The translations under genes were made by a program, and so were the position numbers. Of a stretch of 64,000 nt of DNA, positions 1 to 64,000 are shown piece after piece (position 1 is the stretch's first letter; each line of letters starts with the position of its first letter). Source of the DNA: Felis catus. Lineage: Eukaryota. Location of the stretch: assembly GCF_018350175.1 (NCBI RefSeq), contig NC_058368.1:30940001-31004000 (forward strand), in the 5' to 3' direction. Under the pieces are notes generated by a model that saw only the letters and a program-made list of their open reading frames with translations, was not told the origin of the DNA and ran no database searches.

Positions 1-2560
1 ACCATATAGTTGTGGATTTATTTCTGGATTTTCTATTCTGTTCTGTTGATCTATGTGCCTGTATTTTTGGTAGTATCATAAGGTTTTGCTCACTACAGGT
101 TTGTGATATAACTTGAAGTCCAGATGTCTCCAGCTTTGCTTTTTTATCTTCAAGATTACTTTGGCTCTTCAGGGTATTTTCTTGTGCCAGGCAAATTTTA
201 GGATTGTTTGTTTTAATTCTGTGAAAATGCTTTTGGTATTGTGATAAGGTTCACATTAAGTGTGTAGATTGCTTTGGGTAATACAGACATGTTAACAATA
301 TTTGTTCTTCCAATCCATGAGGTTGAAATGTCTTTCCATTCATCTGTGTCATCTTCAGTTTCTTTCATCAGTGTTGTGTACTTTTCAGAGTATAGGTCTT
401 TTAGCTCTTTGGTTAGGTTTATTCCTAGGTATCCTATTCTTTTGGTACAATTGTAAGTGGGATTGTTTTCTGAATTTTTCTTTCAGCTGCTTTATTATGG
501 GTGTTTAGAAATGCAACAGATTTCTGTACATTAATTTTGTATCCTGTGACTTCATTAAATTTGGGTATCAGTTCTAGCAGTTTTTTTGCATGGAGTCTTT
601 TGGGTTTTCTATATATAGGATCATGCCATTTGCAAAAAGTGAAAGTTTTACTTCTAACTTACTGATTTTGATTACTTCTATTTCTTTGTCTTTTCTTATT
701 GCTATGGCTAGGACTTCTAGTGCTATATTCAATAAAAGTGGTGAGTGGACCTCCTTGTCTTGTTCTTGACCTTATGGGAAAATCTCTCAGTTTTTCCCCA
801 CTAAGGATGATGTTATCTGTGGGTTTTTTATATATGGCCTTTATTATATTGAAATCGGTTACCTCTTAACCTATTTTACAGAGGGTTTTGATCATGAATG
901 GATGTTGTACTTTTTAAAATGCTTTTTATGCATCTACTGAAGTGATCATAGTATTCTTATCCTTTCTCTTACTGATGTGATGTATCACATTAATTGATCT
1001 GCGAATATTGAACTACCCTTGCAACCCAGGAATAAATCCACTTGATCGTTGTGAATGATTTTTTAAATGTATTATTGGATTCAGTTTGCTAGTATTTTGT
1101 TGAGGATTTTTGCATCTCTTTTCATCAGGGATATTGGCCTACAGTTCTCTTTCTGAGTGGTTTCTGTATCTGGTTTTGATATCACGATAATGCTGTCCTC
1201 ATAGAAGGAATTTGGATCTTTTCCTTCCTTTTCTATTATTTGGAGTAGCTTGAAAAGAATAGCTGTTAAGTGTCTCTCTCTCCTCTGTCTCTCTCTTTTT
1301 TGGTATTAACTCTTCTTTAATGTTTGGTACAGTTCACCTGTGAAGCCCTTTGGCCCCAGGCTTTTGTTGGTTGAGCGTTTTCTGGATTACTGATTCAAGT
1401 TCTTTGCTGGTTATCAGTCTGTTCAAATTTTTATTTCTTCCTCTTTCAGTTTTAGTAGTTTATATGTTTCTAGCAATTTATTCATTTCTTCTACATTGTC
1501 TAATTTGTTGGTGTGTAGTTTTTCATAATCTCTTATAAATGTATTTCTGTGATGTTAATTGTATAAATGTATTTCTGTGATGTTATTTCTCATTTCTCAT
1601 TTGTGATTTTATTTGAGTTCCTTCTTTTTTTCTTCATAAGTCTGGGTAGAGGTTGATCAATTTTACTTACTTTTCAAAGAACCAGCTTCTGGTTTCATTG
1701 ATCTGTTCTGTTTGTTTGTTTGTTTCTATATCATTTATTTCTGCTCTAATCTTTTTATTGCCTTCTTTCTACTGGTTTAGGTTTTTTTTTTTCTTCTCTT
1801 TCTAGTTCTTTTAAGTGTAAAGTTACGTTATTTATTTGAGATTTTTCTTGCTTCTTGAGGTATGCCTATATTGCTATAAACTTCCCTCTTAAAACTTCTT
1901 TTGCTGCATCCCAAAGGTTTTGCACTGTTGTATTTTCATTTTTATTTGTTTCCACGTACTTTTTTATTTCTCCTTTTATTTTTTGGCTGACCCAAAAAAA
2001 TGTTTAGTAGCATGTTATTTAACCTCCATGTATTTTATTTCATAGTTGACTTCTAGTTTCATAGTCCTCTGGTCAGACAAGATGCATGATATGTCTTCGA
2101 TCTTCATGAATTTGTTGAGGCTTGTTTTGTGGGCTACTTTGTGATCTATGCTGGAAAATGTTCCATGTACACTTGAAAAGAATACATGTTCTGTTTAGGA
2201 TGAAATGTTCTGAATATATCCGTTAAATCCATCTGTTCCAATGTGTCATACAAAGTCGTTTCCTGGTAGATTTTCTCCTTAGGTGATTTATCTATTGATG
2301 TATGTGGGGTGTTAAAGTTCTTTACTATTATTGTATTATTGATTAGTTCCTTTATGTTTGTTATTAACCGTTTTATGTATTTGGCTGCTCGCATGTTGGT
2401 TGAATAAATATTTGCATTGGCTTTTTTTCTTGGATTGTCCCCTTTATTGTTAGTGTCCTTCTTTGTCTCTAGGCACAGTCTTTGTTATAAAGTCTATTTT
2501 GTCTCATATAAATATTGCTACTCTGGCTTTCTTTTAACATCAGTTTTCATGACAGTTTTC

Positions 2561-2786
2561 TTTTTTTTAATTTTTCAAAATTTATTTTCATTTATTCAAG
2601 TATAATTATCATACAATTTTATATTTGTTTCAGGTTACAACATATTGATTCAACAATTTTGTATGTTAGTCTGTACTCACTACAATAAATGTAATCACTG
2701 TCTGCCACCATACAAGTTATTGCAATATTATTGACTATATTCCTTTTTAAAAAAATATATAATTTATTGTCAAATTAACTAACATA
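2561..2786 (-). mobile_element. Two short L1 3'-end fragments nested in the host L1
   Basis: A T-rich tail plus 'tttgtttcaggttacaacatattgattcaacaatt' (older 3' end) is followed by 'aatttattgtcaaatt' (cat-type 3' end). Host L1 resumes at 'catcctctcactttgaatctg'. Confidence 0.65.
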
Positions 2787-3307
2787 GTTTACATCCTCTC
2801 ACTTTGAATCTGCAGGTGAATTTGGGTCTAAAATTAGTCTCTTATAGGTAGTATAGAGAAAGATCTTATAACCCATTATAAGATGGGCTTTGGCTTTGGC
2901 TTTCACTGGAGCATTTAGTCCATTTATATTCAATGTAATTATTTATAGATATGTATTTACTGTCATTATTTGTTTCATGATTATTTCTGAAGATTTTCTT
3001 TGATACTTTTTTGTCTTTCATGGTTTGCTTATTTTCTTTAGTGATACATTTAGATTTTTTTCTCTTTATTCTCTGCATATTTATTAGTGGTTTTGGATAT
3101 ATGGTTACCATTGTGTTTGTATACAGCCACTTCTGCATATAGCAGTATCTTGTGTTGGTTGTTGTTTAAGTTTTAACTCACTCTTTGTTGATTTTGTTGG
3201 GTTCAGTTTTGCCTCCTGGATCTGGATATCTGTTTCCTCAGGTTAGGGAAGTTTTCAACTATTATTTCTTCAAATAAATGTTTTGCCCCCTTTTTTCTCT
3301 CTCTCTC

Positions 3308-3537
3308 TTTTTTTTATTGTTTATTTTTGAAAGAGAGCAAGTGGGGGGTGGGGGGGGCAGAGAGAGAGAGAGAGAGATTGAGGGTCTGAAGCAGTCTCTG
3401 TGCTGACAGCAGTGAAGCAGTGAGCCTGGTGTGGAACTTGAATTCATGAACCATAAGACCATGACCAAAGTGATGATCTAATGACCAGTCATGAGCTGAA
3501 GTTGGATGCTCAACCAACTGAGCAACCCAGGTGCCCC
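3308..3537 (-). mobile_element. Can-SINE (tRNA-derived)
   Basis: T-tail, (GA)n, and terminal 'caactgagcaacccaggtgcccc'. Confidence 0.92.
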
Positions 3538-3954
3538 TCTCTCTTTCTTTTCTTCTGGGAATCTTATAATACAAATGTTGTTATGTTTGATGTAATCACT
3601 GAGTTCCCTAAGTCTATTCTCATTTTGCATAATTCTTTTTTCTCTCTTGTTCATCTTGATTACTTTCCATTACTCTTCTTCTGGGTCACTAATTTGTTCT
3701 TCTGTTTCTTCCATCCTGTTGTTCATTCCATCAAGCATGTTTCTCATTTCTTTTATTGTATCCCTTATCTCTGCTCTTATCTCTTACCTCTGTGTTAAGG
3801 GTCACATACATGTGTTCCACACTTTTCTCAAGTCCATTGAGCATCATTATGATCATTACTTTAAATTATCAGTTCATTTTAGTTACATCTGTTTTGCTAA
3901 GTTCTCTGGCTGTGACCTTGTCCTGTTCTTTCATTTGGAATAAATTTCTTTGTC

Positions 3955-4520
3955 AGGAACACAGAATGGAGGTTACTCAAACAAATTAAAAATAGAAATT
4001 CCACGTAATCCAGCAATTCTGATTCTGGGTATTTTTCCAAAATAATTAAAAACAGAATCTTGAGGACTTACTTGCACATCCCTGTCCATTGTAGCACTAT
4101 TCACGATAACCAAGATAGAAATGCAGTATATATATATAATGAATTATATTCAGCCTTAAAAGAGAAGGAAAGCCTGTCATATGCGACAACATGGGTGAAA
4201 CTTAAAGACATTATGCTGAGTGAAATAAGTCACACAGGACAAATACTGCATAATTCCACTTCTGTGAGGTTCCTAAAGTAGTTAAACTTATAGAAGCAGA
4301 GAGTAGAGTGATGTTTACCAGGGGCTGGAGGGAGGGGGAGATCTGGATGTGCTGTTGAATGGATATAGAGTTTTAGTTATGCAAGGTGAAAAAGTCTAGA
4401 GATTTGTTCAACAATGTGTACGTAATTAATGATACCGTGGTGTATATTTAAAAATATAGTAAGAAGTTAAAAATATAGATGTGTGTATAATATTGTGTTT
4501 TTTACCATTAGAAAAAAAAG
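3955..4520 (+). mobile_element. Old L1 (L1MA/MB-like) ORF2 C-terminus and 3'UTR
   Basis: ORF 4060..4281 contains 'YATTWVKLKDIMLSEISH'. Typical 3'UTR 'ggatatagagttttagttatgcaagg' and an A-rich end. Confidence 0.8.
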
Positions 4521-4619
4521 GCTTAGCAGATATAATCATATGTTTTCAATAACAGTGTCATCCAGAGAGCAAGAGTAAATAGTATCTCATCATGCTGATA
4601 AAAACAAAAAGAAACAATT

Positions 4620-4900
4620 GATCATTTGAGGTTGAACAATAGAGTTGATTGACTAAATACCAGTAGCTAAAAATCTTTGTTTTTATAGCATACCAATAAC
4701 CACTTAGAAAATATAATGAAAATGTCAAAAGATCTCCCTCATCATAACACCAAAAATATAAAACACCCTAGGGCAAAGTTACCAAAATATGCATAATAAC
4801 TACATAAAAAACAAACTATAAAACTTCCCTTGAGAAAGAAAAGATAAATTGAATAAATGGAGGTTGATGTCTGCATTTTTGAGAAAATATGTATTAATGT
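4620..4900 (+). mobile_element. Ancient L1 ORF2 fragment
   Basis: 'caaaaatataaaacacctagg...aaactataaaactt...aataaatgg' resembles L1 ORF2. It probably continues at about 7520-8650. Confidence 0.55.
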
Positions 4901-4944
4901 CTTTTTTCAGTGTTGACAGATGTCTACTTCTACTGTGGTGTCAT

Positions 4945-5911
4945 TGCATTTATTTCAATACAGGCTAAAGTACTCTAACAGCCATCAAAACATAGTGACT
5001 TGACTAAGAAAGAAATTGATTTCTCCTTAGTCTTACCATCCAGAGGTGAGAGGTCTGGGGGTATTAGAATGGTTCTGTCATCCCTAGCATGTGGCTTCCA
5101 AATTTGCTTTACATCTCCTATTTTCCACTCAGCTGGAAGAAAGAGATAGAGACATTAGGGCAAGTAATGTTTACAGAGATACCCCAGAATTTGCCCACAT
5201 CTCATTGGCAGGAACTTTGTCATGTCGCCGCATCTGACTGCCAAGGAGACTAGGGAGTGAATGTAGTCTGTAGCTCTTCCAAAATAGGGTGGAATCTCTA
5301 GTAACAAACCAAAGAAGAACTTAGTGGCTTCAAAGAAAACAGTCATGTTATTATTTCTCAAACTTTCAGAGGCTCAGGAAATGAGATGGATCAGGGTGGT
5401 TTTGGCCTAGCATCTTTCTCGCAGTTGGAGTGATAAGAAATTGGGAGTTAGAGCTGTGGGATGATGGAGCAGCTGGTGGCTGCTCAGACATTCCCCTGTC
5501 TTGTTATCCCAGAACTTTTCCATGTGGTCCCTTCACATGTACCAGCTGGTGCTTTCTCTCAACATGGCAGCCTCTGGGCATTTGGCAGGCTTACATGGCA
5601 AACTGATGCTCCTTAGGGAGACTTTGTGTTTGTGTGTGTGTGTGAATGTGGCAGACAATTCATTGCCTTAATAAATCACTTTAAGAAACCTTAAGAAATC
5701 ACCTAGTGTCATCTCCATTGTATGCTATTGGTAAACACAGACCAGTCTCACCAAATTCAAGAGGAGAAGATATGGAACATACTTTCAGTGGAAAAGTGTC
5801 AAAAATCTGAGACCAAATTTTAAAATTGTCATGCTTACTAAAAAGAATGGAAGAATAGAAGCAGAGAAATATTTTTTAGTCTGTGTCAGTGCGCTTGTGT
5901 CCCATAGATAA

Positions 5912-5961
<50 letters not shown>

Positions 5962-7510
5962 ACACACTTTATTTAGAAAGTTAACCCAGTGTTCCACACA
6001 CTTTCTGTACCTAGCTCACAGCTGGAAATTGAATGCTCTTTTCATTGCATTAATTCCATGAAGAAGTACTAAGAATTGGAAAACTAATATCATCAAAGAC
6101 AGATGCACCAATTTTCATGAAAGATTAGGAGCAAGAAAGCTTAAATAAACTTTTATTTGGAAAGTAGAAGGTATAGGGACATTGAGCTGTCTATCACAGT
6201 CATTAAATCCTGCTTGGAGGAAGACTCTTTGCCCCGGAGGGAGTAGTTTCCTTGGTTAATCCTATTTTGCCAATCTCTATAGAGGGAACCTCCTTCTCAG
6301 CAGTCCTTCATAGCCCCTTCATGGCACTCCCTTTGCAGGTTTTCTCTCACTTATTATGCCCTGCAGCCATTCTTTCAGTGGCTATTGGAGAATGTGGAAT
6401 TTGATGACCTAAGAGTTGCTTTGGAGCCAGCACAATCATAGGCTTCTGTGGTTAGTCTTGTAATTTATTTGGCAATACAATTCCCTCCAAAATTTAGTAG
6501 TCTCTGGTCTACTTGCTTCTAGTCAGTAATATGTGAAATAACCATTTGCAACGATCTCTTCTGGTACCATTTCCTAAGCTTGCTGAATCTCTTCTGACTT
6601 CGGATGGCTTTGGAATTTAGTCAGCCATCCCTCTCTGTCCTATAATTGGGGCTCCCTTGAGGGATTTGTAACCATGACTTCATGTCTGAAGGCCATATCC
6701 TTAATCTGATGTTTGCTTCCAGTCTTTTTGGGGGCCCTAAACTTATTTCCTGCTGTTTCCATACAGACGCAGTTGGAACTTTCAGCCCATTAAGGCTTCA
6801 GATTTCTGAACATTCAATCAATTTAAATTTCAGTCCACACTGGCAGACAGAGCCTCCCATAAACAGAGCCTGTTTTCTCTCCATCTCTGCTTACAGATTG
6901 GCCAATTTTTGCCTACGTGTCTCTTTCACTGTATTTTACTAAAAATAACAAGGTGCTGTCATTCTCCATTTTATTAACCAGTGCGCCTATTAGTATGGCT
7001 TTGGTAGGTAATGAAACTAGCTTCCAGGTTATCACAAGCAAATGTTCTGCCAGTGCTTTTCCTTGCCATAAAATGGGTGACCAGATAGAGAGCCTGTAGT
7101 ATCATATGTGTTCATTCTAGTTCCTAAACAATTGCTAAGGCAATCTTTCATATTCTGTGTTTTTTGTTAGCCTCCTACATCTGAGAATACAATTCTGTTG
7201 GTTAGGTTTTGGGCCAATGTAGTATAAGAAATATCATCTACTGTCTTAAATAAAAGAGAAGTTTTTTTTTTTTTTTCTCCCATGTATCAATTATAGGATG
7301 AATGGTCAAAGGCAACAAATAGATCGTAATGAAGGGACTCAGAAATTGCACTCACTACTCATTGCTGCCTCTCACAAGCATGGATTTAATCATATAGCCA
7401 TAAAGAGTTAGTTGTAAGGCTAGACAGCCTGTCTGAAGCTAACATTTTGGGTCTTCTAATACAAAAGGAAGAAGGGAGAATAGGTAATAGGAGATGGTTA
7501 GAAGTTTCCA
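4945..7510. mobile_element. Cluster of MaLR (MLT1-like) LTRs and probable MLT1 internal sequence
   Basis: MLT1-like motifs 'ctcattggcaggaactttgtcatgtc', 'aacttagtggcttcaaag' and 'ccaaattcaagaggag'. The 6000-7190 segment resembles MaLR internal sequence. Confidence 0.55.
5914..5957 (+). repeat. (CA)n microsatellite
   Basis: Direct reading. Confidence 0.97.
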
Positions 7511-7519
7511 TGACATCCA

Positions 7520-8171
7520 GGTAAAAAACTGACAACCTTTTTTGTTTCTTGAGAATTTAATCAAATTATTCTAAAATTGACCTGGCATAATAGACATGTG
7601 AGAAAAATTATAGAATCCTACAAACAAAAAGGAATAGATTTAGGGAGGATATTGGGGAAAGAAATTTTCCTAAAAAAAATAAAGACTTAAGTATGTGAAA
7701 TAACAAAAGAATACGTTGTCAAAATAGGAATATGTTAGACAAATAGCCTAAGGGGTATAATGCAGAGATTTATATTGCATGATTTATAAAAAATATGGCA
7801 TATACTACATATGATATTTCAAATAAATAGTTGAAAGATTTATTATTAAATGATATTAAAATCAGGTGTATAAAATAAAACTATAAAAGTTCTAAAGGAA
7901 GATATAGTTGAACATTTATATAATTGTGGAGCAGAAAGAAATTTTCTAAGGGTGATAACAAGCGCTAAAGAATAATAGAAACCATGAAGGACAATATTGA
8001 TAGAAATGATTGACCAACTATGCAAGTAAAATATGACCATAAACCTTACTAAAATGAAAATGGAAATCAGGAAAATCTGTGTGATTTATATAATATATAA
8101 AATATGTATATCTTTAAAAAGTACACAGTTATTGATCAACACTTTTATGGAGTAATGGGCAAGGACAATAG

Positions 8172-8208
<37 letters not shown>

Positions 8209-8650
8209 TAAACTGTTATGGAAACTTAAGGAAAACATTAAACCCTACTAGTTATTAAGGAAACAAAATGATGAGAACATTTTTCAATTATCAGGAAGTA
8301 ACTAATTAAAATATCAAATGTTGACAAGTTTGTGATGAAATGGAAACATTCATACAATGATGGATTTTAATTTTATAATTATTATAATATGATAGTATAC
8401 ATAAAAATTCTTGAACTAGTCACACCTTTTTAATGATCAGTCATAACCCTTGAGGAGTTATAAAAATGAACTGAATTGGAAAAGTTTATTACAATGCTCA
8501 TCAGAATGCTTTTTGCAACAGCAAAACACCAACTTCAAAAACCCTTCCTTAAGGAGGCTACTTACGCGATACATGCACAGAGGGAATTCCTAGGCAACGA
8601 TAAAATTTGTGCTACAAATATATTTATGCAATATGATACAACTTTTAACT
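7520..8650 (+). mobile_element. Ancient L1 (L1ME-like) ORF2 3' region, with (CA)n at about 8173-8206
   Basis: Degenerate L1 motifs such as 'aaaactataaaagttctaaaggaagatatagttgaacatttatataa'. Confidence 0.55.
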
Positions 8651-11600
8651 GAAAAAAGTTATGACATGATATATAATGTGTGTGTGTATATATATATGTG
8701 TATTTATATGGCATATATATACATACACACGCTGGTAGAAAACATATATATTATTTTGTCTAAAATGATACATACTTAAGGAACTTTATGGATTGGGGGG
8801 AAATAATTAGGTTAATTGAATTAGCTAGCTGAATCAGGTAAAAAAGAATACCCTTGTGAATGAATTATCTGCTGAATACAATTAGCTATGTAATTGGAAA
8901 TGATTAAGAGGGGATCTTTTCGCTGCAGCTGAGTGTTTTATTGAGATTGTACTTAATTATATTATATTGGTTAAATGTATATCTGAATAAAATTTAATCA
9001 AGAAATATGGAAATGAACAATACTCATTTATACCCATTGATAGTATATACCATAATACTTTAAATGTCAACTTTCATTCTGAAAAAAAACCATAAAAATT
9101 CAAAAATCATATATATGTGTGTGCATATATGTGTGTGTGTCTATGTAAGTTGAAACAAATACTGAGTGATTTTATTTTTAAATATAAGCCAAGGCTCCTT
9201 CTGTAAGCATTCTATAGTTTGGCTAAGATGAACCCATAACATTATGTTCTCTGATACCTATGTTCAATTTGAAATGTGTAAGGTAAGTCATCTAGTTAAG
9301 CAAAAGCTTGATAACCTAATGCAACAAGCTTGAACGTTAGAAATCGGCTAAAATCTTTTATGTGACAATTGGCTCACAAATGTCTGCCTGGGCAGATGGC
9401 ATTGGTTTTAAAAGAAAGACATAGTTTGCCTGGAGAATTTCAGAGAAATCTGGGCATCATTTTCAGACTCTGGTAAAGGAGAAAGGTGTCATTTCCTTGA
9501 CAGCCCCAGCGGTTTCCCTGTTACTGTTTGCATGACAGATGCCATGAACAGATTGATGTGTAAAGAAAAGCGAGGTACAAGAAAATCATACATTAAAACT
9601 CATTAGCTGCCGATAGACATGCTCTGCTGGGAGCCACTCGGAAACATTTTTTGATGTATAGAGAATGTTTAACATTCTTAATATATGTGCTTTTTAATGT
9701 GGTGGGACTAGATTTACATATGTGGTGCTTGCCTAAATGGGAAGAAAAACATTGTAGCTTAAGGACAAGTAGACTTCCATGAATATGTAGCAGAAATGAA
9801 TCCGTCTTAAATACAACTTTCAGGATAGAATACACTTTATTATTTTATTTGTTCTGTTGGCCTGGGTCTGTGGAGCTAAAGCCTGGCAGTGGTACTATCT
9901 GCTACTGCCAAAACAAACAAACAAACAAAAAAACCAAACATTACTGAATATATTATATTATGAAGAAAAAAATTGAAAGCCGCATTTCTGATTCGTGCTT
10001 TCTTCGACTTTTATTTTTATCCTTTTCTCAAGAGTGTAAAATCTAGGCAAGTCCGATCAATTGGTGAAAATAATACACCTCTTTTTGGCTAAGGTTGTCG
10101 TGTCATTGACCCAGGATTATTTTAAAGAATATTTTCTGGGGAAAGGGCTAGAAAGATGACCGCTTACTATCAACCCAGAGAATGGTTTGACACATGTACA
10201 AACTTAGGGCTTTGTGCTATCTACACCATGTTTGAACGAGTTATTCGAGTTATTTTCATTCACAACGTGAAACAAGTTTCTCAACACTAATCGTGATCCA
10301 CTGATGTCTGTCATACTGAGCACTCTTTAAAAACCAAGCTACTTACAATTTAGCCCTCCATTGTGAGGGTGGCCACAGGTGCTAAACCCGTAAAGAGGCA
10401 TGAGACTACTGCCCCTGCAAGCCTCAGAGGTAGAACTGACAGAAATGGCAGCCAACATTTACCACTCGCTAAACGCCAAAGCCAATTTGTCTAAAAGGCA
10501 AGTAAATGTGCCCCATTATTCACACACACACACACACACACTGAACCTCCTGTGAAATTATTTATAGAAATAGATCAACTACAATCATGGATTGACTAAG
10601 GTAAATGTTAATGCACGATAACATTGCAGAAGTGTTCTTCATCTTCAATTTCCTCTTTGACTTGCTTCCATCCTGAATATTATTTTTAGCAGAGAAAATG
10701 GAAGCTAAAAAGAGCATGCTTATTCCTGCCTCTTCTCTCTCCTCTTTTAACATCATAACGCTCTCTCCAGACAATGGGTGTGTCACTTCTTACTGAGCAT
10801 CCCAAGATGCTGCCTCCAACTCTGGGTCTTCAAGAAACCCTGCCTCCTCTCCCCGACCTTGAAGCATTGCTTCTCCTAGTTCTTCTGGGTAGAGGTTTAT
10901 AATCTTGCATTCCATGTGACATCTTCCACGGACCATGTCACAGTTCTGCCTGTGTTACTTCTTGACCCAAACTGTCCACTTTTACAAAACTGTTTCCACC
11001 TCTGAGGCTCATTTCATCCAGCTGTGATACCCTCAAAATACCTTTTACTCTTCTTTACCTGTGTCCTAACTATTCCCTTGCTCATTTTGAAATTTGTCAG
11101 TTGGCTGAATTTCTGTGGATGCCTCCATGTTTGACCCAGGAATCCCAGGAATCAACACCAACAACTCTTGCCATCTGATCTTAAAGCCTTACCATAGGTA
11201 CTGTTATCTCTTATAACTGCCCTAACTCAAATTCAGACATAAAGATGACTAACCACAGCCTTCTGCATACATTGATTGATGTCATTCTGATAACTTGTCC
11301 CTTTATTTTACCTTTATATCTTCATTTGTGACCTCCTCTATGGTTTCATTTCTTTCTTGGACCTTCAGCTAAGGTCCCACTCCTTGATCTTGCTTTTCTG
11401 AGACAGCTTCTCTGAAAAGTCTTATAATTTACCACCTTTGTTCATACATCTAGACAGGTGAAAGTTGCCATAGAAATCACATAACAATACATTTTGATGC
11501 CGCTAAAAAATGATTTCAATTTCCTTTGGGTCTATAATACTAATCAGGTGTGACAACCCCACCTAGTCAATTTATCCCAGTGGCTGTGTTAATCGGCACT

Positions 11601-11659
11601 TTTCAATTGAAAGAGACATAAATAAGGTATATAATGGCTCATGTATTTGAAAATTTGGG

Positions 11660-11818
11660 CAGTGACTTTCAGCCTTTAGCATTCCTGAGAATCCCCTGAG
11701 GGTCTTGTTAAAACTGCTGGGCCTACTTAAGAGTTTCGATTCAGTAGGTCTAAAATGGGAACTAATAATTTGACTTTCCAAGTTGCCAAGAGTGGGAACC
11801 ATACTTTGAGAACCACTA
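11660..11818. mobile_element. MER5A-like hAT-Charlie MITE
   Basis: Termini 'cagtgactttc' and 'actttgagaaccacta'. Internal 'gggtcttgttaaaac' and 'gattcagtaggtct'. Confidence 0.8.
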
Positions 11819-12863
11819 GTCAAGGAACAGCATTATCTTTCAACATGTTGGGATACAAGTGTTCAAACATATCATATGAATATATCTATTTTCTCTCGTC
11901 CTTATTGGTCCTTTGTGTTGGCTTCATTTTTCAGGCAATGTCTAGTCCCATGACAGAAAAAAATGTTACCAAGAGTTCCAGGATTGAGTATCCTTTTTAA
12001 CTCATAAACCCAGAGGAAAAAAAGCCTGTCTTTCCCCATAACTTTTATAAAACCCCAGAAAATAAACTGGAGGGAGTTGGGTTTACTACAGCCAACCTAG
12101 ACGAGTTATATCACTAGGGACCTGGAAAGGAGGGCCCCAAAGAGAGAATGTGGGTTAGATTGATGACCTCTTCAGTGTGTTTTGCATCTTTTTACTAGGC
12201 TCTTAAAACATTCCTACACTTCTGCCTTCCTTTCTCTTAGTAAAGGATCTTATTAATAATTTAGCAAAAACAGCTGAGGTAACAAAGAAAGTCATGCTTT
12301 ACCTCTTGGGCCCAACATTTAATTAAAAAAATGCATGTTTAAGGGTGTAGAGTATGTGTGGCAAAGGGAAAAGTAGAGAAAGCCAGAGTACTGGAGAGGA
12401 AAAGGATGCAGTAGTCCAGGCTGAATAGCAAAAAATCAAAACAACGATGATTGAAAAGCAAAACAAAACCAAAAACAAAAACTCTGAAGTTGTTTTCCCT
12501 GGGGTCAGGAAATTATTAGATCACATGATATATCTTCACCTTATTTCAATCTTTGAGAAAATTGTTTCCTTTTTCATAACACAAATACCATGAAAAGAAT
12601 TTCTTGTTTCCAAAGGTAATTTCATTAATCAATTTTCCCTTCACATTTCTCCATTTTAAACCTCATTCTTTTATTCTACCAACTTCTAATAAGTCCATAA
12701 ATTTAGTCAAATCTGTCCAATTTACTATATGTGATTGTATGTTTATGAGTTTAGTATAAAATTAGCTTACACTGTACCTGCTTTTCAAAAAACCAAACAC
12801 CACTTAGATATTCACACAGCAATAAATATCCATGTATTTCATTGTTTTAAAGGCTAAACATCA

Positions 12864-13036
12864 GGCCTCCTGGGTGACTCAGTTGGTTAAGCATCTGACT
12901 TTGACTCAAATTATGATCTCATGGTTCTTGTGTTCAAGTCCAGAGTTGGGCTCTCTGCTGTCTGTGTGGAGCCTGTTTCAGATCCTCTGTTCCCCTCTCT
13001 CTTTGCCCCCCCACCAAATATATAAACATTGAAAAA
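12864..13036 (+). mobile_element. Can-SINE inserted in an old antisense L1 fragment
   Basis: Perfect TSD aaaggctaaacatca at 12849-12863 and 13037-13051. Confidence 0.93.
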
Positions 13037-13511
13037 AAAGGCTAAACATCATTTTACTCCATAAATTACAACATAAATTATTTAAACATTTCCTAGTTGT
13101 TGAATATTTAGGTTGTTTCCAGTATTTTGTTACCATGACCAATGCTACAAATGACATCTTTATTTATATTTTCATATTCATTTGTTTAGTTCTAACAGTA
13201 TAAAATTCCAGATGTGGAACTTGTTGGTAAAAGAATTGACATTTTTCAGGCTTTAGATCTATGTACCTTCCAGAACAACCACACTGTTCACCTGAAGCTT
13301 AAGGGTTCATAGTCTCATCTATCTGTTCACACTGGGTATTAACCATTCTTTTAATGCTGGCTAATCTGTCAGGTGTAAATTATCCCTTGGTGTCCATTTA
13401 TTTTGCAGATCTTTGAGAACTTTTGCAGTTGAAATATTTTTCAACTTGCCATTTTTATTTCTGCTTTGCCCTTTTGTTCATTTGGGGTGTTTCTAATAAA
13501 ATAAATCAACT

Positions 13512-13710
13512 TTTATTGAGACTTATAATGTTTCAGGTCTATCCTAGGATTTTATAGGCATTATTTCATTTAATCATCACAATAACCTTATGAATATATA
13601 CTGTGATTCTCATTTTGCAAATGGGATCCAAGAATAGACAGATTAAATCATTTTCCAAACGTCGTAATGTAAGTAGCAATTATAGTCAGTGCTCAAGCAT
13701 ATTGACTTTT
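13512..13710 (-). mobile_element. MIR
   Basis: Core 'tcatttaatcatcacaataaccttatg...ctcattttgcaaatggg'. Confidence 0.75.
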
Positions 13711-13859
13711 AAATTACATTTTGTCCAGCCTACTATAATCGACTCTTCTTGGGCTATTTTTTATATCATACATGGACTCTTGTAGAAGTCTTCTTTGATT
13801 CTCACCTTAAGGGACTCAACTTCATCATGAAGTATATATCTGCATAGATATTTCTATAG

Positions 13860-14435
13860 TATAAATCTGATCCTAATTCTCCCTGAACTAAAATCCCTTA
13901 AATGGCCCCACATTTCCACACAGCAAAGCCCAAACTATGTATCAAGGCCACAAATGCTTCCATGGTTTGGCCCCCATTGGGTGCATTTTTAACCTTGTCA
14001 ATTGCATGAAACTCTTCTCAATCTTACTGTCTATTCTCCAACATAACGAAGAAACTTACATTCACACTTAATGTAAGTGTTCGCATTTGTTGTTGTATTA
14101 AATACCTACCATCATGCTCTATCCTGCCAGCCACCCCCCAACATGTACACATACATTCTTATCCTACCAATATGTCTTTCATCAAACATTTTAATAGCCT
14201 CCTCTCTAAAGCTTTTCTTGTGCTATCCACCCATTTTTGCCTCTTAAGCCCACTGCTTTTTCTATTTAACCTCTTTTCCATTTCCTACCTACTACATTTA
14301 TTTAGTAAGTAATCTCACTACACTTGATTTTAATTTTGAATAATAGGGTTTGCCTAATTAATCCCATATCTTGCATTTTCTAGAAAAAGGCCTGGTGTAT
14401 ATAGGTACTTTAATGAAAAAATAAAAGAATGAATA
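13860..14435 (+). mobile_element. L2 3' fragment
   Basis: 'aaatcccttaaatggcccccacattt' and end 'gcctggtgtatataggtact...gaatgaat'. Confidence 0.6.
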
Positions 14436-15527
14436 TATATTATGTGTTCACTGGCCAACCCTTTTCAAAAGGTCAAAAGATAAAACTAATCCATCACTTC
14501 AAAGTAGCCATTGAACTTATACTTTCACAAGTTATAGGTTTATACTTCATAGACCATACTGTCATTTAAAAACCTTTTTAAATTAACAACAGTATATATC
14601 AATGTGTATTATAACTTAATATTCCAAAATGGGTATTAAAAGACCTGCCAAATTAAACAATAACAATAACATACAAAGGAATTGGATGAATTTTTGATTA
14701 AAGTTGCTTTGTCCTTATATTCATTGAAGTACCTATTTATAAATCTAACATCTCAAAATGTGCATTATTCAATGATTTAAACATCATGTCTCATCTAATG
14801 CATAATAGTAAAAGTATATATTATTTATCATAAATTCTCCATGAAGTTTTTAAGTGAAAGTCAATTTTAAGTATATGGTTGCAGAAATAGTTGTTTTATC
14901 TAGTTACTTTTACTTAGAATCCTTAAAGCACTTCTAAAAAGATGCACTGAAACAAATTGTTTTAGTAAAAAATATGTAGACATTAAATTATTGAGCTATC
15001 CATGCATAATTTAGATAATTGCATTTAGAAGATATCCTGTTTGATGAAAGTCTGTAAAAGGGAGATTAAATACTGTGTATTCTTAGAAGATTTTCTTTTC
15101 AAGAATTTGTGGCATGTTGTGATAATTTGCATAAAACTATCAATATTAGGCCAACTTACCAGCGCTGCTATGAAGAATCTTATGAGCTGCTTATGAAAAT
15201 TGCCCCATTTCTACTTCAGATTCCTGGAGAAATTGTCTTACAACTAGTCAATTTGTACATTAAAAGATACCTTGTGCAATTTTAATTATAAATGGAAGTC
15301 ACAGAATCCATGAAAGCAGACACTTCCATTTTGCATGGTGTCAAAATAATCAGTCAAGTCAGGAAATAAACGAGGGAGGGAGGAGAAGGTGAGGGAGTAA
15401 AGGGGAAGGGAGTTAGGTTGGTAGTTGCATATTGTAGATATCATCAGTTGGCGCATGAAACACTTTTGAGTTTAAAGTGAACATGGGTAGAAGTCATCAA
15501 CTTAACCAAAAAATTATGAAACATTTA

Positions 15528-16132
15528 TAAGTCCACAATTTCTCATACAAACAATTGGGACACGAAAAATATGGAAATTTGGAATCTTTCAGATTTTATC
15601 AAGGAAACATGGGAAATATATTTTATGATATATAACATCTCAGTGGGGACTGGGACACCCTATAATTAAGCACTTTATTTATTTATATAACATATGAAAC
15701 ATATGACTTTTCAAATATCATAGAATAAAGACTGCCATGGGGCGCCTGGGTGGCGCAGTCGGTTAAGCGTCCGACTTCAGCCAGGTCACGATCTCGCGGT
15801 CTGTGAGTTCGAGCCCCACGTCGGGCTCTGGGCTGATGGCTCAGAGCCTGGAGCCTGTTTCTGATTCTGTGTCTCCCTCTCTCTCTGTCCCTCCCCCGTT
15901 CATGCTCTGTCTCTCTGTCCCCAAAAAATTAAATAAACATTGAAAAAAAAAAAAAGACTGCCATTAGTCATACGTCAATTTTGGATCAGTTTTGCCAGCA
16001 AATGTGTTCTGGTGAAATTAGGTTGTGTTGCCAAATGAGATTTTTAAAAAGAAAGCAATAACAAAAAAGCTCACAACTTTGTTTTTCCCAGAGTTTAGGT
16101 CTTAGGACTGTAGCAAAGGATTGCTGTCCCAC
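15528..16132 (+). mobile_element. MER46C-like TcMar-Tigger fossil, interrupted by a young SINE
   Basis: 'gtccacaatttctcatac...agattttatcaagg...taacatctcagtggggactggg...aataaagact...cgtcaattttggatcagttttgccagcaaatg' follows the MER46C layout as I recall it. Confidence 0.7.
15739..15952 (+). mobile_element. Young felid SINEC_Fc-type Can-SINE
   Basis: 'ggggcgcctgggtggcgcagtcggttaagcgtccgacttcagccaggtcacg' with CpGs retained. Perfect TSD aaagactgccat at 15727-15738 and 15953-15964. Confidence 0.96.
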
Positions 16133-16330
16133 ACTGCATGATTGTGGTGCAATACCGAGTGTATATTCAAATTCCTGTTGAAGAGACATTTATATACATG
16201 AAAAAAAATAGACTGTTTGTGTCACTGTAACATATAACCCAGGGCTTCAGTTCTGTGGTTCAGGTAGTATGACAGCAAAGGTAAACTATTAAGTCAGTAT
16301 ACATGGAAGGGACAGTTAAAAGTAATGTTT

Positions 16331-16533
16331 GTGGTTGCCTGGGTGGCTCAGTCGGTTAAACATCTGACTTCGGCTCAGGTCATGATCTCACCGTTCCTGA
16401 GTTCGAGCCCCACATCAGGTTCTCTGCTGTCAATGCAGAGCCTGCTTTAGATCCTCTGTCCCCCTCTCTCTGTGTCCCTCCCCCATGTGTTCTCTCTCTC
16501 TCTCTCAAATGAATAAGTAAAAACTTTTTAAAA
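16331..16533 (+). mobile_element. Can-SINE
   Basis: Head 'gcctgggtggctcagtcggttaa', (CT)n and A-tail. Confidence 0.93.
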
Positions 16534-18027
16534 AGTATAATTTGTGTGTTGGTGTGAATAGGGGGTCTTGGCAAGCAAAATTCAGAAAGATCACAAAGTT
16601 CTTGCTGCAGTTGCACAGATGCTTATGATTTGAAAAATCAACAGAGATTCTGGTATCTCCTCTCTCCAACTGAGGTCCCGTGGATAAGTGAGGAGTTCAT
16701 GCAACAGCACGTCACAGGTATCATATGAGCTGTACGCCTCATCTTCTGTGGCAAGTCACCAACCTTTGCCTCAGCACTGGAGAAGGCCTCACTGAGGAAG
16801 TTCAGGCTCCATTGAGTTTTGGGTGGGTGAATTGTCCTCCACTCAGACCACTTAAGGACCGCCACTGTGCTTTCACGCATGCGTGGGAAACCATGACAGT
16901 GGACCTGCTGCTACTGGTTATGTTGGACCGTGGTGACTCACCACCAATGGCTGGGTCTGTGCCCAGATGAGATCGGATAGACCAGTGTGCAGACCGCATC
17001 AGCCCCGGTTCCAGCTGTGGTTGCTACACTGAGTACAACCACTGTATTAATTGTCTGCGTTCTGCTTCTTAGTATGTTTCCTCTCTTTTCATATCTTCCA
17101 TTTCTCTCATTTGTATTCACCTGCATGTTTAGGCCCCCTTGGGTAGAGTGAGATGTGAAATATGACTTGGAATTTATGGAAACAGTTTAAAAAAAGGAGT
17201 TAATGTTTTATTTAATAAAGTAACAGCCATGTAAAATATAGAAGAGCATGATTAAACTTGAGGTTTTCCCATAAAAATTACAACTCAGTAAGTAGATGTT
17301 GTGAGCCATGGATGGATATTTCAGCTGTGGATGATGCAACAGCTTCTTGTCAGTGAAAAAGAGGAACTCCGTATAGGCAACAGTTGTAGTCACAGTATTT
17401 GCCAAATTCAATACATATAAAATAATAATGGAGGCAGTCATCTCTAAAGGCTGGCAGACAGCAGACCAGCTGAGCCAAAGCAGTGAAAGAAAAAATATTT
17501 TTTCCCCCAAAACAAAAAGAAATTGGGAACCATCCAACCCACTGGTTAAGAATAAAAGCCTCAGTTGGAAGCTAAATGGGGAGCACAGAAGCACTAGTCT
17601 AAACAGAATTAAAAAGAAAAAAGTTGAAGAGAAAAAAAGAAATTCTAAGACCTTAAACATGACTACAGCTCCTCAGGGTAAAGATATTTTCCCACTGCAG
17701 GTGACCTTTAGAATGTTACCATATCCATACAATTTAAAGGAGAACATCTAACATCTACCAGAGACAGTTTGATTTTTATTTCTTAAATCAACTACTGAAA
17801 ATTTATCCTAAGGGTCTATGACTCTTTTCTGTATAGTGTGTGGACCTAAAACCATTTGACAAACAAAGCGTTGAAGACTCTGATCTTGTGGTTAGATCTG
17901 GGGAGTCTTCACTCAATACTTGAGAAAAGAATAATAATAAATTCAATATGTTCTGCCAAAACTATGCTTCAGATATTTAGGTAAACAATTGGTAACTCCA
18001 GAAGTTGTAGCCTTATTTGCTTTAACC

Positions 18028-18068
<41 letters not shown>
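18028..18068 (+). repeat. (TTG)n microsatellite
   Basis: Direct reading. Confidence 0.97.
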
Positions 18069-18101
18069 ATATTGCTGTTGCTTAAGAAATTACTGAGTAA
18101 A

Positions 18102-18324
18102 GGGGCACCTGGGTGGCTCAGTTAGTTAGGCATCCAAGTCTTGATTTGGGCTCAGGTCATGATCTAGTGGTTTCATGGATTCAAGCCCCACATCGGGCTC
18201 TGTGCTGAGAGCCTGGGGCCTGCTTCGGATTCTGTATCTTCTTCTATCTCTGCCCCTCCTCCCCTCGTGCTGTTCCTCTCTCTTTCTCTCCCAAAAATAA
18301 ACAGTAAAAAATTAAAAAAAAAAA
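18102..18324 (+). mobile_element. Can-SINE
   Basis: Full head to tail. Degenerate TSD aagaaattactgagtaaa / aagaagttactgggcaaa. Confidence 0.94.
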
Positions 18325-19883
18325 AAGAAGTTACTGGGCAAAATACTAGTAACTATTTTGTATTATTGGTCAATCCAGGGAAAGACTGCAGTTCTTGCCT
18401 TGGTGATGGTATAAAAATGGGAATTAGATTTAGGGTTTTTACGTTTTACCTGACATAAATTTAATATTTTCACGTTTCATATCACATTTTACATTCAACT
18501 GAATTTAAAATCAGAAGAATTGCACAGAAAAACAATACTCAAGGAGTTCTCAAATGATATTTACTAGTAAGTTTATGTATTTTTTAAATGAGCCCAGTTA
18601 TGTTTTTCTTCAATGTATTCACTAGAAAGTTTCCCTGAAATGTATTCCTAGCAGTTCTACAGTTTCTGTAAATTAAACACACTCTTGTTTGCTAAGTAAA
18701 CCTGGGCAAACAAGGTGCTACTTTTGACTTCATTTTTCCCCCTTTATTTGAAAGGAGCGTTGACTGTCCTGGGCTAAGGTGGCAGAATAAAACCAGATCA
18801 CAGAAGTTCTCTCACCGAATTCTGACAGATCTGAACTCGTAAGAGTGGACTTTAGCAAATTTTCTATCACTGAAATACAGTTATTTTCCCTAAAAATATG
18901 GAGAAGCAAAGGAAAATGTCTTCCTGGTCAGACTGGTTCCTGATTCCCTGCACCAATCCCCAGAGGCTGTACTGGGGAAAAGGGATAAATAGGAAAAATA
19001 CCTCGCAATCTTCACTAATTCACTTCTTCCCAAAGCACATGTAATCAATTAGAATAGAAATTCACTAGGGTCATAGATGAAAAATCACCTAAAAATAGAA
19101 CATCTAGCCAATAACTAAGGATGTCAGTATCTCAACGTTTCAGGAGTAGATGCAGGATAAAGTACTGAAGCCTGCCATTTCCAGGGCTCCAAGCTGGGAA
19201 TGGTCCAATTTCAGGGATATTCTCCTTAGAAATAGGAAATGCTTTTGTGTATGTTTTAGTTGACACTCTTATAGATCATTTAGCATCATCCCCAAAAAGG
19301 TAATATTCCATCTTCTCAAACAAAAACAAGAACAAAAACAAAAAAGGTTGTTTATAGCCTTAGCTTACCATCCTCTATACTCCCTGTCCCATTCCCTTAG
19401 ATTATAGAAAATCAAGAAGCTAGAACAGGTTGAATGTTACAGATTAGAAAGGCTTTTTTTTTCTGATAAGGTGGAAAAACTCAAGGAGAAATCAATTGAA
19501 TTTTACTAGACCAAATAAAAGATAAAACTAACTACTATTTGTAAAAGTTATAAGAAGAAGAAGAAAAGAGAAACCTGGCATTAAAGAATACTGAAGGGGA
19601 ATACAGTGTACAAAAAAAAATACTGTAAGTCAAGAAAGAGAAGAAAGCATAACAAAACCACAAATTAAAAATAACAGTTTACAAATAAGATAATAGCATG
19701 AAGTGATATATGTGAGGTAGACACACACTACATATACTCATAATATATGTGTGTACATATGTTTGTACACACAGTGCATGTGCATGCACACATAAACACA
19801 GTAAAATTAGTAAAGTTCATTTCCTTTATTTTAGAGCAAGGAATTGATTATTTAATATTAAACCTTAGCCTATAACATAAACA

Positions 19884-20010
19884 CAATATGTTCTGCCAAA
19901 ACTATGGCTATTTGCTTTATTATTTGCTTTAACTTTGTTGTTGTTGTTGTTCTTGTTGTTACATTGCTGTTGCTTAAGAAATCACTGAGTAAAAGGGCAC
20001 CTGGGTGGCT
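19884..20010 (+). repeat. Dispersed local copy of 17944-18118 (templated insertion)
   Basis: Shares 'caatatgttctgccaaaactatg', 'ttatttgctttaac', (TTG)n, 'attgctgttgcttaagaaat' and the SINE head 'gggcacctgggtggct'. Confidence 0.92.
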
Positions 20011-20619
20011 TACAACTTCTCGAGGTTTTTGAGATTTATTCTCTTAACCTAGAGAAATCACTCTCCTCCAGAGACAAATCTGCCAATTCTCTTTAAAATA
20101 AATTAAGTCCCCCCCCCACCTCCTCTGGTCTACATGACAGGATACATGACTCCAAATAGATCCTGAATATGGCATCTTAAAGCTTTATCTACCAGATACA
20201 CACAGTCATGTGTCTTTTTCAAAACCTCAAAATCTCCCAGGGAAAAAGGCACTGACCCAGCTTGCATCAGTACTTTACTCCTAGTTGAGTGAACATACAT
20301 GCACAGAATTTTTCTCATTAAACATGCATGCCCAGCAATTGGTCCCATCACAGCCACATGCCTGGGAAGATTAGATATACCTAGTAAATGAGGACTGCAG
20401 ACTGCTAAACTCCTCAGGTCTCTATTACTACCTGAGTTTTCCACCTGTTTCTGCTGGGAATCGCGATACCTGTGAAATCCATCAAGTCCTTTAACTCCAG
20501 TTATCCCTAAACACAAGTAGATATACAAACTCAACCTGTCTTGTCCTTTTCCTTCTTGCTCAACCTTCTCCCCATTGTCCTCTGCTTCTCCCTTTTACTG
20601 TCACTCCCATACTTCCTTC

Positions 20620-21600
20620 CTGTTCTCTAGAATCCATCTTTCATTATAAACCCACACCTTAAATCTAAGCCTCTTCACATGATTTTCTCTGAACATAGTT
20701 GACATAATTTAACTTTGGCTCTCAGCCTCAGCATACTAATCTCCCCTGCAGCTCTCCTAAAGGGAACACTATATTCTCTTATCCTCCTACACTACTGAGA
20801 ACACAGGAGTCTGAGATGACATTGGCGTCCTCCCAGGTTCCTATTTCCAATTTCAGATGGTTCTTTGACTTTCCTTACATATAAAGCACTTCCCTCCTGA
20901 GGTTCATGACTTCAGACTACACCATCTTCTATCACTACTTATAACTTCTTTTACAGAGTTCCCATCCTTTATACATAATTGATGTTGGCATGTAACTCAT
21001 GTTATTCTCTATCCAGGAACTTTAATCATTAGGATAAATGTGAACCATCTTCCACATTGCAAATGTCTTTACCAGGAATCAATCAGTTTAACCCACTCAC
21101 CCTCTTACTGTTTGGGAAGCTCTGGGCTTTGTGAGCAGCCCAAACTATTATACCTCTGATTACAACTTCATTTGTCTCCACCTCTTTCCATTCGTATTCT
21201 AAGTAAATGTTTTTGATTTCACTGAAGCCTTGTTTCTCCAACCCAACTCATTTTGTCTCTATCAACTTCCTAAACTAGTACAGACATCATGCTACAATTC
21301 AACTATTCTGTTGTCACATATTCAATTCTTTGTACCGTGTTCTCTACTATACTTATTGTAACTTTTCTCTTTGGATCAATATAGCCATTCAACACTTCTA
21401 ATCTTACACCCTGGCTACTAAGCACTTTTGGAGAAAATCACATGGGAAGTGGATCAGAGCCACTTCAAATTCAAGGCATTTACTCTTGGTTTGTCAATGT
21501 TACATACGAGCAATTTTCCATATTTATCATCATCTTTTTAGTATTTTTGTAGTTAGGTGTCCCAAATGGTAACCGTTCTTTATAAATCTCTTTCTGGGAC
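20620..21600 (+). mobile_element. L2 ORF2 relic
   Basis: Pyrimidine-rich L2-like text, e.g. 'ttttggagaaaatcacatgg...ccacttcaaattca'. Confidence 0.5.
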
Positions 21601-21852
21601 TCCTTGATTGTTTTCCTATACCTAGGACTGAAATAAATAAGGTCAGTATAATATTGATATCAGTTTTAATAATTTCTGAAGATCTAAACACAAAGCATTC
21701 ATATTATGGATAGCCACAAGTCATCCAATTTATCTTGAAAATTTTTATTTTAATTACCAATTTTAAAATTAGAAATACAGTATCTAATTAAAAGGAACAT
21801 GAGAGGAGAAAAAATAGAGGCAGATTTTCAAGAATTTTCCCACCTAAAATTA

Positions 21853-22472
21853 CAGCCAATCCTCATTATTTGTGGATTCCTTATTTGCAAATACATTTAC
21901 TTGTTAAAATGTACTTGTAACCCCCAGATCAATACAGTGCTTTTGCAGTCATTGAAAGACATACACAGTGGGGCTAAAATTCGAGTTGCCAGACATTCAT
22001 GTTGTCAGCTGAGGAGAAACAAGGTGACACTGCCTTCTTATTATGACTGTAATACTATAACCATGCATCCTTTCTGTGGTCTTTTTCATGCCTTATTTTT
22101 TGTGCCTTTTGTTGGAGATTTCACCATATAACATGGTCCCCAAGCATAGTACTGAAGGGCTGTCTCAGGTTTCTAAACACAAGAAGCTTGTGATGCACCC
22201 TGCAGGGAAAATACAGAGAAACTCATACTCAGGCATGAATTACAGTGTTGCTTTTTATTAGTTCAATGTTCGTGAATCACAAATATATACTAAATATATT
22301 TGTGTCTTTGAACAAGCACACATAAAATAAGATTATATATTGGTTAGTTGATGAAAATGTCGTGACCAGAGGATTACAATAATGGTTCAGTATTGACTAA
22401 TTCAGTTAATACTAATACTAAGTACTTAGAGACTTAATAAAAGATAATTACCTGAATAATGAGAATCTACCA
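21853..22472 (+). mobile_element. MER82-like TcMar-Tigger MITE
   Basis: Starts 'cagccaatcctcattatttgtggattcc', has internal 'cccaagcatagtactgaag', ends 'gaataatgagaatctacca', and is flanked by TA. Confidence 0.88.
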
Positions 22473-22914
22473 TATGTAGATAATGTTATTAAAGGTATTT
22501 GAGGAGATGTGATAAATGACCCGCTCCTGTATTCCTGGTGGTGACACAAACTGAACTATTACCTATTGGAAACAATACCTACAGGAGCTGCCAATAACTA
22601 GTACATCACTCAGAATATCAGATGGATGAATTTACTATGACCAATAATCTGTTTATTGGGCCATCAATCAAAGTCTTGATGGTTTTCATGTCAGCTTTCT
22701 GGAGGTGAGCCAAATGGCTTAGCAGAGCAAAACAGGTGTCTGTCTTCCTCCTAATAGATAAAGCATGCTTAATAAATAACACAACTCAGCAATAATACTC
22801 TCTAAATAAAAGTCACTGCATCATAAAACGAGCTTACCCCCAAAATAGCAAAAGCTTAGAGATATTCTCAAAAAACCCACAGGGAAAGTGAAATGTAGGG
22901 GATTCAGATTTAAA

Positions 22915-23075
22915 GGGATCACTTTATGCCAGGCAGCACGCTAAAATTTTACGTCATGTCCCTTAGTCTTATGACTTCTTTTTCCTATCAGTATATCAAA
23001 TTCATATGTAAATGAAACAACAGAAAAATTTAGTCAAATATCTTAGTTCACCCAGCTAAAAGATGGAAACGCACA
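22915..23075 (-). mobile_element. MIR fragment
   Basis: 'actttatgccaggcagcacgctaaa...aaatgaaacaacagaa...cacccagctaaaagatgg'. Confidence 0.55.
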
Positions 23076-24069
23076 GTTAGCAACTATTATTGTTCAGAGA
23101 TCACATGCTTTTAACTTAAAAATATAAGATTTTTTACTCTTTTTGCTTCTTACCTTTCTTATGGGTCTGAGAGGGCTCAAACTTCTTTTAAAAATGTGAT
23201 TCAAATCCTTTTAGAAATTTTGAATAGTATTCTGAAATCTATGAAGAATTAGTGTAAAGTAATAGGATTATTTTCCTGTAGGACTTCCATTAGAGGACAT
23301 CTTTTTAAAACTTCATTGCATTACAAAAGTCCATTTTCAAGTTCTTTGATTGTACTTTACCTAATATTTCTTTTAGAAACAAAATTATAATAGATGGATA
23401 GACACTCAGGTACAGAAAATTACTCTTAACATTATGAGTCAATTTTACTTTTGTCAATCCTATATCATAATAGAGGAAGTATCACCTAGTATGTTTCTAT
23501 AGGTAGATGCATTTTGAATTCCAAGTTACTATAGCAAGAACCATTAACCTGAACTCCTTGAACTCTCAGAAACTCCTCATTCCAACTTGCTGAATAGCAG
23601 AAAAGAAGAATTTTCCAATTACGGGTACAGATTCTTTCCAGGGAAAGACTTAGGGAGTAAAATGGAGCTTAAAAGGAGTTGAATTAGAATACTTCTGAGA
23701 TTTTCATTTGCTGCCATGGACTAGGCTGGCATTTGCTGTAATCCACGACTGCAGCTCACTGCTTGATAAACCATATGTTACATAGATGAGCCCTTAGTTA
23801 CTGGAAAGGTGTCTAGACAGTTAGTTGGAAATTTGCATTATCTGCCTCATATTTGCTTCTGTCATCAATACCACAGTGCTTTAAAAATCTGGTTATAGTA
23901 TGGCAATGTGTCCAGAATGTTAATTTCTTCCTTAGGAGTAAATCTCATAGAAAGAAAGATTGAAAACCTTGATATTAAATAAGAAACTACTTTGTAAACA
24001 TCAATCCCATCCTAAAAGTCAAAATATAATGTGTATAAATATTTCTGCCCCTTACACCTTGAATTTATT

Positions 24070-24175
24070 TCAAATTGACTTAGTGTGTATGTACACGATC
24101 TAAGAAAACTATCTCTGAAGTAGGGAATATGCATGTGAATAATTGCAAATTATGGCAAGAATGGTGAACAGTCAA

Positions 24176-24212
<37 letters not shown>

Positions 24213-24326
24213 ACGAAAGAGGAAGAGTCAAATTGACTTAGTGTGTATGTACAGGATCTAAGAAAACTATCTCTGAAGTAGTAGAATATGCATGTGAATA
24301 ATTGCAAATTATGGCAATAATGGTGA

Positions 24327-24380
<54 letters not shown>

Positions 24381-24396
24381 CACCAAAGAGGAAGAG
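24070..24396 (+). repeat. Two-copy tandem duplication (158 and 169 bp), each copy carrying a (TG)n
   Basis: Units 24070-24227 and 24228-24396 both start 'tcaaattgacttagtgtgtatgtaca' and end 'aaagaggaagag'. Confidence 0.96.
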
Positions 24397-25346
24397 TTTA
24401 TGTATAAAAGTTGCTGCCATATGTAGGGCAGGTGTAGTGGTATCCCAGTCTAACACTAAAAATGCTTCATAGAATAATACATTTCCTAGCATTTGAATAG
24501 ATTAACAGCAATAGAAATTGATTGTTCCATCCAGTATTTAACTTGAAATATTGACTAGTGTACCTGATGTATGATATTTCCATTGAGAGAGGTATAGAGT
24601 TCTTGTCTAGAAGATAACCAAAACCAGCTTCTAAAGAAACTACAAAGTTTCTCTCTCTCAACGTTCCTTTTTAAAAAGTTAATGTCCATTATTTAGAGAA
24701 AATGGTTCTCAGAGTTTGTCTTACAAAGAGCAGTTCAATAGCATCTGCACTCTATGTATTGGTGTTTAGACAAGGGTACTTTTTTTTAAAATTTCATACA
24801 TCAATTAAAATTTTGTAATATTCCATGCAGGATTGCACATATTTTTTAAACGTGTGTGTGTGTGTGTGTGCATGTGCATGCACATGCATGTGTGTGTAAG
24901 AGAAAATATTAAAAGAAGCACAACTAAAAAGTTACTCTCCAGTCTTTGACCCAGGATTGTACACATAACAGTTGTACTCTGCAAAACCTTCACCAGGGTG
25001 GAACAATAAAAGGAGAGTGGATCAGAGAAAAACAAAGAAACAAAAAGCCCTGAAGTATGTCCATGGGAACATACTCATTCCAAAAACATTTGAAATGTGT
25101 ATTACTACTGCGATTCTTTTTTATCATTCTTGTTGATAAATACTAAAAGCATTCCGTTTTAGATAGCTAATTTTTTAACATATTTATTACTGTATATATT
25201 ACTACTATATATATACACACATAATGTTTATATTATATATTATATTTTATGTTATATAAATATATATAAACATATATAACTAGGAGGTGGGGTTAAAATA
25301 AAGGTATATACTAAATGCAAAAGCATGATAGGACACAGACCTATTG

Positions 25347-28300
25347 GTGGCTCAAGATGGTGACGTAGGAAGATCTTGAACTCACTTCCTCCCGCACACA
25401 TACCAAATCTACAACTACATGTGGAACGGTTTCCTTTGAAAAAGACCTGGAAACTAACTCAACAGCTCCTCCGCAACATAGGATAAAAGGTCCACATCAG
25501 AACTGATAGGAGAGGCAGAGATATAGTCTTGCTAAAAACCTTACTCCCAGGGTGTCAACCATTCATTGGGAGGAATCTCACAAACAGGGAACTTCTCCCT
25601 GAGGAGCAAGGGGTTCATGCTCCACATTAGGTACTCCAATCCTTAGGACATGCACTGGAGAGACAAGCTTTGAAAACCAGTGGGTCTTATGTCTAGGAAA
25701 CCCAAAAGTCTGTAGGGAACTGAGATTTCACACTGAAAGGGCTCATACATAGACTAACTCTGAAACCCAATGCAAAAGCAGCAGTTTAAAACGTGCCCAG
25801 AGGATGAGCACTGGGTGTTGTATGGAAACCAATTTGACAATAAATTTCATATTTAAATAAATAAATGAATGAATGAATGAATGAATGAATAAAATATGCC
25901 CAGACTGTATGTGAAGGAGATTCACTTTATATCTTATAATCTTAGTGTCTGAAAGAGGGGCAAGTGTCTTTTGGGACTCTATCTGGGGATTGAGACACTG
26001 GTAGACACCATCTTTGTGTTCTCTGTCATGCTCACCGTCCTATTGGCATGCACAATTTTGCACTCTCTTTTTACCTTACTAACACCAGTGGGGCTGTCCT
26101 GCCCCTGTGCTCTCCTGTGGCTCTGCTAAAGCCAGCAGACATGGGCACAGTCCATGCATCCCTTAAGTGGCTGGTGCTGGTGACCAGGGCCAAAACAATT
26201 GGAGACACAGTTCTTGGCAGGCTACCACCCCCGGGAATGACACAGTAAAGAGACTGAAGCAAACCCCTAGTTTTTCAGTGAAAATGTCCTATTTACTTGT
26301 CCTGGAGCTTCAGCCTGAGGGACAGCCTTCAGGCTAACATTTACGGAATTTAGAGGTGATCTCAGGAATGTAGGCTGGGTTCACTATCTTTGCACTCTAC
26401 CTAGACCTTCCTACAGCTCACTGGTACTCCAAAAAAGGAGTTTATACACTTTTCCTGATTTTGGCAATATTCATCAGGAAATACCTCCAGATTACATGGT
26501 CTGGGGACAAGCAGGATTTATGATTGCAGTCCCACAGGACTGTATATAATTTGCACATTTTAAAAGCTGCTGGCTGAGGGTTTAATGGCTTTCAATGAGC
26601 CTGAAACTAAGTGCTGACTGAGATCCCTCCCTTTGAAACACTGACAGGTCTTGTTATACCCTAAACAACTGGGACATTTCAAGAATAAATCAGATCGTTT
26701 AGACCAATACAAGGGTTCAAGAGACAAAGAACACCTACGGCAAGGCTGAAGGATAAGATTCATCTTCTACACAAGGCCACTCCTTCATGACCAGGAGAGA
26801 AGCTGATTCACCTAATACATAGAAACAAACTCAGAGTCAAGTAAAAATCAGGAAATAGTGGAACATATTTCAAACTAAAGAACAAGATGAAATCCCAGTA
26901 ATAAACCTTCATGTAATGGAGATAGATAATGTACCTGATAAAGAGTTCAAAGTAATGGTCATAAAAATGCTCACCTAACTCAAGAGAAGGATAGATGGAC
27001 ACCCTGAGATCCTCAACAAAGAGATGGAAATAAGAGAAAATACCAAAAAGAAGTCACAAATCTGAAGAATATAATAACTAAACTGAAAATATACACTAGA
27101 GGGATTCAACAACAGCTAGATGAAACAGAAGAAAGGACCAATGATCTCAGACCCGTTAGACTCATCCAAACAGAGAAGCAAAAAGAAAAATTACATGTGT
27201 AAAAAAAAAAGTGAGGATAGCTTAAGGGACCTATAGGATAGTATCAAGTAGATAACATTTACATTATAGGGGGTCCCAGAAGAAGAGAAAAAGAAGGGGC
27301 CAGGAAACATACCTGAAGAAATAATGGCTGAAAACCCCTAACTTAGTGAAGGAAACAGACATCCAGGTGTAGGAAGACCACAGAGTTTGAATTAAAATGA
27401 ACCCAAAAAGATCCACACTGAGTCACATTTCAGTGAAATTTTGGAAGTTAAATAGAGCACCTTCAAAGCAGCAACAGAAAAGCAACTTGTTACATACAAG
27501 GGAAAACCCCATAAGGTTATAAGCAGATTTTTCAGTAGAAACTTTGCAGGCCAGAAAGGAGTGGCATGACATATTTAAGGTGCTGAAAAGAAACTTCCAA
27601 CCAAGAATACTTTCCCTGTGAATGTTATCATTCAGAATTGAAGGGGAGATCGAGTTTTCCAGATAAGCAAAAGCTAAAGGAAATCGTCATTTGTAATCAT
27701 ATCAAGCATCTTTTTTTGACTACCAGAGTATAAAACTAGAAATCATTTAAAAGAAGACTAAAAAATTACAAATACATGGAGATTAAACAACATAATACTG
27801 AACAATCAATAGGTCGATGAAGAAATCAAAGGGGGAATTAAAAATACCTCAAGACAAACGAAAATGTAAACAGAACATACCAAAATCTATGAGACACAGC
27901 AAAAGAAGTTCTAAGAGGGAAGTTCATGACAATATAGGCCTATCTTAAGAAACAAGAAATATTTCAAAATTACCGCTTTAACTTTATACCCAAATGAACT
28001 AGAAAAAGAAGCACAAAGTGAAAAGTTAGAAGGAAATAATAAAAATTAGAGCCAAGATAAATGAAATAGAGACTAAAAATGCAATAGAGAAGGTCAATGA
28101 AATTAAGAGTTGGTTCTTTGAAAAGATAAGCAAATCTGACAATACCTTAGCTGGACTCACTAAAACTAAAAGAGAGCAGAACCAAATAAATCAGAAGTTA
28201 CAAGGGATACCACAGAAAGACAAAGGGTCATTAGAGACTAGTAATAAGCATTTATATGCCAACAAATTGGACAATGTAACCTAGAAGAAATGGATTTCTA

Positions 28301-29220
28301 GAAACATACAATCTTCCAAGATTGAGTCACGAAGAAATAGAAAATTTGAGTAGATTATTAGTAAGGAGTAATTATACCTGATTACTAGGAATTAGTAATC
28401 AAAAACCTCTCAACAAATAAGTTCATGACCAGATGCTTCACTGGTGAATTCTACCAAATGTTATAAGAGGATTTAATACTTATTTTTCTCAAATTCTTCC
28501 AAAAAATTGAAGAAGTGGGGGTGCTCCAAACTCATCTTATGAATCCAGCAATACCCCGATACCAAAACCAGGCAAGGACACCACACACAAAAAATAAAAT
28601 CATAGGCCACTATCCCTGATGAAGACACAAAAAAAAAACCTTGACAAAATATTAGCAAATCGGATTCAAAAAACACATTAAAAGGATCATATGCCATGTT
28701 CAAATGGGATTTATTCACAGGGATGTATGGATGGTTTTACATCTACAAATCCACCAACAGGATCTATCACATTAACAAAATGAAGGATAAAAATTATACA
28801 GTCATCTCAATAGATGCAAATAAAGCGTTTGACAAAATTCAATATCTGTTTATGGGAAAAACTCTCAACAAAGTTGGCATAGAAGGAATGTACCACCACA
28901 GAATAAGGTCATATATGAGAAACTCATAGGTTATAACATACTTAACAGTGAAAAACTGAAAACTTTTTTCTCTAATATCAGGAACACAACAAGGGTGCCC
29001 ATTGTTGCCACTTTTGTTCAACATAGAATGATGAGTCCTAGACAGAGCAGTTAGGCAAGAAAAAGAAATAAAAGGCATCAAAATTTAAAAGGAAGAAGTA
29101 AATCTGTCACTATGTGGATGACATGATTTTATATACAGAAAACCTTAAAAACTCCACCAAAATCTTATAGAACTAACCAATTAATTCAGTAAAGTCACAT
29201 AGTATAAAATCAATATATAA
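25347..29220 (+). mobile_element. Older L1 with 5'UTR, ORF1 and partial ORF2; internally deleted and lacking its own 3' end
   Basis: 5' 'caagatggtgacgtaggaagatcttgaactcac'. ORF1-like text at 26850-27690. ORF 28696..28929 is RT-like ([13 protein letters not shown]). Confidence 0.88.
25802..25890 (+). mobile_element. Extremely 5'-truncated cat L1 (about 55 bp plus tail)
   Basis: Matches the last 55 nt of the L1 at 61225-61278. TSD aaaacgtgcccaga (25788-25801) / aaaatatgcccaga (25891-25904). Confidence 0.92.
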
Positions 29221-29645
29221 TCCAAATGAATGATTCATCGACTAGTGAATGGATAAACAAAATGTGGAACCCCATAAAATGGGTTACTTTTTTGGTGATA
29301 AGAAATGAACCACTTATATATGCCACAAAAAGTATGAACTTCAAAAACATTGTGATAAGTGAAAGAATCCATACAAAATACTACATATTATATGATTCAA
29401 TTTTTTAAAAATCCAGAAAAAGTCAAATTTGTAGAGAGAAAATACATATTGCTGTTTGGGGTTAGGGTAGATGCGTATATTAACTTCAAATAGACATGAG
29501 AGAATTCTTTGGAGTGATGGAAATTTTCTAAAATTGGGTTGTCAAGATGGTTGTACATCATAAATTTACTATAAATTATTGTACACTCACAATGGTTAGG
29601 TTTTATGGTAATAAATGACACCTCAATTAAGCTCTTAAAAAGCAT
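29221..29645 (+). mobile_element. L1MC/ME-like 3' end
   Basis: ORF 29226..29408 'STSEWINKMW...MNFKNIVISER'. 3'UTR ends 'cctcaattaagct'. Confidence 0.75.
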
Positions 29646-31237
29646 CAATCTTGTTAAGAAAGGAAAAGAAAAAGAGAGGATGAGAAATCAAAGCACATAA
29701 TTTTCAGAGCCCCGCTAATTTGCCTTTGTTTTACTGTGTGAATTAATCTGAGTTGAAGCTCTATCTCCAAGTCTCCCTTCCTAAGCAGGACATGGTTCAT
29801 CCTTTTGTTGCGTCCAGGCTTAGGAACCAGAAGAAATATGTTGGAGTGGTGACTCTACTACTTATGAGCTGAGTGATTTGGGGAATACTTCCTAGGGCTC
29901 AATTTTCTTATATGATGTGAATTATTTTGAAGAAGATATTTAAGGAAAAACAATTACTAAAATACACGATAACACCAACCTAGCATTGTTTTCCTCCCAG
30001 TAGTACTTGCCCCCATAGCTGTTCTCTGTTACTGTGAACGAAAAGTCAGGGTACAAAATTTCTCCATGGTACTTAAGAGGTGTATGGAAGGCTCCCTACA
30101 CTAAACATGCTCAACTACCTATTGAAGCCTCTGTATGTCTTCTTTTGACATCCCCCCACCGCCACACATGTGCTGCGTCCAAAGATTATTCCGTTTTCAA
30201 GAGGTTACTATTAAATAGAAAAGTTTAGCTAAATCTAGACTCTGGTGATATGTAACAAACAGTAAGGGAGATCCATAGTACCATGGCAAGTAATGAAGAC
30301 TATTCTATAACTCATAGCGTGGGGTCACACAGTTCTTGCATGAGATCAGGCATTCCCACAATGACAGTACTGTCTCTGGGTTCTGGTTCTGGATGATTGA
30401 GAACGCACACAATTTTGCCTCTTCCTTCCCAAATCTTAGTGAAGGAATGATGAATATGTATAGAAGAAACTATTCATAATAGCACTGAAGATGGAAGCAG
30501 GAACCGCAGTGTTTCAGAAATTGTGATGAATTTTGAGAACAAAAACCAACTGATACATACTGCTGAAAAACTAGAGAAAAAATATTGGTGCTAAACTGGG
30601 AGATGTCCTTTTCCAGCATAGCTGTGAAGAGACATCAAGCTTGAAGTAGGTGGACATTCTCTACAATCACTGGGCTAGTACAGCTAACATATATCTTCAT
30701 CTTCCTTGGCTCTTATCCTTTGAACATACACACACATGCATCCATCAGGAGGGAGAAGGGGAGGAAAAGTGAGCAGGGTCCTTTGCTTCTAGTTAAAATG
30801 AAATGAGCAAAATCTTGCTCTAGAAAGAAATTGAAAAATATGCCAGGAAAGACCAATGTTTTTAGTGGAAACTTTGATACCACCAAAAAGTCCTTACTTT
30901 GGCATTTGAATGGATGTAAGGATCACCTGACTCTCTACACCCAATGTGTGTGACCCCCAAATCCACTCCCCAAAAAACTTGACAGTCAGTATCCCCTTTG
31001 ACTCCACACAGACCTGTCAATCTCTGTCTTCTGGAGAAAGGCAATCATGAAAACAGACCTACTCCAGGTAGAAAGGCTTGTGCCAGTGACTTTTATTAAT
31101 AACATGGCTCTTTGTTTATAAATATAAATAGCAGTTAAGGACCACCAGGCATTTATGTAAGCTAAAAGCCAAAAATAAAAACAAAACACAACAGTTGATC
31201 TCGGGAAGATCAAACATGTTTTTGGTAAAAGAGAAAC

Positions 31238-31298
31238 TTTTTTTTAATGTTTATTTGTTTATTTTTGAGAAATAATGCATGTACGAGTGGGGGAGGGG

Positions 31299-31354
<56 letters not shown>

Positions 31355-31498
31355 GGGGGGAGAGACGATCCTAAGCAGACTCCTGCTATCAGCAAGGAGC
31401 CCAATGCTACTGGGGCTCAATCCCATGAACCATGAGATGATGACCTGAGCCGAAATTAAGAGTTGGACACTTGGCTGCCTGAGCCACCCACGCACCCC
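31238..31498 (-). mobile_element. Can-SINE with long (GA)n
   Basis: TSD aaaagagaaa on both sides; terminal 'gagccacccacgcacccc'. Confidence 0.93.
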
Positions 31499-31524
31499 AA
31501 AAGAGAAATCTTTTTAATAAACAT

Positions 31525-31850
31525 TATAATTAGAGGAACTATTGATACATGAAGTAACCTAGATGGAGCTCAGATGCATTTTGCTAAGTGAAAAGTCTAG
31601 ATTCAAACAAGATACCATATGATTCCACTTAATTCTGGAAGAGGCAAACTCTAGGGCTGGAGAACTTATCTCAGTTGCCAGGAATTGGGGGTATGGAAGG
31701 GCTGCAAAAGGGAATTTTTGGAGGATTTATAAAACTCTTCTCTGTCATGATTGGAGTAGTGACTATAAAGCTCTATCATACTTCATAACGCATGGAGCTA
31801 GAAATACAAAGAAAATTTTGCTATATGAAAATACAGAAATAAATTTAAAT
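31525..31850 (+). mobile_element. Old L1 3'UTR fragment
   Basis: 'gaggaactattgatacatg...ttttgctaagtgaaa...atatgattccactt'. Confidence 0.65.
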
Positions 31851-33403
31851 TTCAAAGTAGCATTCTCACAAACAGTAGAGAAAATAGCATGTTCCCAAAA
31901 ACAAGAAGAAACTACTAGAATGAAGGAGCATTCTGAAAGAACAAAATAGAAGCTTCCCAAATACTATTGATGAAGTTAAAAAAAAAATCCTTCCCTGTCC
32001 CTCCTTATCCCTCCTTTTCTGTGCGTGCATCTATGTGCTTATGTGTGTTTGGTTTGAAAGTTTTGAGGAGTAAATATGTTAGACAAGTTAGTACAGAGGT
32101 TGTGGAAAATTTAAAGGATATAGAGGAAAATAAAGACAAAGATAAAAATAAGGATAATTTGAAAGCAACGTTAAGAAATTGGGCTATACAACATCGACAT
32201 GAAATATATTTTCAGAAAGAGAAGTTAAAAAATAGGAAGGTAATCCATTAATAAAAAAACAAATCTCACAGCTTCAAATTGATATTTTGGTTAAGTGCTG
32301 AGCAGGGGAAAACAAATGGGGTCTGCAAATTAATACATATCCTTGTGAAAATGTTAATACAAAAAATAAAAATGCTTTCAGCATAAACCATAAAGTGGTT
32401 TACGCAGAAAAGGCTAGCTAAGAAATGGTTTGGGTGTGTGTTTCATCAGTTTTAAATTTCATCAGATGAATTAGCTTCTTTTTGGTGTGGACACCATGAC
32501 TATCACAAAAGATGACCTACAGTCCCACTTCCCAGAGCTTATAATCTTTTCTAGAAATTCAAAAGGTATCTAGGTATGGGCATATACTTTTATTGACAGC
32601 TTTCTGAAGCAAATTAGTCATTCAAAAAAAAAAATAAAAGTGAGAAGCCTGTTGTTTTCATCCACATTGCATGCTAAAGCTTTATATCTGTGCCACACAA
32701 AACCTTTCCCAATATGATGTCTTAATGATTAGCAATTTGGAAGGTTTAGTCTGTCATTGAGATCAGACACTCTTTGTTTGTGTGCCTTTGTCATTACTTG
32801 ATCTCGTCATATAAGCAACACTATGTTTTAGTCTAATTCTCCAAAAAACACCATAATCAATGGAAATGATGATAATTAGATCAAAAAGCTATTTTTTTTT
32901 TCTGACAAAGAGACTGTAGGCAAAGTCTCTGGTAGAGGCTACCATTATTAGCAGGTGCAGTGAGCTCTACACTTGTCACTGAATTGTAATACTAGAGATT
33001 GCTTTTGGTAATGCATTTTTTTCAGGAGCTTTAAATGCGAAAGAAAAATAGGGAATATGGAACAATGTGTTGCATGTTCAACTTACCTAGTCTATTTCAT
33101 ATTGCACTGATACTTACATGCTTGTGACCACAAATGGCATAAAGAATATTAAAAGAAAATCATGAAAATGATAGTGAATTTTAGTACCAAGTATACAACC
33201 AGTTAAGAATTCTCGTTGATAAATGTAACTGGTACTTCATCAACCAGTTTTTGGCATTAATTAACTGGCCTTTCCATAGTCTCTAGCACAATATCCTTAA
33301 AGTCCCTAGAAATCCTTGCGTGATTCTGAATAAAAGAAATGTTAAATGCTCAGTACACTTCCCATTAAGTCATTTTAGCACCATAACTGGACATTCTCTC
33401 ACT

Positions 33404-33734
33404 CATAGGTTGCCACCTGGCAGCTTATAAGCCAAAAACACGATGCTAATGATGTATTGCAGTAGATAGTGTGCAAACCGGAGTTGTCAACATTTAAAAA
33501 CCAGGATATTTTACCTCAGAACCAGAATTTCTCTGCTGCTTTTGACAAATTTGAAAAGCGGGCTTGCCTTTCTACAGTAATTTGATGCTAAATAGCAGCT
33601 GACATTGTTTAAAATGACGTATCCTTACTGCTTCTCCACAGATCGCCCCCACTGCCATTGTGGTACAGTGGCTCTCTTTGTTCATTTACATTACATTTGC
33701 CCCTCCTCCATGGCACTTGAATAAGTGACCCCTT
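33404..33734 (+). mobile_element. MER102-like hAT-Charlie fossil
   Basis: 'agttgtcaacatttaaaaaccaggatatttt', 'tcatttacattac' and end 'ggcacttgaataagtgacccct'. Confidence 0.75.
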
Positions 33735-34494
33735 ATGTTCTCTCCATCAATTAATAGAGAAAGAAGGCAGAAAAGGAAAGTGATGTACCTAACCTGATTT
33801 CCTGCTCTAGGGAGCATGGACAGACCTCTGTAGCAAGGTGTTTCCATTCACAATTCCATGTTAGCTTTTTAATTTTTGAAAAAAATCAATCGCTGCATTT
33901 TGTATACGCTTGATAACAAGCTATGTCATTAGTCTTCCTGAAGTTATTGTAAGCAAGAGTTTATAATCCCTGCTAAAATAGAGACATAAAAATAATCCTT
34001 GGCAAGAAATTGATCTGTGATATAGATAAGTACTTCATCACTTGAAAAGTCCCAACAAGTACAGTAATTTGCATTGTCAGAGTTTCTGTGTGATCTTCAC
34101 TGCATTCTATGAAGATGTTCGATTCCCTACAAAATCCTTTCTAGTAATTATAATCGGGGTAAGAGGGAAACCTCTTTCTGAATCTGTCTTCTTATAGCAA
34201 CTGAATTTTTCCAAACCGAACTCAAAATATATGAGAACTAAGTTTTTTTTTACGTATAGAATCTTTTTTTTCTAATAATATAGTTAAAAATATGTATTTT
34301 ATTACCCATGAAACAGTGTTTTCAAAACAGCTATTTCCAAGGCAAATAAACATATATAGAAATATGTAGGGTATTTTAGGTAGTTTTAAATTTTTGCATA
34401 TACAAAAATAATAGGAATTAATTTTTTTAAAAATGGAGAAATAATTGGGAAAGAGCACACAGGTGTGTTCCAGAGCCAAGCTGTTTTAAGAAGG

Positions 34495-35125
34495 GATACG
34501 TAGAAATGCAAAATGGTGTAGTTGCTATGGAAAACAGTATGGAGATTCCTCCCAAAATTAATAATAGAACTACCATATGCTCTAGCAATCTCACTTCTGC
34601 ATATTATCCAAAAGAATTGAAATTTGGATCTCAAAGAGCTATTAGCACTCCCACATTCATTGCACATGGCCAAGATGTGGAAATAACTTGAATGTCCTTT
34701 GATGGATGAATAAAGAAAATGTGGTCTATGCATACAATGGAATATTATTCAGCCTTTAAAAAGAAGGAAATTCTGCAATATGCTACAACATGGATGAACT
34801 TCGAGAACATTTTGTTAAGTGAAGTAAGTCAGTGACAGAAAGAACTGTAGTGTATAATTTTATTTTTTTTTTAGGTGTTTAAAAAGGTCAAATTCATAGA
34901 ATTGGAGTAGAATGGTAGTTTGCAGGGATTAGTGAGAGGGAGAAATGAGGAATTAATGATCAACAGATATAAAATTTCAGTGAAGCAAGATGAATAAACT
35001 CTAGACAGCTACTTTACAACATTGTACCTATAATCGACAATACCATATAGTACACTTAAACATTTGTAAGTAGGGTAGGTCTCATGTTAAGTAAATGCTC
35101 TTACCACAATAAGATATTTTTTAAA
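34495..35125 (+). mobile_element. L1MA-like 3' end
   Basis: 'ctatggaaaacagtatggagattcct' through 'ctcttaccacaataa'. Confidence 0.85.
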
Positions 35126-36401
35126 CAAAGAGTGGTAGAAATCGTTTGAAACAAAAACAGCTCTTATTTTACCCCAAAATCACATGTGATAGCTTTCCAC
35201 ATTTATATACAACGTTCAGCTCCTTTAATTTAGGCCACTATACAAGCTTGACGGATTTATTTTTTAAAGACATTGCTTTAGTTCCATGCTGAGTATCGAA
35301 ATAAATAATGCATGCCTGTAGTTATAGAGCCTCAAATGATCTGTTATTATTGGGCTCAAGGAATGTATGTACTGGATGTAGAGTGGGAGAGAGGAGGAAA
35401 AAGAGTGAAATTGTTATTTAGCCCTTATCATGACCATATGGTCTCATATTATCCTGCCATCGTGGGTCAACCTACATGGTAACAGCCAGGTAGCCATAGT
35501 GTCAGCTGATATCTTGCATATAAAAACAAGAATCTACAGTTGCATGTTTCTTTTTCCCCACCTACTTATGGGAGTCCCCAGGGAACACATATGGGTTCTA
35601 GACATCCATGATGGTTGTGAATCGTGCCCTCAACCAGACTTCTCTCTCTAGATATCTACTTGAGGGTTCTACCACCTGCCATCATCTGATGGTCTTCTTT
35701 AGATTTGCTGCTACTTTGCACGTACATTTTGTTTTGTGCTAGATACAGTTCTCTCACACACAGAAATAAAAATTTACACACAAAAGTTAATTACGTTTAT
35801 TTATGTTTATGAACAAAGGTAATTACATTTTAAAAACTAAGATATCCATTTCTAGTGTCCACAGACCAAAGAAGTTAGTTAGTTCTCCTTATTTCCCAGT
35901 CAGCTGCCTCTAGCAGGGGCAAGATCCCTTTTCACTGAGAGAAGAGCTTTGGAACTTAACCCTAGTTGAAAACTCTACCCTACTTATCCCAGAAAAAATT
36001 CTTTTTCATCCTCTCTTTTAATAAAGGCTTCCCTCATTTCCTGCTCTAGGTGATGCCCTGAAGGAAAATTGTTCACCATGAAACACAAGATATGTTCTGG
36101 CCTACATGGTTCCACAAAGGCAGTCAAAATAATTGCCAGTACACTTCCAAAGTCTGGATTATTTAACCTTAAATAACATGCAGGGGGAGGGTGGTTGAAA
36201 GTCTGAGCTGAGACAGGGCAATCCAATCGGAATCCTATTCACAACATTACTTCCAGCATAAGGTAAAGATCAGTTCCTTGGATTGCCAGATTACCTGTGA
36301 TAGCATTTTGTCTAAAAAAAAATACACTTTATCATGGGCATTTACATTTGGATCCTTACCTGGGAAACTTATTTTGTAACTCTGCTGTATCATAGTCTGG
36401 C

Positions 36402-36770
36402 TACCATGGACTGAATATTTACGTCCCCCTGCTCACTCAACCACCAAATCATTTGTTAAGATTCTAACGCCTCATGTGATGGTGATTAGGAGGTAGGACC
36501 TTTGGAAGTATTTAGTTCATAAAGGCAGAGCCCTCAAGAATAGGATTTATGCCCTTATAAGAAGAAAAAATGAGGCTTGCTATCTTCAGCTCTCATCTCC
36601 TCTATAGAGAATGCAAGAAAACAGTCATCTCCAGACCAGGAAGTGGGCATCACCAGACACTGGATCTGCTGGCATCTTGAACTTAGACCTCCCCATCTCT
36701 AGAATTATGAGAAATGTTATTTTCAAGAGCCTCATCTATGGAAATTTTTATAGCGACCCCAACTGAAACA
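36402..36770 (+). mobile_element. MLT1A-like solo LTR
   Basis: 'atggactgaatatttacgtcccc', 'gcccttataagaaga' and 'ctgctggcatcttgaacttagacctcccc'. Confidence 0.85.
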
Positions 36771-36932
36771 CTGCATAAATGCACACCCAACTTACACTGC
36801 TTCATAAAACACATAGCATCTGAGTTTGAGTTTCTGCACAGTGTTATCTTTGCATTTTCTCCAGAAAAAAATAGGTGAGTGAAGTATTTGCTTTACTTTT
36901 GTGTAAATGGACATACCATTGTGATTATTTCT

Positions 36933-37147
36933 AAATTGTTTTTTCAACGTTTATTTATTTTTGGGACAGAGAGAGACAGAGCATGAACGGGGGAGGGGCA
37001 GAGAGAGAGGGAGACACAGAATCGGAAACAGGCTCCAGGCTCTGAGCCATCAGCCCAGAGCATGACACGGGGCTCGAACTCACGGACCGCGAGATTGTGA
37101 CCTGGCTGAAGTCGGACGCTTAACTGACTGCGCCACCCAGGCGCCCC
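36933..37147 (-). mobile_element. Young felid SINEC_Fc-type Can-SINE
   Basis: CpG-rich and near consensus. Perfect TSD gtgattatttct at 36921-36932 and 37148-37159. Confidence 0.96.
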
Positions 37148-37897
37148 GTGATTATTTCTTTATACAAACAGGACACAATAGCGAATTGATACTACTTCTC
37201 CAGGAAACAGAACTATAACTGATGTTTTCTGGAACACTCTTTTAATTTCAAAACTGAACCCCTGCCTTTGTCACTCCATTACATTCAAAATGAAATAGAG
37301 CATAGTAAAAGTTGTTACAAGTTTGTTGAACTTCCCCCAAACAGAAATTTCTTGAATCCCTAAATTTGATGCTCTAAACCTCAGGATAAAAATGGATTTC
37401 TTGAGCACTAAATCTCAAGCACTAAATGAATTTCATTCAATCAAGAAATATTTATTTAGTACTTTCAAAATGCTGGGCTCTGAAGGACATAGAGCTAAAG
37501 CTATAAATAAATCAGAAGTCATCACTGCCCTCCTGAACCTTCTAGTGTAGAAATTATCTAACACTGTGGTTGTGTTGTTATTTTAGTGATTTCAAATTCC
37601 AAAATTTAGTATGTGAGCAATTTAGAAAACATATAAAATAAACAAATGTTGACTTAGGCGGACCTTAATAACTCATACTCATTTAAGTCTTTGTGTCTCA
37701 AAAATTATTTCATATAAAATATCTATTTCTTCTCACAGTGCTATTGGGTAGGTCAGATTATTCCTCCTATTGTCCTGGTTCATGTAACAAGGCCTTTCAG
37801 TTGGCTAATAACAATTCATCTCCTTTCTCCTTGTGAAAGCTAAATATAAAGAATAAAGGAGGATAATAAGTGGGATGATAATCCTAAGAGAATAAAT

Positions 37898-38006
37898 TTG
37901 ACTCAAATTTGAGTCAATGATGACTCACTTATTACCTCAGTAGAATATATTGTCTTAGTCTATTTAAAATCCCTTTTCTCTTTGTTCTGGTACAAGTCCT
38001 GACTCA
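37898..38006. promoter_or_regulatory. Cluster of four AP-1 consensus sites (TGA[C/G]TCA)
   Basis: Sites at 37899-37905, 37910-37916, 37921-37927 and 38000-38006. The motifs are certain; function is untested. Confidence 0.4.
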
Positions 38007-39692
38007 TCATCCCAAAGAGTAGAAACCCCAGTAACCAGCACCACCATTAGTAGCCAGGGTGAACAGATAACTCACATGAGGCAAATCACATTTGTTCTTC
38101 CAACAGACCTGGGTTTTCAGCTCTGCTTTGGTTCTGTGGACTGCTTGGAATCCATTTTTCTTGTTTGAATAATTTATCATAAATTTCTATTATTTATATC
38201 CAAAGAACTATAACGGAGACAGTCACCCAGAATCCTGTCACTTTATTGGGAGAAAAAAATGCCATGTACAGTCTTGCTTACGTGGAATTTAAGGGAAATA
38301 AAGGCTTGCATTGCTTTTTATGACATCTTCAGTTCTGACTTGAACATCGAAAAAACTGGGTATCATGAGAAACCTCTACCTTCTATCTAATCTTGTGTCT
38401 GTTCTCAATGAGAGTGGAAGGTGATTAAGGTGTTAGGTGAAAAACTTCATTAAAAATTTCATGTTAAGAGAGAAATGCTAGAGGTTAGTCTAGTGGGTTT
38501 TCATCATAGGTATTTTAAATAGGTAATTCTATCAGTCTGAAATTTAAGTCATTCACTCACAGCTGTGTGGCTCTCACTTTCACAATTAAGGTCACTCTTC
38601 CACAGAGACTAAATTGAACTTCCCCTTTCAAAATAGCATAATCTCCAAATGTATTTCCTACACTGTGAATATACGATTTCAGATAAGCAGCAGATAAGCA
38701 TGTGGTTGAAAAGTATGTCACCTAACTGCTCCAAAACTTTATCAGTGGACTCACCTGATGAACACATTGCCTCGTTGTCCTGTATGTGACCCCTTTCTGA
38801 AGTTAGGATGTGATCTCAGCTACTGAATTGTACCTCATTAAAGGGAAGCATTATGTAACTTGTTTAAATTTGTTTTGACTTCGAGCTACAGTATCCCATA
38901 AGAATATACTTAACTGTCGGCAAGAGTTCTACTTTACAATGACAGAGACCAAAAAATAAATAAATAAGCAAACAAGCCCAAATCAATGAATTCACCCGTT
39001 CCTCCATACCAACAGGTGTCTTTGATGTACTGAAGGTTATATAGCTCTCTTTCTTGTCAGTTGTCTGTCAGTATCATTATTACTTTTATTTGTACATGTT
39101 ATTAGCATTATAGTTATTTTATTTTCATTGCCTGGAAAGAATGAGCTGGTATCACAGAATCGACAGAGGCAACAAATCCCTGCCTTATGCATTCCAATGC
39201 CTGACTCGGCAAAGAAACCTGAACTTCAAGACAGGAAACACGCACATGGTGCAATAAGAACAAAGCAAATTCTTTCAAGGAAATGAAGATGACAGCCATG
39301 CATAAAGAAGGTCATTCATAAAACTTTTGAAGAAGTCCTTTCAAATTCAAACTGTAGTTTTATTATTGTTATGAGAATTATATTTAAAATCAAAGTGTTT
39401 ACTTATTTCATGTTTTGAAAAGTATGAGATAATTTGAAATTGTCACTGTAATATCACATTTTTTTTTTACAAGCAGAGACTTTTTTTTTAATTTTTGGCT
39501 AGCAAGACACTGGAATTACAATGAGCCTATATGTGGGTATGTGGGAAAACATAGCAGTGTAATCTCCTATGCTGTGGAAATTGCACCTTAAAATATTTAT
39601 GCACACTTTTATCCTTTCAATATATGTGAACCCTGAATGAAGTGAGTTGAATACTTTGGGGATTTTAACTCATGCTATGTTGTGATGAAATT

Positions 39693-39723
39693 GTTTTCCT
39701 TTTTTTTTAAATTTACTTATTTT

Positions 39724-39755
<32 letters not shown>

Positions 39756-39933
39756 GCGAGTGAGCATGAGCCAGGGAGGGGCAGACAGAGAGAAGGAGAG
39801 AGAGAATCCCAAGCAGGCTCCATGCTGCCAGTGCAGACCCCTACATGAGGCTCAAGCTCCTGAAACGTGAGATCATGACCTGAGATAAAACCAAGGGTCA
39901 GGTGCTTAACCAACTGAGCTTTCCAGGCTCCCC
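39693..39933 (-). mobile_element. Can-SINE
   Basis: T-tail, (GA)n and antisense head; 'gtgatgaa' on both flanks. Confidence 0.92.
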
Positions 39934-40229
39934 AGTGATGAATTTTTTTTTAATTTCAGATTTTAGTCAAGTAAAAAGATACCAAACTGTAGAATTAAAG
40001 GACCTTTGTAACTTTCGTCAGTTCTTACCTCTCCAAGTTTCCTCACTTATAAACTGAGGATAATACCCACATCAAAGCTCCTTTTATTCTAAAATAAAAT
40101 ATGGAACATGAAAACAATTCCAAATAGAATGGTTTGCTCATGAATTGCCTATTGCAATTACTCTATAGAGACATGTACTAAGAATCAATGAGGAAAACTT
40201 CTACTCACTTCACATAAAATATGTTACTA

Positions 40230-41380
40230 CTGACATATAGATAGTCACATCTACTGTCAGGCCCTTTATCAGATTCTAAGAATACACAAATGAAAATTAC
40301 ATAATCATTGCCTTCAAAGAGCTCATGGGCAAGCAGGGAAGACACACTCTATACAAATAACTACAACAAGGTAAGTACTATGCTAATATTAGCAAAATCT
40401 TGCTGTGAGGAGAGCACATAGATGCGGGTTATTTCTGACTGCATTACCAAGGAAGGTGTCACTGAGATGGTGTTTTTAAAGCTGTTTCATAGAATGAACA
40501 ATTTTTTTCCGAGTGAAGAATAAGAAAAGATATTTGAGGCAGAAGGAGCATCTTGAGTCAAGCGGTAAAGACAATTTAGGAGAGATGGTGGGTTTGGTAT
40601 GAAAATGGGAATGTAAGTGGCAAAATTTAAGATTGGCTTTATAAAGCCGTATGAATTTCAACCCATATGAACTTGCAACAAGTACCAAGAAGAACTAGTT
40701 TTGACTCCTATCATGTAATCTGTTAATGTGGTTGATACTGTTCTTCAGTGCATCAAACCAGAAAGAGGAAATTTTTCAGTGGCCCAGAAATTCACTACCT
40801 GGATGAACACTTTTGAAAATAAAAGCTAATAGTTCTGTAGTGAATATTATTTTATCTATATTGGGGAAATCTGTGTTTTGCCAATACAGAATATATATAC
40901 ATATGCCATATATGTGTATGTATGTTATGTGTATATATACATATATACAAACACACACACACTGATAAAAAGAGTATATATATTTAAATTTTACATAGAA
41001 TGATTTTTAATCAAACAAGGCCCACAATTAAGTGTGTGTCATAGAAAAAAAAATGGTAGAATTGATTTGGAGAGAGAGACACTCAACACAAGGCAGTTAG
41101 TTCACGAGAGAGATGATATAGTTCCAAATTATGGCAGTATGTGTGAATGCAGTGTTGGGAATATATTTGATTAATGTTTAAGTGGAGAATCCATTGACTG
41201 GGGTAAATAATTGAATGGGGTGAACTAGCAAATGTAGAAAAAATACTAAGTTTTCTTAGCTTAAGTAAAGTGAATGCAACACAACAGAAACATAATTTGG
41301 AAAAAAAGTGTTTCAGACATCTTCAGTTTGAGTGCCATATGGACGTTCAGGGATTGAGTTGTTGAGCTAGTAATGGAAAA
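40230..41380 (-). mobile_element. L2 fragments
   Basis: 'tactgtcaggccctt...cattgccttcaaagagctcat' and 'cttcagtttgagtgcc' resemble antisense L2. Confidence 0.55.
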
Positions 41381-41444
41381 TAATCTCATTCGTACTATTT
41401 TGAAATATTTTCTGTTAATTAAAGTAAGAATATCTAAAAAGTGT

Positions 41445-42230
41445 TGTATCAGCCATCTCTTTGTAACAACCTAATTCAAAACTTAAAAAAAAATTTTAAT
41501 GTTTATTTTTGAGAGAGGAAGAGAGACAAAGCACGAGTGGGGAAGGGGCAGAGAGAGGGAGACACAGAACCCAAAGCAGGATTCAGGCTCTGCACTGACG
41601 GAGAGAGCCCGATGCAGGGCTCAAGACTCAAGAACCATGAGATCATGACCTGAGTGAAGTTGGACACTTAACTGAGCCACCCAGGGCCCCTAAAACTTAA
41701 TGACTTCTAACAATAAGCATTTACTATTACTCCATAGTCTAAGAGTCAGCTAGGTAATTTTCCTGATCTGAGGCTCAGTTGATATCAGATGGGTTTGCTT
41801 ATTTTATTTATTTATTTATGTATTTATTTATTTATTTATTTATTTATTTATTTTATTAATTACCAGATTAGCTGGCTAGAGAATGGCTTTTCTAGCATGG
41901 TCTCCTTCACATGTCTAACATTCATCTGGCTATCCAGATATGACTGAGATGACTTAGTTCGTCAGACTAGCTTATACTTGTCCTTATGGTGGTTGAGCAG
42001 AGTTCCAAGAAGGTTAGTGTTGGTGTGGAAGGCCCCTGGAAGCTTAGCCTTAGATCTCACAAATTACTTCTGCCATATTCTATTAGATAAAGCAGGTTAC
42101 AAATCCAACCCAGAATCAAGAAATGAAAATATGGGTTCTACCTTTTGATAGGATGATCTGCAAAGTCACATTGCAAAGTGTGTGGTGTAGGGAAGGATGC
42201 AGAATTTAGGCCACTTTTGTAATCAGTGAA
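41445..42230 (-). mobile_element. MLT1-like LTR interrupted by a SINE and (TTTA)n
   Basis: 'acttctgccatattctattag...caacccagaatcaag...caaagtcacattgcaaag'. Confidence 0.75.
41487..41690 (-). mobile_element. Can-SINE
   Basis: TSD aaaacttaa; antisense head 'gagccacccagggcccc'. Confidence 0.93.
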
Positions 42231-44332
42231 CCAATTATTAAATGCATGTGTAAGTATATGATTACTTAGTGTTAAAAATAATCTAGTAGATAATCTTCTC
42301 TTTGAGAAAAAATTCCCTAGCTAGTTAAACATGTGTGCGAAACTCTTAGAGCACAGAGAGCTTGTATAAAGGCCACACTTAATGATTTGATCAGAGCCAT
42401 GTGATAAAGTAATTATGTAATCATGCATTAATTACTCAACAGAGAAATAATTTGTGTTTATTTTTAAAATCCAGAATGGATCACCTGTTCTTTTAGAATC
42501 TTTTAACTGAAAGAGAGCTAAAGTTCAACAGTGCTTCAAATGGTGTCACAGTTTACCTTTGATTTTAACTAGTGCAGAATGACAAGTGTTCATCCAGTGC
42601 CATTAGTGAATAGAGCAGATAAGTAATTAAGGATGAACCAAACTAATCTATCAAGTGTGAGGATCACTGTACTTCTAACAATTCGATGTGTCCCAAGAGT
42701 GCATAGGCAGCATACCAAACAAACACAGGATTAAACAACAACAACAAAAACCACAACACAAACTATCAACAATGAATAAATTCAGAAATAAGAAACCCTA
42801 ATTATTCCAAGTATGATGAACATGACTGTACACACAATTGACCAACTGAGACATTTTTGAGAGTAAAAGTGGACTGATAAATTAGTGAGTGCAAGGGGGC
42901 AGAAAGACAGATGCAGACAAAGGATCTTTCGCTAAACTGGGATGCATGGTCCAATAATGAACAACTCTTCAAGCAAGCATTGTGTGGTTTACTCAGAAAC
43001 TGAGAAATATTTTTAATTTACTTACACGGAGCCAAGTGTTTCATCTTTTTGTGCCTCAATTTTCTCTGAGTATTAATCTGATTACTTTCTTTGCATTTTC
43101 TTACCTCTTATCTTTCATTTACACCCCAGAGGTCATTTTCCACCCCACTTCTCTAACCTACACTATTACACTTCCACCTACCTACACTTCCACCCCACTA
43201 CACTCTAACCTACAATATTAAACACTAATATTTAAGGCAACTGAAGAAAATTCTCTGATCCATAGTCAAAGAACTACCTTTTTTTTTTTTTTAATCCTGA
43301 AGAATCTAGAGGAGAGAAGCTTAGGAGACAAGAAAGGAAACCAGAAGAGTGGCAATTCAAAAAAGAAAGGACAAAGTTGAAGTTAACAAAGGGCTCAGGA
43401 GGAGAATAAAAGGAACAGTAAAGAATACTGCCCTTTACCCTACCTTTGCTGACTCAACATCTGTGGGCAAATTTCTGGGCTCTGGACATGGAGGTCCTAT
43501 TGAGAGGGTTTAGGGAATTACACCCTCTGCCTGGAGAAGAGAGAACCTGCAGGAACTGAACAGAACAGGGGAGCAAAGTTCTCCCTTGGTGAGGCATGAA
43601 ACTGTGAGGGTGGTAATGGTCATCAATAAAGGGTCTGGATAGATAAGGAAGACCTGGGTCTTTATTAATGAAAGGATCTCGAGACACATAGTAAAGTAGA
43701 GGTTTGCTCCCTGGTGAAATCCTAGCCCCTAAGGTGGGACTCTTCAAGGACTTTGGGCCTGATTTGGTTCCTCTTTCGCCTTGAAGTTTCAGAGAGGTGA
43801 ACTCTTCAGTTTCTCAGAGTAGATTGAACTCATTATCAACGAATGCCTAGAAAGTTAAGTGAGTATTTATTGCAACATGATCAGGAATAACATACCAGTA
43901 TGTATCTTAACAAACACTCAGAACAACAAAGTGAATTCACTGTGAGATTCAAATGTATGATTGCTGCAACTCTAATAACTGAGGTACTCATCTCCATACT
44001 AACATGTGTCTCCATACACCTGTGAAGAGTAGTCAATATATCCTCTGCCATAATCTTTCCTTGTCACCTACTCGATTTCTGAATGAATGAGAAACCAGGA
44101 AATGGGCAAAAATACATTTAAAGGAATCCCAAGGAAACCTAAATGATTACTGAACTACTTGGAGAAATGATGAGAGAAGGGTGGTCAAATCTTTTTCTAA
44201 ATTAAAATGTAAAAATATCCTGTGGTATGTAAGTGACAAGGACTTGTCCTCTACTTTGTTCACTATCCCCAATCCCTAGGATAGTACCTAGCAAGGGCTC
44301 AGTAAGTATTTATGGAATGACTTTTAATTATA

Positions 44333-46222
44333 GTTTTTTATTTCAAGTTTTTATTTTAATTCCAGTACTGTTAACATACAGTGATATATTAGTTTCAGGT
44401 GTACAGTGTAGTGATTCAACCTTTCCATACATCACCCTGTGTTCACCTGGACAAGTGTACTTCTTAATCCTCATCACTTATTTCCCCTGTCCTCCCATCT
44501 ACCTTCTGTCTGATAACTATCAGTTTGTTCTATATAGTAAAGAGTCTCTTCTTTTCCCTTTGCTCATTTGTTTTGTTTCTTAAATTACACATGAGTTAAA
44601 TTATATGGTATTTGTCTTTGACTGACTTATTTCACATAGCATTATACTCTCTAGCTCCATTCATATTGTTGCAAAAGTCAAGATTCCATTTTTTATGGTT
44701 GAGTAATATTCCATTGTACGTAAGTACCACCTCATCTTTGTCCATTCATCTATAGATGGACATTTGGGCTGCTTCCATATTTGGCTATTGTAAATAATGC
44801 TGCAATAAGAATAGGGGTGTGTGTATCCCATTGGATTAGTTTTTTTGTAATATTTATTTTTTTGGTAAATACATACTAGTGCAATTGCTAGATCAAAAGG
44901 TAGTTCTATTTTTAACTTTTTGACAGACCTCTCTACTATTTTCCACAGCAGCTGCACCCGTTTTCATTCCCACCAAGTGTGTACAAATGTTCTCTTGTCT
45001 CCATATCTTTGCCAACACTTCTTGTTTCTTGTGTTTTTGAAGAAGTGTGATGTGATAATCTCATTGTTGTTTTGATTTGCGTCTTCCTGATGATGAATGA
45101 TGTTGATCATCTTTCCATGTATCTTTTGGCCATCTGTATGTCTTCTTTGGAGAAATGTCTGTTTAAGTCTTTTACCCACTTATAATTAGATTTTTTGGGG
45201 GGTATATTGACTTGTTTCAGTTCTTTAAATATTTTGGATACTAACTCTTTATTGGATATGCCATTTGTACTGTCTTCTCCTATTCAGGTGGTTGTCTTTG
45301 AGTTTTGTTGACTATTTCCTTTTCTGTGTAGAGTTTTTTTATTTAGATGTATTTCCGGTAGTTTATTTTTGCTTATATTTCCCTTGCTTCAGGAGACCTA
45401 TCTAGAAAAATGTTGCCATGGCTGATGTCACAAAAATTAGTGCCTGTGTCCTTTTCTAGGATTCTTATGGTTTCAGGTTTCACATTTAGTTCTTTAATCG
45501 ATTTTTAATTTATTTTTGTGTATGGTGAGAGAAAGTGGTCCAGTTTCATTCTTTTGCAAGTAGCTATCCAGTTTTCCCAACACCACTCACTGAAGAGACT
45601 TTTTCCTATTGCATATTCTTGCCTCCCTTTTTGAAGATTAATTGACCGTATAAGTGTGGGTTTATATCTGGGCTCTCTATTCTCTTCTATTGATCTATAT
45701 GTCTATTTTAGTGTCAGTACCATAATATTTCAATTACTAGAGCTTTGTATTATTTCTTGAAATCTGGGATTGTGTTACTTTCAGTTTTGTTCTTTTTTTC
45801 CCCCCAATATTGCTTTGGCTCTTTGGGGTCTTTTGTGGTTCCATACAAATTTTAGGATTGTTTGTTCTAGTTCTGTGAAAAATGCTGCTAGTATGTTGAT
45901 ACAGATTGCATTAAATCTGTATATTGCTTTGGGTAGTATAGACATTTTAGCAATATTTGTTCTTCTAACCTGTGAGCATGGAATGTCTTTCCATTTCTTT
46001 ATGTCATCTTGAATTTCTTTCATCAATGTTTTATAGTTTTCAGAGTACAGGTCTTTCACCTCTTTCGTTAAGTTTATTCCTAAATATTTTATTGTTTTTA
46101 GTGAAATCGTAAATGGGATTTGTTTTCTTAATTTCACTTTCTGATGCTTCATTATTAGTGTGTAGGAAGGCAACAGATTTTTGTGCATTGATTTTGTATT
46201 CTGTGACTGTACTGACTTCATG
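44333..46222 (-). mobile_element. 5'-truncated carnivore L1 (ORF2 3' part and 3'UTR)
   Basis: ORFs 45781..46221 ([23 protein letters not shown]), 44661..44957 and 44964..45179. T-rich tail at about 44335. Confidence 0.95.
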
Positions 46223-46299
46223 TGTCCTTTCTAATGATAATTAATTAATAGAATACTACCTTAGGTTTTGAACATCACATTTTAGATGAATTAAAAGCA

Positions 46300-46540
46300 C
46301 ACTGACACATGTGAGAAGATGGAAGATCAAGAGATACAGAAGACTGGAAGCTGTCTGTTAAGAAGGCAGGGATATTTAGCATTAAAGAATAATTGGAATA
46401 GAGCATTGTAAACATTGTCTTAAAATACTCAGAAATGCATTGAATAGGTAACACATAAGTAGACACATTCTGTTGCCCTAAACGATGATGAGTAGAAGTT
46501 ATAGGGAATTTCAGGTTTACACAAACAAGAACAAATTTTT
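46300..46540 (+). mobile_element. L3/CR1 3' relic
   Basis: 'gggatatttagc...tgtcttaaaatact...gaagttataggga' resembles the L3 3' region. Confidence 0.5.
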
Positions 46541-47379
46541 ATATGTTTATCGATTTCTATTGATGTCTAATATTTTACTGCAGTCAATTATGTGGCTTTC
46601 CTTTAAGCCTGTCCTGAAAATTCTACATGTGAGATTTTATTTATTTAGCCATTAAATTCTTTTTTTAAGGGTTGAACATTCTTCCTTGTTGTAGTTAATG
46701 ATTACATACCTATTTCTAGGGAGAGAAATTTGATTCCTTTTGTTTTGATATTAAAAACCATTTAGAAAACGTGTATAGGAAGATGAAGTATAAGGATATT
46801 AATAATAGTTAATACCTTTACACTACCTTTTTCAGCACAGTTCAGTTATATTTGTGTAATTTTCCAAGGAATCCAAGTCCTTTTTGTATTTAAAAAATAT
46901 TATTTGATTAACCCTTAGCTGGAATGTAAAAACACAACACTAATCAATAAGAGAATGGAGTTCAATTTTAGTAGCAAATAAATTCAGATAGCCATGAGAT
47001 TGGGGAGATAGCACTTAAAGTTATGTGCATTTGGAAAGGCCAATGTCTAGTGCACATGAATGTGGATGGGTGTTGGTGATTTAAGGAAAGTTAGACAAGT
47101 AGGTATACAGACTTCTCATATAGTCACAGAAAGAAGTGGAAAATAGTTCAAAAGTAATCAGCAATTCATCAAGAGATTATTTCCCAGTCATTTTCCTATT
47201 ATATATAAAACATTTTGACAAAACTTATATCTGTATTCACTTTTGAAAGATATAGTTATTACGTAAGATGAGATGGAAATAAAATAGACAATTTTTACTT
47301 TAGTAACCACTCATACACCCACACCTCTACCTTGATACCAATGTGTAAAGACTTCCTTTAGGTACTCCAAATTCTGGTC

Positions 47380-48990
47380 CTTTTCTCATATTTTCCAATA
47401 AACTTAAGGAAGAATTATTTATACCTGCCTTTTATTTCTTTACTTCCTTTTCACCCCTATACCCACCTCAATTGGACTTCCATTCCCATCATTTAAATAA
47501 ATAGATTTCCCTTGAATCACTGATAGATTTATCTGTGCCTGTAAGTTCTAGGGTCACTTTTCACTACTCATCTTACTTGACTTCTGTTGACTATTCCTTT
47601 CTTGATTAAACATTCTTTAATTTCAATCGCCTTATTTACTGAGTTCTGCAGTTTCAGATCTTTCTCCCTGGACATTAAATATTGGAGTTCCTTACATCTT
47701 GGACTTGGGCCCACTCAAATTTTTATGGAAAACCACTTACTCAGGCAATCTTTTCCAAATCCACATTTTCAGTTATTGATACAAATTTATCTCTCCAACA
47801 CCAAAATATATGTTCACCTGCCTACCTCTAGTATCTTTCTTTCTTTGAAGATCTTTTAGACTTGCTGCGTCTGAAATGTAATTTGTGATCATTTCCCTTC
47901 ATCTTATGTTCTAACATTCTCTAAATTGGTTGAGTGCATGACTACCATACACACAAATCAGAAATGTAGGTGCCATTTTTGACATTTTCTCCTTCCCCAT
48001 CACCAAGTTCTATCAATTTTCCTTCTTAAACAGATTTTGAATACATTATTTTCTTTTCATCTCCACCATCACCTATCATCCAGACTATCATCACCTTTTT
48101 TCTGGACTATAGCTATAGCTGCTGTATTTGCTCACATGCATCCGTTTTGGCTTCTACACATTCTGTTGCACCCAGCCTCTGTTAAAAAAAAAATGCAAAA
48201 CAAAACAAAAAAACACCATGTCACTTTCCCCTGCCATATTTAAAACATTCCAATCACTTTCCATTGCTCTTAGGATAAATGAAAGACCTTACAATATTAA
48301 AAAACAAACAAAACCTCTGTCTTATAAATCTTTAAACCCTTATTAAAACATTGTAGACACAAGACAGAAGTAAACTAGTAAGTTATTTTTATTTGATGTT
48401 CATTGAGCACTTACTATGGACATGAACTATAATAAACCTTCAAAAGTATCTCACTTAATCTCCATAAATCTAATAGAATGAATACATTCATGTATCAACT
48501 TTATAGAAAAGAATATTTAGGTTTCAAAATGTCATGAATATGGAACCCTGCTTATCTACAGTCTCATAACACATTCGTCTTTTCTTGATTGTCTGCTTTA
48601 GCCATACTGGTCTCCATTCAGTTCTGCATTCTAGGCATGTTCCTTCCCATACAGGGCTTTTGATTGTGTTGTCCTCTCCTTCCAAAACCTTCTACCTTTG
48701 TCCACCGACCCTTCAGCTAGTTCATGCTCCTGAGGTCTTAGGTCAATTGTTGCTTCCTCAGAAAAACTCTCCCTGACTTCTCTGACAATGAATTGCCTCC
48801 AAATGTAAGCTCTTTTAGCCCCATACACTTCTCCTTGCGAGTGTTTAGTACTTTATCACAGTTATAAGTCACACTTTTGTATGAGGTCCTTTGATTTATC
48901 TATCTCTGTCGGTCCATAATAAGTTTCATGAGGGCAAGGGAAGTTTTTCCTTTTGTTAAACCCTTTAATTTTAGCACCTAGCATGGTTGC
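47380..48990 (+). mobile_element. L2 (about 1.3 kb) interrupted by a templated insertion at 48291-48540
   Basis: 'ttccattgctcttaggataaat', 'agccatactggtctcc' and 3' end 'taagtttcatgagggcaagg...tagcacctagcatgg'. Confidence 0.75.
48291..48540 (+). repeat. Old local copy of 49333-49480 plus 58849-58940 (unique flank and MIR, pre-L1 state)
   Basis: Shared 'aagaca.aagtaaacta.taa', 'ttatttttatttga', 'tatggacatg', 'ataaac.ttcaaaa.tatc', 'tttatagaaaa' and 'aatgt.atgaat'. Confidence 0.85.
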
Positions 48991-49480
48991 TGAATGATTT
49001 GGGTTATGTTACCTTGAGAAGTAATACATTGACTATCATGTACATGTGGATTTTATCTTTTTCTTTTTTTTTTTTTAAGTATTGGTACAGAAAACAATGC
49101 TTTGAGAAATTATGATAGAAAAAAAAAGCTGAGAGGGTCCTGTACCTGGGCAGGTTCCCTCATAGCACTAAGGCAGTTACTGAGTTATAGAGTAAATGTT
49201 AGGGGTTATGCCATGTGTTTGCAGGGAAATAAGTTATGATTGAATTAAAGGCAATATATATTTTTAGGAAACATAGCTTACTTTATTGCAGCCCTCTAGT
49301 GAGCGGCGTGAAGTATAATAAAAATGTAAGAGCAACAGTAAATATACAAACCTTTTGACACATCTTTTAAAAAACTTATAAAACATATTAGAAATAAGAC
49401 AAAAGTAAACTAATAAAATTTATTTTTATTTGACATTCACTTAACACTTAATATGGACATGCATTATATGATAAACTTTC

Positions 49481-52400
49481 TTTTATTTTCTTTTTTTAAA
49501 TATATAATTTATTGTCAAATTGGCTTACATACAATACCAAGTGCTCATCCCAACAAGTGCCCTCTTCAATGCCGATCACCCATTTCCCCCTCTTCCCCAC
49601 CCCCATCAACCCTCAGTTTGTTCTCAGATTTTAAGAGTCTCTTATAGTTTGCCTCCATCCCTCTCTGTTTGTAACTATTTTTCCCCTTCCCTTCCCCCAT
49701 GGTCTTCTGTTAAGTTTCTCAACATCCACATAAGAGTGAAAACATATGGTATCTGTCTTTCTCTGACTGACTTATTTCACATAGCATAATACCCTCCAGT
49801 TTGATCCACACTGCTACAAATGGCCAGATTTCATTTGTTTTCTTTGTCAAGTAGTATTCCATTGCATGTGTAAACCACATCTTCTTTTATCCATTCAACA
49901 GGTGATGGATATTTAGGCTCTTTCCATAATTTGACTAAAGTTGAAAGCACTGCTATAAACATTGGGGTACATGTGCCCCTATGCATCAGTACTCCTGTAT
50001 CCCTTGGGTAAATTCTGAGTAGTGCTACTGCTAGGTCATAGGGTAGTTCTATTTTTAATTTTTTGAAGAACCTCCACACTGTTTTCCAGAGTGGCTGCAC
50101 CAGTTTGCATTCCCACCAACAGTGCAAGAGGGTTCCCGTTTCTCCACATCCTCTCCAGCATGTATAGTGTCCTGATTTGTTCATTTTAGCTACTCTAATT
50201 GGCAGAAGGTGGTATCTCAGTGTGGTTTTGATTTGTATTTCCCTGGTGAGGAGTGATGTTGAGCATCTTTTCATGTGCCTGCTGGCCATCTAGATGTCTT
50301 CTTTAGAGAAGTGTCTATTCATGTCTTCTGCCCATTTCTTCATTGGATTATTTATTTTCAGGTGCAGAGTTTGGGGAGTTCTTTACATATTTTGGATACT
50401 AGCCCTTTGTCTGATAAGTCATTTGCAAATATCTTCCCATTCCATCGGTTGTCTTTTAGTTTTGTTGATTGTTTCCTTTGCAGTGCAGAAGCTTTTTATC
50501 TGGATGAGGTCCCAATAGTTCCTTTTTGCTTTTAATTCCCTTGCCTTTGGAGATGTGTCGAGTAAGAATTGCTGCAGCTGAAGTCAGAGAGGTTTTTGCC
50601 TACTTTCTCCTCTAGGATTTTGATGGTTTCCTGTCTCACATTCAGGTCCTGTATCCATTTTGAGTTTATTTTTGTGTATGGTGTAAGAAAGTGGTCTCGT
50701 TTCATTCTTCTGCATGTTGTTGTCCAGTTCTCTCAGCACCATTTGTTAAAGAGACATTCTTTTTTTTTCCATTGGATACTCTTTCCTGCTTTGTCAAAAA
50801 TTATTTGGCCATGCTTTTGTGGGTCCAAACCTGGGTTCTCTATTCTATTCCATTGGTCTATGTGTCTGTTTTTGTGCCAAAGCATACTATCTTGATGACT
50901 ACAGCTTTGTAGTAGAGGCTAAAATCTTGGATTGTGATGCCTCCCGCTTTGGTCTTCTTCTTCAAAATTACTTTGGCTATTCAGGGTCTTTTATGGTTCC
51001 ATACAAATTTTAGGACTGCTTGTTCTACCTTCGAGAAGAATGCTGGTGTCATTTTGATTGGGGTTGCATTGAATGTGTAGATAGCTTTGGGTAGTATTGA
51101 CATTTTAACAATATTTATTCGTCCAATCCATGAGCACGGAATGTTTTTCCATTTCTTTATATCTTCAATTTCCTTCATAGCTTTCTATAGTTTTCAGCAT
51201 ACAGATCTTTTACATCTTTGGTTAGGTTTATTCCTAGGTATTATATGCTTCTTGGTGCAGTTGTGAATGGGATCAGTTTCTTTATTTGTCTTTCTGTTGC
51301 TTCATTCATGCAGTTGCTTCATTCATGCAGTTCAAGAATGCAACTGATTTCTGTAATTGATTTTGTATCCTGAGACTTTGCTAAATTCATATATATCAGT
51401 TCTAGCAGACATTTGGTGGAGTCTATCAGGTTTTCCATGTATAGTATCATGTCATCTGCAAAAAGTGAAAGCTTGACTTCATCTTTGCCAATTTTGATGC
51501 CTTTGATTTCCTTTTGTTGTCTGATTGCTGAAGCTAGAACTTCCAACACTCTGTTAAACAACAGCGGTGAGAGTGGACATCCCTGTCGTGTTCCTGATCT
51601 CAGGGAAAAAGCTCTCAGTTTTTTTCCATTGAGGATGATATTAGCTGTGGGCTTTTCATAAATGGTTTTATGATGTTTAAGTATATTCCTTCTATCCCGA
51701 CTTTCTCGAGGGTTTTTTTTAAGAAAGGATGCTGAATTTTGTCAAATGCTTTTTCTGCAATTGACAGGATCATATGGTTCTTATCTTTTCTTTTATTAAT
51801 GTGAGGTATCACACTGATTGATTTGCAAATGTTGAACCAGCCCTGCAGCACAGGAATGAATCCCACTTGATCATGGTGAATAATTCTTTTTATATGCTGT
51901 TGAATTCGATTTGCTAGTATCTTATTGAGAATTTTGCATCCATATTCATCAGGGATATTGGCCTGTAGTTCTCTTTTTTTGCTGGGCCTCTGTCTGGTTT
52001 GGGAATCAAAGTAATGCTGGCTTCATAGAATGAGTCTGGAAGTTTTCTTTCCCTTTCTATTTTTTGGAATAGCTTGAGAAGGATAGGTATTATCTCTGCT
52101 TTAAATGTCTGGTAGAATTCCCCTGGGAAGCCATCTGGTCCTGGACTCTTATTTTTTGGGAGATTTTTGATAACTGATTCAATTTGTTCACTGGTTGTGG
52201 GTCTGTTCAAGTTTTCTTTTTCTTCCTGTTTGAGTTTTGGAAGTGCATAGGTGCTTAGGAATTTGTCCATTTCTTCCAGGTTGTTCAGTTTGTTGGCATG
52301 TAATTTTTCATAGCATTCCCTGATAATTGCTTGTATCTCTGAGGGATGGTTGTAATAATTCCATTTTTATTCATGATTTTATCTATTTGGGTCATCTCCC

Positions 52401-55400
52401 TTTTCTTTTTGAGAAGCCTGGCTAGAGGTTTATCAATTTTGTTTATTTTTTCAAAAAACCCCCTCTTGGTTTCATTGATCTGCTATACAGTCTTTTTTAG
52501 ATTCTGTATTGTTTATTTCTGCTCTGATCTTTATTATTTCTCTTCTTCTGCTGGGTTTGGGGTATCTTTGCTGTTCTGCTTCTATTTCCTTTAGGTGTGC
52601 TGTTAGATTTTGTATTTGGGATTTTTCTTGTTTCTTGAGATAGGCCTGGATTGCAATGTATTTTCCTCTCAGGACTGCCTTCGCTGCATCCCAAAGTCTT
52701 TGGGTTGTTGTATTTTCATTTTAATTTGTTTCCATATATTTTTAAATTTCTTCTCTAATTGCCTGGTTGACCCATTGATTCTTTAGTAGGGTGTTCTTTA
52801 ACCTCCACGCTTTTGGAGGTTTTCCAGACTTTTTCCTGTGGTTGATTTCAACCTTCATAGCATTGTGGTCTGAAAGTATGCATGGTATGATCTCAATTCT
52901 TTTATACTTATAAAGGGCTGTTTTGTGACCCAGAATGTTATCTATCTTGGAGAATCGTCCATGTGCACACGAGAAGAAAGTATATCCTGTTGCTTTGGGA
53001 TGCAGAGTTCTAAATATATATGTCAAGTCCATCTGATCCAATGTATCATTTAGGGCCCTTGTTTCTTTATTGATCCTGTGTCTGGATGATCTATCCATTG
53101 TTGTAAGTGGAGTATTAAAGTCCCCTTCAATTACCACATTCTTATCAATAAGGTTGCTTATGTTTGTGTTTAATTGTTTTATATATTTGGGGGCTCCTGT
53201 ATTCAGCACATAGACATTTATAATTGTTAGCTCTTCCTGATGGATAGACCCTGTGATTATTATATAATGCCCTTCTTCATCTCTTGTTACAGCCTTTAAT
53301 TTAAAGTCTAGTTTGTCTGATATAAGCTTGGCTACTCCAGCTTTCTTTTGACTTCCAGTAGCATGATAGATATTTCTCCATCCCCTCACTTTCAATCTGA
53401 AGGTGTCCTCAGGTGTAAAATGAGTCTCTCGTAGACAGCAAATAGATGGGTCTTGTTTTTTTTTTTTTTTTTTTTATCCATTCTGATACTATGTCTTTTG
53501 GTTGAAGCATTTAGTCCATTTACATTCAGTGTTTTTACACAAAGATATGGGTTTAGAGTCATTGCGATGTCTGTAGTTTTCATGCTTGTAGTGATGTCTC
53601 TGGTACTTTGTGGTCCTTGTAACATTTCATTCACAGAGTCCCCCTTAGGATCTCTTGTAGGGCTGGTTTACTGGTGATGAATTCCTTCAGTTTTTGTTTG
53701 TTTGGGAAGACCTTTATCTCTCCTTCTATTCTGAATGACAGACTTGGTGGATAAAGGATTCTTGGCTGCATATTTTTTTCTTTTCATCACATTGAAGATG
53801 TCCTGCCACCTTTCTGGCCTGCCATGTTTCAGTAGATAGGTCTGTCACTAGTCTTATCGGTCTCCCTTTATATGTTAGAGTGTGTTTATCCCTAGCTGCT
53901 TTCAGAATTTTCTCGTTATCCTTGTATTTTGCCAGTTTCACTATGATATGTTGTGCAGAAGATTGATTCAAGTTATGTATGAAGGGAGTTCTCTGTACCT
54001 CTTGGATTTCAATGCCTTTTTCCTTGCCCAGACCAGGGAAGTTCTCAGCTGTACTTAATTTGTTCAAGTACACCTTCAACCTCTTTCTCTCTCTCTTCCT
54101 CTTCTGGAATTCCTATTATATGGATATTGTTCCGTTTCATTGCATTGCTTAGTTCTCTAATTCTCCCCTCAAACTCCTGGATTTTTTTTATCTCTCTTTT
54201 TCTCAGCTTCCTCTTTTTCCATAATTTTATCTTCTAATTCACCTATCCTCTCCTCTCCCTCTTCAATCCGAGCTGTGGTCTCCTCCATTTTATATTGCAC
54301 CTCATTTATAGCATTTTTAGCTCCTTGTGACTATTTCTTAGTCCCTTGACCTCTGTAGCAATAGATTCTCTGCTGTCCTCTATACTTTTTTCAAGCCCAG
54401 CGATTAATTTTATGACTATTATTCTAAATTCATGTTCCTTTATGTTGTTTAAATCATTTTTGATCAATTCATTAGCTGTCTCTACTTCCTGGAGTTTCTC
54501 TTGAGGAAAATTCTTCCATTTTGTTATTTTTATAGTCCCTGGGGTGGTGTAGGACTGCAGGCAGGGCACTTCCCCTGTGCTGTTTGGAGTAACTTGTGTT
54601 GGTGGGCGGGGCTGCAGTCAGACCTGATGTCTATCCCCACCCCACCGCTGGGGCCACAGTCAGACTGGTGTGTACCTTATCTTCCCCTCTCCCAGGGGCA
54701 GGTCTCACTGTGGACTGGTGTGGCCCCTGTCTGGGCTACTTGTACAATGGCAGGCTTGTGGTGCTGCTTTGAAGGGATCTGGCGTATTAGCTGGGGTGGA
54801 TCTGCAAAGTGCACAGGGGTAGGAGGGGCAGGCATAGCTCGCTTTTTTGTTGGTGGTCCCCTGCAGGAGGGGACATGTAGCACTGGGACAGAGGCAGGCA
54901 GACCATCGGAGTGATGGATCCACAGAAGCACAGCATTGGGTATTTGCGTGGTGCAAGCAAGTTCAGTGACAGGAACTGGTTCCCTTTGGGATTTTAGCTG
55001 GGGAATGGGAGAGGGAGATGGCGCTGGCCAGCAGCTTTGTTCCCCTGCCAGGCTGAGCTCTGTTTTCCAGGGCTCAACAACTCTCCCTCCTGGTGTCCTC
55101 TTGCCCTTCCGCTCTCTGAGCAGAGCGGTTGACTTATAACATTCCAGATGTTAAGTCCCACTGGCTGTCAGAACTCACTCCTTCCGACCCCTCCGTTTTT
55201 GCAAGCCAGGCTCGGGGGCTCTGCCTTGTAGGGTGGGCTGCCCCTTCACTGCCCCGCCTCCCTCCTGCCAATCCATGTAGCACGCACTGCCTCTCCACCC
55301 TTCCTACCCTCCTCCGTGGGTCTCTTGTCTACAGTTTGCTCCTGAGAGTCCATTCTGCTAGTCTTCTGGTGGTTTTCTGGGTTATTTAGGCAGATATGGG

Positions 55401-55464
55401 TGGAATCTAAGTGATCATCAGGACGCAGTGAGCCCAGCGTCCTCCTATGCCACCATCTTGCCCC
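49481..55464 (-). mobile_element. Full-length but disabled cat-lineage L1 ('A')
   Basis: 5'UTR from 'ggggcaagatggtggc'. ORF1 pieces 54306..54569 and 53726..54079; endonuclease 52742..53395; RT 51319..51561 ([11 protein letters not shown]); Cys-rich C-terminus 49831..50289; 3'UTR and tail. Multiple frameshifts. Confidence 0.97.
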
Positions 55465-55473
55465 ATAAAAAAA

Positions 55474-58400
55474 TCTCCATATATTTTTTAAAATTTCTTC
55501 TTTAATTGCATGGTTGACCCATTTGTTCTGTAGTAGGATGTTCTTTAACCTCCCTGCATTTGGAGATTTTTCCAAACTTTCTCTTGTGGTTGATTTGAAG
55601 TTTCATAGTGTTCTGATCCATGAAAGTGTGTATGATATGATCTCAATTCTTTTATAGTTATTGAGGGCTGTTTTGTAACCCAGCATGTGATCTATCTTGG
55701 AGAATGTTCCATGCACACTTGAGAATACTGTATATTCTGCTGCTTTAGTATGAAAAGTTCTAAATATATCTGTCAAGTCTGTCTGGTCCAGTGTATCATT
55801 CAGGGCCATTGTTTCTTTATTGATTTTCTGTCTAGATGATCTGTCCATTGCTATAAATGGAGTATTAAAGTCCCCTGCAATTACCATGTTCTTACCAATA
55901 ATATTGGTTATGTTTGTGATTATCTCATATATTTGGGTTCTCCCAAATTTGGTGCACAGACATTTATAATTGTTAGTTCTTCTTGATGGATAGACCCTGT
56001 AGTTATTATATAATGCCCTTCTTCATCTCTTATTACAACCTTTAGTTTAAAATCTAATTTGTCTGTTATAAGTATGGCTACTCTAGCTTTCTTTTGGCTT
56101 CCAGTAGCATGATAGATGGTTCTCCATCCCTTCACTTTCAATCTGAAGGTGTTCTTAGGTCTAAAATGGGTCTGTTTTAGATAGCAAATAGATAGGGTTT
56201 TTTTTAAATCTATTCTGATACCCTATGTCTTTTGATTAGAGCGTTTAGTCCATTTACATTCAGTGTCATTGTTGAAAGATATAGGTTTGAATCATTGTGT
56301 TATATGTAGGTTTCATGCTTGTAGTGATGTCTCTGGTCCTTTGTGGTCCTTGAAACATTTCACTCACAGAGTCTCCTTAGGATCTTGTGTAGGGCTGGTT
56401 TAGTGGTGATGAATTCCTTCAGCTTTTGTTTGTTTGAGAAAACTTTTATCTCTCCTTCCACTCTGAATGACAGGCTTGCTGGATAAAGGATTCTTGGCTG
56501 CATATTTTTCCTGTTCATTACATTGAAAATTTCTTGCCACTCCTTTCTGGCCTGTTAACTTTCAGTAGATAGATCTAATACTACCCTATGTGTCTACCCT
56601 TGCATGTTTGGGCCCGTTTATTCCTCGTGCTTTCAGAATTCTCTCTTTATCTTTGCATTTTGCCAGTTTCACTATGATATGTTGTGCAGAAGATTGATTC
56701 AAGTTATGTCTGAAGGGTGTGGTCTGTGCCTCCTGGATTTCAATGTCTGTCTCTTTCCCCAAATTGGGGAAGTTCTCAGCTATGATTTGTTCAAGTACAT
56801 CTTTGTCCCCTTTCTTCTTCTTCTTCTGGAACTCCTATGATACAGGTATTGTTCTGTTTCATTGAATCACTTACTACTCTAATTCTCCCCTCATGATCCA
56901 GATTTTTTTTATCTTTCTTTTTATCAGTCTCATCTTTTTGCATAATTTTATCTTCTATTTCACCTATTCTCCCCTCTGCTTCTTCAGTCCTCACTGTTGC
57001 CACCTTCGTTTCATTTTGCACCTCATTTGTATCATTTTTTAATTCATCATGACAATTTTTTAGTTCCTTGACCTTTGAAGCAATAGATTCTCTGCTGTTT
57101 TCTATGCTTTTTTCAAGCCCAACGATTAGGATTATTATTTTAAATTCTTGTTCAGTTATATTGTTTATATCTGTTTTGAGCAATTCTTTAGTTGTCATTT
57201 CTTCCTGGAATTTCTTTCGATGAAAATTCTTCTGTTTCATCATTTTGGCTAGTTTTCTGTCCCTAATGTGTTTTAAAAGCTTGTTATGTGCCCTGCACCT
57301 GCAAGCACTACTATATTAAAGAGGGATCATACATTGTTCAGGGACTAGCCCTTCAGGAGGTGTTTTTTTTGGAGTGTTACTTGTTCTCTATTGTTGTGAC
57401 TTTGGTTACTTTATCTCCTTATTCATAGTGATGTTTTGGACCCTCCACCAGGTGTGCTTTGATTTGTTTTTTGAAGTAGCCTGGAAAGGAAAACAAACAA
57501 CAAACAGAAAACAAAAATGCAAACATACAAACAAAGAAAAACAACAACAACAACAACAACAACAAAAATCCAGAAACACCAGCTGCCAGTAAACAACAGG
57601 GTGGAGATGGTACTGATGGAAGAGCACATACAAAGAGAGAAATAACAGGGGCGGGGAAATAAAAAAAAATAAACATTGACAGGGCAGAGAAACTGTACAG
57701 CTTAATCCAAAGAGAGAGAAAGGAAAATAAAGAAGGAGGCAGGGGAAAAGAAAAGAAGATGAAGTCCAGACAGGGAAACTATACAGCTTAATCCAGAGAG
57801 ATAGAAAGAAAAATAAGGAAGGAGGTGTAGAGCATGTATCAAGAAAATTGATTAAATATGTCTGTTTAAACAAACCAACAACCAGAGTAACCAGGCTAGA
57901 GGAGGGAAGAGAGAAGGAGAAAAGGAAGGAGGAATGTATCTATATTATAAGAATTGTCAGAGATTTAAACCCGGCACTGCAGCAGTGCAGGTCTGGAGGA
58001 GGGGCTGTCTGGTTCCTCAGCATCTAGCCTGCTCCAGTACCTGGCACAGAGGGCATGGTTTGGAATAGTCGAGTCCCGCCTCCACTGGGTCCCTATGGGC
58101 CAATCCCTGAGGCCCCCACTCGGTGGAGGTGGTGGGGAGAAAAATGGCGACACCCCGTCTCTCCTCCAGGGACGTGGTATCCCAAAGCACTCTGTTTGAG
58201 CCGTCCTCACTGTGCCGCGAGCATAAATGAGGCGGTTTGTCTCGCTTTGCGACTCGCATGCCCTGGTACTTGGCTGGGATTCATACTGCCATTCTACACA
58301 CCCCTGGACTGGAGAAGCACCACTCAGTGCCACCCAATATGTGGTCTCTGGTTGGCGGATACAGGCAGGCTTTGTCCTGTATCACAGCATTCCAGGATGG

Positions 58401-58834
58401 GGATCACTTTCTCCTAGTGCAGACTGCACCCCTGACCTAGCCACAGGCCCGGGGCTGGCTCCCCTCCTCCCCAGGTGCCTGATGCTGGCAGCTGACCCTA
58501 GTCCGGAGAAAGCCCCTTGGTTAGAGATTGGATCTTTCTCCATCCCAGTCTGAGGTCTTTCTGTCGTCCAGATACAGTTTTGTGCTTCCCCAGCCTCTCT
58601 TTCTCTTCCCTTTATCTCTCCGCAGAAGGGGATCCCTCCCCTCTGTTGATCTCTCCCAGTTCACCATCACTTACCTATGGCCTATCAGGTTGTCCCAGTG
58701 GGTCTCTGGAAGTGATTCTGTCTCTTTGCCTCCCAGACTATTGGGGGTCAAAGTCCTTTGGCTTCAACTCTGCTTTGTTTGAGAGATGAGGGAACTTCAG
58801 ATCCCCCTACTTATCCACCATGTTGGCCCCTGCC
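55474..58834 (-). mobile_element. 5' half of a second L1 ('C') with a different 1.6-kb 5'UTR, ORF1 and endonuclease domain
   Basis: 5' 'ggggccaacatggtgg'. ORF1 56791..57243; endonuclease 55920..56141 and 55603..55887. Confidence 0.95.
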
Positions 58835-58848
58835 TGTAATAAACTTTC

Positions 58849-58965
58849 AAAAATATCACTTAATCCTCATAAGTCTGGTAGAAGACATTAATTTATCAGT
58901 TTTATAGAAAAAAAGTTGAGTCTTCACAATGTTATGAATTATATCCTAGCCCACACAGCAAGGCT
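58849..58965 (-). mobile_element. Right half of a MIR split by the composite L1 (left half about 49430-49480)
   Basis: 'cacttaatcctcata...ttttatagaaaaaaagttgag...cacacagcaag' continues the MIR from 'acattcacttaacacttaatatg'. Confidence 0.7.
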
Positions 58966-59217
58966 ATTGTGTTGAAGATACCACAGATCTTATTCCATAA
59001 TCAATGAATTAAAATTTAAAACAAGAGCTTCTCATATTTCAGTAATGTGTGTACCCTCATTAAAATATCAAAATATTTCTGAATATTCCTACTGTATAAT
59101 TAAATGAGCATTGTGATATTACTTAAACATAGAAATATAGTGGTGAAATTCTTGTACTTATAGATTTGTGGAAACGAAAATAAATCAACATTAGGTTTTA
59201 TAAATTTTATAAATCAA

Positions 59218-61283
59218 GATGTCCACTCTCACCACCATTGTTTAATATAGTGTTGGAAGTTCTAGTATCAGCAATCAGACATGAAAAAGAAATCAAACGC
59301 ATCAAAACTGGCAGAGATGAAGTCAAGCTTTCACTTTTTGCAGATGACATGATAGTATACATGGAAAATCTGATAGACTCCACCAGAAGTCTGCTAGAAC
59401 TGATACATGAATTCAGCAAAGTTGCAGGGTACAAAGTTAATGTACAGAAATCAGTTGCATTCTTATACACTAATAATGAAGCAACAGAAAGACAAATACA
59501 GAAACGGATCCCATTCACAATTGCACCAAGAAGCATAAAATACCTAGGAATAAACCTAACCAAGATGTAAAAGATCTGTATGCTGAAAACTATAGAAAGC
59601 TTATGAAGGAAATTGAAGAAGATACAAAGAAATGGAAAAACATTCTGTGCTCATGGATTGGAAGAATAAATATTGTTAAAATGTCAATACTACCCAAAGC
59701 TATCTACACATTCAATGCAATCCCAATCAAAATGACACCAGCCTTCTCAATGCTAGAAAAAAAAATCCTAAAACTTGTGTGGAACCCACAAAAGACCCCG
59801 AATAGCCAAAGTAATACTGAAGAAGAAGACCAAAGTAGGAGGCATCACAACCCCAGACTTTAGCCTCTACTACAAAGCTGAAATAATCAAGACAATATGG
59901 TATTGACACAAAAACAGACACATAGACCAATGGAATAGAATAGAGAACCCAAAATTGGACCCAAAAAATGTATGTCCAACTACTCTTTGACTAAGCAGGA
60001 AAAAGTATTCAATGGATAAAAGACAGTCTCTTTAGCAAATGGTGCTGGGAGAACTGGACAACAACATGCAGAAGAATGAAACTAGACCACTTTCTTACAC
60101 CATACACAAAAATAAACTCAAAATGGATGCAGGACCTGAATGTGAGACAAGAAACCATCAAAACCCTAGAGGAGAAAGTAGGCAAAAACCTCTCTGACCT
60201 CAGCTGCAGCAATTTCTTACCTGATACATCTCCAAAGGCAAGGGAATTAAAAGCAAAAAGGAACTATTGGGACCTCATCCAGATAAAAAGCTTCTGCACT
60301 GCGAAGGAAACAATCAACAAAACTAAAAGACAACCAGTGGAATGGGAAAAGATATTTGCAAATGACATATCAGACAAAGGGCTAGAATTCAAAATCTATA
60401 AAGAAGTCACCAAACTCCACACCCAAAAAACAAATAATCCAGTGAAGAAATGGACAGAAGACATGAATGGACATTTTTCCAAAGAAGAAATCCAGATTAC
60501 CAACAGGCACATGAAAAGATGCTCAACATCACTCCTCATCAGGGAAATACAAATCAAAACCACACTGAGATACCACCTCCTGCCAATCAGAGTGGCTAAA
60601 ATGAACAAATCAGGACACTATACATGCTGGAGAGGATGTGGAGAAACGGGAACCCTCTTGCACTGTTGGTGGGAATGCAAACTGGTGCAGCCACTCTGGA
60701 AAACAGTGTGGAGGTTCTTCAAAAAATTAAAAATAGAACTACCCTATGACCTAGCAGTAGCACTACTCAGAATTTACCCAAGAGATACAGGAGTGCTGAT
60801 GCATAGGGGCACATGTACCCCAATGTTTATAGCAGTGCTTTCAACTTTAGTCAAATTATGGAACGAGCCTAAATGTCCATCACCTGTTGAATGGATAAAA
60901 GAAGATGTGGTTTACACATGCAATGGAATACTACTTGACAAAGAAAACAAATGAAATCTGGCCATTTGTAGGATGGAATTAGAGGGTATTATGCTATGTG
61001 AAATAAGTCAGTCAGAGAAAGACAGATACCATATGTTTTTACTCTTTTGTGGATCTTGAGAAACTTAACAGAAGACCATGGGGGAGAGAATGGGGGAAAA
61101 AAGTTACAGAGAGGGAAGGAGGCAAACCATAAGAGACTCTCAAAAACTGAGAATAAACTGAGGGTTCATGGGGGATGGGAGTGAGGGGAAAGTGGGTGAT
61201 GGGCATTGAGGACAGCACCTGTTGGGATGAGCACTGGGTGTTGTATGGAAACCAATTTGACAATAAATTACATATTAAAAAAA
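59218..61283 (+). mobile_element. 5'-truncated cat-lineage L1 ('B'), inverted relative to A
   Basis: ORFs 59238..59570 (FADDM), 59603..59863 and 60076..60954. 3'UTR ends 'aatttgacaataaattacatattaaaaaaa'. Confidence 0.97.
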
Positions 61284-61515
61284 TGTTTCATAATCCTATC
61301 TCTCATCTATAAAGACTGTATGTCTTCTTGTAGAATATGAGTATATTAAACATATATTAAACAAAATAAAGCCTTTACCCTAAAAAAATGACAAATCAAG
61401 TAAAAACAAAAGTGTAAAAAATTGATTCAAATTAACAGCATTATTATAATACATTATTATTTGCAAAATTAAATTCCTAAAATGTGAATTCTGTATTGAT
61501 AGCTATAGCTTAAGC

Positions 61516-61976
61516 TGTTTATTATCTGCATAGGTAGATTCTGCTACATTGATAATGGGCTTCAAATATCAGTGCCTTAACACATACAATTCTATCACAT
61601 GACTTACATTGTTGATTCTCTAGGGCAGATTTCACCATGCTAATTTGGGATCTCCATGCTTAGCACCAAAGCAGATAAACAACTAGAGTAATATACAGAA
61701 TAATTTTCCCTGCCTCATCTTTGAGGCGACACTGTAAACCATAATGATTACCATGTATTAAATGCCTGTGATGTGCATGATAATATATCAGGCATTTTAT
61801 TGTTTTTAATTTTTTATGTTTTTAATGTTGATTTATTTTTGAGAGACAGAGACACAGCTCAAGACTAAGATAAGAACTAGTCACATGGCCCCATCTAAAT
61901 ATAAGAGGGCTGGCTGCTGTATGTCCCAAGAATGACATTATCATGTATATTGGTGAGTACAAATAATGACTATCAT
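61516..61976 (-). mobile_element. MLT1-like LTR interrupted by a templated insertion
   Basis: 'aaatatcagtgccttaaca', 'aactagtcacatggccccatctaa' and 'attggtgagtacaaataatgactatca'. Confidence 0.7.
61728..61860 (+). repeat. Dispersed local copy of 62793-62920 (templated insertion)
   Basis: Near-identical 'gacactgt(t)aaaccataatgattacca.gtattaaatgcctgtgatgtgcatgataatatatcaggcattttatt...gagagacagagacacagctc'. Confidence 0.95.
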
Positions 61977-62865
61977 GATTCCAAAACTGAAATGCTGTAC
62001 TCTTAAATGGTTTCAAACTGTATTACCATGCACATAAAATACATTTAATTTCTGTTATTGGTAAATTACTAAACATGAATACAAGATTAAATACAGATGT
62101 TTGTTATTGTTTTAATATTGGAACTATGGGCAGTAAGCTCTGCCTTTCAGTATCTTGAAACTGAGAGACTGCCATTTCTATAGATGCTCTCTTGGCCCCA
62201 AAATAATCTTAAATACAAAATGCAAGTATGAGCCATGAGCTTCTAGACAATATTTGGTTAAAAGGTGGTCACTGAGATGATTCAGAATAAGAATTTTTTA
62301 TTATCTTCAATAACTCAAAGTAACATTGGATAGAGAAGTCATGGCCACATGTGAGAATACGTTGCCAACCCCACAGTTTGAGAAACAGTGTACTGTCTAC
62401 AGCTATTCTCACTGTAGAGCAAAGTGACAAGATGAGTAGAAAATGAATAAAAAAAATGTTCAAGAGCAAGATGATTGTGGAGTGGAGTGGTAGTGAAAGG
62501 ATTCATGGGCAGGAAGGATTTGAGCTCAGCCTTGAAAAAATAAGAGGACTTAAACAGAAAGGAGAGAATTGGAGTCTCAGCAGGCTGAACATCATAAAAG
62601 AAGAAGGGGAGAGAGCAAGGTTTGTTCATGGGTTAAGAAGGTGAACTTATTTGGAATGAAGAGTTTGTTCTGAAGAGTATTTCCTGTTTTATGTATAATG
62701 AAAAGCTAGAGAAAAATTCTAAGTGAAAAACTGTGCCTCCTTGAAAATGGTGCTTTGGACAAATAATGTAATTTTCAGTGATTAGTGGTGGTGACACTGT
62801 TAAACCATAATGATTACCACGTATTAAATGCCTGTGATGTGCATGATAATATATCAGGCATTTTA

Positions 62866-62936
62866 TTTTTTAAAAATTTTTTTAATGTTGATTTATTTAT
62901 GAGAGACAGAGACACAGCTCTATTGGGGGAGGGACA

Positions 62937-62987
<51 letters not shown>

Positions 62988-63114
62988 TCCAAAGCAGGCT
63001 CCAGACTCTGGGCTGTCAGCACAGACCCTGACCCGGGGCTCGAACCCACAAGCTGTGAGATCATGACCTGAGCTGAAGTCTGATGCTTGACCAACTGAGC
63101 CACCCAGGAACCCC
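62866..63114 (-). mobile_element. Can-SINE with internal (CA)n, inserted in a MIR (about 62795-63320)
   Basis: TSD caggcatttta (62855-62865) / cagacatttta (63115-63125). MIR core 'ttttacaggtaaggaaa' on the right. Confidence 0.93.
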
Positions 63115-64000
63115 CAGACATTTTAGATAAAATATCTAATTTCATGATAACCTGAGGCCTAAAAGTTAGATAATACTCTCCTTGTTTTACAGGTAAGGAA
63201 AGAGATCTCAAACGTGTTGGGTAACTTCTCTACAGTAATAGTAAGTGCCCTGAAAGGAGGGATTTAAATCCAGTTTGATACCAAAATTCAAGTTGTTTCT
63301 ACTATATCCTGCTAAGTGAAAGAGGGCTGTCCTTTTCCGGCCCTCTAGTAAACAAATTCTATTCATCAATAAATTAGTCACCCACAATGGAGTCAATCTT
63401 TACTGAGGGAAATCAATTTTGTTTCTTTCACAGAACTGAGTACATAAAGTTTGCACGTGATCAACCTTGCTAACAATAAAGTATACCTTTTTGTGACTAT
63501 CAAGAGAAAAGTAACCTAGTTGGAAATATTTCTATTATGATAAGTTAGCATCTATCAAATACTCTGAGTATGGCATTAGGTTGCATTCACTTTTATCAGA
63601 ATTCGGAAAATATAGGATATTAATAAAAAGGAAATAGTGTTCACCTTATCAGACATTTATTATCCTATACTTTTTTTGTTCATTTTCCTAGAGACAAATC
63701 AATAAAATTTGTAGTCTCAATGAGATAAATAATTGTGTTACTGCATTCCCAAGCCAATTAATGCAATCAGTTTTCCCCTGCTCCTTTTTATTAGTTGCTC
63801 TGAGATACTTAGCAGGTAGGTATAAAATACTCTCAAAGGCATGAAATGGCCCTCAGACTTTGGTGGCAGATAACGGGAGCAATCAACAAGGAGGCACTAG
63901 TCATCATCAAGGAGGCTTCAGTAATAAACTAGGAAATAATGAAAGTCATCCTTAGGGAAGTGGAATCAATATCCAAGTTCAATAGACAATGACATAGAAC

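Follow-up and report, generated by a model that had tools for sequence, protein, structure and literature searches.

In the 64,000-nt stretch of Felis catus DNA analysed here (the window), two L1 5′UTRs and two copies of ORF1 are joined to one 3′ end within one insertion scar, and this structure is confirmed. The composite unit lies on the minus strand between 58834 and 49481 (9,354 bp) and consists, in this order, of the 5′UTR, ORF1 and the start of ORF2 of one element (C), a linker of 9 nt, and a complete second element (A). The initial annotation had described a double-headed L1 with unrelated 5′UTRs and a single outer TSD; its order, coordinates and length all hold on re-measurement, and the other two claims are borne out by the measurements given below. 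The segment from ORF1 to the endonuclease is present in both elements and forms a direct repeat, 82.1% identical over 1,810 columns.

The protein domains agree with this arrangement. Of 11 ORF pieces compared with Pfam, 5 matched: the ORF1 domain (PF02994) was found twice, together with the endonuclease of A and pieces of the RT; the endonuclease of C was identified by tblastn with ORF2 proteins. The unit contains ORF1 together with an ORF2 that has both endonuclease and RT, which defines a LINE-1, and it has the TSD of 7–20 bp, the endonuclease site and the poly(A) tail of a LINE-1 inserted by TPRT. Every ORF of the unit is broken, and the composite is thus now dead.

The outer scar is bounded by a 5′ copy of the TSD at 58835–58848, at an endonuclease-type site (TT/GAAA), and a 3′ copy at 49467–49480, both read on the minus strand. 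The two copies, TATGATAAACTTTC and TGTAATAAACTTTC, share 10 exact bases and agree at 12 of 14 positions in all; only 13 of 200,000 random draws of flanks reached exact identity over at least 10 bases. Their mismatches, 2 events in 14 bp, are too few to date the insertion. The poly(A) tail survives as a remnant of 17 nt (49481–49497).

The two heads and the shared 3′ end

All parts of the unit lie on the minus strand. The 5′UTR of C (57244–58834), whose first G-run is the 5′ end of the unit, is GC-rich at about 57970–58834 and consists of pyrimidine-rich, low-complexity sequence at about 57490–57960. It is similar in composition to the dog L1 5′UTRs with T-rich repeats described in the available part of PMC5381506. 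ORF1 of C (56362–57243) is broken by 3 frameshifts and 1 stop and is followed by a fragment of ORF2 (55474–56295), also broken, which covers codons 1 to about 275, i.e., the endonuclease and about 35 codons more. The possibility that C is a half-L1 (HAL1) is ruled out by these approximately 275 codons of ORF2. A search with the N-terminal part of C ORF1 gave 0 of 704 candidates.

The 5′UTR of A (54528–55464) is likewise GC-rich and has no homology to that of C: their best local score, 22, stands at the level of shuffled sequence (100 shuffles, mean 21.9, maximum 31). ORF1 of A (53634–54527) carries 5 frameshifts and an ATA start codon, and the ORF2 that follows (49722–53562), comprising endonuclease, RT and C-terminus, carries 15 frameshifts and 7 stops relative to dog ORF2p. 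The single 3′UTR (49498–49721) includes AATAAA at 49513–49508. Element A is full length yet dead. The nearest named ORF1 proteins of the unit are those of cat and lion: with the young cat ORF1p P0142, A shares 82.5% and C 68.4% identity, and with dog P0197 both share about 50–52%.

Two local changes are visible in the ORF2 of A, a 20-nt homopolymer expansion at 53456–53475 and a perfect 17-bp tandem duplication at 51296–51332. The idea that an ancestral motif is kept at the 3′ end of the unit failed for that motif on an older L1 of the window, and Rfam gave 0 matches across 47000–55600.

The junction between C and A

C breaks off 16 nt past a TTTT/AAAAAA site. These 16 nt (55474–55489), which start at the site, form the putative 5′ copy of an inner TSD whose 3′ copy is absent. 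Between the 16-mer and the first G of A lies the T-rich linker TTTTTTTAT (55465–55473), which belongs neither to the ORF2 of C nor, as far as can be discerned, to the G-run start of A. That A begins just past such a site had been proposed from the first reading, and the spacing of 16 nt upholds it. A strict TT/AAAA site is located 7–20 nt upstream of 84 of the 3,811 positions of A ORF2 (2.2%), and a relaxed endonuclease site of 358 (9.4%). Because chance would supply such a site at TSD distance in 2–10% of cases, the junction favours the entry of A into C DNA by TPRT. In this first step, which is considered probable, the young full-length A would have inserted into ORF2 of the older full-length C, in the same orientation and at the TT/AAAA target.

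In a nested L1-in-L1, an inner TSD would flank A at either end and the 3′ half of the host would follow; here the 5′ copy alone is found. The loss of the second copy and of the rest of C, also pointed out earlier, stands for the window: across the 64 kb the inner 16-mer recurs nowhere exactly, its nearest relatives (2 mismatches) being the homologous ORF2 positions of A and of an old L1, and the remainder of C is absent.

Three other explanations of the join, two of which the first reading had overlooked, are less probable. In an insertion-coupled deletion, A would have been primed in or beside the poly(A) tail of C, with its 5′ end joined 3.3 kb upstream in C ORF2, and the 3′ half of C would have been lost in the one event. 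Such an event predicts an all-A 3′ half and the TSD of C, both as observed, and target-site and L1-mediated deletions are known (in the available part of 10.1101/2024.08.27.596794). It would, however, turn the TT/AAAA site at TSD distance into a coincidence (2–10%), and the nick would have to land in the tail; moreover, the DNA lost in human through insertion-mediated deletions was 25 times less than that lost through L1RADs, according to the accessible portion of PMC3543922. It is regarded as quite unlikely. A template switch, in which the RT finished the A RNA, jumped into the C RNA within ORF2 and ran to the 5′ end of C, is thought slightly less probable still. It would fit one TSD, an all-A 3′ half and the few untemplated bases at the join, and strand switching is proposed as a source of mosaic L1 families in the part of PMC3600994 considered, but it leaves the endonuclease site 16 nt upstream unexplained. 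The third explanation, an assembly artefact by which two L1 loci were mis-joined, is the least probable of all. Mis-joins of repeats usually fall within homology; this join is non-homologous, contains 9 extra bases and has an endonuclease site at TSD distance. Over the 9.35 kb, the outer TSD is also in agreement with the empty-site paralogue (below).

Searches of contig collections were made with sequence from the unit. The junction motif, which a multi-copy composite family would carry at several loci with different TSDs, gave 0 matches in metagenome contigs, a scan without power, as the 3′-end control motif also gave 0 there. The inter-ORF motif gave 0 in viral and 0 in genome contigs, and the 3′-end motif 0 in all three collections; the ORF1 protein gave 13 pattern matches in viral contigs, none confirmed. 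All that these results indicate is that the collections lack cat-family L1 DNA. Among sequencing runs, 19 of the 24 listed (9 studies) contain 0.56–0.64 of 423 sampled words of 55000–59217, a result that is not counted as evidence for the junction or for presence of the unit.

The target site

A sequence at 48328–48539 (plus strand) aligns to the left flank of the unit at 79% over 120 positions and to the right flank at 76% over 113. It is an old duplicate, some 1 kb distant, of the site before insertion, and provides an empty site inside the window. Since both flanks align to it contiguously and in one orientation, they were formerly adjacent, and there has been no net inversion. An inversion between the unit and its neighbour B (below) is ruled out on the same ground. 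The sequence interrupted by the insertion may be a MIR, to judge by resemblance; the flank gave no match at a useful E-value to the other repeats of the 64-kb window.

Exchange with a neighbouring L1

A second L1, B (59218–61283, plus strand), is inverted relative to the unit and 5′-truncated at about codon 661 of ORF2. Upstream of two tracts described here, the unit and B differ at 78 of 834 sites. Within 49815–50259 of the unit, which corresponds to 60526–60970 of B, only 8 differences are found in 445 positions, with 188 identical in a row, although the copies are inverted and about 10 kb apart. The best window of 400 sites has 7 mismatches; neither this value nor the identical run of 188, the longest between the two, was reached in any of 5,000 permutations. 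A frameshift at codon 1221 is common to the unit (49884) and B (60901). A probable second, older tract covers 50423–50719, with 11 differences in 297. The boundaries of the tracts were picked by eye. This similarity marks an exchange of sequence between the unit and B by gene conversion after the insertion, an event that the initial annotation had missed. Two consequences follow: neighbouring L1s do exchange sequence at this locus, and about 740 bp of the 3′ half are masked in the search for a switch between A and C. The frameshift common to inverted neighbours is also a clear caution: typing of L1 subfamilies by their 3′ ends can be led astray by local gene conversion.

The reading of B as the displaced 3′ half of C is unparsimonious, as B starts at codon 661 and not at 276. 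For B itself, a search for a clean TSD found none. Its 5′ flank (59192–59222) weakly matches 49360–49387 in inverted orientation (81% over 31, E=0.03), in AT-rich sequence where the match may be due to chance.

Relative age of C and A

Three older L1 remnants of the window (1–3300, 27374–29217 and 44370–46233) are 66–77% identical to the ORF2 of the unit, and two of them served as outgroups. In an ORF1 tree (25 sequences), A groups with the cat and lion proteins, and C is the sister of this clade (support 89/91, not starred), and the end branches are 0.27 for C and 0.10 for A. At residues conserved in the outgroups and in a young relative, the endonuclease is changed at 27 of 114 positions in C and at 12 of 113 in A (p=0.013), and the private changes in ORF1 number 15 of 131 against 5 of 131. 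Combined, C carries 42 changes and A 17, about 2.5 times as many (p=0.0015). Other measures show no such difference: with non-felid outgroups only, the two heads differ in ORF1 by 17 vs 12 of 176 (p=0.46) and 13 vs 11 of 162; nucleotide polarisation on an L1 that is 32% diverged gives 39 vs 41 of 627 sites; and hand counts of frameshifts and stops give 9 within 1.70 kb against 8 within 1.74 kb. C is read here as an older branch or as a long side branch. In both cases it carries a protein-level signature that a 3′ half derived from C should share. For a template switch, the greater change and earlier branching of C make co-activity with A improbable, while equal counts of CpG and of frameshifts would suit copies of equal age.

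Search for a switch from A to C in the 3′ half

A scan of the 3′ half for a change from A-type to C-type sequence had been suggested with the first reading. Run at the protein level, it revealed no C-type stretch from 52730 to about 50260, which leaves room for a distal crossover. Codons 272–455 have 10 changes in 98, as in A and unlike C (p=0.011). Codons 456–660 have 13 in 148, against 35 in 130 for C by the same measure; the endonuclease of A is also high on this measure (23/130, p=0.03), so part of the gap reflects domain conservation. In codons 661–900 the private changes are 10 of 134, compared with 25 of 106 for C (p=0.0007). They rise in codons 832–941 in both the unit and B (9/72 each), and such a symmetric rise is unlike a switch in the unit alone.

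The unconverted codons 1042–1096 have 4 changes in 30 in the unit; with one closer reference the count is 1 in 25 for the unit and 7 in 25 for B, where the analysis drew on the 8 of 150 proteins nearest the unit, a choice that still leans toward low counts. The greater change of B in these codons may mean that B is itself a mosaic. In the 3′UTR the unit and B differ at 27 of 220 sites (12.3%), a value intermediate to those expected of an A-derived (about 9.4%) and a C-derived (about 16%) sequence, and the private changes, a weak measure, are 10 vs 10 of 181. Past codon 272 there are 19 frameshifts and stops in 3.0 kb (13 + 6), slightly above both heads and uninformative. The 3′ half is therefore A-like to about 50,260, and its last 780 bp are either masked by conversion or ambiguous.

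Origin of the composite

The route favoured here, though held at somewhat under an even chance, is a 5′ transduction by read-through. The nesting of A in C would have taken place at a different (donor) locus; an RNA started at the promoter of C would have read through to the poly(A) signal of A, and this 9.35-kb RNA would have been reverse-transcribed whole into the present site. The resulting unit would be a 5′ transduction with the front half of another L1 as its cargo.

Several features are counted for this route. In a 5′ transduction one TSD encloses a full-length L1 together with sequence from upstream of it, as is seen here. The single TSD, the single poly(A) and the 5′ end at the first G-run of C are as expected from one long RNA, and the A-like codons down to about 50,260 agree with the A-type 3′ half that the route predicts. 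The 5′UTR of C is no more depleted of CpG than that of A (19 in 865 bp vs 17 in 926 bp), which fits, weakly, a lasting activity of the C promoter. Such events also occur in germlines: in the part of 10.1101/2024.04.18.590093 considered, 49 of 4,429 polymorphic L1 insertions were 5′ transductions, 20 of them from one source. On the other hand, the route would require an aged promoter to fire, proteins to be made despite a leader of 3.4 kb, and 9.35 kb to be copied without truncation. Most L1 insertions truncate. Neither a donor nor a sister copy came to light, in collections where the scan had no power. Two further points are counted against it: the typing of the 3′ half rests on the greater age of C, of which some measures show none, and the divergence of the 3′UTR from B lies between the A-type and C-type expectations.

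The main rival, a serious possibility that is also held at less than even, is that C was the first to insert here, so that the outer TSD is its own, that A nested in it at this site, and that the two 3′ halves then recombined. Single-strand annealing or unequal recombination, with a crossover near the 3′ end, would have eliminated one 3′ half along with the inner 3′ TSD. The junction signature is equally expected from such a collapse. The conversion with B shows L1 recombination at the locus, and this ectopic exchange among adjacent L1s makes a collapse more probable beforehand. Its prior is roughly several-fold higher than that of the transduction, since deletions mediated by LINE-1 are common, while 5′ transductions are the 49 of 4,429 insertions given above and the one here would be very long. 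Such deletions are documented in the available parts of two sources: 84 LINE-1 deletions, with a median of 4.5 kb for LINE-1 events and a median similarity of 93.5% for homology-driven ones (PMC9675761), and 73 L1RADs in human (PMC3543922). Against it stands the stretch from 52730 to about 50260, where no C-type sequence occurs; the crossover would have to fall in the last 780 or so of the 3,250 shared bp (24%), of which 445 bp are masked by conversion. The equal private changes of the unit and B in the 3′UTR speak against it too, on that weak measure. The absence of C-type sequence lowers the collapse about five-fold, and since this drop and the higher prior nearly cancel, the two routes come out near-equal. 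The weights given to all routes are a matter of judgement and not of computation. Of the two models of the initial annotation, which were these two routes, the shared first step, the nesting of A in C by TPRT, was strengthened, and the choice between them was only shifted in odds.

Other duplications in the window

Several smaller repeats were recorded in the window. A direct duplication of 137 bp (61725–61860 and 62790–62920, 90.5%) takes in flanking sequence and a SINE-like element's tail end. A tandem duplication of about 160 bp is located at 24070–24397 (87.6%), and a direct repeat of 76 bp at 18043–18118 and 19935–20010 (94.7%, 1.9 kb apart). At 25802–25865 lies an L1 3′ end of only about 60 bp, whose tail has turned into a 4-base repeat.

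Significance and comparison with known systems

In all likelihood the unit arose as an uncommon by-product of processes already known, its ingredients being familiar and their combination unusual. If the favoured transduction is true, it is an unusually long L1 insertion; if the collapse is true, an ordinary recombination scar of odd appearance. The suggestion that it represents a route to L1 promoter stacking gains no support from one dead copy. A bolder reading, considered unlikely, is that the unit is one copy from a "hot" nested donor, a composite L1 family with two promoters and two ORF1s. If true, recombination between the 1.8-kb ORF1–endonuclease repeats of C and A would put the old promoter of C on the young ORF2 of A. 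The product would be a mosaic with an old 5′ and a young 3′ part, as when L1 lineages revive extinct promoters, and the unit would be a captured intermediate of the DNA-level route reported as discounted in the accessible text of PMC3600994. A nested pair that travelled as a single RNA would offer a concrete first step towards explaining the exchange of promoters among L1 lineages.

In the literature covered, no L1 with two 5′UTRs and two ORF1s in one TSD was found, which is weak evidence of novelty as subscription papers were mostly outside its scope. One close parallel is L1 5′ transduction, which likewise places a full-length L1 and upstream sequence in one TSD with one poly(A), and which depends on the source locus (10.1101/2024.04.18.590093, in part). 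The cargo here differs in being 3.4 kb of another L1, from its own promoter and unspliced; among the 5′ transductions described in the available part of that source, none has an L1 as cargo. L1RADs and LINE-1 TEMRs likewise convert two L1s of the same orientation into one chimera of kilobase scale (PMC3543922 and PMC9675761, in the parts available). In contrast to L1RADs, the pair here would be nested and its product keeps two heads, and A and C are 82–84% alike, below the median given for LINE-1 TEMR in the portion of PMC9675761 considered. The homologous crossover that marks an L1RAD was looked for, and no switch was found in 52730–50260, the distal part being masked or ambiguous.

The linker recalls L1s with 5′ poly(T) heads, in which T-runs also separate the L1 from its 5′ TSD; it is a loose parallel, as the heads described in the available part of PMC2837659 measure 14–39 nt and precede truncated L1s, and here 7 T precede a full-length L1. 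L1TD1 has two tandem ORF1-derived halves, like the two ORF1s of the unit, but is an intact selected gene (PMC4161310, in part), whereas both ORF1s here are broken and decaying neutrally. A domesticated double ORF1 of the L1TD1 type is ruled out by the frameshifts and stops in both. Mosaic L1 families have the same polarity as the unit, with an older promoter and ORF1 ahead of a younger ORF2; as far as the accessible parts of PMC3600994 and PMC5872511 describe them, they arise by homologous joins that replace the 5′ end and are families, whereas the unit is one dead copy in which the join is non-homologous and both heads are kept.

What the first reader, a model, noticed from the sequence alone, without database searches (positions are those of the whole stretch)
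49481..61283. Patchwork gene conversion between two inverted L1 copies
By hand alignment, B 60541-60970 versus A about 49815-50244 differs at about 7 of 430 nt, and 60601-60780 and 60241-60300 are identical to A. Adjacent 60-nt blocks (60361-60480, 61141-61260, 59941-60000) differ at about 9-12 nt each. Within the tracts both copies share changes from the usual L1 ORF2 sequence ([36 protein letters not shown]) and the same +1 frameshift (ggataaaagaagatg, giving [13 protein letters not shown]). Independent insertions should not share disabling mutations in sharply bounded blocks. I infer repeated intrachromosomal conversion between inverted arms of about 2 kb, resembling palindrome arm-to-arm conversion on a small scale.
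Basis: partly seen in the sequence, partly recalled or inferred. Interest (0 to 1): 0.75.

Follow-up and report, generated by a model that had tools for sequence, protein, structure and literature searches.

The report
Inverted L1 pair with converted tracts
Two dead L1 jumping-gene copies that point in opposite directions 7.6 kb apart share the same old damage in three sharply bounded stretches, most likely because DNA repair copied one onto the other long ago; this is a clear case of a known process (gene conversion between neighbouring repeats).

Summary
Copy A (49492-51581, minus strand) and copy B (59218-61283, plus strand) differ at 8.4% overall, but in two states, 2.7% and 14.8% (0 of 100,000 permutations). 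Three main tracts of about 570, 290 and 230 nt carry the low state. In the tracts tested with homologous proteins, both copies share decay mutations that the L1 family lacks: 16 of 222 codons, against 0 of 81 outside. The shared frameshift is in 0 of 120 homologues. Sequence therefore passed between the copies after they had decayed. 'Repeated' is not shown: all tracts fit one age (p=0.40), so one patchy event fits. The arms are not palindrome-grade (2.1 kb, 92% identical), and the interior is not inverted. Simple assembler mixing is unlikely, because the tracts hold 25 substitutions, some 1-2 nt from shared mutations. No read-level or orthologue test was obtained. Verdict: non-allelic gene conversion between neighbouring retrotransposons, known for Alu within about 10 kb and seen at inverted L1s. 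Ordinary in kind. Mildly notable are tracts laid across roughly 11% divergence and unchecked notes of two similar pairs in this genome.

The parts
49481..55460 (-). L1 copy A: near full length and dead (stops and frameshifts); its 3' 2.1 kb (49492-51581) is the left arm
   Evidence: ORF1, endonuclease, RT and C-terminal fragments; Pfam Exo_endo_phos on 52742-53470; self-BLAST
59218..61283 (+). L1 copy B: 5'-truncated, ends in a short A-run; the right arm; no convincing TSD
   Evidence: best TSD candidate 9 nt with 1 mismatch and not abutting the 5' end
49703..50277 (-). Tract 1 in A (partner B 60508-61075): 16 events in 569 columns, including a 24-nt unconverted patch (49793-49816) around a 7-nt indel; holds the shared frameshift and 11 shared decay codons
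50448..50735 (-). Tract 2 in A (partner B 60046-60334): 11 events in 289 columns; 5 shared decay codons
51047..51274 (-). Tract 3 in A (partner B 59507-59737): 9 events in 230 columns; low divergence is clear, shared decay only weakly shown (8 of 123 outgroup-unanimous sites)
60508..61075 (+). Tract 1 in B
60046..60334 (+). Tract 2 in B
59507..59737 (+). Tract 3 in B
50278..50447 (-). Unconverted block (partner B 60335-60507): 27 events in 172 columns, private decay in both copies. The other unconverted blocks are A 49492-49702 (30/209), 50736-51046 (46/310) and 51275-51581 (34/292)
55476..58830 (-). 5' part of a third L1 (C): different 5' UTR, ORF1 and endonuclease start, 16.5% diverged from A; lies in the spacer between the arms
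49469..49480 (+). Left copy of a 12-nt TSD-like repeat that encloses A and C together
58836..58847 (+). Right copy of that repeat (1 mismatch), in direct orientation: the interior is not inverted against the left flank
48328..48539 (+). Old paralogue of the empty site; aligns across both flanks of the A+C insertion in direct orientation
   Evidence: 23% diverged

Best explanation
A and B are two L1 insertions of one carnivore (feliform-like) family that decayed separately. When they were already about 11% apart, homologous repair used one as template for the other and overwrote three stretches of about 230-570 nt, carrying across the donor's point mutations and a frameshift. The stretches have since drifted about 2.7% apart by fresh mutation in both copies. 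Shown: the two-state patchwork, decay mutations shared only inside tracts, private decay in both copies outside, one apparent age, no net inversion. Inferred: the repair route (synthesis-dependent repair of a break from the neighbour on the same or the sister chromatid, or a long heteroduplex repaired in patches). The number of events (one patchy episode or a short burst) and the direction of each tract are open. No function is implied; this is neutral repair fallout.
For: Patchwork beyond chance: 0 of 100,000 permutations; HMM rates 0.027 and 0.148. Shared rare residues, 20 closest homologues: 16 of 222 tract codons, 0 of 81 others, where A has 13, B 10 and both 1 private change. At positions conserved in all homologues: 14 of 174 against 0 of 80, p=0.006. 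At DNA sites where older L1 outgroups agree: shared 28 of 459 against 7 of 266, p=0.047, with 2 A-private and 2 B-private changes inside tracts. Frameshifted motif in 0 of 120 homologues, in-frame motif in 55. Unconverted blocks look like neutral decay: pN/pS 0.60 against 0.75 expected, p=0.59. Of 8 control pairs none has a run over 53 nt. Precedent: raised conversion between Alu copies within 10 kb (PMC6598467, PMC8230782); conversion beside an inversion between opposed L1PA7 copies (PMC5829575).
Against: No reads and no orthologues were examined, so neither physical reality nor one-way transfer is shown directly. B has no convincing TSD, so independent insertion rests on the lack of shared decay outside tracts. 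No DNA copy of the same subfamily was found (best outgroup 77-79%); the family test is at protein level and covers mainly tracts 1 and 2. Tract 3 has thin shared-decay evidence, and the relaxed test there failed. The DNA-level contrast is only p=0.047. Tract limits were defined from the A/B differences, so the excess of private changes outside them is circular; only the shared counts are a fair test.
Confidence: 0.8

Rival explanations
1. Assembly or polishing artefact: reads of the two nearby copies were mixed, so the tracts of one copy are not real.
For: No read-level check exists. The three tracts are centred roughly 550-600 nt apart. Unchecked notes report two more homogenised inverted L1 pairs at 10-11 kb in the same assembly, one of them letter-perfect, which a systematic fault could also give.
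Against: A path-switching chimera would be letter-identical apart from heterozygosity. The tracts hold 25 substitutions in 1134 nt (p=2e-9 at a 0.5% error rate), derived in both directions. Ten differences lie within 20 nt of a protein-validated shared decay codon, three of them within 1-2 nt (B 60129, 60579, 60588), too close for a k-mer switch. Only site-by-site consensus mixing of 15%-diverged reads could mimic this.
Confidence: 0.09
2. The tracts are scars of crossovers: the 7.6-kb interior inverted and re-inverted through the L1 arms, each exchange leaving a conversion tract and swapping the arm ends.
For: The geometry is that of repeat-mediated inversions. Human inversions flanked by L1PA3 or THE1C arms with 7-21 kb interiors exist, and many repeat-mediated inversions recur (PMC3961182, passages). 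An inversion between opposed L1PA7 copies carried a conversion (PMC5829575, passages).
Against: The interior is in the ancestral orientation: the TSD-like pair and the empty-site paralogue both read directly, and full-length A is continuous. An even number of flips is needed, and the single apparent age gives no sign of repeated events. This is a variant of the best explanation, not a true opposite.
Confidence: 0.06
3. B is a relatively recent local inverted duplicate of A's 3' end (2.7% old), and the diverged blocks were later overwritten from other old L1 copies elsewhere.
For: It explains one age for all tracts and B's missing TSD.
Against: It needs four separate overwrites, including both ends, from distant donors about 15% apart. 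B ends at the poly(A) and is 5'-truncated like an ordinary insertion, and no flank of A was copied with it. Both copies carry private decay in the blocks tested.
Confidence: 0.04
4. No exchange: the shared changes belong to a mosaic source subfamily, or the tracts are mutation cold spots.
For: Same-subfamily DNA copies could not be examined. Total derived changes per copy are a little lower in tracts (6.5%) than outside (7.5-9.0%).
Against: A source element would not carry a frameshift plus 16 rare replacements. The tracts are not undecayed; they are decayed identically. GC content is the same in both states (38.4% and 38.7%).
Confidence: 0.01

Closest known systems
Non-allelic gene conversion between neighbouring transposon copies (Alu-Alu, LTR-LTR; review PMC6598467, parts 1-2 of 4 read; PMC8230782, passages; Aleshin & Zhi 2010 seen only as cited there)
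   Same: Separately inserted copies within about 10 kb share non-diagnostic, post-insertion mutations; mosaic identity; tract sizes of a few hundred bases match mammalian estimates (PMC3924818, PMC3961182, passages).
   Different: L1 rather than Alu or LTR; one pair readable tract by tract instead of a genome-wide statistical signal; three tracts of one apparent age covering about half of a 2-kb arm.
Recombination between oppositely oriented L1 copies (L1PA7-flanked inversion with conversion, PMC5829575; L1PA3-flanked HsInv0341, PMC3961182; passages read)
   Same: Inverted L1 arms a few kb apart exchanging sequence, with conversion as the footprint.
   Different: No net inversion here; several tracts; old, with the tracts re-diverged by 2.7%.
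Palindrome arm-to-arm conversion on mammalian X and Y (10.1101/800185, PMC3723533, PMC8327919; search listing and abstract starts only)
   Same: Inverted arms around a spacer, homogenised by conversion.
   Different: Those arms are over 10 kb and over 99% identical, and are kept so continuously. These are 2.1-kb dead retrotransposons, 92% identical, with exchange apparently stopped.

Membership tests
Non-allelic gene conversion between neighbouring TE copies | Homologous copies at separate loci, close together | tested here: met
   arms 7.6 kb apart, inverted
Non-allelic gene conversion between neighbouring TE copies | Bounded tracts more alike than the rest of the pair | tested here: met
   2.7% against 14.8%; 0 of 100,000 permutations; absent in 8 control pairs
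Non-allelic gene conversion between neighbouring TE copies | Post-insertion (non-family) mutations shared only inside tracts | tested here: met
   16/222 against 0/81; 14/174 against 0/80; frameshift motif 0/120; weak for tract 3
Non-allelic gene conversion between neighbouring TE copies | Copies inserted independently (own TSDs) | tested here: inconclusive
   TSD-like pair around A+C; none convincing for B; no shared decay outside tracts
Non-allelic gene conversion between neighbouring TE copies | One-way transfer shown by orthologues or alleles with the unconverted state | not testable with these tools
   no genome held; no orthologous locus obtained
Non-allelic gene conversion between neighbouring TE copies | Tracts present in real molecules, not only in the assembly | not testable with these tools
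   no reads were examined; indirect argument only
Palindrome (amplicon) arm-to-arm conversion | Arms over 10 kb and over 99% identical | tested here: not met
   2.1 kb, 91.6%; definition from the abstract start of 10.1101/800185
Palindrome (amplicon) arm-to-arm conversion | Continuing, repeated conversion | tested here: not met
   tracts re-diverged 2.7% and fit one age
Repeat-mediated inversion | Interior reversed against the flanks | tested here: not met
   direct TSD-like pair and empty-site paralogue
Repeat-mediated inversion | Both orientations among alleles or species | not testable with these tools
   needs orthologues
Path-switching assembly chimera | Tracts letter-identical, with switches only at long shared words | tested here: not met
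   25 substitutions in tracts, interleaved with shared sites at 1-20 nt

The most novel reading that the evidence does not exclude
All three tracts come from a single event: the two arms paired over their whole 2 kb despite about 11% mismatch, for example as a fold-back stem with a 7.6-kb loop in single-stranded DNA, and the heteroduplex was repaired in patches, skipping short stretches around indels. Together with two similar inverted L1 pairs at 10-11 kb noted (unchecked) among 88 windows of this genome, this would point to a common, orientation-dependent route that homogenises old inverted L1 pairs at about 10 kb spacing and tolerates far more mismatch than reporter assays suggest. Eight literature searches listed no survey of this for L1; the library lacks most subscription papers.
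Probability: 0.2. Interest if true: 0.6.

Novelty: new member of a known kind. Interest (0 to 1): 0.33.

Why it matters
As a single locus it changes little: conversion between nearby repeats is established. It is a clean example because decay mutations mark the tracts. It shows tracts of several hundred bases laid down between copies already about 11% apart, and it warns that neighbouring L1 copies are not independent clocks when repeats are dated by divergence. If the one-event, inverted-only reading held genome-wide, old L1 pairs would give a large natural data set on how mismatch, spacing and orientation limit ectopic repair in the germ line.

Tried and rejected
(1) Whole genome: none is held, so no subfamily copies or GENECONV-type test. 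(2) Viral contigs held no relative of the B ORF. Metagenome contigs gave 12 loci from 543 pattern matches; 5 aligned to the arms at DNA level, the best at 77-79%, usable only as distant outgroups. (3) A family-like motif found 0 matches in the window. (4) Run search: 24 runs of one coded organism, 10 studies, holding 0.71-0.78 of 399 sampled words of 58800-62700. (5) The relaxed protein test for the 5' half is unreliable: 7 of its 9 'shared' rows in tract 3 come from an off-frame alignment, and of its 5 'shared' rows outside tracts at least 3 are residues that the hyena protein P0005 also has, so carnivore-versus-other differences. I dropped it as evidence and kept only its event counts. (6) Different ages among tracts: not found (p=0.40; the tract-1 core against tracts 2 and 3, p=0.055, the nearest thing to a signal). 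(7) The 30-nt and 50-nt low runs of the HMM may be chance: about 2 exact runs of 31 nt or more are expected at 14.8%. (8) Host gene context: 148 of 180 open frames of at least 55 codons outside the L1s were scanned with Pfam; none reached a curated cut-off (4 weak hits). (9) Earlier notes near this place or in look-alike stretches: none. (10) Aleshin & Zhi 2010 is not held. No supplements were read. The script stopped with an error after printing the tables used; the rest was rerun.

Full report
Observation. Self-BLAST of the window gives one strong inverted match, 49492-51581 against 61283-59218. A is the 3' end of a near full-length, dead L1 on the minus strand (49481-55460); B is a 5'-truncated L1 on the plus strand. 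For the longest identical run (188 nt), the sum of squared runs and the window variance, 0 of 100,000 permutations reach the observed value. A two-state HMM gives rates of 2.7% and 14.8%. Merged, there are three main tracts: A 49703-50277 (16 events in 569 columns), 50448-50735 (11 in 289) and 51047-51274 (9 in 230). They alternate with blocks of 30/209, 27/172, 46/310 and 34/292. Of 8 control repeat pairs in the window none is comparable. The A/C pair is mildly uneven (p 0.008-0.04, longest run 53 nt), and one old pair has p=0.016 on one of three measures.

Are the shared changes family traits? The 319-codon frame of B (59995-60951) found 7999 homologues, of which the tool listed the best 120. 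The closest named ones are from hyena, meerkat, lynx and seals, so the family is carnivore and feliform-like. Against the 20 homologues at 68% identity or more, 303 of 319 codons could be scored. Inside tracts, 16 of 222 codons carry the same rare residue in A and B, with 3 changes private to A and 1 to B. Outside, 0 of 81 are shared, with 13 private to A, 10 to B and 1 in both. At positions conserved in all homologues the counts are 14 of 174 against 0 of 80 (p=0.006). The frameshifted motif is in 0 of 120 proteins and the in-frame motif in 55. At DNA level only distant outgroups were available (66-79%). Where they agree, A and B share a change at 28 of 459 tract sites and 7 of 266 others (p=0.047); the latter is the family baseline. 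The tracts are thus decayed identically, not undecayed. Two limits apply: the excess of private changes outside tracts is circular, since tracts were defined from A/B differences, and tract 3 is supported mainly by its low divergence (8 of 123 shared sites; the protein test there failed). The unconverted blocks look like neutral decay (pN/pS 0.60 against 0.75 expected, p=0.59).

Real or assembled? No reads were examined, so this stays open in principle. Internally, a chimera made by switching between read paths would be letter-identical in the tracts. They hold 25 substitutions in 1134 nt, p=2e-9 even at a 0.5% error rate. The derived base lies in either copy (2 and 2 at unanimous sites). Ten differences lie within 20 nt of a protein-validated shared codon, three of them within 1-2 nt. 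That fits fresh mutation on a shared haplotype. Site-by-site mixing during polishing could mimic it, but would need reads 15% apart to pile together. I leave about 9% for an artefact, partly because unchecked notes list two more homogenised inverted L1 pairs in this assembly.

One event or many? The six low segments fit one rate (chi-square 5.1, p=0.40). The 188-nt run is expected within its tract (p=0.13), and the tract-1 core against tracts 2 and 3 gives p=0.055. A third HMM state splits only the high class (AIC 1162 against 1152). So 'repeated' is not shown, though power is low with about 30 events. By ratio, the tracts are about one fifth as old as the A/B split, so the copies were near 11-12% apart when exchange happened (inference, assuming one clock). 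Two short skipped patches inside tracts (A 49793-49816 and 50555-50570) each contain an indel, as patchy repair of a heteroduplex might leave; this is suggestive only.

Orientation and anatomy. A 12-nt direct repeat (49469-49480 and 58836-58847, one mismatch) encloses A together with the 5' 3.4 kb of a third L1, C. A paralogue of the empty site at 48328-48539 aligns across both flanks. The interior therefore has its ancestral orientation: no inversion, or an even number of them. B has no convincing TSD. No host exon was detected among 148 of 180 open frames scanned.

Mechanism. Most likely, a break or stalled fork in one copy was repaired from its neighbour and three stretches were overwritten. 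Shown: patchwork, shared decay, one apparent age, no net inversion. Inferred: the pathway, the number of events and the direction.

Comparison with what is known. Conversion between transposon copies, raised within 10 kb, is reviewed in PMC6598467 (parts 1-2 of 4 read) and PMC8230782 (passages); neighbouring-Alu homogenisation is also cited in PMC3670932 (passages). Mammalian tracts are typically a few hundred bases (PMC3924818 and PMC3961182, passages); PMC3924818 also warns that tracts read from natural sequence need not equal single events. An inversion with conversion between opposed L1PA7 copies is described in PMC5829575 (passages). The pair meets the testable marks of non-allelic conversion. 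It fails those of sex-chromosome palindromes (size, identity, continuing exchange; listing only) and of a repeat-mediated inversion. Eight searches listed no survey of conversion between neighbouring inverted L1 pairs, but the library lacks most subscription papers, Aleshin & Zhi 2010 was not held and no supplements were read.

Verdict. Observation confirmed; interpretation partly supported; new member of a known kind; interest 0.33. The bolder reading is one fold-back pairing across about 11% mismatch, repaired in patches, as part of a common inverted-L1 process. It is not excluded (probability 0.2, interest 0.6) and can be tested with orthologues and a genome-wide orientation test.

Noticed in passing
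window 49469-58847: Full-length L1 A and the 5' 3.4 kb of a different L1 (C, another 5' UTR, 16.5% diverged) lie inside one 12-nt TSD-like pair, joined by a short A-run at 55461-55475. Possible causes: nested insertion followed by deletion, a template switch, or 5' read-through from an upstream L1 promoter. The arm called A may thus be part of a chimera.
   Followed up: partly
window 48328-48539: Old local paralogue (23% diverged) of the empty site of the A+C insertion, 1 kb to its left; useful as a built-in pre-insertion reference.
   Followed up: partly
window 52731-54530 and 55476-57246: The direct pair A/C is mildly uneven (p 0.008-0.04), with a 53-nt identical run ending at 53978: a small conversion or ORF1 conservation.
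   Followed up: partly
window 51296-51332: 17-nt tandem duplication private to A, just beyond the edge of tract 3.
   Followed up: no
window 24070-24397: 159-nt tandem duplication (92% match) in which each unit ends in a GT microsatellite.
   Followed up: no
window 15736-15951 and 36936-37150: Inverted SINE pair 21 kb apart, 92% identical, without significant patchiness. The copy at 15736 has a clear flanking direct repeat; its assignment to cat-family SINEs is recalled, not tested.
   Followed up: partly
window 61725-61860 and 62790-62920: 136-nt direct repeat at 90% identity, 1 kb apart, right of B.
   Followed up: no
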